Assembly (NCBI GenBank): GCA_964247055.1
Contig: OZ176050.1
Span: forward strand, 11,966,001-12,030,000
DNA from: Paragordius varius
Lineage: Eukaryota > Animalia > Nematomorpha
Direction of reading: 5' to 3'
Length of the DNA: 64,000 nt
Part shown: positions 1-64,000 of the stretch, piece by piece
How the letters are laid out: each line of letters begins with the position of its first letter
How positions within the stretch are numbered: position 1 is the stretch's first letter
Program-made: the position numbers and the translations under genes
Notes under the pieces: generated by a model
Database searches by the model: none
What the model saw: only the letters and a program-made list of their open reading frames with translations
What the model was told of the DNA's origin: nothing

Positions 1-310
1 AATTGCAGTATAGCATTGAAAAGAATATGTATAGGCAAGTTTGGGTTAAAGGCTGCTTAAATACAAAAAAGGAATTCAAAATTCAATAGAAAAGAAAATA
101 CAGCAGAAACAACGTGTCCCAAAATTTTATAATATTTTAATTTAGGAAATTTTTCTACATTTCAAATTGGTTAAAAAAATATACCAAAATAAAATCTAAA
201 GCAAATAAATTAAAATTCAAATAGGCGAAAATTCGTTTATGTCTATTTTAAAAATTCATCGATAAAAAATAACATTAATTTGGTCATAGGGCAATTTTAA
301 AGCACTCTTG

Positions 311-351
311 GGGCCGCATGCGGCCCGCGGGCCGCGGTTTGAGTATCACTG
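311..351. mobile_element. Right terminus of a hAT (Charlie-like) DNA transposon; other end not seen
   Basis: GC-rich island in AT-rich DNA. Its reverse complement reads CAGTGATACTCAAACCGCGGCCCGCGGGCCGCATGCGGCCC, the CAGTG..GGCCCGCGGGCCGCATGCGGCCC terminal pattern of hAT-Charlie elements. Confidence 0.6.
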
Positions 352-1290
352 TTTTAAATGGTAGTAAGTCATTTAAATCAATCGAATGTAAAAGTTATTT
401 GGATTTAAATGGTCGAAATTTTCAATCCTTAAATAAGTCAGGAATTTTCACAGACAAACTAATTTGAAAATCATATAAATTATTTTAATATAATTATTAG
501 GGTTATATTAATATTTAATTTAAAAAATGTTTGAAAAAGCTTTTGGTTTGCTTTTTAAATAAAAATTATTATTATCATAAATATTTTACCTAGTGGATAC
601 TAAAATGCATAGTTATAACTGTAAATTTATTACATAATGGCTATAAAAGATCAAAAATACCTTAAACTTTGTTTTTATCTTTAAAATTTCGAAATTATCA
701 GCCTTATAAAGAAAATAAATTAATATTGATGAGATGGTAATTTTTAAAAAACAAAAAGCTTAAAAATGGTTGTTTTGAGTGACATAAAAGCAATAAAAAA
801 ATGTTTTAATCAAAAAAACTTTCTTGTGTTATCTTTTTTGGACATTCATCACCATCTAAACAAAGTTTGAGCTATTTTCATCCATTAGTTTTAAAAATAT
901 AATAATTAAAAAAATACTCTCGCTTCGCGCGTTTGTCGCTCTTTGTGTCCAATATTAACTGTCGATGTAATACATATTATGCATTTTATAGAGTTTTTAT
1001 TACTCTTTCGAATGATATATTACAAATGGGAATTACTTGTATATTTTCAAAGAAAAATATTTTTTAGTAAAATTTTGATAAAGAGGGCGCATAATCAAAA
1101 AAATCAAATTATACAAAATTCTTCCAACGAGTTATAATTTTTATTTCAGATTTACTGTTAAAATGATACTAAATATCAGAAAATTCAAAAAACTCGAGTG
1201 GCAGAAAAATTTGTTGTCCAGTGTTATTTATATAATTTGTATTTATGGGTGTACTAGCATTATCATAATATATATTATCATTTCTTTGAG

Positions 1291-1812
1291 GAATGACATT
1301 GCTCATAGAATCAGACAAGAATGGGCCAAATTCAATCAATTAAAATAATTTTAACTAATAAAAATATCAAATCGAATCAAAAGATAAAGATTTACAAAAT
1401 GGGAATAAGGCCAGCTATGACATACGCTACAGAAACCTGGGCCCTTACGGCAACAGACCTAAATAAACTTACTAGAGCTGAAAATCACATGCTCAAAATC
1501 TGCAACAATAATTTTGATAATACCATAGAAGAAGATGAACCCATAGCTCTATTCATTCAGCGCAATCGATTGCGATATTCGGACATATTCAACGTATGAA
1601 TTCCGATAACTGGGTACAAAAAATACAACATTTAAATATACCCGGCCCAAACAGAAAAGGCCGCCCTAAACTCTTATGGTCTAAACAGCTGACCCAAGAT
1701 CTATCACAAGTCAATATTGAACACGAACTAGTCTTTGATAGAACATTGTTCAGAAAGTTGGTGCATGGAAACCCCAGATACCCTGGGACCTAAAAAGGGA
1801 TGGATGGATGGA
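1291..1812 (+). mobile_element. 5'-truncated, frameshifted RTE-clade non-LTR retrotransposon (post-RT C-terminal region)
   Basis: Three consecutive ORF pieces read NDIAHRIRQEWAKFNQLK / KIKIYKMGIRPAMTYATETWALT...RNRLRY / IPGPNRKGRPKLLW, the typical RTE C-terminus (Y.CETW, RL.W.GH, GKR.RGRP..RW). It ends in a (GGAT)n tail at about 1797-1812, as RTE elements do. Confidence 0.85.
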
Positions 1813-1819
1813 TATTTTT

Positions 1820-2012
1820 AAAAACTTAAATTATCGATTTCTGAATGATTAAAACTAGATTTTGATTTAAAAGTTGGGATGAATTAAGATAATAGGTTAA
1901 AAATAATAAAATATATTAATGATGCACCGTTTGATTGATCAAAGTCAAAAACAATTTAAAACATTTAAGGACCAACTTGAAGCGTCAAAGACACTCTTGA
2001 AGTGCAAATGTA
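1820..2012 (-). mobile_element. Partial copy of MITE family B (see 48640-49242)
   Basis: Ends AAGGACCAACTTGAAG..CTCTTGAAGTGCAAATGTATA. The interior is the reverse complement of the left interior of the 48640 copy. Confidence 0.7.
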
Positions 2013-2269
2013 TATATTATATTAAACATGTTTGTGTTAATTTATTAATATATTAGACTCTAAAATTATCAAATAACATTCAATTTATTTTTGTTGTGAA
2101 TAATTTTTCTTGCATATAAATGATAACTTGCAAATAAATAAATCATTGGACTGAAAAATATTAATTTTTTATGGCTAAAACATAATTTCCATATTTAATT
2201 GGTGAATAATTAAACATAATATTGTTATCATTGTTAAATGATGAATGGTTTTGAACAAACTCAACTTCG

Positions 2270-5200
2270 TTAATTTGAGCTTAGAGCTTTTATGATTCTT
2301 AGCGTTTCGTTTTCCATTAAAAGTGAAGACGTTTCTTTACTACTATCTTCACAGCTTGTGGTGATTAAAAGTGAAATATTTTTAATATCGCATTTTTCCC
2401 TATTGGCAAGTTTAAAGGATCTAATCTTATTCACGATATCTAATATGGTGTTCATTTGCTCTTGAATTAATACCCTGTTGTTAACATTAGACATTAAAGC
2501 ATTGGAAGCAAACTCATTTATTGTAGGGAAGGGCATGGTAGAAAGCAAATTAGCCGAAAAATTCCGCGAATTTGTTGTTTTAATATCATCAATTTTTTCG
2601 CTCATAAGGTTGTTATTCAAAAATGTATGCTTATTACAAAGGGAATTGTAATAAATCCAAAGAGCCTCACTTAGATGTGGCATATACGGGTATAATAACC
2701 TTAATCCAAAATTAAAGCAAAGTGCCAAGGTTTGTAGGCAAGAAAGTTGTAAATGTTTACCACCTAAGAAATAAATAAACACAAATATTAAAAATCACCA
2801 AAATAATTGGAAATATGTATAATTTGAAAATGTAATTAAAAGAGATATTTCAATGTTATCTTAAACAATAATGTTATTAAAATTGTTTAGTTCCTTTTTC
2901 TTTCATTACATATAATTTGATAAAGGTCGTAAACAACAATTCATGTTCAAATATTTTAAAGACCTATATTTATTAAACCGAATTTTTATACATTAACTAT
3001 TCATAATATTGGAGTATTTACCCGAGTCGGTTAAAAAATTTAAATCTCTATTACCCATTTTGCAACTCAAAACGATGTGTTTTTTAAAAAATCAAGGTTT
3101 ATTTATGTTTGCATTTAAATATATTTGTCTTTTAGTTTTTCTTTTTGTATGTCTACCGTAAACAATATTAAATGATGTTAAAATTGTTACTTACTTTCTT
3201 GATTAGATTGAAACAGATATTTAGTGGATTCAATGTAAACGTCACAAAAATGTTTGAGCCAAAAGTCATGTAATGCATTGCAAGCTAAATGAAAATCGTA
3301 TTTTTCAATTTTTTCATTTGGTGATGTATCTTCAGTATTTTTTGGTTTTGATGAGGGCGAGATTGGTAAAACATGGTTACACACATTAATGAGATGGTAT
3401 AATTTAGATAAAATCCATTTATCTTCAAAATTTATCGTCGCCACTTGATTGTTTGTCACTAAAATATAGATCAATCAAAAGTTAAATACAGTAAAAATAA
3501 AATTATAAAGATATAGGGCCTGCTGAATAAAAGCTAGTATATACTAAAAACTAGGTTTTTTCTAGTATATACTAGCTATGTATTGAATAAAAAAATATAT
3601 TGCTTTTACTATCCAGTACGTACTATGTTTACCAGTATTTACTGACAAATATCATTGAATAAAAATTGTCTTTTTACAAATTTTACCTAGTACTTACTGG
3701 TTTTTTTTAAGCTGGTAAATGGCAACATTTTAAATTACTATTTTTTCACTTAAAATAATATCGGTTATATTTTTATAAAATTTCTAAGATAAATGTTTTT
3801 ATAAATTACATGATTCATAATATATATATATATATATATATAAACTTATTAATATATTAATTAAATATTATTTGTTTTATTATTAATAATTTTTTTCCTT
3901 CTCTATTTTAAGCTTTGTCAGTTCAATTTGCAGAGATTATTACTTTTGTTAAAAAATATTGGTTTTTTTCAAGGTCCACAATCATATCATTTTCTTCGAT
4001 TATGCCATTTTTGTGTAAAATATTTGAGTTTATATACTTTATAATGACCTTAATTTTATTTTATAAACATTTAAATTTTATATATTTAAGTGAATATTTT
4101 TGAATGAAGCTATTTTCTATATAAAAAACCACCGATTTATTCAAATTCGAGTTATGACTAAGATAAAATGACCTTTTCATATTTTGGTTAAAAATTTAAT
4201 ATATCTTTAAGGAAATTAACTCCCAGGATGCAAATGAAGGTATATATAATATCATAAATCTAGATTTTGTGTTAAGATTTCTTGGAGATCCGGGATATCA
4301 AGGGGGTATAGGACATGATTTTAATGTTCATAGTTCCACAATATGCAAAACTATACCTAAAGTCATGGACGAAATAGTATAAAATCTCATCAATGGATAA
4401 AATTTCCGAGGTCATTTAAAGATCTTAATATGGCGAATAAATTATGGCTATCCAAATAAAATGCCAACTGCTATTGGTTGCATTGATTGTTCATACTTTG
4501 AAATATTAAGACCTAAAGAAAATGTTGAGGCCTATGTAAATAGAAAGGGTCGATGTACCCTCAATGTACAAATTACATGTACCAATGAAGAAATTACATC
4601 CGTGGATGCATAATGGGATATGGCGAAACACGATTGTTCAGTCATATCTGTGCAAACAAAATGATTTATTCTGTTTGTTAGGTGATTATGGATATCCACT
4701 ATTCTATCATCCTGGCTCCAAACACCCTCTAAAAATACGATGATCGATAACGAGAAAAAATTCAATAAATTACATTGTTCTGAAAGAAGCATTATCGAGC
4801 GCAGGTTTTCGGTCAGATGAAGACCCGATTTCCTATACTTGGTAACGAAATTCGTTTAAGTCTAGAACGAATCCCAAAACTTATATTAACATGTTCCATA
4901 TTACATAATGTATCCAAATATATTAACGAACCCTTAACAGATTTTGATAGTAATTCATATTTTGATATTGAATATGTGGAGGATTGTGAAACAAATATTG
5001 ATCTAACCCAAATACTCAAGGCTGGCAAAATGTAACGAGATTCAATTTTTCAAACATTATTTTGATTTATTTTTTGTGTATTTATGAATAAATGTGTATT
5101 AATAAATGCATTATTTAAAAATATGGGTAGATAATCGATATTTATTTTCCAAAAGTTAGACTTTCTAATTTTCATTATGAATTTTTCAAACGCATTTTAT

Positions 5201-8200
5201 GAATAAAATCGAAAACTAACAAAAAACAAAATGAAAATAAACATTTTACACATACTAAAGACTTAAGTACGTACATGATAGTAAGTACCTATTTTTATTC
5301 AATGTTTTTTCAAAAACTGGTACATACTATCAAGCACCTACTACCCAGTAGGTGCTTGTTTTTATTCAGCAAGCCCATAATATAAAAAAAAAGACTTATA
5401 TTTTTGTAAATTAAACAATAAATTTGTTACTTAATTTATTTTAATAATTAAAATGATTAGAATTGTGAAATGTTTAACTTTGAGTGTTACCAATTTACAT
5501 CTCTATGTCCAAGGCCAATGGCCTTAATTGTATAGGTTGACCTCAAAGTTTGCCAAGAATATGTGACTTCGGTAGAGTTTAAAATTTTTAATCAGCTTTA
5601 TTTCCTTTTTAAAGGCAACTTAAAAAGAAAAAAATATCTAAAATGAATGAAAAAATGTTACCTTTAAACGTAGATGGTAAAACAATTTTATCGCATTGCA
5701 TGACAAAATAACGATAAGCTTGCCATATTTTGTTACCAAATCTTCGATATTCATCCATGCGATCAACATTCACTTTTATGGTTTGTGCTGTGCAATATAA
5801 AAAATATATAGAGGTGAGATTTGTTTTCATTTAATTTAATAAATAGTATACCAAAACCTTTTATAAAGATTAAATTGCATATTTTAATACCATGAATATG
5901 CTGATAATAAAAAACTCGAATGATATCAAAAAGATCAATTAATAATCATATCAATATTATACAGCAAACGGCTTTTTGATCACTTCTTTCAGAAATTGAT
6001 ATGATATATATTTTAAGAATCTGCAAAATTCATTATTGTCGGTAACGTTTTGTGGAACTTTAATTGTTTGGATAAATTTTATTTGAAATCTTGGTTATTT
6101 TATAAGACATAATAAAAATTTAATATAAAAATTGAGCCAGAATCTTCAAATCACACCGTTAAAATATGTAAACAACATACCTTTACAATCGTTATGCAGC
6201 AAAGCAAAACGTAAAGCATCACTTCCGCATGCCGGAATGCCATATGGAAATAGTTTCTTTTGATTTTTCAAACCCAAAATTCTTTCTCGATCATCAATTA
6301 CAACCTCTAAGGGTAAAAAAATTAATTTGGTAATAAATATTGTAAAAATTAACTTTTTTCCCTGAAATATTTTAAATGTTTATAAAATTATCTACTTTGG
6401 GTTAAAATTAAATACTTTGGTAAAATTTATGTGAAAGTATAACATTTTGAAATAAAATTATTATTTGGAAAATGTTAAATTTTCTAAAACATTTTAGAGA
6501 GCAGAGTGAATAAGTTTTGTGTTATTATAAAATAGTACAATCCACTTTTTCTATATATATAAAAAGTTAAACAAAAAATTGTACCGTTTATGAGTTTGTT
6601 TTTAAGGTCATTTAGCGTAGCACCATGTATAACATCCAAAGGATCTATCACATTCCCTAGTGATTTGCTCATCTTTCGACCTTGTCCATCATTCACTATG
6701 CCGTGAAAAAGGATCTAACCAAAAAAAAAATTTAAATAATATTTTTTATCTTAAAATAATGGTATAAACTTTGAAAAGTTAAAATGGAAAAGTAAGATTA
6801 GAGATAAAAAAATATATTGCTATTAAAAAAACAAATTAGAGGTTGTCAAAAATTGACATTTTTTATAATTAGTAAAATAATATAAGCAACAAATATTCTC
6901 ATTTTACATGTTATAATTTTATATAGATTTAATTAACGCACAAACATGTATCATTAATAATATTAAATTAAAACTGTCCGACTTTGAAACATAAACTAAT
7001 CAAAAGAAACCAATCAATCTTTAATTCAAGCGAAAAAAAACATGACAAGTATTATATACGTATATACCTCATTAAATGGCAACTGGTCTGTTAATTGATG
7101 CCCCAATAACAACATTCGAGCGACCCAAAGGTATCGAATATCAAATCCCGTTTCCATTAACGATAAAGGATAAGGGTATTTATAAAAGTTCTGTTTAGTT
7201 TTAACTCCTGTTTGCAAACTATCACCCGCAAATGTTTGGGCTAAAGCTAATGGATAAAGCGCTGAAGAAAACCATGTATCAAAAACATCACAATCTTGTT
7301 CCAATAAAATAGATTGGGAGGATTGGGTAGGGTTAAAATCATTTAAATAAATATTATCTCTAATTTCAAGTAACAAAGTTTGAAGTTTGGTTCGAGCATC
7401 TTTCAAATCATTTGCAATGATGTATGATGATTGTGTCTTGTATGTATCGTTTGAAAGGTGAAGCGCTTTGATAAATGGATGAGGTGTTATACAATCTTTA
7501 ATGTATTGTTTAAGTAGGTTGACAATCATTTCGCCTAGATTGCATAAGAAAATTGGGATAAATAATTTAAATATAAAGAATTACAAATGGAGTATTAACC
7601 CTTTTTTTGTTAATCGAGGAAGCTATTTATGATTTAAATTTAATAGTATGCGCAGAAACAATTGAAAAGAAAAATACCGATATATTATAGCAATTAAGAA
7701 ATTATTTTGATTGCAACAAAATATTATCAAAATTTATATATACAAGTAAAAGATATATACACAAAACTTAAAACTAAAAAACATTTTTTTTTTAATAAAA
7801 TGACAACCATATTTTTTAATTATAATCGTTTTGGGTTTCGAAATGAAGATTCGAAATGTTTAATTATATTTTTAAGATTGTTGAATAATTTTAAAAAAAT
7901 CAAGGTTTAAAAAGTATGTTGTTTTTTTATAAAAATATTGTCGTTAATTTTATGTTACATCTTATGTAAATTTTTTAGGTGTTTTTAGCAGATTAATTTA
8001 TTGATTTATTAAACTAGAGAACTATTGGGCAATGAAACCATTATTTGAGGTTATCATCTTCTTATTAAAATATAATTATGTGAATTTTGAATAAAATTTA
8101 TAGTTTTAGATTAATATCTGAACCTTTTATAGCAAAAGCTGGTATTTGGTGACCCCACCATATTTGTCGGGATAGACACCAATCCTGTGCATTATCTAAC

Positions 8201-11200
8201 CAATCAATTAAGTTGTCCAACGAATATAATCTAACATTGTGCACATATAATTTTATAAAATGTTTTTTTATGATAAATGCTTTGAAAACTACAAGTTTAT
8301 CATACCTTATATATTTTCAGTATATATATTTTTAAAAACGTATTCATTGTTAAAATACAAAATAAATTTCCAGAATTTTTTTTAAAAACATATTTTAAAT
8401 AAAATTGTAATTATATTTGTAATAATATTCAAAGAAATACTTTGAATCTTGCGGGTAAGATGTAAATCTCCGGCTTTTACATTCATCTTTTAATTTGGTG
8501 ATCAAGCGTTGAGACATAGACCCCGAACATGATAAATACCATTGCGGTTTTTGCAAAGTTTCTAAGACATCACCAGATCGTTGACATAACAACACTGTGG
8601 TCGGGTAATTATAAAAACCTTGCCAATACTTACCCCCTTCGACACTATTGAGATTTGCATAAAAAATGAAATATAAATTGCAAGAGCTTCAATAATTGAA
8701 ATAATTAAACGGTTGTTTCACTCATAACACTGATCAACAAGGTTTTGCACCACCCCATTATTTTTGCATTTTCTGATACCTAATGGCATGGATAGGCCAA
8801 AGCAAAAAAGAAAATTGAGGCCACCAATAGGATTTTTCCAAAATTTAATTTTTAAATTTGTATTTAATTCAAAAATAACAATCATTCCTCGTGAGCATAT
8901 GTTTAAATATTCAAAGAAGCAAGTCGATACAAGTAATATCCATGCATGGATAACAAATTCTAGGCATTAAATAAGATACTAAACAAGATAAGAGCCAAAG
9001 TATAAAAAATCTAAAAGGGGCTTATGTATAGTGTGATAGATATGGGCGGCTGCACAAGCTCTGCATATCCCCCAAGCGATCATATAATTATGCCAGATAT
9101 GGCAAAGATAACTAATCGTAAAGCCTGATAAGAGAGACTTTCAAGCAAGATTCATGCAAATTGACATGTCAAATTAACCAATTGACAGAATAAAGTTAGA
9201 TAAATTCTACAATTAAATTGAATATAAATTAGGTAAATACAAATGGTCCAACCCCATAACAGTAAATTCTACTAAAAGTGGCTAAACAACATCCATCTGA
9301 AATTCAAAATCCAAAACAACCAATAATTTTAAAAAAATAAGGTATATCCACTAGGTATAAATAAAGAATTTTTTATAAGAACCAACTCAAGAGAAAAAGT
9401 CTAATAAGTACTCGAAACGAAAACTAACAAATAAATATAGCCTATCTGAAAGCCGAATGTTTAAACCAAAGAATGCCTCTTTTAGTATTTTTTAAAAAAA
9501 ATTTTATATGTGTTAAAAATTTACTTGAAAAAAAAGATTAAATTTTGACGTTTAAGTCCGTACTATTTTTTTCTCTCTGATATTTATGACATATTTATAT
9601 TCAAAAGATAGAGTTTAAAACGCTTTATTAAATGATATTAAGTTTATAATATAATAACATTATAAAGTTATATTTAATTTTCTCTCGATTTTCACTTGTT
9701 TTTGAAAAATTGAAAAACTTATAAAATTTCAAAATTCTGATTGGCGGGATCAAAATTTTTTCAAATTCGGTTTTAAAACACTGAAATTAGTCATAATTTA
9801 AAAAGTTTGAGTGGTGGTGCTTAAAAATGTCCAAATTTGTCGACTAGTATAATGAAACCCTTAGATTTTTTACTAAAAGCGCGTATATTGATTTTCGCAT
9901 ACCTTTTAAACAAACCAAATAGTAAAACAAAAATAATAATAATAAAATTTAATATTTTTAACAAAGTTTCCCAAAACAATTATTAAAAACCAATAAGTTT
10001 AAACATGAATTATTTATTTTTAATGAGGTTATGTCGAATAATGGGCTATGTTTTTTTACACACACAGGCGAGGAAATAATAAGGGTATACTGCAAAATAC
10101 ATATATTATTACTTTTCATATATAAAATAAATAAACTAAAATTATGTCAATAACAATTAACAAACTACTATACACAATCATACCTATTAAATCCCCACTG
10201 CATAAAAAAATACTCAAAACAGCCTTATCAATTCGTAAAATGGCAAAAGTTAAAATGGTAAAAAAATTAATAATATATAAGATAAACTACCCATATAAAT
10301 ATTCTATAATCTTTTCACGAGCATGGAAACGGTCTAAACCCGCTCCAAAATTTCCGTCTTTTATGGTTCCATCATTGTTCATTATACCGCATCCTGTTGA
10401 ATTTATGTTTTGAGGGGTATTCTTCAAAAAACCATTAGCTTTGAGATTTTGATAATCTTTACTATTCAAGAAACTTTGATAGATTTCGTAATCTAATGGG
10501 TCATGATCTGGTGATATTTTAACCACGCCTAAAGCAAAAAAATATTGATTGGAAAAATATATAAAACGAAAAATAGGAGTATTTGAAAAATTGTTTGAAT
10601 TATTAGAAATAAAACTTTGCAATGAATAAATTGAAATTTTAAAAATGCAATATGCTACATATATAAATTTATAATTCTGGTAATTTTCGTGAAGATATAA
10701 AAGTATTAAGTTTTAATTATAAATAGACTACGTTTTCTCCTGGTGTAGAAAATATGAAAAAACTGGAAATTCGGCATAAAATTTAAATTATGTATCTTGA
10801 CATTAAAAAACATAATTATAAATTAATTTAAAAACGAAAAAAGAAATGGGTTTTATCGATTCCAAATATACAAGACTTATAAAATTTACTTAAAAAATAT
10901 TTAATTTTTCAATTAATAAAATTAAAGTTATGAGTAATTTGTTCCCACAAAATTTAATCAGAATCTCTTCATATTTTTTTCGCAGATCTTTTTGTTTATT
11001 GATAGTCATTTATAAAACACGCTAAAAAGGTAATATTACCTGATCCTTTGGCAGGATCTACCCTGTCATCAAAAATGATTGGAAGCAAGATTAATTTGTT
11101 GTAGTAAGCAGATAAAGGATGTATAACAAATGTATTTTGTAGCTCGCTTACTGAATATCGTTCATCATAAGGATTTATGGCCAAGGCCATATCATTGGGC

Positions 11201-11638
11201 AAAGTTTCGGGTCGCGTTGTATGAACGCTTAAAAAGGTAACTGGATGCTTTTTCAGTTTTGAGTTATAATACTCATTCATATTGGTATATGGTTGATAAT
11301 GTTGATATTGATAGAGGGGATATCGTATTTCCCACATATACCCAAATGGGATGGATCTTTTTTCAACTACACAAAAAAGGGGCTTAAGACAAAGATACAT
11401 TCAATTTAAAAATGGAAAGATTCATTATGCATTTAAAAATATTAGAAAAAAAATGGCAAATGCATTGTTTTCGATATAAAAAAGGAATAAAAAAAAGTTT
11501 AATCAATAAAAGTTTATGATGTAATAAAATAATGATATATTTTATAAGGTGCTTTCAGGCCATATCTATGATATAAACCGACAAATCCCAATTTTCTCCA
11601 AAACATAATCCTGAAAAGCCCTTGTAAAGCATTACATA

Positions 11639-11675
<37 letters not shown>

Positions 11676-13274
11676 CTATCATCTTTATTTATATATAAAT
11701 TATTTTTCGTGTCAAAAAATACCTGTTATAAGGTATAATACATCTATACCTTAAATTTTTCAAAAAATTTAATTTATTACCGTAAATCATAATTTGTGCG
11801 TTGTTTATTTGCTTTCATCATGGTAAGAAATAAAAATCACCTTTATATGATTTAGAGGTACTATGGATATCATTCTTTTTGAACTCATTCCCGGACTGTG
11901 TCATGATTGGTATGTTAAAATAAGTTGGTGAGGCGTCCACTTTAATTCGCGTCGTTTCCAAATCCGAAACGGCCGTTTGAAGAAAAGGACTCCAATTAAC
12001 AAAACGATTAGCTCGATAAATTAGCCTTTTTTCATCATCCAGTTGATTATTTAATCGATTAAAGGCTTGAATAACAGTACGTTTAAAGTTGTCATCTAGC
12101 GTATAGGGATAATCTGAACCGGCATACACATTTTTATTATGGTTGCTGTGAATCATCGTTGATGTAGTCACGACGTTTGATTTTTTGGGCCAATCTAGGA
12201 ATAAACCCAATTGCGATAATTGGTTAGATATTTCCGCGCATTTACGTTCTTTCCATGCCTCACAGTGTTGGATAAAACGGTGACGACCCAAACTTATTCG
12301 ATTGTTTCCAATATTATTTTTGTCATCAATTACATCATGCAAAAAAGCATTTGGTGAACTATTAGCAGCAGAGGATTGTAGCGACTGACTAGAAGATTTT
12401 TGAGGTGAGATATCATTACTAGAATCGTTCCTTAAAGTAAATTTGGATGTTTGATTCAAATATTGCTCCACTTTAACTTCCGTGGCTATGCCAGCATGAT
12501 CAAAACCAGGGACCCAGTGAACTTTGAACCTAAAATCACATATATTTTTGTTACAATAGGTTTTTTAACACAAAATAATATTACTTATTTCAATTAATTC
12601 CATTACTAAATTAACGGTATTATATTTTTGTTTCCTTATTTTAGCAAATTATATAAGGACATAAATTTAGTTTTTTAGCTAAAAATGGGAGATCAAATTA
12701 ATAATCAAATAAAGAATAAGAAAAGGTAACGAATAAAAAATGAATTAAATATTTAACCATTACAATCTATCTATTCAAATTTACCATGTCTCTTATATTA
12801 CATATTTTTTTATCCCTCAGTTTTACTTAACTTATATTTGAAGACATTTATATTTTTTATTATTTTTTTAGTGTAGGCACTCATATACCCCTGCATAAGT
12901 CTTATCCGCACAATAGTGTCTTGAATGTAAGCAGTCAAAGCATGTCCCAAATGTAAATTCCCTGTAATATTTACGGGTGGGAAACATAATATGTATGGCG
13001 CATCCGTTTTAGTTTTTTGCTCTTTTGAAACATTTTGATCACAGCTTTCCGCTAAATTACCAAATTTGTCATTTATAATAGTGTTGGTTTCGTAATAGGT
13101 TGAATTGTTATTGAAATAATAGTTTTGCCACATCTGACGTATTATCGGTTCGATATTTTGCGGTTTGTAAGCCCGATCAATGGTTGGGGGTAGAGTACTT
13201 AAAAATGTAAGCGATGTTTGACAATTAGCTCCTATATTTGTAAAAAGGCGAGACGGTACTGTTTTATACAACAT
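2270..13274 (-). CDS. VARS2: Valyl-tRNA synthetase, probably mitochondrial (VARS2-like); 12 exons, about 1185 aa
   Basis: Exons 13274-12889, 12529-11841, 11366-11040, 10528-10291, 8644-8441, 8230-8124, 7534-7068, 6714-6585, 6306-6181, 5787-5662, 3458-3195, 2763-2270. All introns are GT-AG and phase-compatible; total 3558 nt. Motifs: [15 protein letters not shown] (HIGH), [64 protein letters not shown]. The N-terminus ([12 protein letters not shown]..) is presequence-like and has no GST-like domain, so the mitochondrial call is inferred. Confidence 0.93.
3516..5376 (+). mobile_element. PIF/Harbinger DNA transposon with a decayed DDE transposase, in ValRS intron 10
   Basis: TIRs GGGC(C/T)TGCTGAATAAAA at 3516 and 5376, with 3-bp duplication ATA on both sides. 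Broken frames give [58 protein letters not shown] and [21 protein letters not shown], which are HARBI1/DDE_Tnp_4-type motifs. Confidence 0.9.
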
Positions 13275-13325
13275 TTAGTGATCGATTAATCAAAAATTAT
13301 CAAAACCGGGAGTATAGAAAGTTGA

Positions 13326-14219
13326 TCAATCTTGTTGAATTATTAGGCGTGTAGTTAAATCTGAATCAAAATCATTGCTATTTTTATTGGGTGAAAATTT
13401 AAATTTTGGGTGATTTGGTAAAAAATGGATGTGATCATCTTCACTATCGTAATCATTATCGTCTGTCGTGTTTAAGTCATTGCCCAAATGAGTTTGATTA
13501 GGAGAACTTTGAAGTTTTGTATTATGCTTTCGAGATTGTTTAACATGAGGTTTTTTGTATATCATATGATGGCTCATTAACATATCGTCTATGACCCAAA
13601 ACATGAGTATGTTTATACATAAGGGAATAACAAGTACAACAAGGGCAACTTCAATCTTCGGATTATTAATGGGGACAACTAAATAACTAAATGTATTCCT
13701 CCAAAATCTGAATTGAATTAAGATGGTTATCAAAATTTTTTCGATGAGCATAATAAGCAAATAAATTAAACATTGATGAGCCCAAGAATGACAAGAGGGC
13801 GGTTTACCATAATCACCAATTTTAACTGTAGTCCAACTCTGAGCACGGGCCAGATAATGAAAGACGCGAAGTGAGATAAAAATAATGAGAAGCCCAATGG
13901 TAGAATCAAGTAAATAATTTGTAATGTACCAAGAGCATGGATCTCCAATAAATAAATCTGATAAAAATATATTGACAAAATGAATAAAAAGAGCACCGAT
14001 GGCTTGTTTAGATGTATCAAAAAACCAAATAATCCAGGTACGTCTTTCGGCCGGTGGCTCAAAAAATCGTTTTATAATAAGTGAAGCAAAAGCGACAAAT
14101 CCTAAAATTGATTGAACAATTAAGCCGTATGAATCTGTTAAGGATCCGTGGGGACAATGTGAAAAATCATTCTTGGTGGTAAATGCATTATGGATAATTT
14201 TGGTTGTGCCATTTACCAT
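13326..14219 (-). CDS. STIMATE: STIMATE/TMEM110 multi-pass membrane protein, intronless, 297 aa
   Basis: Single ORF with LTDSYGLIVQSILG, ERRTWIIWFFDTSKQAIGA, DPCSWYITNYLLDSTIG, GDYGKPPS..W..Q and MFWVIDDMLM, followed by an acidic low-complexity tail. This is the TMEM110/DUF3661 pattern. Confidence 0.92.
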   Translation of the reverse strand: MVNGTTKIIHNAFTTKNDFSHCPHGSLTDSYGLIVQSILGFVAFASLIIKRFFEPPAERRTWIIWFFDTSKQAIGALFIHFVNIFLSDLFIGDPCSWYITNYLLDSTIGLLIIFISLRVFHYLARAQSWTTVKIGDYGKPPSCHSWAHQCLIYLLIMLIEKILITILIQFRFWRNTFSYLVVPINNPKIEVALVVLVIPLCINILMFWVIDDMLMSHHMIYKKPHVKQSRKHNTKLQSSPNQTHLGNDLNTTDDNDYDSEDDHIHFLPNHPKFKFSPNKNSNDFDSDLTTRLIIQQD

Positions 14220-15229
14220 TTTATTTAAGGAAATTCATATTTTTGGCAGCGTGGAAACTACTCAAAAATTTTGCATATGTATTTGACCAGATATCACAAA
14301 ACATATGAAAAAATCAAAAACCATCAATTAAAATTTTTTTCCCTTTGAATAATTACATGAGAATATATGATATTTTTTATCCGAACCTCCTAACCTGTAA
14401 AAAATATTATCAGTAATAACCCATTCAACTTAATATATAAAAAATGTAACCATTTTTGAATGGTTCGATTAAAGTTAAGCCACTTTTATCAGCCGGTCAC
14501 CTAACCCCACTGCCGGTGTAAATAGGGTTAAAAAAAAAGGTCGAAAGTCATGTTTTTGATTCCTCAAAATAGCACTCAGATCCAAAAATGAAGAATTATA
14601 ATTATTAATAAAGATCAAAAGGCAAATCTTCTTTTTAAGGCCCTTCTCTTAACCCAAAATTATTTCTTTTAGAAAACTAAGAGTCTTAAAATTTTAAGCC
14701 ATTTTTCTCAGATTATTAGAATATGCAAAATTATTAATGGTGTCACGTTTTCTCCGTAAAAACGCAAAAATTTTATATAAGCGTTTTTTGGCCACTGAAT
14801 AAAGTTTTATCTTTTGTATGCGCCAGTATGCAAAAAATAAGCTTAGATCCGAAAAATCTATTATTAAAATATAACACTGGTTTAAAATCTGGAGGTACTA
14901 AAATATCCTGTTCATATATATATATATATATATATTCTATAGGATAATTAATCAGGATTATCACAATGGTTTTGGTTTTGGTCCATAAAAATGATTTAAG
15001 AAAGTATTTACGCTTTTTTTAAGTACTCATATCAGAGAATGACCGAATTTGCGCACAGTTTTTTAAATAATTTGGTAAAAGCTAGAGACTTTATTCCAAA
15101 AATTATTACTAAAATAATCATAATTCATGGGAAATATAGTCAGGTTCCCCCTTATTACATCAATGTCGAAAAAAATTAGTTCGGAACGAAAAAGTGGTTT
15201 TTGATATAGAATATTAATTATAAATATAT

Positions 15230-15358
15230 AAAAAAATAGGTTAAAAAATAATAAAAATGAATGCAGGATTTATGGTTAAATCAGAGTTAAAAAATTAAAA
15301 TTTGAAGTGTTCAAGAACCAACTTGAAGTGAAGGACACTCTTAAAGTGCAATGAAATA
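15230..15358. mobile_element. Terminal fragment of MITE family B
   Basis: GAAGTGTTCAAGAACCAACTTGAAGTGAAGGACACTCTTAAAGTGCAATG matches the family B end. Confidence 0.6.
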
Positions 15359-15551
15359 TAATAAAGTATTATTGGAAAAACTTTATTAATTTAATGAGAT
15401 TTAATAGTTCCAATAAAATTATATTATTTGCATTGATAAGTCAATATTGTTGGTGAGATTCAATACGCTATAAAACATATTTCGCGCTATTTATGTAACT
15501 AACTTGATATTAATTTTTTAATTTTGGTAGTATACCATCTATATAAATATA

Positions 15552-16609
15552 CTAGCGTAAATCTCGTGCTGGCAGCACGAGTAAGTCCTTCGGACTTCTG
15601 GGAAGGGGGGGGGGGGCTATTTGAAATAAGGGACAATAAAATGATCCACATATGTGGATTATTCCACATTATTTAAATTTGATTTGGAATTTTAAAACGG
15701 TGCATTCATACTAATATATTGTATACTTTGGATAGATTTAAATAATTATTTTTGTGGACTTTGTTTTTTAAAAAAATGGCATTTTACGGGGGGAGCGGGT
15801 AAAAAGAGGGCCTAAATTAAAAAAGCGAGACGACTATGTTCGTCGCAATCGAAAATAAGTAAACAAAAATCATATTTGAAATCGAATGGTCCAACACGTT
15901 CTCCAGAAAATTGTTTCAACTTGTTTTTTACACGGGGTAGGCCCGAACGGGGACCTAATTCCAAAAAAGGGCGAAGCTATTGTCGGGACATTTATTAAAG
16001 ATTATATTTTTTCTATGTTTGGATTTGATTGGGTTCACCGGTTTTCCGGAAACAGATCACAAAGTTACATGAAAAATCAGTTTTTAGCGGGTAGCTCCTT
16101 ACCCAGCAGCTATCATCAAAGAAACGCATGACTAAAATTTTTGCCTTTTAACAGGGAATACGTGGAATCCATATAGAATTTTTACGGTCTCATACCTAGG
16201 GCAAAAATATATTTAAAAAATTATTTTTGTGGACTTTGTATTTTGAATAAAAATGGCATTTTACGGGGGAGCGGGTAAAAAGAGGGCCTAAATCAAAAAA
16301 GCGAGACGACTATGTTCAGCGCAATCGAAAATAAGTAAACAAAAATCATATTTGAAATTGAATGGACCAACACGTTCTCCAGAAAATTGTTTCAAATACA
16401 CGATTTTTGTGGACTTGTGTTTTCAAAAAAAACCCGTTTCTCACACGGGGTGGGCCCGAACTGGGGGCCTATTTCAAAAAAAGGGCGAAGCTATTGTCGG
16501 GGCATTCATTAATGATTATATTTTTTCGAAGTTTGGATTTGATTGGGTCTACCGGTTTTCCGGTACCAGATCACAAAGCCAGCATTTTCCATTTTTATAA
16601 ATATATAGA
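15552..16609 (-). mobile_element. Non-autonomous Helitron with an internal direct duplication of about 350 bp
   Basis: On the - strand it starts A|TCTATATATTTATAAA (16609) and ends with a GC-rich hairpin CTCGTGCTG-C-CAGCACGAG followed 8 nt later by CTAG|T (15552). That gives the 5'-TC end, 3' hairpin-CTRR end, A^T insertion site and no TSD. About 15727-16075 is repeated at about 16207-16580. Confidence 0.85.
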
Positions 16610-18532
16610 TGATGAATTTTCATGTATAACCGAAATGAAAAATGGTAAGGGCTCATTTTATTAACTTTTTGTGATGGCTAAAGATACTAACGCTGTAATA
16701 TTTATTATCTTTTTTAATAAAATTAAGCTTAATGGACCTAGGAATCAATTAAAATTTTCTTATCCCCTTAAAAAGGGCGGATTACAGTTGTATTATTTTT
16801 AATAACCATAATTAAATAAAGCTTTATCATATATTTTTTAAATTTAACACTTCTTGTAATTAAACTACCTTTTTGAAAGTTATTTTATTTAAATTTTAAT
16901 TATCAAACATTATTCTCCTGTATTTGGAGAAAATATATTATAATTTTGTAACTTCTATAATCTAAAATTGGGACAGCTTCAAAACACGATTGGAATAACC
17001 AGATTTAAATCAATAAAAATCAAGTTTTGCAGGTAAAATATAGCGAAAGCTTACTAAAGTCAATTATTTACATTTTCTAACCATTATATACATTTATTTT
17101 CCTATTGAATTAGCGATTAAAAAAATAACGAAAAAAAGGCGGCGAAAAAGTTGAGATGAGGATTTTTTTACAATTTAACAATTTTTGCAAAAATAATTTC
17201 GTATTAAAATGGCTAAAGAAAGCATATTTTCGACCTTATACTTTTTATGATATTCCAATTTTAAATCGCTCTGAGATATACAGTAAAACTGAAATTATAC
17301 GGACAAAAGTAAAAATATAAAGACAAAATTTTTTTCAAAAAACAACCATATTTTTTTAAACCTTAATTTTTCTTATAAAAATCATTGAATAACAATCGTA
17401 ATATATGTAATTGATTGTGTTATCAATATACATCTCAATTTTATACTTGCAATTTTAAACAATGTGTTAAATTAAAAAAATCAAGAAAAAGCAATATTTG
17501 TCTTTAAATTTTAACGTTTTCGTATACTTTAAATTTTAACTGTAAAACATATTTTAAAAGTCATGAAGTGTTAAATTAGCTAAGAAAAATTAAATTTTTG
17601 GGATTTTTCTAATAATTAGGTTTCACTTTCTCATTTTTTTATTAAATTAAATATAAACCATTTCACTAAATATTTATGGAAATAGCGTCGTATCTTTTTT
17701 AAAAAAATCTTTTTATTAGTTATATTATTTTGCCAACGTATTCATTTATATTGTATATATTGTAAAAGTATTTATTGGATTTATATGCGGTAATAAGAAT
17801 TATATATAATATAAATACAACTTGTATATAAAATAAAAATATGTGGAATATACATAATGACAATAATAGGCATATTTTTATATGGACAGGGTAGGCCGTA
17901 GTTTAATGATAAATGGACAGATTTGAACAAAAAACAATAAAAAAAGCCTATTTTTTATATAATTGAATATTTATGTAAAAAAGCCTTTTCAATTGCTTTA
18001 AAAATTTATTAAAATTGATATTGTGTGAAATCAAGATTAAAAGAATTATATATTGCGAATAATTTTACACATATAATATTGAACATTAAAAAATTTATAT
18101 AATAAGCTAGAATAAATAGTGATTAATTGGACCGAATATTTTATGTAATGTAAAAATTAGCATTGGACCACAAAACCTACTAAAAATATGTTACAACACG
18201 ACTTAAAGGTAAATTTTTTAAAACTAAATTTGTTGAAATAATTAAAAATATTCGTGTGCATATTTATAAATGATATAAGAGTACAACAGTTTTTTACAAT
18301 GTTTAAAAATATATATCTGATGAATTTGATTGTAATCAAAATGTACTTTTATTGGTCTATAAAGGAATGTCTAAACAAGTTACATGCAACGTTGTGTGTT
18401 TTAAAGCTAGTTAAAAACAATTTTGTATAAAAATTATAATAAGTAGGTATAATAGTATAAAAATCGCAGTAAAGAAAAACCAACTATAAGCATTCTTTTT
18501 TTACAAATAATTTTCCATAAAAGCTAAAAATT

Positions 18533-21500
18533 TTAATGTTGCTCGATCGTTCCATTTGCAAGTTTCCCGTTAGGACAATGTCCATTTTTAAGGGGAGAGC
18601 CTTTTCCCTTAGAATCATAAGGCAATTGGACTTCTGATTCCGTCGTTTCAACATCATCGTCAGAAGAATGATAATACATACCATTGCCTATGTGAGGTTT
18701 TCCAATCCAAGATGATTCATAGTTATTGGCGTCTGAAATAAAGCAAATAATTTTTGAAAAAATAATTTATTATAGATTAAAATTGTTTTTAATTACATTT
18801 GGTGAGAAAAAGTTGCGTTTGATTAAATATACAGTCATTTTAGTAATTTAACAATACATTTCAAATAATCTTTAACTATTTTTACTCTAAATATGAATAA
18901 TATTTTATTTAATTTATAGTGGAAAAAAACCTGAGCTTAAAATATTGTTGTTTGGAACAATTGATGGAGATTTTTTTGGTGAAGAGTGATTGCTTCCCAT
19001 GTTTTCCATTTTAGCTGTAATTAAGGTCATATCCCCATTTTCTAAATTAAGGTGCTGATTTCTCTGTATAAATAATTTTTGAAAAAAAAACATAATTAAC
19101 ATATATGTTTTGTTAAAATCTAAATAAATATATATTGAAACATTTTCAGTTTACAATATAGAGATTTTTTTAAAAAATAATAATATTTGATCCTTGACTA
19201 TATCAATGTAACCTAAAAGACAATTGTAAAATATGTTATTTAAGTGGGTTACCAATTTACATCTTGACTTGTTATTTGACAAATGAAACATATTAAAAAA
19301 TCAACGTTTATAATATGTGGTTGCTTTATAAAAAAATATTATTCTATTAGCTTATATTTTTGCCTTAATTTTTTACTGTGTTTGACAATAAATTTTTTAC
19401 TTTAGGGAGTATCAATTTCGCCCAATTTTATTTTTTAAATGGAAACTTAAAATAAACAATAATTGAATTGAATTAGAGCAATAATAGTGTAACCTTTGTA
19501 AACGTGTAGATTAAAACAAAACATTAAACTAATCAGAAAGTAGACACAAAAAACTGTTTATAACATAAAAAATACCAATTTAGGGCACACAGACGGGGCT
19601 GGAGGTAAATATTCTGTAAATGTTTCCTCTTCAAAATTAGTTTTATTCCCTCGTCGATCAGGTGATTGGCAAGATGATTGTGTGCTATATTCGGCATTTG
19701 TGACATCTCTCAAAGAATTGATTTGGGATTCTGAATCACTCCAATCATGATCTCCACATTCGTTGGGCGCTTTTGTTAAAAAATTAAATGTTAAACAAAA
19801 ATAATAACAAAATACAATTTTATCATTTATTAAATGCCTAATATTTGAAAAAAAGGTAAATAAAATGACAGGACTGTGACTTAACTTAAATCGTGGAAAA
19901 TGAAAGGGAAATTAGAAAGGGTTTATTCGTATTTCAAAGAATTTAAATAAAAATTTTAACAAATTTGAATATAATTGGAAGTCATTTATATCATAAAAAA
20001 TTATAAAACAATAATTATATTTATATATTTAAAAAAAAGTTTTCTAAAAAATACCATTCGGAGTATTTATTCTCTCTTCAAGCGATTCTCTTCCATCAAC
20101 ACATTTTGGGTTGAGTTCATGATCTTCGTAATTACTATCGTAAGATTCGGTCGTTTGGTCTGGCCCCTCATCATTATAATCTGGTTCTGGACTTGAAACT
20201 ATAATTATTATTATTTTTGATAATTTGCCATGTGATTTATGAAGATGTTAAATTATTTTATTAGACATAAAAATGTGTATCCATGGTATAAATAAATATT
20301 ATAGAGAATATAATTCAAAATAAAAAACTAAAAGGGTTTAAACAATCTTTATCATATAAAAATAACTTGACTCCCTTTAAAGGTAAAAATTATATTTTAA
20401 AATCATGCATTGTATACTCATTATTACTATATTCGTTGAAATAAAAATATGAACAAAAACAAATATTCTATTTTAAATCAACCAAATAAAGAAAAAATCA
20501 TAATTAAAAAAAATATAATGCAAAGTATATGAAATAAACCTCTTTCCTATATATGTTATTTAATTTAAACTACATTCACAATATTTTTAGAGCTAACAGT
20601 TTAAATAATACCAGTCAATTTAAACGAAGGACTTGCACATTCCTGTTTTTGCTGCGTTAATGATGCACCGCTATTTAAAGATTCTGAAAAACTTTCATTT
20701 TTCAAGGCACAATCATTATTCTCAATGGATTGTTCTAGTTGATTATCCATTGTAATCTGTTGTGGTGATAAGCATTTAGGCGAAGTTGAAATTTGTTTCG
20801 AAGGTGAGGCCAAGGGAGATGTACAGAGTTGTTGGGGTGAAACGGTGATTTTTTCGCGGTTGTTAAAGCTCTGTTTTGTGGTTGGAGAATTTGTGGCAGT
20901 CCTAGAATGTAAAAATTTTATTGAGTCACGTATTTTAAGTTTTTCGGGTATGTATAATTTGATAGGAATATATTAACGCTCGGTGATAGTTATTTAAAAC
21001 AATGAATGTATTCATTTTCTAACTAAAACTTAACGATATATTTCCTTTTTCACCATATTTTAAATATAAATCTCGGTGCTTGATAAGGCGAAATATATTA
21101 ATAAATTAAAACAAATCTAGATGTTAATCCAGTCATATAATGAAAAAAAGTCCACAATAAAGTAACAAATAGAAAAATATCAAGCTATGTATATTACTTA
21201 GATAAGATGTATTTGATACCAAATTAATATACTTATTACATGTATTATCATCAAGCTTTTTTAAATTATATTCTCTTTAACATATAAGAGTGTTTCGATT
21301 TTGACCTGTCTTATTTAAACGCCATTATCGCAAAAAGTTATAAAAACAAGCTTTATTCAAAGCTCTATTATAAAACCACACTTTGCTTGGAAATTTAATC
21401 AACTCTTTGCCTCACCTATTTTCCCATGTAGCTTTAACATTATTAACGTAGGACATGGTTTCTGAAGAGTTTGATACAGACTTATCAGAGGTTACTCCAT

Positions 21501-22539
21501 TTATACTGCTGGCACCACCATTAGTTGAAGAAAAGATAATGTGTTGATTGGCCCCTGAAGATATTTGATGTGATCTAGGCGTCAATTTATGTGTAAGGGG
21601 TGATGTGTTGTCGTTAGTGGGTGATATACGGGAACTACCATTTGTTTTAATATGGTTGTTTTCTTTTCCTTCATTAGTGAGTGGGATTGGACTGGTGCTA
21701 GATTTACCGTTCATTGCTGTAAAAATTAAAATTACGTAAAGATGAAACGTGTAAAAATCAAAAGACAAAAATTTTGTAAAATGAATTTTTTTAACCTTTA
21801 TTTTTTAAATATTTATTGCTTTTGGTTGCAAAATAAAAAAATTAAGATGTAAATTAGTAAAATATATAGTTTATGCAGGAAGAATCAAGGTTTAAAAAAG
21901 AATGGCTCATCTTTTGTGAAAAAATATCCCCTATAAATTTTTACGTTATGTTGTTATAATATAATTTTTTACAGTATTACAGTGTGCCTAAATATGCATT
22001 GCTAGTTTCCCATTATTTATTACCCATACCAACTTACAATAAGAAAATTGGCTTAAATTTTGTGCTTACAAAAATATGTATTTTTGAGTCTTTTTTCAGC
22101 CATTACTCTTTAAGTGCTATCCGAAAATGTCTAACGAAAACTAGCGATGTAAAATTATTCCATTTACATCGCCAAATGTAAAAAAATGACAAAACACCGA
22201 TAAATTTTAATGTAGGGTAAGAGATTATAATAGAACATGAGTGATAAGGGAAATAAATACAATAAAGAGATGGTTAATCACATAAATAAATGTCATGCTG
22301 AAACATGAAAATCATGTTAACGTTATTCAGTAGATTTCCATCAGGAATTAAGCAAACTTTATAATTTTTATGCCTTAATTTTTTATTTATTTTAAGTATA
22401 ATCATGCTTTTATATGATTTTTAATTGTATGAAAACTAACAAACTTAATTAATCACTTAACAAAATTATCTTATATACTATGATTAATGGTAAAAAAAAT
22501 AATTCGTGAGTTTTTCATTATTGCCAAAAATTTTGATTT

Positions 22540-22599
<60 letters not shown>

Positions 22600-25500
22600 G
22601 TTAAAAACTGGTGATTTTCGTGATGTTTTTGTCGGAGAATCTGGGATGGGAGATTTGATCCCTGAAACCATTGATGTATCTAGAAAAAATACATAGAAGA
22701 TTATTTTAATAAGATTAAAAAAGAGCGTTTATAAATATTTTTATATATGTTATCTTGGTAAGATAAGGAGATAATATAAAAAATGTGAATTTTTATTCAC
22801 TATAGCAAGCTTATTTTGTCTTTCATTTGAGTCTTCAGTCATTGAAGCTTTTTGTAATGCCAAGGATACCATTTCCCTTACATGTGTCTCCATTTTTGGT
22901 AAAACTTTTGTCATATATTCTGTTATCATCTTTTCATATCTTCTATTGAGCTCATTTGTGAACCATTCTCCTTTAGAGGCAGGTGATGCTCCTTTGGCAA
23001 GATCTTTCATACTCTAGAACCATCAAGGAAGAAGATATATTACCTGGGAGTGAATATTCATCGTTGCAAATATGGAGAAAGTTCTTTTATTGTGATTGGG
23101 CTAAGGCATTAGTTACACAAATGTTATTAGTTTATAAACATTATCATATCCAAAGTGTTACTTTTGCTTGCTCAATATTAGGATTAGGTGATGATTTTTT
23201 GAAATCAGCAGGATACGTTTCGCAAGAAGAGCTTAAGAAGTTATATGATGCTAGCAAAAGGATTGATGGAAGGCCGTACATAGGTATGATAAGATCACAG
23301 GAGCATGATCTCCAAATCAGCAATTTTCCTAGATTATGTTTATTAGGTATAAACTATTTCAAGAAATGGTCTTCTTCAAAAACTAACACATGGAATGCAT
23401 ATAATGTTAGTTCTATAGACAGATTTATTTCTTCTAATATGGATAAAATAACATGTGAAAAATTGGTTGATGTTTTCCCAACCACAGGGGATCAATTATA
23501 TAAGAATTTTGCAAATTTACTGACAGAAGAGGAATTCCTTATGAGTTTACCAGACAGGGATATTAATAAGGAAAAGCTTTTGAATAGAATTTACAATTTA
23601 TGTTTGAAAGATCTTGCCAAAGGAGCATAAACTGCCTCCAAAGGAGAATGGTTCACAAATGAGCTCAAGAGAAGATATGAAAAGATGATAACAGAATATA
23701 TGACAAAAGTTTTACCAAAAATGGAGACACATGTAAGGGAAATGGTATCCCTGGCATTACAAAAAGCTTCAATGACTGAAGACTCAAATGAAAGACAAAA
23801 TAAGCTTGCTATAGTGAATAAAAATTCACATTTCTTATATTATCAACTTATCTTACCAAGATAACAATATACATATAAACAAAAGGAATAAATTATTTTG
23901 TTAACGCATTTTTTCCAAAAATATATAATAAAACGTAAAACAAAAAATTAATATAATATTTTTTTTACTATTTTCCAAATCTCGAGGTACATTTCCTTCA
24001 GCAGTATTTGAAATACCGTTATTTTTGTTAATTTCATTACAGGGTAAAATATTTTTAGTGTTTGAGATGGATGTTAAGAAATCGCGACCCATTAAACAAG
24101 CAAAAACGGTCATAACCATTTTCGGTTTAACTTCAACAATATCATCGGGTAAAGCATAAATTTTAGCACCAAGTTTTCTGGCCATAGATATGGCATATTT
24201 CGCATTCTCGTATTTGGCCTAAATTGCAAAAAATATGTTGTTAGTGTAATTTTTTAATAAAACTCAATATTTTTGAAAATCTTTGACATTAGATTTACCT
24301 ATAAAATGAAATGTTCTTAAAATTCATTTATTAATTTAAAGCAGTGCTATAAACTCGATGAATATATTAAAAAAGGTTTGAAAAAATAAGACATTATCTA
24401 TATATAATCATAATTTTTTTTTCTAAAAAGTTTCATAAAAAAAATATTCTTTTTTTGCATTTTAAATCACTCGTATTTTTGAATATTTATTTTATATTAG
24501 GTCAATACGGTTAGGGTTGTTAAATACGTAGATAATAAAAGTGAATGTATAATATTTAGCCTAATCGTATAGAAAATTATAAATCCAAAATATGATTTAC
24601 TCTATAAAAAACAAATCTTTTACTATTCAAATTGAAGCCATTTTTATAAAAACTTAACATTTTATGTGACTTATCTTTTTGAAATTTCAAATTTTCAGCA
24701 AATATATTAATATAAATTTGTTTTGAATAAAACCTCATCGCTAAATCCTTCTTTGACTTGTGTATAATCAACGCATCCCTTCTTTATTGAATCAATGAGA
24801 TCTAATACGACAACTCCATCAGAGATTGAGGAATCTTGAAACGAGGATATGCTCGTTAATTTGCCATTTTCTTTTAACTGTTAATATAATTCATATTTAT
24901 GTTAAAGAAATTTAACTTAATAATAGTTAAGAACCGGAACCGGGTTTCAAAAAAGTTTTTTGAATTTTTTGCTTCAATTTCATCTTTTTTTGTCAATGAG
25001 TTATATTTTCAGTTGCATTTTTTGTAGTATAGTAAAGCCAAAAAGCATATAATCAAAAAATTTCGAGGAATTTCAAGATAATAAGATATACTTTGATAAA
25101 AAATAAAAGAAAATAATATTAAGGTTAACATTAAAAAAAATAAAATTTAAATTATATTTTTCTTAAAAAGTTTATTATTCCGATTCTCCTTCCAATCATT
25201 AAAAAACTCCTTCAAAACAATTAAATTATCTTATATAAACTGTTAAATTTCCAAAATGCATAATTATTTAGGAAAAAAATGGGTTTTAATATATACAAAC
25301 TTTTTGATTTGCCCATTGAATAATTTCTTTTTCGCCCATGGGTGTAACACCGGCTTTCCCGTTTGAGGTAAGGTTACAGAGCAAACTAAGTGTATAAGCT
25401 CGCATAAGTTGCCACACTAATGCTATATTTTGGCAATGAAAAGATTATGATTTAGGTCGGAGATACAAGTCTTTAAATCAACTTGAAAAAGTAAAAAATT

Positions 25501-28500
25501 GTCATTTATAGTGTCATTTTTATTTCTTTATTTAACATAATAAAGTTGTGAAATAAAAAATTGAGAAGGTAAATCTCTATTTACATCTCAAAATTGCAGC
25601 GTAAATACATATACCATTTACAGTTCAAATTCACCCTTTAACAATTCAAATTTACCCTTGAACAATTCAAATTCACCCTCGAACAATTCAAATTCACCCT
25701 CGACCAATTCAAATTCACCCTAAAAATAAGTTAAGTGTTTTCAAACTAAAATAACTCATTATTAATAAGAAATATATTTTTATGGCATAGTTTATTATTT
25801 TTTCAGTATTATTTTAATTTAAAACAAAATTTTTTATTTTTTAAAAATATATAAAAATATTGGTAATTTTTAATTTAAAAACATATATTTTATTTGAGGG
25901 TTGAATTGTTTAAGGGTGAATTTGAATTGTTCAAGGGTGAATTTGAATTGTTTAAGGTTTGAATTGTAAATGGTATATATTAAATAGAATCTGCAATATG
26001 GATGCGCATATAAAAAAGGCATATTTTTATAGGGTTTCCAACTAGACAAAAAATTTAAACTCTTATTTTTTTATGCCCTTAGTTTTCAATTTTAGTGGGA
26101 TTTTTATAATTTTTAAATTTTGCCAAAAAACCAATAACAGGGATCATAATTTTATGGTCCAAAAAATTAAAATAAAACCAATTAATTCAATAAAATATAA
26201 AATTTGTTTATGCACAAAAACCTAAAGTTAAAGTAGCATTCCCATCATTTATGTCTTGTCCTGCGATACCAACTAGAGAAAAGCGCATTCTTTGTTTTCC
26301 CAGACTTATGGCGTAATTGCAATTCTCAATTTTTTCCATGAAACCACACAACTTGCTGAAACGTTTATGCACTATTTTCCAATCCACCGTTCCAGGTTTT
26401 ATGATATCATATAGCTATAAAATATTGATTGATTTTATAATCAGTGCTTATTTAGTTTTAATTGATTTTCACTAGTACATTATAAGACCTCGTTTCAAAT
26501 AAGGTCAAGCTTTTTATATTAATAAAACACAGTGCATGGCTAGAAAAAATCTGTTTTCTCAATTCAAAACATCCCCAACCTTATCATTGGTGGGCCTTAA
26601 AATGCAAAGTAACATATTTTTGTGCGCCAAAAATCTGATATTAAAATTTAAAACCCCTTCGCATTCATATTAAGCATGGTTTGGATTGATAGTTTTTACG
26701 TGTTTATTTAGTTAGTTTTAAAAAACTAAAAAATGTTTTATAATTATTTATGCAGTCGACTGTGTTGCATAAAAAAATAAAATAATAAAGAACGAAAATG
26801 GACCAACTCGCCAAAACTATGGGCAATATTTTTTAAAATCCCTAATAATGATAATTTTTAGTACCTTTTATTATAATTTATAATGGATATATTAATAAAA
26901 AAATTAAATTACTTGTAAAATGACAAGTCCGTCACACAAATCACTGTAAAGCCAATTAACGCGTGGAGATACTCCCATACTATTCATCCAATTACGGTAT
27001 GCTTTAATATTTATAATTATAAAAATAGGTTAGTGAACATATTAAAATTAATACTAAAAATGAAAAAATATATGTATTTTTTATAAAACTGTGTATTAAA
27101 TTTCAAAAATCTTAAACAATTTTTTCCATCCGCGGTAAAAATTTATATTAAATTCCGAGATTTAACAACTATTTTTGCGCAAAAATATGTAAAAAAAAAC
27201 TTTGATGCCAAAATAGCCCACAAAAATGGTTAGACTGTAACTTTATATTTTTATAATTAGCAATTTTTATAATCTACTTTTCTCTTCACGCGTTTCTTCA
27301 ATCATAGACTCCTGGATTAATTCGGCTTTTGTGCCATTTTCTTCGATAAGCAGTCCAGGGTGTGAATTAAACATATTAGCTACGAATGCAATGTTTAGCT
27401 TGTAATTTCCATTGATTACATCGCGTGGTGACACAAAAGCGCGACACCGAATTTTATCAGCTTCCCGTAACATAAGTTCCGCCCTACGTTCTAAATCACT
27501 TTCCTATGAATAAAATAAATTACATATTAATTATTTAAAAATCCAATATAATTATGATAGGGCGTAAAATATAGAACCTGTAAAAGTTTGTTTATAGATC
27601 CGCAAAATATGCCATTTATTTAATACTATATGATTAGAGTTTGCTTAATATAAGAGATACCCTCCTGTACCTATTTTACAACCACCCTAACTTTCCAGAA
27701 ATATTGGCTGAATAAAAAAATCATAATTATTACCTAATTGTGTCTATATATTAGAAAAATTGTACTTTTGATTTACAAATTTACGCCTAATATTTTATCC
27801 AACATGTAATGAAAAAAATACCCGTAAACCGGATAAATTGATGGTTTTGTCTTTTGATGCTATTTGATGGATCAAATGAATGTAAGCGATCGAGTCCTGT
27901 AAAAATACCATAGATGTAAAAAACAATAAAACAACACTAACTCCGTAAAAATATAATTAAAATTGTCCCTAAAATGGAACCTGGAAATTAGTTAATTAAA
28001 TAAAACATTAATATACAATCATCATATAATGGAAATTTCGTTTCTGTTAACAAAAAATATTAATGATTTATATTTTGGCATAAATGATATTTACAAGATT
28101 CATCAAAAAAGATGGTTTGACGAAATACAAAAAGGTATATTCCGTTCATAATTTATCTTAAAAAATTTAATAAAACATCCAAATATCTACTGAGCCAATA
28201 AAATTTTACCATAATATCACTGGTAAAATTAGCAATCTGGCGATCACACCCAGCATTTGCTAAATGATAATTAACCCAACGGAGTAGAATGGCTTCAGTC
28301 GAAAGTTTCATCATATCTTCAAGTTTTTCGCCTTCATGCAACAATTTAATGAGACCGGGGCAATGTTGTAAATCCACTTGATTAAAGAGACCAATCTATA
28401 AAAAGAAAATAAAGCACACACATAATAAGTACCATCTACATGTTAGTAATTTTTATCAATTTCGTTACCGATTTTGACAAACTAGATGGATTTTTAAGGT

Positions 28501-31500
28501 TATAATCGGCTTTTTTGAATATAAAACTGGTTTTAAATTACCTGAATAACAAATTAAGTCTAAAGATGATTTATTTACCAGGAAAAATAAAAAATTATTG
28601 ATTAACCCGTCAATACCATATTTCAGTTTGTTATTTTTAATTTATTCTTCCATAATGGAAGCAATAAGTATCTTAAAAATTAACAACCAATCTCTTATTA
28701 TATTTCAGAATTCTTAAATTTTATACACAAAAAAGCCTCTTTAAATAAAATAGTTTACTCTAATAATTTGCCACAGTAGGCCCAAAACAAGGTGTGGTTT
28801 CCCCTTGGCCAAATCATCAGCTCCAATGTTAACTACGTTACAGCCTATGGACATGGCTGAGTTTATGCCAAGCACTAAATTCTCATGTTGCGTGTAAACG
28901 TTAAGATTGCGTTTATTAAGGACACGTTCATCAATCGTATCAGGACAGGAAAAGTTTATGATTTTACTGTTTAAGGAGAAGTGAGTGATAAAAAAATGTT
29001 AAAAAGTATATGTAATTAATGGCATAATATACCATTTACAGTTTGAATCCACCCTTAAACAATTCAAACCTCGAACAATTCATTTACCCTCAAATAAAAT
29101 ATTATTTTTTTAGGATTAAAAATTACCTATATTTTTATATGTTATATTTATATATATATATATAAATATAGGATTTACAACTACGTGTAGATTTGGAAAA
29201 TTAAAATTGTGTTATTAGTGATTTTTTGACATATAATAAAAAAATTTTACCATAAACAAAAATACACAAAGAATAATAAAATATTGGGTAAAACGTTTAA
29301 ACAGGTTATTTGAAAAAATATATTTTATGATATTATTTAATCTTTACCATTTCTTTACCATTTTTAAACCTAAAATAATCATTCATAAATAATCATGATA
29401 TTCCACTTATAAAAAGTGCTAATGCAATATTTTGCTGAAAATTCTCCATAATAATAATATTTTGCCAGGATAGATAGATAAATAGCAAAATAAATTACCA
29501 TAAAAGAATGCCATCTTTGACTTTATCGTACAGATCATGACCATCCTGATCGATAGGTAAAAGATAATGTAAATCATTGTCTAAACCCAAATTCCTGAAA
29601 AAATAATATACAATGATATGTAAGAATTATAAAAAAAGTATGTAAGATTGTTGTTTTGAGTTCCAATGAAATTATCGATTCAATATTTAGCTAGAATTTT
29701 TAAATTTTTAAAAATTACTTAAGTTAGAATTTGAAATGATATTTGGTCATTGCATGATGAGATACTCAAAATATCATTTTATTTAAATTTATTTGGCCAT
29801 AAATGCAATTATAAAGCCAATTATAATTATATTTAAAAAATTAAATAAGAAAATCATCTCCTTATTTTTATACATCTATATAATAAAAAAACCCGCAACT
29901 GGTAAAAATCCTTCAATAAATTAGTTGAATTAAAACAGTATCAAAAACATTCAAAATGGATAACTTACAAAAGGATTAAAAATTTTACGTGTTAATCCAA
30001 TGGGAGAAAGCCACCTGTTCTTCTTGTCGGATTGTGTGAGTAGTTCCTTCACTCGAAGTTTCTGACATGCCCCCATGTGTAACCAAGTTATCTTTGCGTG
30101 AAACCATAGATTTAAAACTTGTGGCAAATTCTTTCGATTTAATATCCCGATATAACTAAATGTAAATATAGTAGATATTAAAGTATATGGTTTTTAAAAC
30201 AAAATTTGGTTATCTGGTATAAAATACCCTTAAATAACCAATTATTATGTTAATATATTAAAAAAATAATTTTATGGAACCGATTTAACACATAAGCACA
30301 TTTTTAAAAAATGTCACACTTTATTTGGAATTTTAATGCATATGCAAAATTTATTAATAGGTGATAAGTCAATGTACTCAACACAGCACAACTTAAATGT
30401 GTACAAAAATCAATTTATTAGACAGGGAACTATGCTTAATCACGATTAAGGTGTATGCATTTAAAAACACCATTAAACTTAAAAACACATTTATTTAATA
30501 TTTTTTTAATAATTTCAAATCCAATGATTGTACATATATTTGTATTAGTCTATTCATAATTTTTTTCAACCACATCGAAAACAACAAAGAAACTCTTAAT
30601 TATGTATAATGGTGAAATACTAAACATATGGTAAATTTGATAAAATTTTCCAATTTTATATACGACCTTGAAAATGTGGCTAAAATATTTTATTAAAGTC
30701 AATATTATTATGGTCAGGTGCAAATATTACGTTTTACAACAAACAAAAATTCTTTTTAGTATAAAAAACCGACACGCTTGCCAAAAAGTATGTTAAAAAG
30801 CTATGACACATACAAAATTTTGTTATCAACAGGGATGAAAATAAACACAATTTTAGTTTTCTGCTAATAAAATTAATTAGATTTTTTAGCGTTAGGGGTT
30901 TTAGTTAAAATTGGTAAGTTCCGACAAAAAATTTGCAAAAATCCAAGCCTTGTGGTTAAAAAAGTGCCCAATAAATGTTTAGCATCAAATTTAAGTAGGT
31001 TGCCAACTAATATGATTAAATATTGTTCTTAACTGGTCCTAAAAAATATCAAACTCGGGATTATTTTATATGCTATATATTACTGTTTGATTTCAAGTGA
31101 TAATTGATATTCATAATGATAAGTAGGATTGTAAATACGTGTAATATTGAACCAAATTTATACTACAATCAATAGACATATTTATATTGGTACCAAGCAA
31201 CAGAAACTATATTTAATTATGTTGTACAACTTGCAATATCAAAGTAAAAACCATATTAGATAATCTCATATAAAGAAGAGTATATCTGGTTAATGTTTAG
31301 AAAATCCCTGTATAATAACTTTATCAAATTCAATTATTATTATACACATTACCAATAAGTAAGTAAAAATACCATAAAATTGTGGTCTTTTATGAAAAAC
31401 AGAAAATATAAAGACAGAGATAATCTTAATTCATTTATTTTCCTTGGTAGAAAAAAGCATATTTGTGATTCCATTCAGCAGCAATAATTATTCTACTAAT

Positions 31501-34500
31501 TCTATTACACAAGACTAATATGCCAAGTCAAGCGCATTCAATGAAAATAAAGCGGACAGATTTCGTTTAATTATTTCTTTTATTTTCAAACCATATCTGG
31601 CAAACAATTAGGCTTCTGAATATAAATACTTTTGTATTTATTGTGCTATATTAAATAATTAAATATCCAGTTTGTTTAACAAAAGTTTTATGACAAATAT
31701 GACTTAAGCGTTTATTGTCATTAGAATAATTGGCAATATAGAGATTTTAAAAATTTTCGACTTTCTTAGTACCTATTATCTAACTGTTTGTAGAAGGCCA
31801 TTATTAATGACTCTGCTAATTAATTATTTTTTATCCACATAAGCAATTCTTAGCCAAATTTAAAATATTATCAACATTGAGAATTAAAAATGAGGGAAAA
31901 TTTAAAAGTTATGATACAGTTAACAGAAGCAAAAACACAAAAAGTGGTAAATATAAGAGAAAAGCTGGTATTAGGACTTCAGCTTATTAGTAAATTGTTA
32001 AAAAAGATACTTAATCATTTTTCATTGGAATAACTTGATATAGAGGTGTCTTGATTTAGCTTATTCATATTGTTTTTAAGAATCACACAGTAAAAACATA
32101 TGCAAACCAGAGATCAGAAAAAGTACATAATTTTAAAGTGCTCTAAGTATTAACACATTAAAACCTAATGTAAATCAGGAACTTTTAAAGCTGATCAGCC
32201 CGATTACTATTAAATAATGATAAAATCAATATTTAGGTGACGATTAGGTTCTTTCATATATAGCCCGCTATAAATAGTCGCGAATTTTAATATCGAATTT
32301 TTTTCATTATTTATTTCAGTTAAATTTAAGACATTCTGAAACTTCAGTTATAAATTCATTCGTCAACCTCATAGCATGAATAAATTCTAACTGATTGGTG
32401 AGGTATTTTCCGAGATTTACAGCAGTTATCAACTCTATACTATTTAACTATTTTGGGTAAATAAAGCTTTGTTTGGCCATATGATTTATACCAATAGAAC
32501 AGATCACATAACTACTTGATTTATCCGGAATTTTCTATAATATTGTTACAGATAAAATAAATTATCTTAATACTAGTTTCAATTTTATTTCAAGACAAAT
32601 TAAGAATATATACCTTTGGAAAGAATTTTAGGTAAAAAAGAGAGGTGTCGAAAGTCACTGATAATAGATTAAGGGGCTGGGCCCTGCTTGAATACGATTT
32701 ATATTGAATATCGATAGGGTAACTAAAATTTAACGCATATGTCATATCTAGCAAACCGATCCGGAAAGAATTATTATTGGTAATCGAAAGCACGATGCTG
32801 AAAAAATTATTCAATAAATCGATTGAAGGGTTTATAATCCTAATTTGTCTAAAATTAAATTGGAAACGAGGAGCACAACTTCAGTCGCGAATCGGTCTAC
32901 CGGTACATATGAAGAGTTATTATATGTGAACACAAATTTATTTTGCATAAAATTCCGGAAGTTTCATTCCAAAATTGTTGAGTAGGATATATCTTTGGAA
33001 AAATTTACTGCTGGAAAAAACTTTTCTTCCTCAACAATCGGTTATAATTTAATCATGCCAAAAGGTTGGCAGATGCTATAATTGATTTTTTAGCACGTCT
33101 TAAAAACAACATTGTTAGCTAATATAAAAGAACATGAAATTTTTGATGTAATGAACCAACTTGATTTCACCTTAAAATGTATCATATTATTCTAACACTT
33201 ACCAAACTAAATTTGAAACAATGTTTAAAAAATCGTCTGCCCCATTTAAATTTGTTTTCGTGAAGAAAGAAATTTCAAATTTCGTAATTAAGTGCAGAAT
33301 CCATAAATATATTAAACTCCCTATGAAAATAGAAAACCAAACTAGGAAGACATATTTAATTTAATTTAGTAAATAATTATAATTGAATGATAACATATGT
33401 TCACTGACCTTTTCGAATTCATGGAAGGGGATATTTGATCTATCAGGATGTTTTCGTTCCCATTCGGCACACAGTTTACGCACTTCATATGGTGGAATTT
33501 TGATTCCGACTGCGGATAGCGCATCTCCCAAATCGGCTAATGGTATGTAATTTCCGCTTGTAATCTATATCATAGCAAACAAAATAATAAAATATAGGAT
33601 AAAATTCAATTCAACTTTTAAATTAATTCAACAAGGTATTATTATTGACTACAAATACACTTTCAAACTCTTTTTGTGCGTTGGGTCATTTTTTAACATT
33701 TATATTTAGACATAAATAGAGGGCATAGAACTGCTTTATAATCAATTTTTTCCGTTTTCCAAAATATTTCTGATAATAAGGCATAAATCCACTTAAAATC
33801 CCTAAAATTTTAATTAAACAGATATGAGGGAAACTCTAACCTCTAACAAATTCATTAATTAAAAATCTATACCGAATTTAATAAGAACGTTAATTTAATA
33901 AATTCGGATGCGAACTTGTGTAATTTTTTTCCTTTAACAAAGTTTTTAGTTTTACCTACCGCGGAAATTCAGAGTTTAGTATCTTTTACGTAAAATACCG
34001 AGGAATTGACTAAATAAAGTGTGACTGTAAAAAACCATCCTAGTCTTTTTAAAGAATTAAATTTTTTTTCGTTATTTTTATTACAATTTTAACAAAGTAA
34101 CATAACATTTAATGTATTGCTTCTAAAATAATTGATAATTAACAAATATTAAACTATAATTATTTTGCTGTTGTAAAAAAATTGCAAATAATTATATCAA
34201 TTATACGTTTCGTATTAGGTAGCTAGGTAATTAAAAAAAAAGATACAGAAATAAATGTGACACATTTGTTGCAATAAAAATAAATACAGGTTATAAACTA
34301 CTGTTATTACAAACTATAAAATTTTATCCACGGTTAAAGATTAATAATTAATATAAATTATTTTCATGTTTATGTTTAAAATTTAAAACAACACCTAATT
34401 AACCATAAAGTTTTAATTTATACTATGCCAAAGTGTTTAAGAATCTAAAAATAAAAGGTGTGTGAGGTTGTTGGGTATTAAACAATTTTCTTTGAAAAAT

Positions 34501-37500
34501 TATAAAATTCCTTACAGATTGCCCTTAACAAACATCATTTTAATGAGATATTTTTCTATCATTTTATTAATGGACAAATTATCTTAAATATTGTTCGGTT
34601 TATTAATATTTTTGTAAATATTTTAATATAAATGTTAAATCTAAATTTAAAATTTCTGTTATCAATTATACATATATTGTAATCAAGAAAAGTTTAATTT
34701 GGCAATAAAAAAAATAGATAAAGTGTGACAAAAAAACGGAAACCATTAATTATGGTTTGTGTTTTGTAATACGCACTAAACTAATATTAAAAACAGTCGC
34801 GCATATTTTTTCAAATCTTAATATTGCTGCTAAACGCATATTTATTTACATATTATAAAATGAAAAGATAGTAACAAAATATACTATTCCAGGAAACAGG
34901 AAAGATGATTTAAGAATAAAATAAAAAAATTAATATTATATCATCTTCAACTATTACATATATATTAAAATTTATTTACTATCTAACTTTACATGTGTAG
35001 AAAGGGAATATTTAGCCTAGTTATAACTGTGTAATTCATAGCAAAAAACTGTTAAAAAGTTATAAACGAACGCACATCATAAAAATGGTGAAAAAAGGTG
35101 TGCATTGTGCCGACACATAAAAAAATTGAAACGAAACCCTGTTTTTAACTTATACTTTTAATTAATTTTAGATAGATGTATGATACTTAAAACAATTTGA
35201 CAACTTATTAAAAACTTAATTATAGATTTCCGATTGCTTTAAAAGTGAAAAAAATATTAAAAAATTTAAACCGTATGGAAATATATAATTGGTGTTCAAT
35301 AATTTTACGATTCCGGCGGATTTCGATTAACATTCCATATATTGAAAACATCTTTTAATATTCTAAATTATATTTAATATCTTATGTTCACCTAAACAAA
35401 TTTCAGGGAGGATATATAATTTTTTTACATTAAAAATATATTTTCATTAATGACATGGTTATTTGAAAAAAGCCCTAAGACATGTAGAGTAATGTACATT
35501 TTATCATGACATTGAAATATAACTATGGGAAAACTTTATTATTAAAATATTACACAAAAAATTATGAGAAGGTCCAAAAACACACATCTATTTACAATTT
35601 AAATTTAATTAAAAATTAAAAAGATTTTTAAAAAAATCCCATAATATAAAATTAATCAAATCACCATTAGTTGTTTTTTTATTTGAATGTGAAAATTTTA
35701 ATACATATTTTAACGTTATATCAATGTGACAAAATGACAAGCCCAATTTTTTTCTAATCGTAATTTTGGGGTTAAAAGGGATTGGTTAGTGTCAGCATTA
35801 ATTTTGTACATTAAAATAAAATTTAATGATAATTGAAAATGAAATTAAATTTTAAACAAAGTAACGATAATTATGATAATTAAAATTAATTATATAAATA
35901 TATATATGATATAAAAAATTGTGAAAAATATGGTTATATTTATAAATTTAATTGTAATGAAAAAGTTGTTGTTTTAGAGGTGTATGATTATGTTATGCCT
36001 TAAAATTTTTTAGATATATACACACAATTTAATTTTAAAACAATTATGATTAATTCAAAAGGTATTTATGAAATGTTTCAAAATTGTAATTAGATTTACT
36101 ATATTTTTTATATATGAGATTTTAACTCAAATTTGCCTGAACTTTCCAGCATGGCAAAGATTCGGGTTGACGGGGAATAAATTAATTTTTAAAAAGTTAT
36201 AAAAAAAGAGGAGTAATTAATGTCCACTCAAATATTTTTTATTAAAATGAAAAGTATATATCTCGGAAATATGATAATTTGAATATTACGAGGATCGAGT
36301 TTGGGTTGTAATTAATGTATATTCGGGACTTGACTCTATATAAAATTACCAGTAAAAACATTTAGAGAGGCGTGATAAAACATGATAAATATAGTATGAA
36401 ATTTAATATTTATGTAACATCTAAAACAGAGATATCTTCCAACACGCTTTTTTCGGTACGCAAAAGTGCTGTAAAAAATGCTAAAAAATAAAAAATTAGT
36501 TAATCAAAATTTTTCATATATATATATATATATATATAATTGTTTTGATTTAAAGACAAATTTTGCAATAACCATTTTTTCACAAAATGAATAGGATATA
36601 TGTTATTAAATTTTTGTACTGAATCCTATTATTAAATTTTATCAATTAATTTTTTTAAAAAAGCATATATAAAATATTCATATTATACATATTAGTAAAA
36701 AATGATAATTAATAAAATTGTTGAAAAAAAACGAACATTACGTTTCGTTGAACTAAATTTTGATATCTATAAATTTATATCTTCTGCAAAAAAATCATCT
36801 AAAACTAAAAACCACAGAAAAAAATTAATGATATATCCAATTAAATACATTATATATATTCATATATAATGTATTTAGATTTAGGCCAGGAAAGAATAAC
36901 TCATGTTTCAAAATGTATGATAAATACTTTATATTATTAATATAATTTTCAGCCTGATTGAATATTTATTTATATATCATAAATAATGAAAAAATGGGTT
37001 TTGGCATAATTATATTCCTCTTATAATATATTATTAAATAAAGTGAAATAATTATTTATAAATGCTTATCGAAAGAATATAGCCATAATAATAGAAGTTG
37101 GGTTGGGTTAAACCGGTTCATAACTGAAAATGTCACCAATTTTAGTAATAGCCAATAAAATTATTTATAAAAATTATATGAAAATTTAAAAATTTTTGTT
37201 AACCGGCATCAATATATTTTTAACACTAAAATTTATTTTATTTTGTTCTGTTATAACATAGTAGCATTTTTGATTTCAATGTCCTGATTATGACGATCAA
37301 TAATTGCATTTCAAAGCGATCAGACCGAATATTATAATTAACCGGAAACCATACACTTCAACTACACCATATTTTCACAAATAAAAAAAGGTTTAAGAAA
37401 ACTAATCACCATTTAGATGAAAAAAATTTATAATTAATATAATTTTGATAGTAAAATTTTAGCTGAAAACCAAACATCGTAGGCAAAATGTAACAAGATT

Positions 37501-38780
37501 CATAAACAAGGCCTACAAAGCAAGATTTTCAATAAATATATATTTTTTTAAATCCTTTTTAAACTTATATAATTTGCTAATTTAATTTTTTAACATTTTT
37601 TAGCTATAAGAATGATTTTAAAATATGCAAATTGAAAAAATAATTAAATATATTCATAGATTACACATAAACTGTTATAGAGATATCATCTTTACCTACA
37701 TCTAAGTTTAGGCATTACCAAGAATTTTAATGATCAAGCTATATAACATATAAAAATTAGAATTTAACAACGATTTATAGCGCTATAAAATCCACAACAA
37801 ATAAAAAACTTCATTGGATTTAACCGAAGAAATGTTATAATAATAAAAATTTATTTTAATCCTTATGTGCCGTATTTAGGATGATTTATATAATAAATAA
37901 ATCTAAATTTTTTTGCAAAAATAAAAATTATTCTGCTATCCAACTTTCAAAAACAAAAATAGCCCTCCGAAAAATAAATTAATTTTTCCCCTTCTTAGTA
38001 AAAAAATATTATTGATTTTTAGTTCGTGCGCACATTTGAATTCATCTAAAGAGAATTTCATTATGGTGCTCTGTACTTTATCCTAAACATAAAGTGTAAA
38101 ATTAAAGTACCCACGCGCACTTTATTCCAATACACTCTTGTTCGTAAACAATTACATAATTACTTTATAGAGAGCAAAAATAATTTTATATATTGATTTA
38201 TGTAAAAATGAACATCCCTAATTTAGAAAAGATGTCACCAAAAATTGCCTGGATAAAAAGCGACGCGCAACACCCAAGAGAGTGAGGACAGAAGAAGCTT
38301 TTTTAATTAATAATACATTTGGAATTTGACAATTTATACATTGTAAAAATTGCAATACTAAAAAGACGTGTTATTAAATATAATCAAAAGCAACTTTTAG
38401 AAACTTTATTAAGATATCAAAGTAATATCATATTTAGTAATTTAAATTGGATAAAGCAGGTAAAACAATAATATTAATAAAAAATTAATCACTGTTGAAT
38501 CAGACGTTCACTTATAACAGATAAGTAACAAGTTTGCAAAAAACTATAGCAAATACAAATTCAAATGCCAAGTTTACGTTAAAAGGTGAATTAATATAAT
38601 GAGTAGCGAAATATCCTGAAATAATATTTATTATTTTATAAATTTCAATACAATAGAAAATATTTAAATCAAAATAATTAAGATATATATTAATATTAAA
38701 TTAACCGTTTTAAAAGAATGCGATAACTCATCCCGTTGCTCTTGGGATAGTGTGATATTTTGGCTTCTAAAATCGCGCAT
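18533..38780 (-). CDS. fim: Plastin/fimbrin (EF-hand headpiece plus 4 CH domains) with a long Ser/Asn/Pro-rich C-terminal extension; 20 exons, about 1109 aa
   Basis: Core exons: 38780-38706 ([25 protein letters not shown]), 33564-33409, 30155-29989 ([19 protein letters not shown]), 29594-29499, 28966-28759 ([14 protein letters not shown]), 28395-28210 ([12 protein letters not shown]), 27896-27822, 27503-27278, 27001-26913 ([10 protein letters not shown]), 26414-26222, 25422-25301 (LVWQLMRAY), 24877-24734, 24218-23969 ([36 protein letters not shown]). Tail exons: 22679-22599, 21716-21416, 20901-20612, 20198-20055, 19769-19576, 19063-18931, 18732-18533. All phases are compatible; total 3330 nt. 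The core is secure, while joining of the tail is predicted. Confidence 0.9.
22543..22597. repeat. (AT)n microsatellite, about 55 bp, the longest in the window
   Basis: Perfect dinucleotide run starting at the GT donor of the 81-nt plastin exon. Shorter (AT)n runs occur near 3820, 11642, 14914, 36517, 45600, 53232 and 54935. Confidence 0.95.
22748..23866 (+). other. Probable endogenous viral element: C-terminal part of a negative-strand RNA virus nucleoprotein (qinvirus/chuvirus-like), flanked by 262-bp inverted arms
   Basis: Intronless purine-rich frame 23010-23864 with one internal TAA (23628-23630): [52 protein letters not shown], then a helical tail. From memory this resembles Haploviricotina (especially Qinviridae segment-2) nucleoproteins; no search was run. 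Arms 22748-23009 and 23605-23866 are inverted copies with about 9 differences. The inverted repeat is certain; the viral identity is moderate. Confidence 0.7.
25612..25975. mobile_element. MITE family A, complete copy, in a plastin intron
   Basis: TA|TACCATTTACA(G/A)TTCAAA ... TTTGAATTGTAAATGGTA|TA, with inverted subterminal arrays of a 21-bp unit GAACAATTCAAATTCACCCTT. Confidence 0.85.
29030..29150. mobile_element. MITE family A, truncated copy
   Basis: TACCATTTACAGTTTGAATCCACCCTTAAACAATTCAAA followed by the reverse complement of the family interior. Confidence 0.7.
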
Positions 38781-39618
38781 TGTCTGTACAGGTTAAAAAA
38801 CACGTGTTAAAAAGAGTAAGTACTTTTCATATGAATAAAATATTTAACAAAATAAAAAATAAATATATTTCAAACGTGAGCCGATGGTTAGTAATATATA
38901 ACTTAGGTACTGAGTATTCAAAAAAATTTTTTTAAATGCTAATGCTATTAAATAAAATATTCATTCTACAGCCTTTCCCTTGCATACACACAAAAAATTG
39001 GGATTAGTGACACATGCTAAATATAACTTAAGAAATTATTATCCATAATCTTTATAAATATTTTTAGTAAGATGTTGTTTGTACTAAAAGCATTTTCTAA
39101 TATCCTTAAAACGGAAATTTTTATAAAGTACGTTTTTTCCCATTCGTATAAGTCTCTAGATTGGCATCGATTGTTTATATGTTGTAATAACTTTCTTAAC
39201 AATTCTTTACATTTTAGTTTGTACGCGATGATATTTTGGTTTAGTTTCCTGTGCATTAGCTAAATAAAAGATGCCAAATACAACCTTTCTGTTTATAAAA
39301 TTAGATGGTGATTTAAATAAAATTAAGCTATAATTTTAGTGTTTGAAATAAACTCGATATAATTTCAAATGTTGCAAAATAAAAGTGGTGGACTAGTTTA
39401 TTTAAAACCAAATTTTATTTAGATATTTTGGTTCATTTAAAAAAATTATATTAGGATAGAATCATATATTATAACCGTTTCTTTCAGTAGTATTTAAATA
39501 ATATCAATTTAAAAGGACACAAAGAGAGTCGAAATCGAATTCAAGTGTTAATTATATTTTACATTTAAATGAAAATAACACAACATTTTGCTATATATAT
39601 ATATATTATCCTGTATAA

Positions 39619-41322
39619 CATTTCGAAAATTGTGCATCTAAATACCCCCGACTAAATTTAAGTTAGGATTTTTAAAAAACTACGGAAGAAAACGGTCCCA
39701 ATTTTAATTTATGCATCTATTTAAAAAATAATAATTATGCTAAAATATCTAAATTATTTGTTTTGAAAAAAAAGTTCCATGTCAAACTACTACGACGCCA
39801 TTTTTATTTTACAAAATTTTTGCATCGTCTTGATTTATTTTTAAGGGTAAAATTAACACTTTGATTCAAATTGGGGTATCTAAATACCCCAGACTAAATT
39901 TAAAATAATATTTTTAAAAAACTACTGAAGGAAACGGTCCCAATTTAAATTTATGCTTCTATCCTGATAAATATTATATAAATATGCCAAAACATATTGA
40001 TAAAATTTTGTTATGAACAAAAAGCTCCATGTCAAACTACTTCGACGCCATTTTTATTTTACAAAATTTTTGCAAAATATCGTCTTTATTTAATTTTAAG
40101 GGTAAAACTAAAGCTAATTTTTTATATAATTACATCTAACATTGATAGAAATAGAAAAAGCGGTTTAGTTTGTATAATTTTTCAATTTTACAATTTGACA
40201 CATGTCACGTTGACGAAATTTTTACCTTTCGGTTTTAGCTTAAAATAAGAAATATCAAGTATTATTGAATAAATTTTTTTATATATTTCGGTTTATTAAT
40301 GTTAGATGAGTGCAAAATTTTGCCATGGTTTCGATTCCTTCTATATTTTTTAAAGAATGCAATTTTAAACAGGCCTGGGGTATCCAACTACCCCAATTTG
40401 AATCGAAGGACTAAAATGAGTGTGTTGTATCCAAGTGTTAAAGCTAATTTCTTATATAAATTACATCTAACATTGATAGAAATAGAAAAAGCGGTTTATA
40501 TTATTTTTTTAATTTACCATTTCACATGTCACGTTGACGAAATTTTTACATTTCGGTTTTAGCTTAACACTTAAATACAACACATTCATTTCAGTCCTTC
40601 GATTCAAATCGGGGTAGTTAGATCCCCAGGCCTGTTTAAAATTAATTTTTTTAAATATGGAAGGAATTGTAACAGACAAAATTTTGCACTTATATAACTT
40701 TAATAAAGCGATATTTATAAAAAAATATATTCAAATACTTGATATTACTTATTTTAAAATAAACCAAAAAGAAAAAATTAGTCAACGGGACATGTGTGCA
40801 ATGGTGAATTTGAATAATAATGCGAATTAAACCGCTTTTTCTATTTCTATCAATGTTAGATGTAATTTAAATAAAAAATTAGCTTTAATCTTACCCTTAA
40901 AATTAGATGAAGATAATATTTTTTAAAAAATTTATAAAATAAAATTGGCGTCGAAGTAGTTTGACATGGAACTTTTTTTCAAAACAAAATTTTATTTAGA
41001 TATTTTGGCTTATTATTAAATTTTTAATTGGATAGAAGCATAAATTTAAATTGGAACGGTTTCCTTCAGTAGTTTTTTAAAAATATCAGTTTAAATTTAG
41101 CCTGTGGTATATAAATACCCCAATTTGAATTGGAGTAAAATAAGTAATAGTATTGTTGAATAAAATTTTTTATATATGGTTTATTTATGTTGTATAAGTG
41201 CAAAATTTTGCCATGGTTTTGATTCCTTCCATATTTTTTATAAAATTTAATTTTAAACAGGCGGGTATCCAACTACCCCAATTTGAATCGAAGGACTGAA
41301 ATGAATGTGTTGTATCCAAGTG
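39619..41322. mobile_element. Three nested copies of a piggyBac-like MITE of about 580 bp (TTAA target)
   Basis: The host copy runs 39619-39856, 40442-40567 and about 41139-41322. Insert Y is 39857-40437 (same orientation, TTAA on both sides). Insert Z is 40568 to about 41135 (inverted). Ends are CACTT..CGATTCAAATTGGGGTA, with a short spacer at one end and a 27-bp spacer at the other. Confidence 0.8.
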
Positions 41323-41539
41323 TTAATTGGGTAAACATATGTTTATGAAGTAACTAAATTGAGAATAAAGGTTTAACACACTGATTTTTTATTGGTTTAA
41401 TTTGAATCTTCAAAAACAAAATTTTACAATATATACTATAATACTTTTAGTTTGAAATAAAAAACATATAATTTTTTAAATATATATTCCAAAAAATATC
41501 ACTAAAATATATGATAAAGTACCTATATAAAGCAAAATA

Positions 41540-42190
41540 ATATTTAAAAAAAATCTTTAGATGGAAGAGCCGAAAGTCTAAATTTTTTCGTTCTTCTAAA
41601 ATGGGCTGGTTCTCTAGAAATAAAAGCTAAAATGCCGGAATGGCGCGATAAAAATAATATATGATAAATTTTGATATTAATTAAATATATTTTTTTAACC
41701 ACATGCTTTATTAAAAATTTAATTTTGAGGCATAAAGGAAACGGTATAAAAACCCTTAAAGATTTCATTAAAACACTTTTTCAACATAATTCGATAATGC
41801 TGAACATTTCTTTTACTTCAAAATTTTGATTAATAATATTGGTTTGTCTTCAAATTTAACTCCTATAAATTGTGTTATTTATAAAAATCTACCAAAATTT
41901 GAAAGCAAACGAAACTTTAAATTTCTGAAGCCATAGAAATGTTCAGCATATAGGAAGAGAATATCTAAAAGCGTTTTTATACCGTTTCCATCATGCCTAA
42001 AAATAGTAAAAGGGACGCTTCAACAAATAAATAGTATGCTTTTTTTAAAAAAAATTTGGATGTCAAAATATAGTGTGTGTTTAAAATTTTTATCGCGGAA
42101 TCTCCGCATTTTTGCGTTTATTTCAAGACAAGTAGCCCATTTTACAAAAGCAACAAATTTTGAGACTTTCGAAGCCCTAAAAATTAAAAT
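41540..42190. repeat. Old imperfect foldback palindrome of about 650 bp
   Basis: Paired blocks around a centre near 41870: GTTTGTCTTCAAATTT / AAATTTGAAAGCAAAC, GGAAACGGTATAAAAAC / GTTTTTATACCGTTTCC, ATGCTGAACATTTC / GAAATGTTCAGCAT, AAAATGGGCT / AGCCCATTTT and CGCGATAAAAAT / ATTTTTATCGCG. Confidence 0.7.
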
Positions 42191-43322
42191 TTAAATATTG
42201 TTATGCTTTTTATATGTAGCCTATGAAAATTTAAACGATATTTTTAAGTCTCTAGCTTTCATCAAAAAGCATTATTTAAAAAAAATGATCACGAATTTTT
42301 CCATTATATATGACTCATAAGGGGCAAATCCTAAAGTGCCTTGATAATTCTGATAAATTTGGCTATCAGAAAATATATATTTCATCGGGTTATTTTTATA
42401 CCCCCCGATTTTGGACGCAGTGTAAATATTTATTTAGCCAGCATAAATTACGTGTTTTAATGTTAAACTTTATACAATTCAGAATAAATTAGGGAAATGA
42501 CTGCTTAAAATCAGTTTTAATTATTTATATGCAACGTTATCGTTATTTTTCAATTTCGAAAGCTGGTGATCTTTATCCAAAAATATTCAAACATTTTTGC
42601 CCAAAGATTTGGCAGACATGAATGCATTGTAAAAATTAATAAAATAATATATTATTTCGAAGCCGTTTTTGGTTCCAAAAAGAACTGATGGTCGGGTTCC
42701 ACACGGTTAGGGCTTTTATTTTGTTATTAACTGTGTGTGTGTGTGTGACATTTTCATTTTTCTATTATAGTTTCAGGCATTTGATAAGGCTAAAACATTT
42801 TTACCTTACCGTTTTTCCTTAACATTTTTTCCCCTGCTTCAGTACACAATTTTCATAAAAATGGAATTATATAATTTTGGTTTCAATTTTTCGCACAAAA
42901 TATTTTTGGTTCCGGTTGTTTTTTAATCAAAGGGTTATATTTTGATTCCCAACGTTTATAGTAGCCACAAATATTGAAAGTTATTGTTTTAAAAATTAAA
43001 AAGCCTTAATTAGAATTCTAAAAAGAGATCTTGCCCTTTTAAGAGCGGTACTTTAATAAATAATATACAATTTTTCAACTTTCCATAAAAAACATTTCGT
43101 TTCCTCGGAAGTGGTGATTTCGATTCATAAAATGGTAATTGTTCCACCCTGATTATGAATAAATTTATACATCGACGGATACAGCCGATGATTGTTTGCA
43201 ATAATGTAAAAACTTCTCCATAAATTGCGGCTTTTCGTTTTTTAGTATTGAGTTCCAAGGTTATATATTAATAAGATTTATATTTATTTTCTCATACACT
43301 ACTTGGTATACACACAAAAATA

Positions 43323-46300
43323 TCATAAAAAGTTAAATAGATAAGATAATTGAGCTCTTCGAAAACTAAACCAATTATCTCGTGCTACCTTTAATTGTCG
43401 GATAAAAAGGAAGGCGAAAATTGAATTTAAAGAAAATTTGAAACTATAAATAAGGCTAAGAGTAAAAGCTACATATGGGTTTGTGGCATCTAACCATTTA
43501 CCATTCGGTATCTCAAGGAGGATAGCATTGATTAGAATGACAGAGAAGCATGCGAACGCATACTTTATTATACCTAAAATAAAATTATATAAGTAAATCA
43601 TTCATAATTTGAAACAAATTTTACTTAATAGGAGAATAATGAGATATTTTGATCTAAGGAGCGAAAAAATAAATCTATAATGCCTAAAGTAGCATCAATT
43701 TTTTGAAGTTTTAATAGCTATAATTAGATTTTGATGCCATCCTTCACGGTTTAACAAATGGATCCAATTAATTACTGGTTCAATAATGTTGGTAACATTC
43801 AAAAATGAATTTAACATTACAATATAAATTTATAGTTACGACCACTTTAAACTAAGCTTTTACTATCTTTGAACTCAAAAAGTGTAGTCTTTAAGATGTT
43901 GCCATTGTGAGAGTCATTGCATACGCGATATAATCAACCTAAACACCAATATATATCAATTATGTATTTGAAAAATGAAATAAATTTTTCAGTCAGGGCA
44001 CAAGATCCAAATTTCTCCTTATATATCTGACCATATAAAAAATATATAACTTTTGGAATTCAAATTCCCCTTGAAAAATTTAAATTTACCCTGAACAATT
44101 TAAATTCACTCTTGAACAATTCAAATTTACCCTAAAAATTAATTATGTGTTTTCTGGCTAATATAAATCATTTATATAAAATATATATTTACGACATAGT
44201 TTATTATTTTTTCAGCATTATATTAATTTTAAACAAAATACATCTCATATTTTAAAAATATATAAAAATAAAGGTAATTTTTAATCTTAAAGAAAACATA
44301 ATTAATTTTCGGGAAAATTTTGTTAAAGGGTGAATTTGAATAATTTAAGGGTGATTGAGGTGTAAATGATATATTCAACCGTTTGTCCTGTAAAAATGGT
44401 TACATTTTACTGAAATGATAAATTAAACAATATTATGGGGAATGGAAAATCCAGATACCTACTCAAATTAAACCATTGGCGACATTAACATTCTCCTTTT
44501 TATAAATTTTAGCAAGGGTGATTATTATAAATCAATCATTATCATATCAAACGCTTTTAAAATATTTTATTACCCTTTTCATTGTTCCACTCAGCTGTAA
44601 AACTTTGTCGTATCCTCACATTTCGTTCATTACCCATACTCCCATGTGTAAGTAAAAATATACGCTGGCCAAGCCTTTTCGCTAAAGACATACGCGGTTC
44701 AGTCCTCATATTATTATAATAATCTGTGTTGGTGGGCATGTTAGGATTAATTTGATTTCTAAATTTTGTGATAGCGCCTTTGATAGAGGCATTAAATTTG
44801 ACAAAGGGTTTATTTCTCCCCATTATATCCTCGACAGAATTAGGATGTGATGTATTCAAATTAATAAAACTCTGCAAGATTGGGCTAGCATGAAGTGATG
44901 CATAATAATTGTTCAATAACTTCATGGCTCTCCGATCAATTTTGCGCATTCGCTTAAACAAGAGAAAGAAAAATATTAGAATTATTCCAAATTTAATCCA
45001 ATTCCACACGTAAAATGTGCGGAACGTAATCAATTTCAGGACGCCATAGTTGATGAAACACGACGTTAATTTGTAGTTGAAAAAGACTTGGCCAAGCAGT
45101 AAATGCCACGTCTTGATGAAAAAAACGTAGACGGTTAAAATGCAAACACCGATAAAAACACCCTTTCTCGTGTTTATAAAGTAACGCTTGAAGTCGGCAA
45201 ATATGATCGTTACGTATCGTTCAATAACCAGCAAATATAGGGACATTGAGGATCCGACAAAAACAATGTCATTAAAATATCCAATAACATAACACAAGTG
45301 TGTTAATTGCCTATATATGACATAAGATGTATAATTAGTTAATTATCCCGTAAATTGGAAAGTAAAACTATATACGGATGGTGAACATCAATAAATATTT
45401 GGTAACTATATATATATATATTTTAATAGTTATTAAAACCAACAACTTGGAATTCTTTTAACGTAGCCCAAAAATGTTTAACAAGATTAATATTTATGAG
45501 GTTGACACCTGTCTCCATAAGGCTGCTGCCCCTATTTAAGTGATATTTAAATTTACAAGAGAACAAATTAACTTTGTGTCAACCTTATCTGAACCTAATA
45601 TATATATTATATATATATATATATATATGATAATTGCAGCACTACTTTAATTACTGTTGAGTCATACTCTATTAATATATTTTGAAAATAAATAGACTAT
45701 CAAAATAGACAATTTAACATTTATATCTGCAACCTTTTTAAAAAAAATTTTTTATAAATAGTGATTCCCCACCCGGAGATTTTACCATTGGGCGAGTTCG
45801 ATGTCAGTTCGCACAACAGGAAACAAGGAGTGCATCATTAAAAAATACTTGTTTTTAAAAGGATATTTTGATTTGGCTTTTTTACCCAATAATATATTTC
45901 TGTCACTAATTTAACACTATAATCCAACTAAGACGCTTTAATTTTTTGGCAAAATTATTATGATCAGGGTGATCATTTTAGTAGAGCATAAGATATTTTC
46001 GTTAATTTCGAAAAATAATACGTACGGTTATGGAAGTAAACACCCTTTAAACTAATCTATACCAAAATTTTAAAAATTGATCTTGCTTAGAGTATTTGAA
46101 ATTTTGTAAAATATGCATATATATTTTTTACCTTAAACCAGGGTACACCAAATAGGCCAAATAACTGAAGGCATAAATCAATCCTCCCAAACAATCCCAA
46201 ACAGTTATAACTGCTATAAGGACTAAGGCTGGTTTGTTTTTCAATACCTCATTAGTGATTATTATGAAAAATAAAAATAAATTGCCAATGAAACCGCATA

Positions 46301-46355
46301 AATTAACACTTGTAATTACGAATGCAAATAGGTGACGATTAAGAAGGGTTCCCAT
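43323..46355 (-). CDS. Orphan class A (rhodopsin-like) GPCR; 3 exons, about 403 aa
   Basis: Exons 46355-46132, 45310-44574 and 43573-43323, phase-compatible, 1212 nt. Seven hydrophobic segments, TM1 GFIGN, TM2 D, TM3 Cys and IERY, ECL2 Cys, long ICL3, TM7 LNSIF. Confidence 0.82.
44047..44371. mobile_element. MITE family A copy in GPCR intron 2
   Basis: 21-bp AATTCAAATT(C/T)ACCCTTGAAC array, shared interior and terminal TGTAAATGATA. Confidence 0.75.
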
Positions 46356-47697
46356 TTCAAATCTAGTACTTAGATGGTTCAAATGGCGAAAAAATAAATA
46401 AGGACGTAAACGTAATTAGATATTGATTTATCTGTTTTGTTATTCATTCATTAATAATAATATCGATGGCCCAAAAAGGGATTAGTATTATCATTTTAGA
46501 ATAAATAATTTATGAGATTGTTTTAATTATTTTGAATATAAATAAAGGGCGGCAGTCTTTTATAAAAAATTGAAAAACTAGTTTTCACTCCAAAATGTCT
46601 ATAGATATTTGTCAGAATTTTGCCGTTTTATGACGTAAATATAAATAAAAAACTTATATTGATGTGTTATTGCTCAGTTTTCGGGTATTACCTTTGCGAA
46701 ATAAAATATTGAAAAAGCAGAAATTGCAAAGCTAAGACTAATAACATACAATTAAACTTTAATGTCTTTTTAGGATTTATGTGCTCTTATAAAGATGCTT
46801 AACACCGAATCAAATAATCGCATTGTTAAGGGCTAGTTAAATTAAAATAAAATTGAACTAGTTTTAAATTGGCTTCAGATATAATTGATTAATTGGCTCT
46901 AACATCGTTTTCTGGACTAATTGCTTTGGAAAAAATAAAACTAGTTTTGCATTGTTATTTGATGGGGTTTCACCGGTTAAGATAATTTGATATGCAGTCA
47001 GCTATTTTAACCATTTAAAAATTAATCAGATTAGTTTATGTAAATAATTTTTTAATTCTAAGTAAATATACTTTCAATAACACGTTTCTCATTTCAATAA
47101 GACTAGCAATTTTTCCAATTAACCATATTTTTTGAGCGTTCAATCATTATTTTTTTATCCTTTATAGTGCCTAATTATGCTTTTGTCAAAGGTTGGTACT
47201 AGGGTTAGGTCTAAACGGAACTCCTCATTAAAACAACCAGTCAGATACTTTTAACCATTATGATGCAGTAAAAATTATTTTCATGAGATTTTCAACTTTA
47301 TTAAATTTTTCTAAATTTCTATTAATATATTATTAAAACTTCTTTAACTAATTCAACGCTGGATTTTGTTGCGTTTGGCGTAAAAACATATATTTGCATT
47401 TCTGATGACTGCTATGATCATAAAAAACTGCATTCATAATCAAGCGGCCAAACCGTTTATCATTCTATGACCGGCAAAAAAATCAACTTTATTGGTATTA
47501 TATATATATAATATTTAACATAAAATATGCGTTTTTCGAGCAGGAATTATAAAATAATATTTAAATTTGATTGACTTTGACTAATATTCGAGTATTTAAT
47601 TTAATTAGATGCGAAGGATCTATCCTATATCTATTTATTAATTTCAATTAAAAAAATATTTTCTCCCTTTTAATAATTTTACAATATCCCTGATGAA

Positions 47698-48080
47698 AAC
47701 CATTTACAATTCAAATTCACCCTTGAACAATTCAAATTCACCCTCGAACAATTCAAATTCACCCTCGAACAATTCAAATTCACCCTTGAACAATTCAAAT
47801 TCACCATAAAAATAAATTATGTGTTTTCGGGCTATTATAACTCATCATTAATATAAATATAATCTTATAGCCAAGTTTATTAATTTTTCAGTATTATATA
47901 TATTTTACAGGAATTTTTTTTTTTTAAATATAAAAAATATAGGTAATTTTTAATCTTAAAAAACACATTTTCTTTTAGGGTGATTTTGAATTGTTCGAGG
48001 GTGAATTGGAATTGTTCGAGGGTGAATTTGAATTGTTCAAGGGTGAATTTGAATTGTTTAAGGGTAATTTTCAATTTGCT
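47698..48080. mobile_element. MITE family A copy
   Basis: ACCATTTACAATTCAAATTCACCC followed by five 21-bp units, the interior, then inverted units. Confidence 0.8.
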
Positions 48081-48639
48081 ACACAATAGTGTAAAAACAA
48101 CAAAATATTGAATTCACAATTTTTTTCTTTCTTTTTTCCATACACTACTGTGTTACAAATAGCCCAACTATAGCGTGAAATAAGCAACCATTAAAAGCCT
48201 GTAAATGAAAATTTAAGAAACGGTGCCCTGAATATTATAAAATAAATTTTTTACATTAAATATATTTTTCTGGCCGACGTTTAATTAAGATTTTAAAAAA
48301 TTTCAAACTTTAGAAGCCGTACATTATTATTTGCAGGTCGCACAAGTATCGTTGCTTTAGAACAGGAGTATACACAACACAAATGGCCTGGGAGACTGCA
48401 TTTAAAAAATATATGGACATTAATAAGTATAATTAGATTTCAAACATAAGACCGTAAATAATTTCTCTTGTTAGTTTGTTGCCAAAATTTAGAAAGTTAT
48501 ATTCAGATATAAATTTGTTTGAAATACAGTATGAATATAGTATACATTGCCTATTAATTAAATGTTGCCAGCTATGGCCTACGCTTTTTACTGTTATTAG
48601 CGAATAAAATTCTCTTTGCTGTATATGCTATCTGGTACA

Positions 48640-49242
48640 TACCATTTGCACTTCAAGAGTTCCTACACTTCAAGTTGGTCCTTGAACACTTCAAGTTGGT
48701 CTTTAGACTTTTTTTGTTTTTAACTTTTATCAATCGAATCGTATATCATTCATCTATTTTATCGTTTTTAACCTATTTTCTATTATTTAACATACATTAT
48801 AAATAAATATCAACTTTAAATTCAGAAACGTATATCTTTATTATTTTCTTAAAATTATTATGGATTTTTATAAGATTTTAACACGTAATTAAAAAATAAT
48901 TAAGTTTTCTGGGTTATTTTATATAATTTTTCATCGAAAGCATTTGAAGGTTAATAATTTTGTTAAATTAAAAAAATTAGTTTGTAACAAAAAAGTAGTC
49001 TCTGAATAAAAAATTTATTTTATAAATAAACATATAATAAATAAAGAAAATTAGGTTTATATATAATAAAATAAAAAAACAAATATTATGGTTAAATCAA
49101 AATTTAAAAATTCTAAGGACCAACTTGAAGTGTTGACCAACTTGAAATGTTCAAGGAGTAACTTGAAGTGTTCAGGGTCCAACTCGAAGTGTTCAAGGAC
49201 CAACTTAAAGTGTTCAAGGACACTCTTGAGATGCAAAAGATA
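48640..49242. mobile_element. MITE family B, near-complete copy
   Basis: TACCATTTGCACTTCAAGAG ... CTCTTGAGATGCAAAAGATA, with inverted arrays of the 21-bp unit GAACACTTCAAGTTGGTCCTT. Confidence 0.8.
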
Positions 49243-49864
49243 TATCTAGCAATATATACTTATTCATACTGTATATCGATTTTATCAGCATATTGGGCAA
49301 TATCGTATTTATTAGTAATATTCCATTTTTTATGGGCTGCATGATGAAGATCCCTTTAGATATATATCAAATGGTTGAAAACGTCTTGTTACATACCAAT
49401 ATTCAGTTGAATATCGAAACAAAATTATTTATAGCCACTATATGACAGAATAGGTATACCTATGTAAATTTTCGAGTTAGAATATAATATGTATGCGATT
49501 TTTTTATGCTAACTTGTAATTGTTATATATTTGCCCGTTTAACTTGTGGTTAACATCATAAAGCGTAAAAATATTTTCTATTTCATTTTCCATTTTTGGC
49601 ATCAAATTAATTATTATTTATTCACACAATATACTATTCATCTTGCATAAATTAATTTCTATGGTTATGTATATATACTATAAATATAATTGTTAGTGAG
49701 AGATTAAATTAAATAGGAATATAAATTTAAAAATTTGTTAACTTCACATAATTGTATGTAAAAACGCAACAAGGAATGATTGCGGAAGATTCTTTATATT
49801 GAATATATGCATTTCATTTGGCTTAATTTTTGGACGGCAATATATATTCATAAATTATTGTTCA

Positions 49865-51652
49865 TCAATACCCTTTGAATATAAAAGTTTCAATCAGAGT
49901 TTGGGTAAAAACCGTGCCAAACAGAAACACGCCAAATACTATGACGAAAAGTGCAATGGCGAAAGACGTTCTCTTATAATGAAAAATGTAATATTCCACT
50001 TCATCGACTGATGCATTCAGTATGCTAATATCAAAATTAACATTGGATAGGCGAACGTGTGTTTGATAGACGGGATTAGTCAGGTATGAGATCAGAGCAC
50101 ATGCCGGAAATACGAAAAGTAGCAAAAGTGCCAAGGTGCCCAAAAATGGTATAATTTTCCCAATATCGGGTACATTTAACGTGATATAAAGCGTGAGTAT
50201 AAACCACGAAGTTGATATAAAAACACGGGCATACATTTCCAAATCATTTTTAATGGTATACTTAACGGCACGGTATTTTTGATACAGGCATAAGCCGACA
50301 CTTCTCAACGCGGTACGTAAGTACGATCGCATAGAAAAAGTGACATCATCTCCTTCGTTTGAACTGAAGGGGGAACTATTCAACAATTCATCGCTATCAC
50401 TGCCCGTGGTTGTTGAATTAGAATCGGGTGCAGCACCTTCTGTATACGATCCTTCTGAGCTATATTGAATCCCAAACCGTGGTGTAACTCGCCCAACAGG
50501 GGTAATTGGTATGGCTATTTTCAAACAGCTAAGTATGGTAATACGAGCACAAAAAAGGACAATGGGATACGTTAGCAATATTTTGGCCAATATGAAGCCA
50601 TTTGCAAAAAATATTTTAAAATCAACTGGTTGATAGGCTTTGAGTAGATCGGAATAATCTTTGACGCTTTCACCAAACGAAAGGTATCCATAGATGGCTG
50701 TAACATTGTAAAGAAAAAAACATACAATAATGTTAAATATGATTGATTTAATAAAATTTGGCATAGGATGTTCTGTATCTTGCATACTATTGTAAATGGG
50801 TACTACACTAAGCTGAGCATTGTATAAAAAACAAATGGTTGGAACGATTCGTAAAACACCCGTCATATCAAAATCCCTGAATAGTGATTTTAAATACGGA
50901 AATATTGCAGATTTATATAGGGATTCTGTTGTTGTCAAATGATGTGTGGTGGATGTTGATATTGCTAAGGATCTATGTTTTGAGGTACTAGGATTGATGT
51001 AATATGTATCGTAAAATTCATACATAACTGCAAACGGGAGGTAAAAAACGGCTCCCATTCCACACATACTGGGATATTTGAGAAAATCAATTCTTTTTGA
51101 ATAACATAAAGGTAAAATGGTCAACACAGAAATAAATATAAGTAAATTTTTACGCGTTAAGGCAGGTATATTATCGGCCTGATGGGGTTCAACCATCAAG
51201 AAATTTTTCATTTGCTCCTGTTGATCCGCAATAATTATGAGATAAGTGACGCATGTTCCGAATGAATATAAAATAATGACTATAGAAGCGATATACTTAA
51301 AAGCTTTTCCACAGTAGAATTCTATAATTTGTTCATAAGAATTAATGCTTTCAGAATTTTCCTCCATATTCTCAAATTTTTTATAGGTGATTTGAGTAAC
51401 TGATAATAAAATTATCATAGAAGTTACGATGAATAATAGCATAACAATTTCAATAAACACCGTTATAAAAGTGCCATGTGCTTGATAAAATGCAGCATGA
51501 AAGTTAAGAATGCCTGCTCCAATAGTCGTATTAATTAACAGTATTCCACCCATAAACCAAGATAGATTTCGTCTTGTTGGCTCATTAATTACAGGTCTTG
51601 GTGGCTGAAAAATAGGAATACTTAGGTCTGAAAGAGGGGGGCTATATTCCAT
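49865..51652 (-). CDS. SLC38A7: SLC38 (Aa_trans) amino-acid transporter, SLC38A7/A8-like, intronless
   Basis: Single multi-TM ORF with LINTTIGAGILNFHAAF, YSFGTCVTYLIIIADQ, ILPLCYSKRIDFLKYPS, VPTICFLY, YGYLSFG and LLFVFPACALI. The likely start is ATG 51652; another in-frame ATG lies at 51715. The paralogue assignment is tentative. Confidence 0.88.
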   Translation of the reverse strand: MEYSPPLSDLSIPIFQPPRPVINEPTRRNLSWFMGGILLINTTIGAGILNFHAAFYQAHGTFITVFIEIVMLLFIVTSMIILLSVTQITYKKFENMEENSESINSYEQIIEFYCGKAFKYIASIVIILYSFGTCVTYLIIIADQQEQMKNFLMVEPHQADNIPALTRKNLLIFISVLTILPLCYSKRIDFLKYPSMCGMGAVFYLPFAVMYEFYDTYYINPSTSKHRSLAISTSTTHHLTTTESLYKSAIFPYLKSLFRDFDMTGVLRIVPTICFLYNAQLSVVPIYNSMQDTEHPMPNFIKSIIFNIIVCFFLYNVTAIYGYLSFGESVKDYSDLLKAYQPVDFKIFFANGFILAKILLTYPIVLFCARITILSCLKIAIPITPVGRVTPRFGIQYSSEGSYTEGAAPDSNSTTTGSDSDELLNSSPFSSNEGDDVTFSMRSYLRTALRSVGLCLYQKYRAVKYTIKNDLEMYARVFISTSWFILTLYITLNVPDIGKIIPFLGTLALLLLFVFPACALISYLTNPVYQTHVRLSNVNFDISILNASVDEVEYYIFHYKRTSFAIALFVIVFGVFLFGTVFTQTLIETFIFKGY

Positions 51653-52503
51653 CACATGTAAGATATTAAAAAAGTTAATTAGTCTGTTAAAAAGATTAAA
51701 TTTGTAATGTACCATTATTTAGATAGGTTATAAAGCGTCCTTTAATTTTAATTTATATTTATTATAGTCTTTTATTAAAATTTAAAATTAACCATGTTAA
51801 CAAGATTTTGTTAATTATTATTTTAATACAAATTTTTTATATTATATTTACGCAAAATATACGAGAGTAATAAGTCACTATCCTCTATAAACTGAATGTT
51901 TTTAGCTCGTATTCGTTATTTTTTACATGATAATTTTGAAACCGTTTAAACGGTCTCGCTAAATTAATAAACAAGCGGAATTTTCTAGGATATTATCACT
52001 TTTTGGTGTGGTTTTATAGCCCAGAACAATTAAATATTTTTTTAGAAGATGTTGGATTTAATTTAAAAATATCCATTAAATAGCATTTTAGGCGCATAAT
52101 TAAATTTTTTTTAAAGAAAAGTGGTTTATAAAAAATATTTTTGCCACAAATTTTTTCTGGATCTTTTGTTTACGAAAAAAATGGGAAGCAATTGCACAAT
52201 CCACACTATATATATAGGTAATAAATGTCACAATTGTTGGGACAGATTTAGTGAGGAGCCTCTAAGCTTAAGATTTTGTAATAGATGCTTTAAAATTATA
52301 ACTTAGTATTTTTAATATTCGATACTAATTACTACATTAGAATTTGGTTATAAAATATTTTCAATTCAAATAAAAAACTTAATGGCAAAACAACTGTTTT
52401 GCCCTTATATTTAACTGGCAAATATTTTAAATACCTCTAATTCTGCTAGACTTCACCGGCATTAAATTATATGTAAACTGTTTTTTTACTCATAAGTCTT
52501 TAA

Positions 52504-52979
52504 CATTTCGACAAATTGGGGTATATAAATACCCCAGACTAAATTTGAGTTAGGATTTTGAAAAAACTAGCGAAAACGGTCCTAATTTAAATTTATACTT
52601 CTATCCTAATAAAATTTATATAAATATACCAAAATATCTATATAAAATTTTGTTTGAAAAAAAAAGTTCCATGTCAAACTACTTCGACGCCATTATTTTA
52701 AAAATTTTTTGCATATCGTCTTCATTTAATTTTTGGGGAAAGTTAAAGCTAATTTTTAAATTACATTAACATTGATAGAAATAGAAAAATTAACATCAAG
52801 TATTTTTGAATAAATTTTTTTATATATTTCGGTTTAATAATGTTATATAAGTGCAAAATTTTCCCATGGTTTCGATTCCTTACATATTTTTTAAAGAATT
52901 TAATTTCAAACAGGCCTGGGGTATTTAACTACCCCAATTTGAATCGAAGGACTATAAATGAATGTGTTGTATCCAAGTG
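52504..52979. mobile_element. Fourth copy of the piggyBac-like MITE, with an internal deletion of about 100 bp
   Basis: TTAA|CATTTCGACAAATTGGGGTA ... GTTGTATCCAAGTG|TTAA; the interior is collinear with 39857-40437. Confidence 0.85.
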
Positions 52980-55187
52980 TTAATATCACTTTCGGCATAT
53001 TGCAATATACACGGAATCTCCTTAATAGAATTTTATTAAGTAAAAACAATATAAAAGTTTTTTGAAGAAAAATATATTTTTATCGTAAAAGCACTTATTT
53101 AAAATTTTTTCACGAAACTTTGCACTTTTTGGGTTAATTTTAACAAGGCATATTTTGAAATCTCCAAGTTGAACTTTTTACCGCCCCTTTAAAAATTCTG
53201 AGAAAATCAATTGTATTTTGATCTTGAAATATAATTGGTAATATATATATATATATATATAGCATCAAAACATAAAAGTTAAAACATTAGTTTTTACCAC
53301 AAAGAATTTATTCAAGATAATGTGCGCAGATTTTGCGATTTTTCGATTAGGCTAATTTAAAAAATAAGGTGATTTTTTTTAAGCTGGATAGACCATTTAA
53401 TTATTGTTCTACGAATCCTCATAGTTTAATTAGGCCATAAATGTCAATAAATTGTATCCATAAATGGAATCCCCAATTTCTTTCCTCACAGTGTACTAAA
53501 AAATGTTAAAGTTATTTTTTTAACATCATTATATATTATATGTATGACAGAATTTAACGATTTAAAATAAACTGAAATAAATTGCCGCCAAAAATTTTGA
53601 CTAGAGGATTGTTTACAATTTTTTTTTAATAATTTATTTAAATAATAGGCTTAAAAGCCCTTAGAATGCATATTTCGGAAACAGCAGACCTAATTTTAAA
53701 TCCCGTTCTATAGGGATTTGGCGAAATTGGTTATATAATCAGGCCCAATAGAGATTTTTTTTAATTGATTTAAGGCAGGGCTATTTTCCATTAGAAATAA
53801 TATTCAAGAGCACTTTTAATATGGGTAATAATGGCCAATAATTATTTTTTTTAATTATATCCAATGTTTTTTAAAACTATTTTTTATTATTATAAGGTAT
53901 ATAATCCATCCTTACTAATGATTTATATTATAATCATTAGTTTCAATAAATATATATTTTGAATATTAAAAAATTAATAAATATTAAGTGTTATTTTTCT
54001 ATAGGTGTAGAAAAAAGCTATATAAAATTTGTTTAATAAAAAACGGCTTGAAAGAGTAAAGGTAGCTGAAAATTGGGAATTTGTGCTTTTAGGTTGTATT
54101 TACCTTTTTCAAGAATTTTATTACATGAAATTTTTTTATTATATATTGATAAAAAAAATTTTGAATATCTATAAAATTACAAATGCATAAGAAAATAATA
54201 TTTTTTTTTAAAAAAATGAATATGATTAATTGATAATGTATATCTAATGTGTGAAATAAAATGTTAATACAAAATTTTGAAACAGAGTTACTGCTAAAAT
54301 CAAAACAATATATACAAGATTACGATAAATTCCTATAAAAAATTTTGATAATTTAGATATTACCAGCAAATGTAATGAAAGGTGAAAATCTATTTTTTCA
54401 ATTTTTGGTATTTATTACATACACTGGTCCCTCTCTCTCTTTCGTGCTCTAACTCATCGATTGATTTGTATTAATCATTAAACAAATATTTGTAATTTTA
54501 TGATGAAAAATAAAAGGATATAGATATATAAAAATTTATGGAGTTGCTATATATCTCTCTTTTTTTCGTATATTGATTTTCAAATATTTATATATCGCTT
54601 ATCGTTTAATTTACCAACAAAACGTGTTAACTATGTACTACGGATAAATGAGTTATATCTCAATTATTTTCTGGCGTTTTTAACTGTGCTAAAAGATTTT
54701 GGGTCTTGCTAAATATTTTGTCTGGCACGTATCAAGTTTTACTATTTTACTTATTTTTCCAATACTTTTTTAAAGCAGCTCGGCGCTAAATTTGGTGTTT
54801 GTTTATTTGTATGTTTATTTATCTAAAATTAATTCACGTCGAAAATATATTTTGGTCCTTAATTTATAACTCCGTCGTTTAATTCCTCGCGACCATATTA
54901 TTAAAGTTGTTTTGGCTCGAATAAAACTAACTACTATATATATATATATATATATATATTTAACGCATAATATCAACCAACATATTCAAAATTAATATAT
55001 TCTGTGAAATCTATTTTTATAATACATTGCGGATATTCTATTTACCAATAAGTCACAAAAAATTATGCAGTAATCTTCAATTGTCGCAAATAAGTTATTG
55101 GACAAAGGTCATCCGTAAAAAATAATTATAACCAAATTATCCAAAAATTAAAAAGACGCAAACAAAGAGAGAGTTAAAAAAGAGAAG

Positions 55188-58100
55188 ATGGTATATATGA
55201 AAAATAATGTTATTCAACATGGATTCGGCATCTCATATCTTTTTATTCTTATTAATCAAATTATCACAAGTATTTTTTTGAACTTTATAAAAATATCATA
55301 CATAGATACATAAAAATTATCATATAAAGTAATATTTGGATTTATTTGCCTGTTTTATAAGAAATATGAACTATCCTCATATATTTTATCCAGTTATAAT
55401 TTTTTACATAGTTAGGCTCGCATGGTTATGTATATTCGCCATATTACCATGAAGATTCCTTCAAACCCTACTCCTATATTAATTTAAATTTTTATTTCTA
55501 AAACCCATTTATATATAGTAGTAATCATTTTACTGCAATAAAATAAATGAAAACTGCCATAAACCAGTGTTAAATATCTTCAATACATTTTATAAAACGC
55601 CTTTCTTATATTTTTTGTGCGACATTAACTTATCTTTGCATTTGTCGCAATTAAAAATTGTAGGAGGCCATGACCTATTCAATGAATACTTGACAGATGC
55701 ATAGCTTGTATTTCTGGCGCCCGCTGAGTGATGAATCCGTAATGGGTCTCCCTCCCCCTACATGCATCCCCTTGCATTTTTATAAAAATAATCCAATTCA
55801 AACCGTACTCATAAATGGGTATTTTTAGGTGTTATTTAAAATAATAACTTTTAATATACCTATTGTTTTAAATAAAATTAAAATTTTTTAAAATCGGCGC
55901 CTCTTCTACTATGGCATCCCCGGTGTATTAGCCCCCTTTCCTCCCTTAGCTATACCTCTGATACTTGATAAAATTTAAGAAGGTTCCATTTCCTCTAAGT
56001 CATATTTCCCAACAATTTTTTTTGGCTGGCATCAGTTGGAAGATGTTGCTCTTTGTTCATCTCATAAAAATGAATTTTTTCCTTTTCTAGAATATGCATG
56101 AATTAATTTGAATCATTCTGTAAAAATTATAAAAATTTTCCTTTGCTCCTAATTACGGTAAAAAATTCACGAATGTCCCGTTTACTTAGCTAAGTCATCT
56201 TTTTATTTTATTTCCTGATGATTGAAACTTGTCCATGGCTGTTCTGATATACCTCAACCCCTAACAATAAGCAAAACTGTAGATTTAAGTCCTTAGTATA
56301 TGTTTTATTCGTTAAGAAATTTTTCAAAATCAATTTTCTTTCACTATTGAAATTGTTGCAAGAATAATTTTGACATAATTTTTTAGTTGATATCATTGGT
56401 GGTGGTTAAAATAGGTTTTAATTACGCCATTTCTAGTTAAAGGATCGCATACAAAACAATTCCATGTTTCGACGCTTTTTTGCTAGATTAATCATAAAGT
56501 TTTAAATCTGAGCACGGGCGATATTTCAACAACCAATAAACTTTGATATATAAACGCAATAATATACCATTTACAATTCATATCCCTTGAACAATTCAAA
56601 TTCACCCACGAACAACTCAGATTCCAGCTGAAATAAATTATCTATTGTAAAAAAAACTACCTAATTTTTTTATATTTTAAAAAAATGAAATTTTGGTTAA
56701 ATTAATATGATAATACCGGAAAAATAATAAACTATGCCATAAGAATATATATTAATGATGACTTATATTAGCCCAAAAACACATAGTTTATTATAGGGTG
56801 AATTTCAATTGAAGGGTTTTGAATTGTTCGAGGGTGAATTTGACTTGTTTAAATGTGAAATTGAATTTAAAATATACAAACAATTTATATTCACGCTTAA
56901 TCTTTTGTATCTTTGTTACTATATCATTAGATTTCATATTTGCCTCACAAGTCCCGTGCCCTACCCCTTTAACTCCGATCTGCCAAAACGGTTGTGAATA
57001 TATACCAAATATTAATGGGAATGATAAAAGCAATAATCAATTTTTATCGGGAAACATTAAATGCATATGTACTGATAATGAAATTACTAGTCCACAAAAC
57101 AATGTAACTTGTATTCCAAAATCTGGATATCAAACATTTTTACTCCTACATTCACCCATAGAACACAAATTTTCAGTTATTCAAACAGACCCCTATTCGA
57201 AACATCTGAAAAATTTTACATCCGATTTTGAAGGAGACAACTCAGATACCGCTAAAGTGAAATGGTTCAACGTTAATAACAATCATAAGTTTACTGACAT
57301 TGAATATGATAGTTTTAACGATATGATATATTGGTTCAATGCGAATGATGTAGAAATTCAAGGAGCACCATTTCCTTCCAATTTTACAACTAATTTACTT
57401 TCCAAAGATGATAGATTGAGCAATACAAATCCCTCAATAAACTATGCAATCCAATCATCTATCACTGTTCGGCCCTTAAATAATATAAGTATATTTAAAA
57501 CTAATAAGATACAAAATTTGGTATAAATCTAAAACATAAAAATTTACAGTAAACAATGTATGCAGACAACATGTAAATACTAAACAAATATTTTATATTT
57601 TTTCAATTAATTTTTTCCACATAAACTATTTAATTGCAGTTTGGAGTTATACAGTTAAGTGCAATAACATTTTGTACCTCTCTATTACCTGTTTTGTAGC
57701 CCAAAAAGATAATTCACAATCATGATTTATAGTTGCAATTTCATTTGTCTGTATAATTTCTTTTTTACTTTATCTGTTAGCGAAACGATATGAGATTGAG
57801 TTGGAATTGGATGCATTGCGTGGTAATTTGTATTATGTTAACAAAGCAACTGGAACATTCAATGTCGTATCTTTGGATGGACGATATCACCGTTATCTAT
57901 TTAAAAAGGAAGGCGTTCTCATACTAAAACTCATCTTTTCATCCAAGCTTGGGTAATTTAAAAACTTTTTTTATTTTATGTGTCTCATAATTTTGGGGTA
58001 GAAACTAAGGAAACCAAAGGATTTTATTTCAATATGCGTATTTTATAAATTTTCCAAAATTTTTAATTGAGAATTAATCGTATGGTAGGATGTGCAAACA

Positions 58101-61100
58101 ACAATGTTTTATTTGATAATTTTTTGCAATATTACAAAATCCTAAATCCAAATAATCCTAAAAAATTAAAATAATTTAACTAAGCCATATAAACGAACGA
58201 TATTCTATCAATCATTTAAAATATTCATGATGGTTAGATTGAATGTTTTAATAATGTGTTAAATATGTTAGGAGATTATTTTGGATTGAAGAACCCATAG
58301 GCCAAATCCTTCCATTTACAAAAATCAAATCATCCGATATCTATGGAAACGAAAAATTTATCTCTGAATGCAAAAGGTGTATCACATTGGCTCTTGATGA
58401 TACGGGTAAATCCATTTTTAGGGCGATTAACAACAATATTGATCAGAAATATTACTAAATAAGAATAAATTTATACACACAAAACCTAAAAAAATAAATA
58501 TAAAAATTTTATCCAAAAGACAACCATAATCTTGACTTTTCCTCTGTAAATTATTTAAATACAATAGTAAATCCATAAATTATTGTGTTAGCAATGTATA
58601 TGTCCATTTCAAATTTGCAATTTTCAATCAAGTTCAAAAAATGTACACAGAAAAAAATATTTGTGTTTATATTTTTACATTTCGTCCATATAACTTCAGA
58701 CTCTGAGTTTAATGAGGATTATTGTTCGTCTTTAAATTATTCTTCCAAATATATAATATAATATTTTTGTAATCGTTCCATAGGTGCACACCCTATTCTT
58801 CACTGGTTGGATGAGTATGAACTCAAGTCATTAGATTTATCCAGTGATGATGGTAAAATGATGGACCCCGATATAATATCAGCCAATGATGTCGCCTATG
58901 ACAAAACTCAAAGGTATGAATCATCCGCAAGTTTATGTACCATAAAATCAGCCTTCAAACCTTATTACAATCAAACGGCCCTAACAGTTTTTGTGTCCGA
59001 TGATGACTGCGTTAAAGCGTTTGACATAAAAACTATAGAACACGAAACGGAACTGAAACGCGCAATTAATAAAGCATGTATTAGGTGTCAACAACTCTGT
59101 CTGCCAAGCTATACCAGTACTCAGAATATTGGTGAAACTAAGGCGAAATATGACATTGTTGATTCTATATGTGCGTGTATGGATGGATATATACCCGATC
59201 CACATAATACTTCAAGTTGCATTACAAGTAATTTTCCCATATGCTTTTTTATCGTATCAACAAACATTTAAATAAAAGGCACACGAAAAAATAGAAAGGC
59301 TTTGCAAAAAAATAAGTTATCGCGTTTCGTAAATATTATCACAATTCCTCAATAATATAGATGGGGCATATCCAATAATATATATTCTTTTCAATACAAA
59401 AATGAAAAATATCAGCAATACTTTTGATAATAGATTGTATGGTAGTCATTTTTTCTTAAAGGAGTATTTCAATTAAACTGATTTCTAAATATTCTGACAC
59501 ATTTAAGGACCATAATTAAACGTCAAATACAGTATGCATTTTAGTGTCTGCCAGCTAAATTTATTGTTAGCCATTCACAAAAAAATGACCTAAGTCATTT
59601 TAATTTTTCTTTATTTTAAAATATCAGTATATACCATTTACAATTCGAATTCATTCTAAAAATAAATTATGTGTTTTCGGGTCAATATGACTCATTACTA
59701 CTAAGAAGTATGTTCTTATGGCATTGTTTATTATTTTTTCAGTATATTAATTTTAAACGTGATTTTAGTTTTTAAAATTTAAAAAATATAGGTGATTTTA
59801 AATTTTAAAAGACACATAATTTATTTTAGGGTGAATTTGAATTGCTCAAAGGTAAATTTGAACTGTTTAAGGGTGAATTTGAATTGTTTAAGGGTGAATT
59901 TGAACTAAATGGTATTTATAATACTTGGAGGAAATGCGAAAGCTTATTTATGGAAAAAAATAATGTTTTTGGAAACCAAAAAGGGAATCAATACAATATT
60001 CTGAAAAGCGTATAGTGCAGGCGATAACCGATTTGATTCTCTCGGCTTATTTATTTAAATGGGTGAAAAATTATTTAAACAGGCGATACCACAAAAGTAC
60101 TTGATGCTCTTAAATATAAGTGTTTAAGAAAAAAATATATACACAGTTTGTATAAATATTAAACTGCAATTTTTGATAAGTTACAATATGACCATTTGCA
60201 GTCGAAGAAATTTAGAAGTTTATCGATACATTTACCGACTATCCAGACTTGTCTTCACTAGTCAGTAAAATTATTAAAATACTCGCTTCAAGTAGTGCAG
60301 CGAAAAAAAGTTTTCCTTAAGCAGAAATATTGCTCACAATTCCACAGAAATCGTTTATATGAAATTCGTTTAAACAAATTAATGGTCGTTAAATATAACT
60401 TATGACTTGATGGTGACAGAACTAACAGTGATGAAGATGAGCAATTATTGGTTGGCTTTTTGAATTTGGAGTGAAAATAAATTTATAAAATTTATAGGCC
60501 AATCATTAGAGCATAAATAATCGGTTTCTATATATTCTATAATAGACAATTTTCCCTTGTCGCTATTAATAATTTATTGTGTTGTATTAAATTTAATTTA
60601 AGGCAAATCTTATTTCCTGGCTGTGAATTAAAACTTTTTGTAAGTCCATATATATGATTACAGTAAAAATCGTTAAATGTAAAAATTTATCAAATTTTAA
60701 ATTATGAGTTTATTGGTGTTTGTAATACATTTTAAAATATATTTTTTATTTAAAAACCTTTTTTAAATAATTTTTTTAATATTTATGTACGGAGTATTTA
60801 TTTCTGGGGCTAAAACTTGGTCTTACTCCACTTTTTGAAAAAAAGCCGTCAAATTTACAGCCCTAGTCAGCTAAATTAAAGAATTGGTTTAACAAATGGT
60901 AAAAATACTAACACACAAAATCATTTTAAAATGCACATATGATAGAGGATTGACGTGAGAATTAACATAAGCTAAATAAGTATTTTGTATTTTGTAAAAT
61001 AGCAATTTATGTCATCATTTGAATTTATGTTAATACGTATTTATGCGGAATTTTTGAAAAATGCTGTATAAATTTATAATAAATATAATATGATATAATA

Positions 61101-64000
61101 TAATAAAAGTCTTTTTTTATTCTTTTTGATTATCATCATTAATTAACGTTAATTATTGACATATTTAACAATGTAAAAAATTATTAAATCCACATAAATA
61201 TATCACAAATCCCAATATTTTTACCTGTATTTATCAAATATGTAAAAAATATTATTATCAATATGTAAAACAAGATAATATAATACATAAATATATTAAA
61301 AGCCGCAATTTTTACAGAGGTATTTTTTAATATGTCTAAAATATTAATAATTAATTAATGACCATAAACAAAAATAATCAAATACCTATATAAATTTATT
61401 AAACACTATTATCCAAAAAATTGCGCATATAAATACGTATTAACAATAAATTTAAATGTTAACATAAATTGGCTATTTCACAAAATTTAGTAAAAGAAAA
61501 TACCCAGCGAATTAAGCCTATGTTAATTCTCACGATAATCCTCTTTCATATGTGCAGTTCAAAATAATTTGTATGTTAGTATTTTTAACATTTGCTAAAC
61601 CATTTCTTTTATTTGACTGGCTGTAAAATAAATTAAGAGACACTAAAAGGCATACTGTATATCAAATGTTTGATTCTTATATTGGTAAATAAATAGCTTT
61701 TTTTGTATATTATGAACGATCCTCTGCCAGCCGTTTCAAATTATCACAGTAATGTAAAACAATTATTTTTTCACAACAATTTTAAACGCAAGATCTGATG
61801 AATATGAAATGAATAGATTCCCATTTCTCTATATCTTTCTTCTCAATTTTAATTATAAATGTATTTATGGGATGGTTTAGGAATACCGAAAGATGATTTC
61901 ATCATAGTAGCCGATGGCAAACTGCGGTCTATCCATATCGTAAATCTCAAAAACACTTCTTTTTTCGAACCGATATACATAAATGAATCATTTATGCCAG
62001 TTGCTTTGAAATACGACCCTTTGTCCCAAAACATGATATGGTCTGACAATGGCCATCACAATTTGCAGTATAGATCCCTATCCCATTTTATCAAGCATGG
62101 TCAACTAGAAAAAGAGTTTGATTCATACGCTGGGAAAAAAATGGTTCATGGCAAAATCTTGCGATACCTCAGTTCACCAAGTTGGTTATTAATTAAATAA
62201 TAATTATAGTAAAAATTGAAATTATACAAAAAAAACGTAAAAAAATAAAAACATTTTTTTTCCCTATTTTTAATTTTAACTCACTGTTTTTAACTACAAA
62301 GTATAAAATAGAGAGATGGGAATCGGTACACAATTAGTTATATATATTTTACAGTAACTAAATGGTTTACAAGGAAAAATAAGGTTTAAAAATAGTATGA
62401 GTGTCTTTTGGAATAAAAAAATTGGTATTTATATTTTTACGTTTTGTCCGTATAATTTCAATTTTTACTCTATAATTTTCTTGGATGATAAGATAAAAAT
62501 TTTTAGAAATATAAACCTATTAAATGATTGGCCCTTTTATTTCATTATCTTTTTTTTAGCTTTTCAAAAATTAAAAACGTTGTTATACTGGGAATATATG
62601 TTATTTCTGTATTTCAGACGGTTTTACTGATGGTATTGCTATTGAACCTATACGCCGACTATTATACTACACTGACAGCTATGAAAATTACATTGGGGTT
62701 TATGATTTAGAAGCTGCATACAATAAACGTCTACTTGAAGGATTAAGTCGCCCAAGAAGCATAACATTAGATAGGATTCATGGGTACTATATTATAAAAT
62801 ACAAATAATGATTTGAAAATATATGATGAGTTTTAAAAATCAGAAAAAATTAAGTCCTAAACTTAAATTTTAACAGTATAGTCATTTTTGTTGAACGAAG
62901 ATATATTTTGATTGCATAAATCAGCAATTTACAAAATATTTCCGCTATAACCCACATCATATTATTATTCAAAATTTTGAATCAAAATTAAAAGGTTCTT
63001 ATGTTGATGTTCTTTATGTTTATTCACCCTAGATTGATATTTTGGACAGAATGGGGTGACAAAGGAAGAATCGCATCTGCCACAATGGCTGGAACCGATG
63101 TACGAAATTTAGTCTCCAAACCGTCACGTAATCTACAATGGCCCAATGCTATCGTTTGTGATCCTAAAAGTATAGATTTTTATTACATTTTTTCTATAAA
63201 ATAATGGCTTACCTTTTTTATGGAGCGGAAATTTATAAAAAATTTGCATACATTCTTTAAAGTCATTTGATTAGGATCCGTAATATTTGTCTTGTGTGTT
63301 TACAATTTCAATTTTTACTGTAAATGTTAACGTTATCTTATTTGCATATTAAAGGAAAACATGTGTTCTGGATCGATGCTGGTTTGGGAAAACTTTTTCA
63401 AGCCAGTTACTTGGGTCATATTCTGAACGAATATAGTGTTGGAAAACATCCTTTTTCCATGGCTTTCGATTCCACCAATATATATTGGTCAGATTGGGCA
63501 ACTGATACCATTCGATCGTTAGCTATTACCAACCAAACTTCTGTAAATTTAATTTTTTTGTTGATTAAATTATTGGGTACAAAATAAGGCTTACATTATG
63601 ATGTGATGTTTTTTGTTTTCTATCAAATCATTTAAAAATTATTAAATATTTAATATATATTATATAATCATAATTGCCATTACAATTTTTTACCTTTAAA
63701 TGGTTGACATAAATTGTTTCCTTCTAAGCAAAATGAATATTTAGCACTTATATAATTCATGTTGTCACATAATAAAGAGTTATCCCAAAGATATAACGGA
63801 TCCCGTATTTGGACGTATGTTAGGCCTGGACATCTTCGAAAAAGAAAAATGGGACTCGGAATTCGCTCTGATAAAGAATTTGACTGTTTTAGATTCAAAG
63901 GATCAACTTAGTGATGGTTGTTTTACCCATGAAATTAGTTTGGAAAAGGAGATAAAAACTAGCAAGAGTGGAAATTCGCTTAGTTCCCTAGTAGGGGACG
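55188..64000 (+). CDS. LDL-receptor-related protein (EGF plus YWTD beta-propeller modules), 5' part; continues beyond the window
   Basis: Predicted exons: 55188-55269 (signal-peptide-like), 56931-57488, 57781-57952, 58272-58405, 58784-59227, 61881 to about 62099, 62618-62783, 63033-63169, 63355 to about 63543, and about 63777 to the end. EGF Cys patterns (CQNGC..C.C..C; CQQLCLP..CACMDGY) and YWTD-like blades (IYWFN, LYYVN, LFWIE, LYYTD, IFWTEWG..LQWPNAIVCD, IYWSDW). Confidence 0.85.
55694..55960. mobile_element. hAT MITE (267 bp) in LRP intron 1
   Basis: Imperfect TIRs CAGATGCATAGCT / AGCTATACCTCTG and a perfect 8-bp target-site duplication ATACTTGA (55686-55693 and 55961-55968). Confidence 0.85.
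56565..56870. mobile_element. MITE family A copy (opposite orientation) in LRP intron 1
   Basis: TATACCATTTACAATTC terminus, 21-bp units and reverse-complement interior; it ends about 60 nt before the exon 2 acceptor. Confidence 0.75.
59632..59914. mobile_element. MITE family A copy in an LRP intron
   Basis: TA|TACCATTTACAATTCGAA ... AGGGTGAATTTGAATTG units ... TAAATGGTA. Confidence 0.8.
59930..60865 (+). mobile_element. Decayed hAT transposon 3' part (dimerisation domain plus right TIR)
   Basis: Frameshifted YPDLSSLVSK..ASSAA.KSF..RNRLYEIRLNKLMVVKYNL matches Dimer_Tnp_hAT (P.LS.LA..PASSA..ERSFS..RNRL..KL..YNL). The terminus AAATTTACAGCCCTA is the reverse complement of TAGGGCTG. Confidence 0.75.

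What the first reader, a model, noticed from the sequence alone, without database searches (positions are those of the whole stretch)
22748..23866. Endogenous viral element with the topology of a copy-back defective viral genome
Seen: arm' (22748-23009), a unique 595 nt (23010-23604), then arm (23605-23866). The loop and right arm form one continuous reading frame; the left arm is an inverted copy of only the terminal 262 nt (about 9 differences). Known: negative-strand RNA viruses make copy-back DVGs in which the polymerase copies from a genome end, detaches, and copies back along the nascent strand, giving terminal stem, loop, complementary stem. Defective genomes have been reported as preferred templates for viral DNA in insects. 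Inference: the protein resembles a qinvirus-like nucleoprotein, and in these bisegmented viruses that ORF occupies its own segment, so its 3' end lies at a segment terminus where copy-back stems arise. The arms end in a small hairpin, TTATCTT-ACC-AAGATAA, possibly the viral terminal structure. This may be a germline fossil of a copy-back DVG, which I do not know to have been described.
Basis: partly seen in the sequence, partly recalled or inferred. Interest (0 to 1): 0.9.

Follow-up and report, generated by a model that had tools for sequence, protein, structure and literature searches.

The report
Viral gene hairpin with transposon ends
In an intron of what is likely a horsehair worm, a broken piece of an RNA-virus (artovirus) nucleoprotein gene forms a 262-base inverted repeat capped at both ends by a multi-copy host repeat, so it was likely copied and inserted by the host's own mobile-element machinery rather than being a fossil of a viral copy-back genome, and it would form double-stranded RNA when the host gene is read.

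Summary
The structure is real: 262-nt arms (8 mismatches) round 595 nt, with the inner junction bridged by contigs from two studies. The frame carries one stop. The protein is viral but not qinvirus-like: it is the C-terminal half of artovirus ORF I (best E 3.7e-19; pairwise 4e-15 to Beihai rhabdo-like virus 2), and a relative folds as a mononegaviral nucleoprotein. Artoviruses are unsegmented (about 12 kb) with ORF I first, and the arm stops about 50-110 codons inside that gene, so it is no genome terminus. The outer 42 nt are a host repeat (depth 16-79 times the flanks in 4 of 5 runs, other flanks seen), ending TG...CA with a 5-bp duplication. A longer, near-identical copy runs on past the junction. 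The copy-back DVG reading fails. Best reading (0.5): retrotransposon reverse transcriptase joined an LTR end to viral mRNA, an inverted product was integrated, and a central deletion left this allele. Rival (0.33): a Ginger/TDD-like element with a DNA-level inversion. It lies in a plastin intron of a likely nematomorph; antiviral siRNA output is untested.

The parts
22743..22747 (+). Left copy of the 5-bp target-site duplication
   Evidence: Same 5 bases at 23867-23871; 4- and 6-bp tests fail; this 5-mer makes up 14 of 1999 positions of the flanks
22748..22789 (-). Left copy of the 42-nt multi-copy host mobile-element end (starts TG, fits TGTNR); holds the small hairpin at 22750-22766
   Evidence: Depth at 22780 is 14,655 (X1), 13,532 (X4), 1,651 (X5), 95 (X2), 9.5 (X6); high depth ends about 19-21 nt into bin 22766-22808; other flanks before 22748 in X2 and X6
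22790..23009 (-). Left arm, viral part: inverted copy of 23605-23824
   Evidence: 5 differences from the right arm in 220 nt
23009..23010 (.). Arm/loop junction; a longer near-identical copy of the loop sequence continues upstream from exactly this point
   Evidence: Bridged in X1 record 3 and X2 record 10; loose ends before 23010 in X1 (255 letters or more) and X5 (45 letters, record 19)
23010..23824 (+). Fragment of an artovirus ORF I (U1, nucleoprotein) gene, matching residues ~305-560 of 600-700-aa relatives; broken
   Evidence: phmmer 41 hits at E<=0.001, best 3.7e-19; pairwise E 4e-15 to Beihai rhabdo-like virus 2 protein 1
23010..23604 (+). Loop, 595 nt, single in the window
23605..23824 (+). 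Right arm, viral part
23628..23630 (+). In-frame stop in the right arm
   Evidence: X2 record 13 shows no difference there
23825..23866 (+). Right copy of the 42-nt host mobile-element end (ends CA)
   Evidence: Protein homology stops at residue 282 = nt 23822; X1 loose ends before 23825 show non-viral, A-rich sequence inward in other copies
23867..23871 (+). Right copy of the 5-bp target-site duplication
21717..24016 (-). Predicted GT-AG intron of a plastin/fimbrin gene that holds the element
   Evidence: Donor at 24016, acceptor at 21717; the two exons join in frame; upstream exon matches plastin-3, E 2e-21 and Pfam CH. Splicing not shown by RNA.
24017..24218 (-). Plastin exon with the last CH domain (its upstream edge not determined)
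21412..21716 (-). Predicted last coding exon of the plastin gene
   Evidence: Open, in frame with the previous exon

Best explanation
The element is a broken fragment of an artovirus nucleoprotein gene, present as an inverted repeat capped at both ends by a multi-copy host repeat (TG...CA, 5-bp duplication), and it was likely made by an LTR-retrotransposon's reverse transcriptase and integrase and then likely shortened by a deletion. Steps: (1, shown) the cargo is artovirus ORF I, cut inside the gene. (2, shown) the outer 42 nt are host repeat, the same junction on both arms, so the inversion came after virus and repeat were joined. (3, inferred) the 42 nt are the 3' (U5) end of an LTR: tRNA-primed strong-stop DNA copied U5 and jumped onto viral N mRNA, giving N sense followed by ...CA. 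(4, inferred) the cDNA folded back on itself, so that both ends carried an integrase end and could be inserted with a 5-bp duplication. (5, inferred) the first insertion had longer arms; the window's allele lost the centre and most of the left arm, leaving arm-loop-arm. (6, predicted) read within the plastin pre-mRNA it forms a 262-bp stem; most likely it is now a neutral fossil.
For: Viral identity. Host end: depth 43-79x (X1), 32-70x (X4), 16-18x (X5), 18-35x (X2), 2-5x (X6) over flank contigs; homology stops where the deep part starts. TG...CA and TSD are LTR hallmarks (PMC10741241). LTR-like context in other copies: a TGG-starting, PBS-like stretch two letters outside the CA end in 1 X6 contig and in the X2 cell (2 contigs, agreement 0.63) (chance of TGG within 0-3 nt 0.04); inward, A-rich sequence with a poly(A)-signal-like hexamer in 2 X1 contigs. 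Longer-armed allele: in sample S3, contigs run unbroken from the end through the arm into the loop (X5 record 18; X4 record 19) and unbroken upstream across 23010 (X5 record 19), while both flanks of this site join the end (X5 record 17; X4 record 22); arm depth 169 is near left 93.5 + right 105. In X1 the junction contig has one-haplotype depth (190) and the longer copy two (336). Virus-LTR chimeras are shown in insect cells (PMC5857290; PMC6797480).
Against: No LTR pair, PBS, RT or integrase gene is in the window, and no genome is held. The PBS reading rests on 1 contig plus a mixed cell, its tRNA was not identified (no tRNA gene in the window), and both could be one ordinary insertion site. 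Depth of contigs is not copy number, by the tool's own warning; one-armed copies at other loci give the same depths as a long-armed allele here. No contig spans the element. A one-haplotype contig in X1 has 52 letters starting near 23826 at this site, which may mean an allele with the end but no viral interior, as the rival predicts. Differences between the arms are uneven (left agrees with the other copies at 5 of 5 viral positions, p 0.06; 7:1 positions with the end, p 0.07; 5:1 events, p 0.22), where one fold-back event predicts an even split. The strong-stop jump onto viral RNA is recalled from LCMV-IAP work, not read here.
Confidence: 0.5

Rival explanations
1. A non-autonomous Ginger2/TDD-like DNA transposon with ~42-nt terminal inverted repeats inserted here (5-bp duplication), carried or later acquired the artovirus N piece next to one end, and a DNA-level repair event (template switch or gene conversion from the other end or another copy) replaced the left interior by an inverted copy of the right end.
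For: Ends fit TGTNR; Ginger TIRs are 40-297 bp; Ginger2 prefers RTATAY and TDD-4/5 make 5-bp TSDs (PMC2836005); the site before insertion reads as RTATAY with a 5-bp duplication. Both flanks join the end in sample S3, which lacks a break at 23010. Possible non-viral allele in X1. Left arm closer to other copies than the right arm is. Other fold-back repeats occur in the window.
Against: No transposase seen; animal Ginger2 elements make 4-bp TSDs, and the 4-bp test fails. It does not explain the PBS-like and poly(A)-signal-like neighbours of the end, and it still needs a reverse transcriptase to make the viral DNA. No second TGTNR element with this end in the window.
Confidence: 0.33
2. One reading: germline fossil of a viral copy-back defective genome whose stems are the segment terminus.
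For: Stem-loop-stem topology, viral origin, no homology needed at the junction (cbDVG junctions lack it, PMC11077978); DVGs are templates for viral DNA in insects (PMC5857290).
Against: Relatives are unsegmented artoviruses with ORF I at the leader end; the arm ends inside ORF I, about 10 kb from the trailer where cbDVG stems arise; the outer 42 nt are a multi-copy repeat in the host's DNA runs with other flanks; a near-identical longer DNA copy crosses the junction point.
Confidence: 0.03
3. Assembly artefact (chimeric fold-back read or mis-join).
For: Inverted duplications can arise in amplified libraries (general knowledge); no listed contig spans the whole element.
Against: All four junctions are bridged by contigs, the inner one in two studies; the arms differ at 8 positions and X2 holds both versions (records 10, 13). 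One of the holders may be the window's own sample.
Confidence: 0.01

Closest known systems
Artoviridae ORF I / U1 (Beihai rhabdo-like virus 2, PpNSRV-1, LsNSRV-1, brine shrimp artovirus 1) and artovirus-derived EVEs
   Same: Sequence homology over ~260 residues (21-27% identity); relative P0002 matches five artovirus proteins by fold, E 1.8e-27 to 9e-21. Artovirus EVEs are reported in Hymenoptera (10.1101/2022.11.16.515002, passages).
   Different: Only the C-terminal half, broken, inverted-duplicated and capped by host repeat ends; host is likely a nematomorph, not among the hosts in the ICTV profile.
Virus-LTR retrotransposon chimeric vDNA and LTR-flanked EVEs of Drosophila and Aedes (PMC5857290, PMC6797480)
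   Same: Viral RNA sequence joined to a retroelement-like end; TG...CA and TSD.
   Different: Only ~42 nt of the element, present inverted at both ends, not as direct LTRs; LTR identity is inferred.
Ginger2/TDD DNA transposons (PMC2836005)
   Same: TGTNR ends, inverted termini in the 40-297-bp range, AT-rich target, 5-bp TSD as TDD-4/5.
   Different: No transposase; most of the inverted repeat is viral coding sequence; animal Ginger2 make 4-bp TSDs.
Intronic inverted-repeat pararetroviral siRNA areas of tomato (TSAs; PMC9868043)
   Same: Viral sequence rearranged into an inverted repeat inside a host intron, able to fold into a long hairpin.
   Different: Here an animal and a non-retroviral RNA virus; siRNA output is shown for TSAs, untested here.
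Copy-back defective viral genomes of Mononegavirales (PMC11077978)
   Same: Stem-loop-stem topology.
   Different: Stems here come from inside ORF I plus host repeat, not from the trailer.

Membership tests
Artovirus ORF I-derived EVE | Sequence homology to artovirus ORF I | tested here: met
   Pairwise E 4e-15 to Beihai rhabdo-like virus 2 protein 1; library E 2.8e-6 to it, best hit 3.7e-19; names
Artovirus ORF I-derived EVE | Mononegaviral nucleoprotein fold, nearest to artovirus proteins | tested here: met
   Tested on relative P0002 (pLDDT 84): top 5 viral matches are artoviruses; top 10 solved chains are mononegaviral N, Z 13.1-9.4, best rmsd 4.4 over 269 residues. The window's own reading folded poorly without alignment (pLDDT 40).
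Artovirus ORF I-derived EVE | Placement in Artoviridae by the L polymerase | not testable with these tools
   No L sequence in the window; no genome held
Artovirus ORF I-derived EVE | Integrated in host DNA | tested here: met
   Joined to intron flanks in contigs of X1, X2, X4, X5
Qinviridae nucleoprotein | Nearest relatives are qinvirus segment-2 proteins | tested here: inconclusive
   No qinvirus among 3 virus-named clusters of 30 looked up or the 50 Foldseek rows shown; absence from a list does not exclude, but the positive matches are to artoviruses
Copy-back DVG | Reverse-complementary ends round a loop | tested here: met
Copy-back DVG | Stem is the genome terminus (trailer and L end) | tested here: not met
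   Arm lies inside ORF I; 11 of 13 relatives extend 49-110 residues beyond it; ORF I is the first of five genes
Copy-back DVG | Sequence wholly viral out to the ends | tested here: not met
   Outer 42 nt are multi-copy with other flanks and other interiors
LTR retrotransposon end (U5) chimera | TG...CA termini with a short TSD | tested here: met
   hallmarks in PMC10741241
LTR retrotransposon end (U5) chimera | Primer-binding site just after the CA end in family members | tested here: inconclusive
   TGG-starting stretch in 1 X6 contig and a mixed X2 cell; tRNA not identified
Intact or solo LTR retrotransposon | Two LTRs as direct repeats | tested here: not met
   The ends are inverted; no direct repeat of the end in the window
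LTR retrotransposon end (U5) chimera | Helper with gag, RT, integrase | not testable with these tools
   No genome held
Ginger2/TDD transposon | TGTNR termini, TIRs 40-297 bp | tested here: met
Ginger2/TDD transposon | 4-bp TSD of animal Ginger2 | tested here: not met
   4-bp test fails, 5-bp fits as in TDD-4/5
Ginger2/TDD transposon | Integrase-like transposase in family members | not testable with these tools
   None in the element; no genome held
Intronic hairpin EVE that yields siRNA (TSA-like) | Inverted viral repeat inside a host intron | tested here: met
   256 of 262 arm positions pair in the predicted fold, perfect runs of 81 and 82 bp
Intronic hairpin EVE that yields siRNA (TSA-like) | siRNAs from the arms | not testable with these tools
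   No small-RNA data on hand

The most novel reading that the evidence does not exclude
A retrotransposon's reverse transcriptase and integrase turned an artovirus nucleoprotein mRNA into a snap-back palindrome with an integrase end on each side and inserted it into a host intron, creating in a horsehair worm a natural, inherited intron-hairpin RNAi cassette against the N gene, the gene whose dsRNA lowers artovirus levels in wasps and lice; alleles with different arm lengths would show it being trimmed in populations.
Probability: 0.15. Interest if true: 0.85.

Novelty: new variant of a known kind. Interest (0 to 1): 0.55.

Why it matters
It is likely direct evidence that artoviruses infected nematomorphs, more than once: besides near-identical copies, contigs 81-85% alike differ mostly at third codon positions (16 of 19 listed in X1, p 7e-6). 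It shows a route by which a non-retroviral RNA-virus gene gets integrase-type ends on both sides and a target duplication, and it leaves a ready-made 262-bp hairpin in a host pre-mRNA, which makes 'EVE as inherited siRNA source' testable in an animal outside insects. It also warns that arm-loop-arm EVEs are not copy-back fossils unless the stem maps to the trailer. As a by-product, artovirus U1, listed as of unknown function by ICTV, is predicted to have the mononegaviral N fold.

Tried and rejected
Pfam: 0 of 3 viral pieces and 0 of 28 relatives matched. Word-based protein search found nothing for the window's reading and only P0002 itself for alignment A2. PDB sequence searches gave no useful hit. 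Viral contigs: no relative; the alignment had no conserved stretch to search with. The Atlas gave no usable hit for P0002; the window's own reading has no Atlas result. Single-sequence fold: pLDDT 40, not used. Foldseek on PDB: no match at E<=0.001, though the best rows were N proteins. The 20-nt end in metagenome contigs gave 1 locus, L001, a cyanobacterial-looking contig with a 23-nt match and no related protein: chance. Rfam: only the TA microsatellite. No tRNA in the window. No RNA holder listed and nothing laid from the one RNA-labelled run tried, X11: no evidence on expression either way. No joint for an empty site was listed in the 6 runs laid of 15 listed; absence in contigs proves nothing. 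Earlier findings: nothing in 3 look-ups. Rows dropped: alignment A2 used 33 of the 41 hits (left out: P0038 and P0041, repeat-like multi-stretch hits, and six proteins under 350 aa); names were looked up for 30 of 41. Against a purely viral family: 2 clusters are annotated in Daphnia and Cherax, and one Cherax member is named 'probable RNA-binding protein 46'; I read these as EVEs. P0003 and P0004 end 8 and 0 residues beyond the arm end. PMC3118150 and PMC2912400 held none of the terms sought.

Full report
Observation. The loop and right arm share a frame, but it is broken by a stop at 23628-23630. The element starts TG, ends CA and has the same five bases on both sides; four- and six-base duplications do not fit, and that 5-mer fills 14 of 1999 flank positions. 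G+C is 0.31-0.33 inside against 0.19-0.23 in the flanks. It is real DNA: of 15 runs listed I laid 6. The inner junction 23009/23010 is bridged without a difference in X1 and X2 (two studies), and X2 also bridges the two outer junctions and the loop/right-arm junction, stop included. One holder may be the window's own sample. No contig spans the whole.

Host and site. The element lies in a predicted 2.3-kb GT-AG intron (24016 to 21717, minus strand) about 150 nt from the donor; the flanking exons join in frame and the upstream one matches plastin-3 (E 2e-21). A neighbouring gene has its best hit in Gordionus (62% identity; next rows 41-49%), so the host is likely a nematomorph.

The protein. 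Read with X at the stop, the frame found 41 relatives at E<=0.001 among 1.84 billion representatives, 6 at E<=1e-10, best 3.7e-19. Most are 600-700 aa and match over their residues ~305-560. Of 30 clusters looked up, 3 carry virus names (Beihai rhabdo-like virus 2 protein 1, brine shrimp artovirus 1, Mononegavirales sp.), 2 are uncharacterised Daphnia and Cherax proteins, and 8 lie on contigs of 11.5-12.9 kb. Pairwise E to the Beihai protein is 4e-15. The best relative, folded with 33 of the 41 hits (pLDDT 84), matches five artovirus proteins at E 1.8e-27 to 9e-21 and then other mononegaviral nucleoproteins; against solved structures the top ten are all mononegaviral N (Nipah N, Z 13.1, rmsd 4.4, 269 residues).

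Why it is not a copy-back DVG. Artoviruses are unsegmented, about 12 kb (PMC7011699, whole text); ORF I is the first gene, nt 153-2015 of 12,230 in PpNSRV-1 (PMC5344506, passages; the same order in LsNSRV-1, PMC6394706, passages). Mononegaviral copy-back stems come from the last ~200 nt of the genome (PMC11077978, passages). Here homology ends at residue 277-282 in the longest matches, and 11 of 13 aligned relatives continue 49-110 residues further (the other two end 8 and 0 residues on). The arm end is inside the first gene, some 10 kb from the trailer.

The ends belong to the host. Depth at 22780 is 43-79 times that of flank contigs in X1, 32-70 in X4, 16-18 in X5, 18-35 in X2 and 2-5 in X6 (summed contig depth is not a copy number). 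It falls at about 22787-22789, where protein homology starts. Other contigs carry this end with other outer flanks (X2, X6) and other, A-rich interiors (X1, X2). Both arms have the same virus/end junction, so the inversion followed the joining. Two families fit TG...CA with a short duplication: LTR retrotransposons (PMC10741241, passages) and Ginger/TDD transposons (TGTNR, TIRs 40-297 bp, Ginger2 target RTATAY with 4-bp TSD, TDD 5-bp; PMC2836005, passages). For an LTR 3' end: a TGG-starting stretch two letters beyond the CA in 1 X6 contig and a mixed X2 cell (chance about 0.04), a poly(A)-signal-like hexamer inward in 2 X1 contigs, and the orientation (N sense, then CA) that a strong-stop jump onto mRNA would give (mechanism recalled). 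For Ginger/TDD: the ends, the target and the lengths all fit, except the 4-bp TSD of animal Ginger2.

Other copies and alleles. A near-identical copy goes on upstream from exactly 23010 (X1, 255 letters or more; X5 record 19); that this is more of the N gene is inferred from the ~300 residues that relatives have upstream, not tested. In sample S3 (X4, X5) contigs run unbroken across 23010 and from the end through the arm into the loop, which I read as no short-hairpin junction in that sample; yet both flanks of this site join the end there, and arm depth (169) is near the sum of the flanks (93.5 + 105). In X1 the junction has one-haplotype depth (190) and the longer copy twice that (336). The simplest reading is an allele at this site with longer arms, from which the window's allele arose by an off-centre deletion. 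One-armed copies elsewhere give the same depths, and an X1 contig at this site that begins near 23826 may be an allele with no viral interior, so this step stays open. The left arm agrees with the other copies at all 5 viral positions where the arms differ (p 0.06; 7:1 positions with the end, p 0.07; 5:1 events, p 0.22): a weak hint against one fold-back event. Arms differ by 3.1%, the loop from X1's copy by 1.5%. More distant copies (81-85%) differ mainly at third codon positions (16 of 19 listed in X1, p 7e-6; 5 of 6 in an X5 variant), while the near copies do not (4 of 9; arms 2 of 5): several viral lineages entered this genome, and the near copies drift.

Mechanism. Best (0.5): LTR-retrotransposon RT joined a U5 end to artovirus N mRNA, the cDNA folded back so that both ends were integrase substrates, it was inserted with a 5-bp duplication, and a deletion made the present allele. 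Virus-LTR chimeras are documented in Drosophila and Aedes cells (PMC5857290, PMC6797480; passages). Rival (0.33): a Ginger/TDD-like element with a DNA-level inversion. Copy-back DVG 0.03, artefact 0.01; the rest is for mixed histories. Either way the plastin pre-mRNA would carry a 262-bp stem (256 of 262 positions paired in the predicted fold, perfect runs of 81 and 82 bp). Whether it yields siRNA is untested; intronic inverted viral repeats do so in tomato (PMC9868043, passages), and dsRNA against ORF I lowers artovirus RNA in wasps and lice.

Novelty. Artovirus EVEs (10.1101/2022.11.16.515002, passages), virus-LTR chimeras and hairpin EVEs are each known. I found no paper on a copy-back EVE, on an RNA-virus gene between inverted mobile-element ends or on nematomorph artoviruses (10.1101/2023.11.03.565523, passages, names the phylum once without such a result); these were listings from an open-access library, and no supplements were read, where EVE tables may hold such cases. 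Verdict: new variant of a known kind, interest 0.55.

Noticed in passing
P0002 model m35df19b33dd9: Artovirus ORF I, listed as unknown function by ICTV and said to share no features with known nucleoproteins, is predicted to hold the mononegaviral N core at residues ~148-459, plus an N-terminal alpha/beta domain (~13-155) and a C-terminal helical bundle that were not matched to a family. No Pfam model covers 28 of 28 relatives tested.
   Followed up: partly
window 22929-22992, 23070-23165, 23280-23337, 23583-23685 (laid contigs): At least two further, diverged artovirus N-like lineages (81-86% alike) in the same host runs, with differences mostly at third codon positions.
   Followed up: partly
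clusters of P0013 and P0018: Uncharacterised Daphnia magna and Cherax quadricarinatus proteins are artovirus ORF I relatives; the Cherax ones lie on a 31.8-Mb contig, so likely EVEs.
   Followed up: no
window 39616-41326, 41492-42245, 60854-61627: Older fold-back repeats (inverted matches of 64-82% over 750-1290 nt); the first has a further partial copy at 52500-52984.
   Followed up: no
window 25609-25978, 29027-29143, 44042-44375, 47693-48077, 56558-56873, 59640-59919: A dispersed MITE-like family with inverted arms built of 21-nt tandem units.
   Followed up: no
window 21412-21716 (-): The plastin gene has a predicted C-terminal extension of about 120 residues, rich in S, N and T, beyond the end of human plastin-3.
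   Followed up: partly
runs X2 and X6: The window's DNA occurs at low depth in runs labelled as other organisms (B, C), which would fit a parasite inside sampled hosts (inference).
   Followed up: no
window 22543-22597: A (TA)n microsatellite 150 nt left of the insertion; contigs break there.
   Followed up: no
window 2270-13274 (-): Multi-exon gene that looks like a valyl-tRNA synthetase with long insertions (label recalled from motifs, not tested); a single-exon STIMATE/TMEM110 gene follows at 13326-14234.
   Followed up: partly
L001 2998-3020: 23-nt exact match to the element's right end in a cyanobacterial-looking contig; no related protein nearby, treated as chance.
   Followed up: yes
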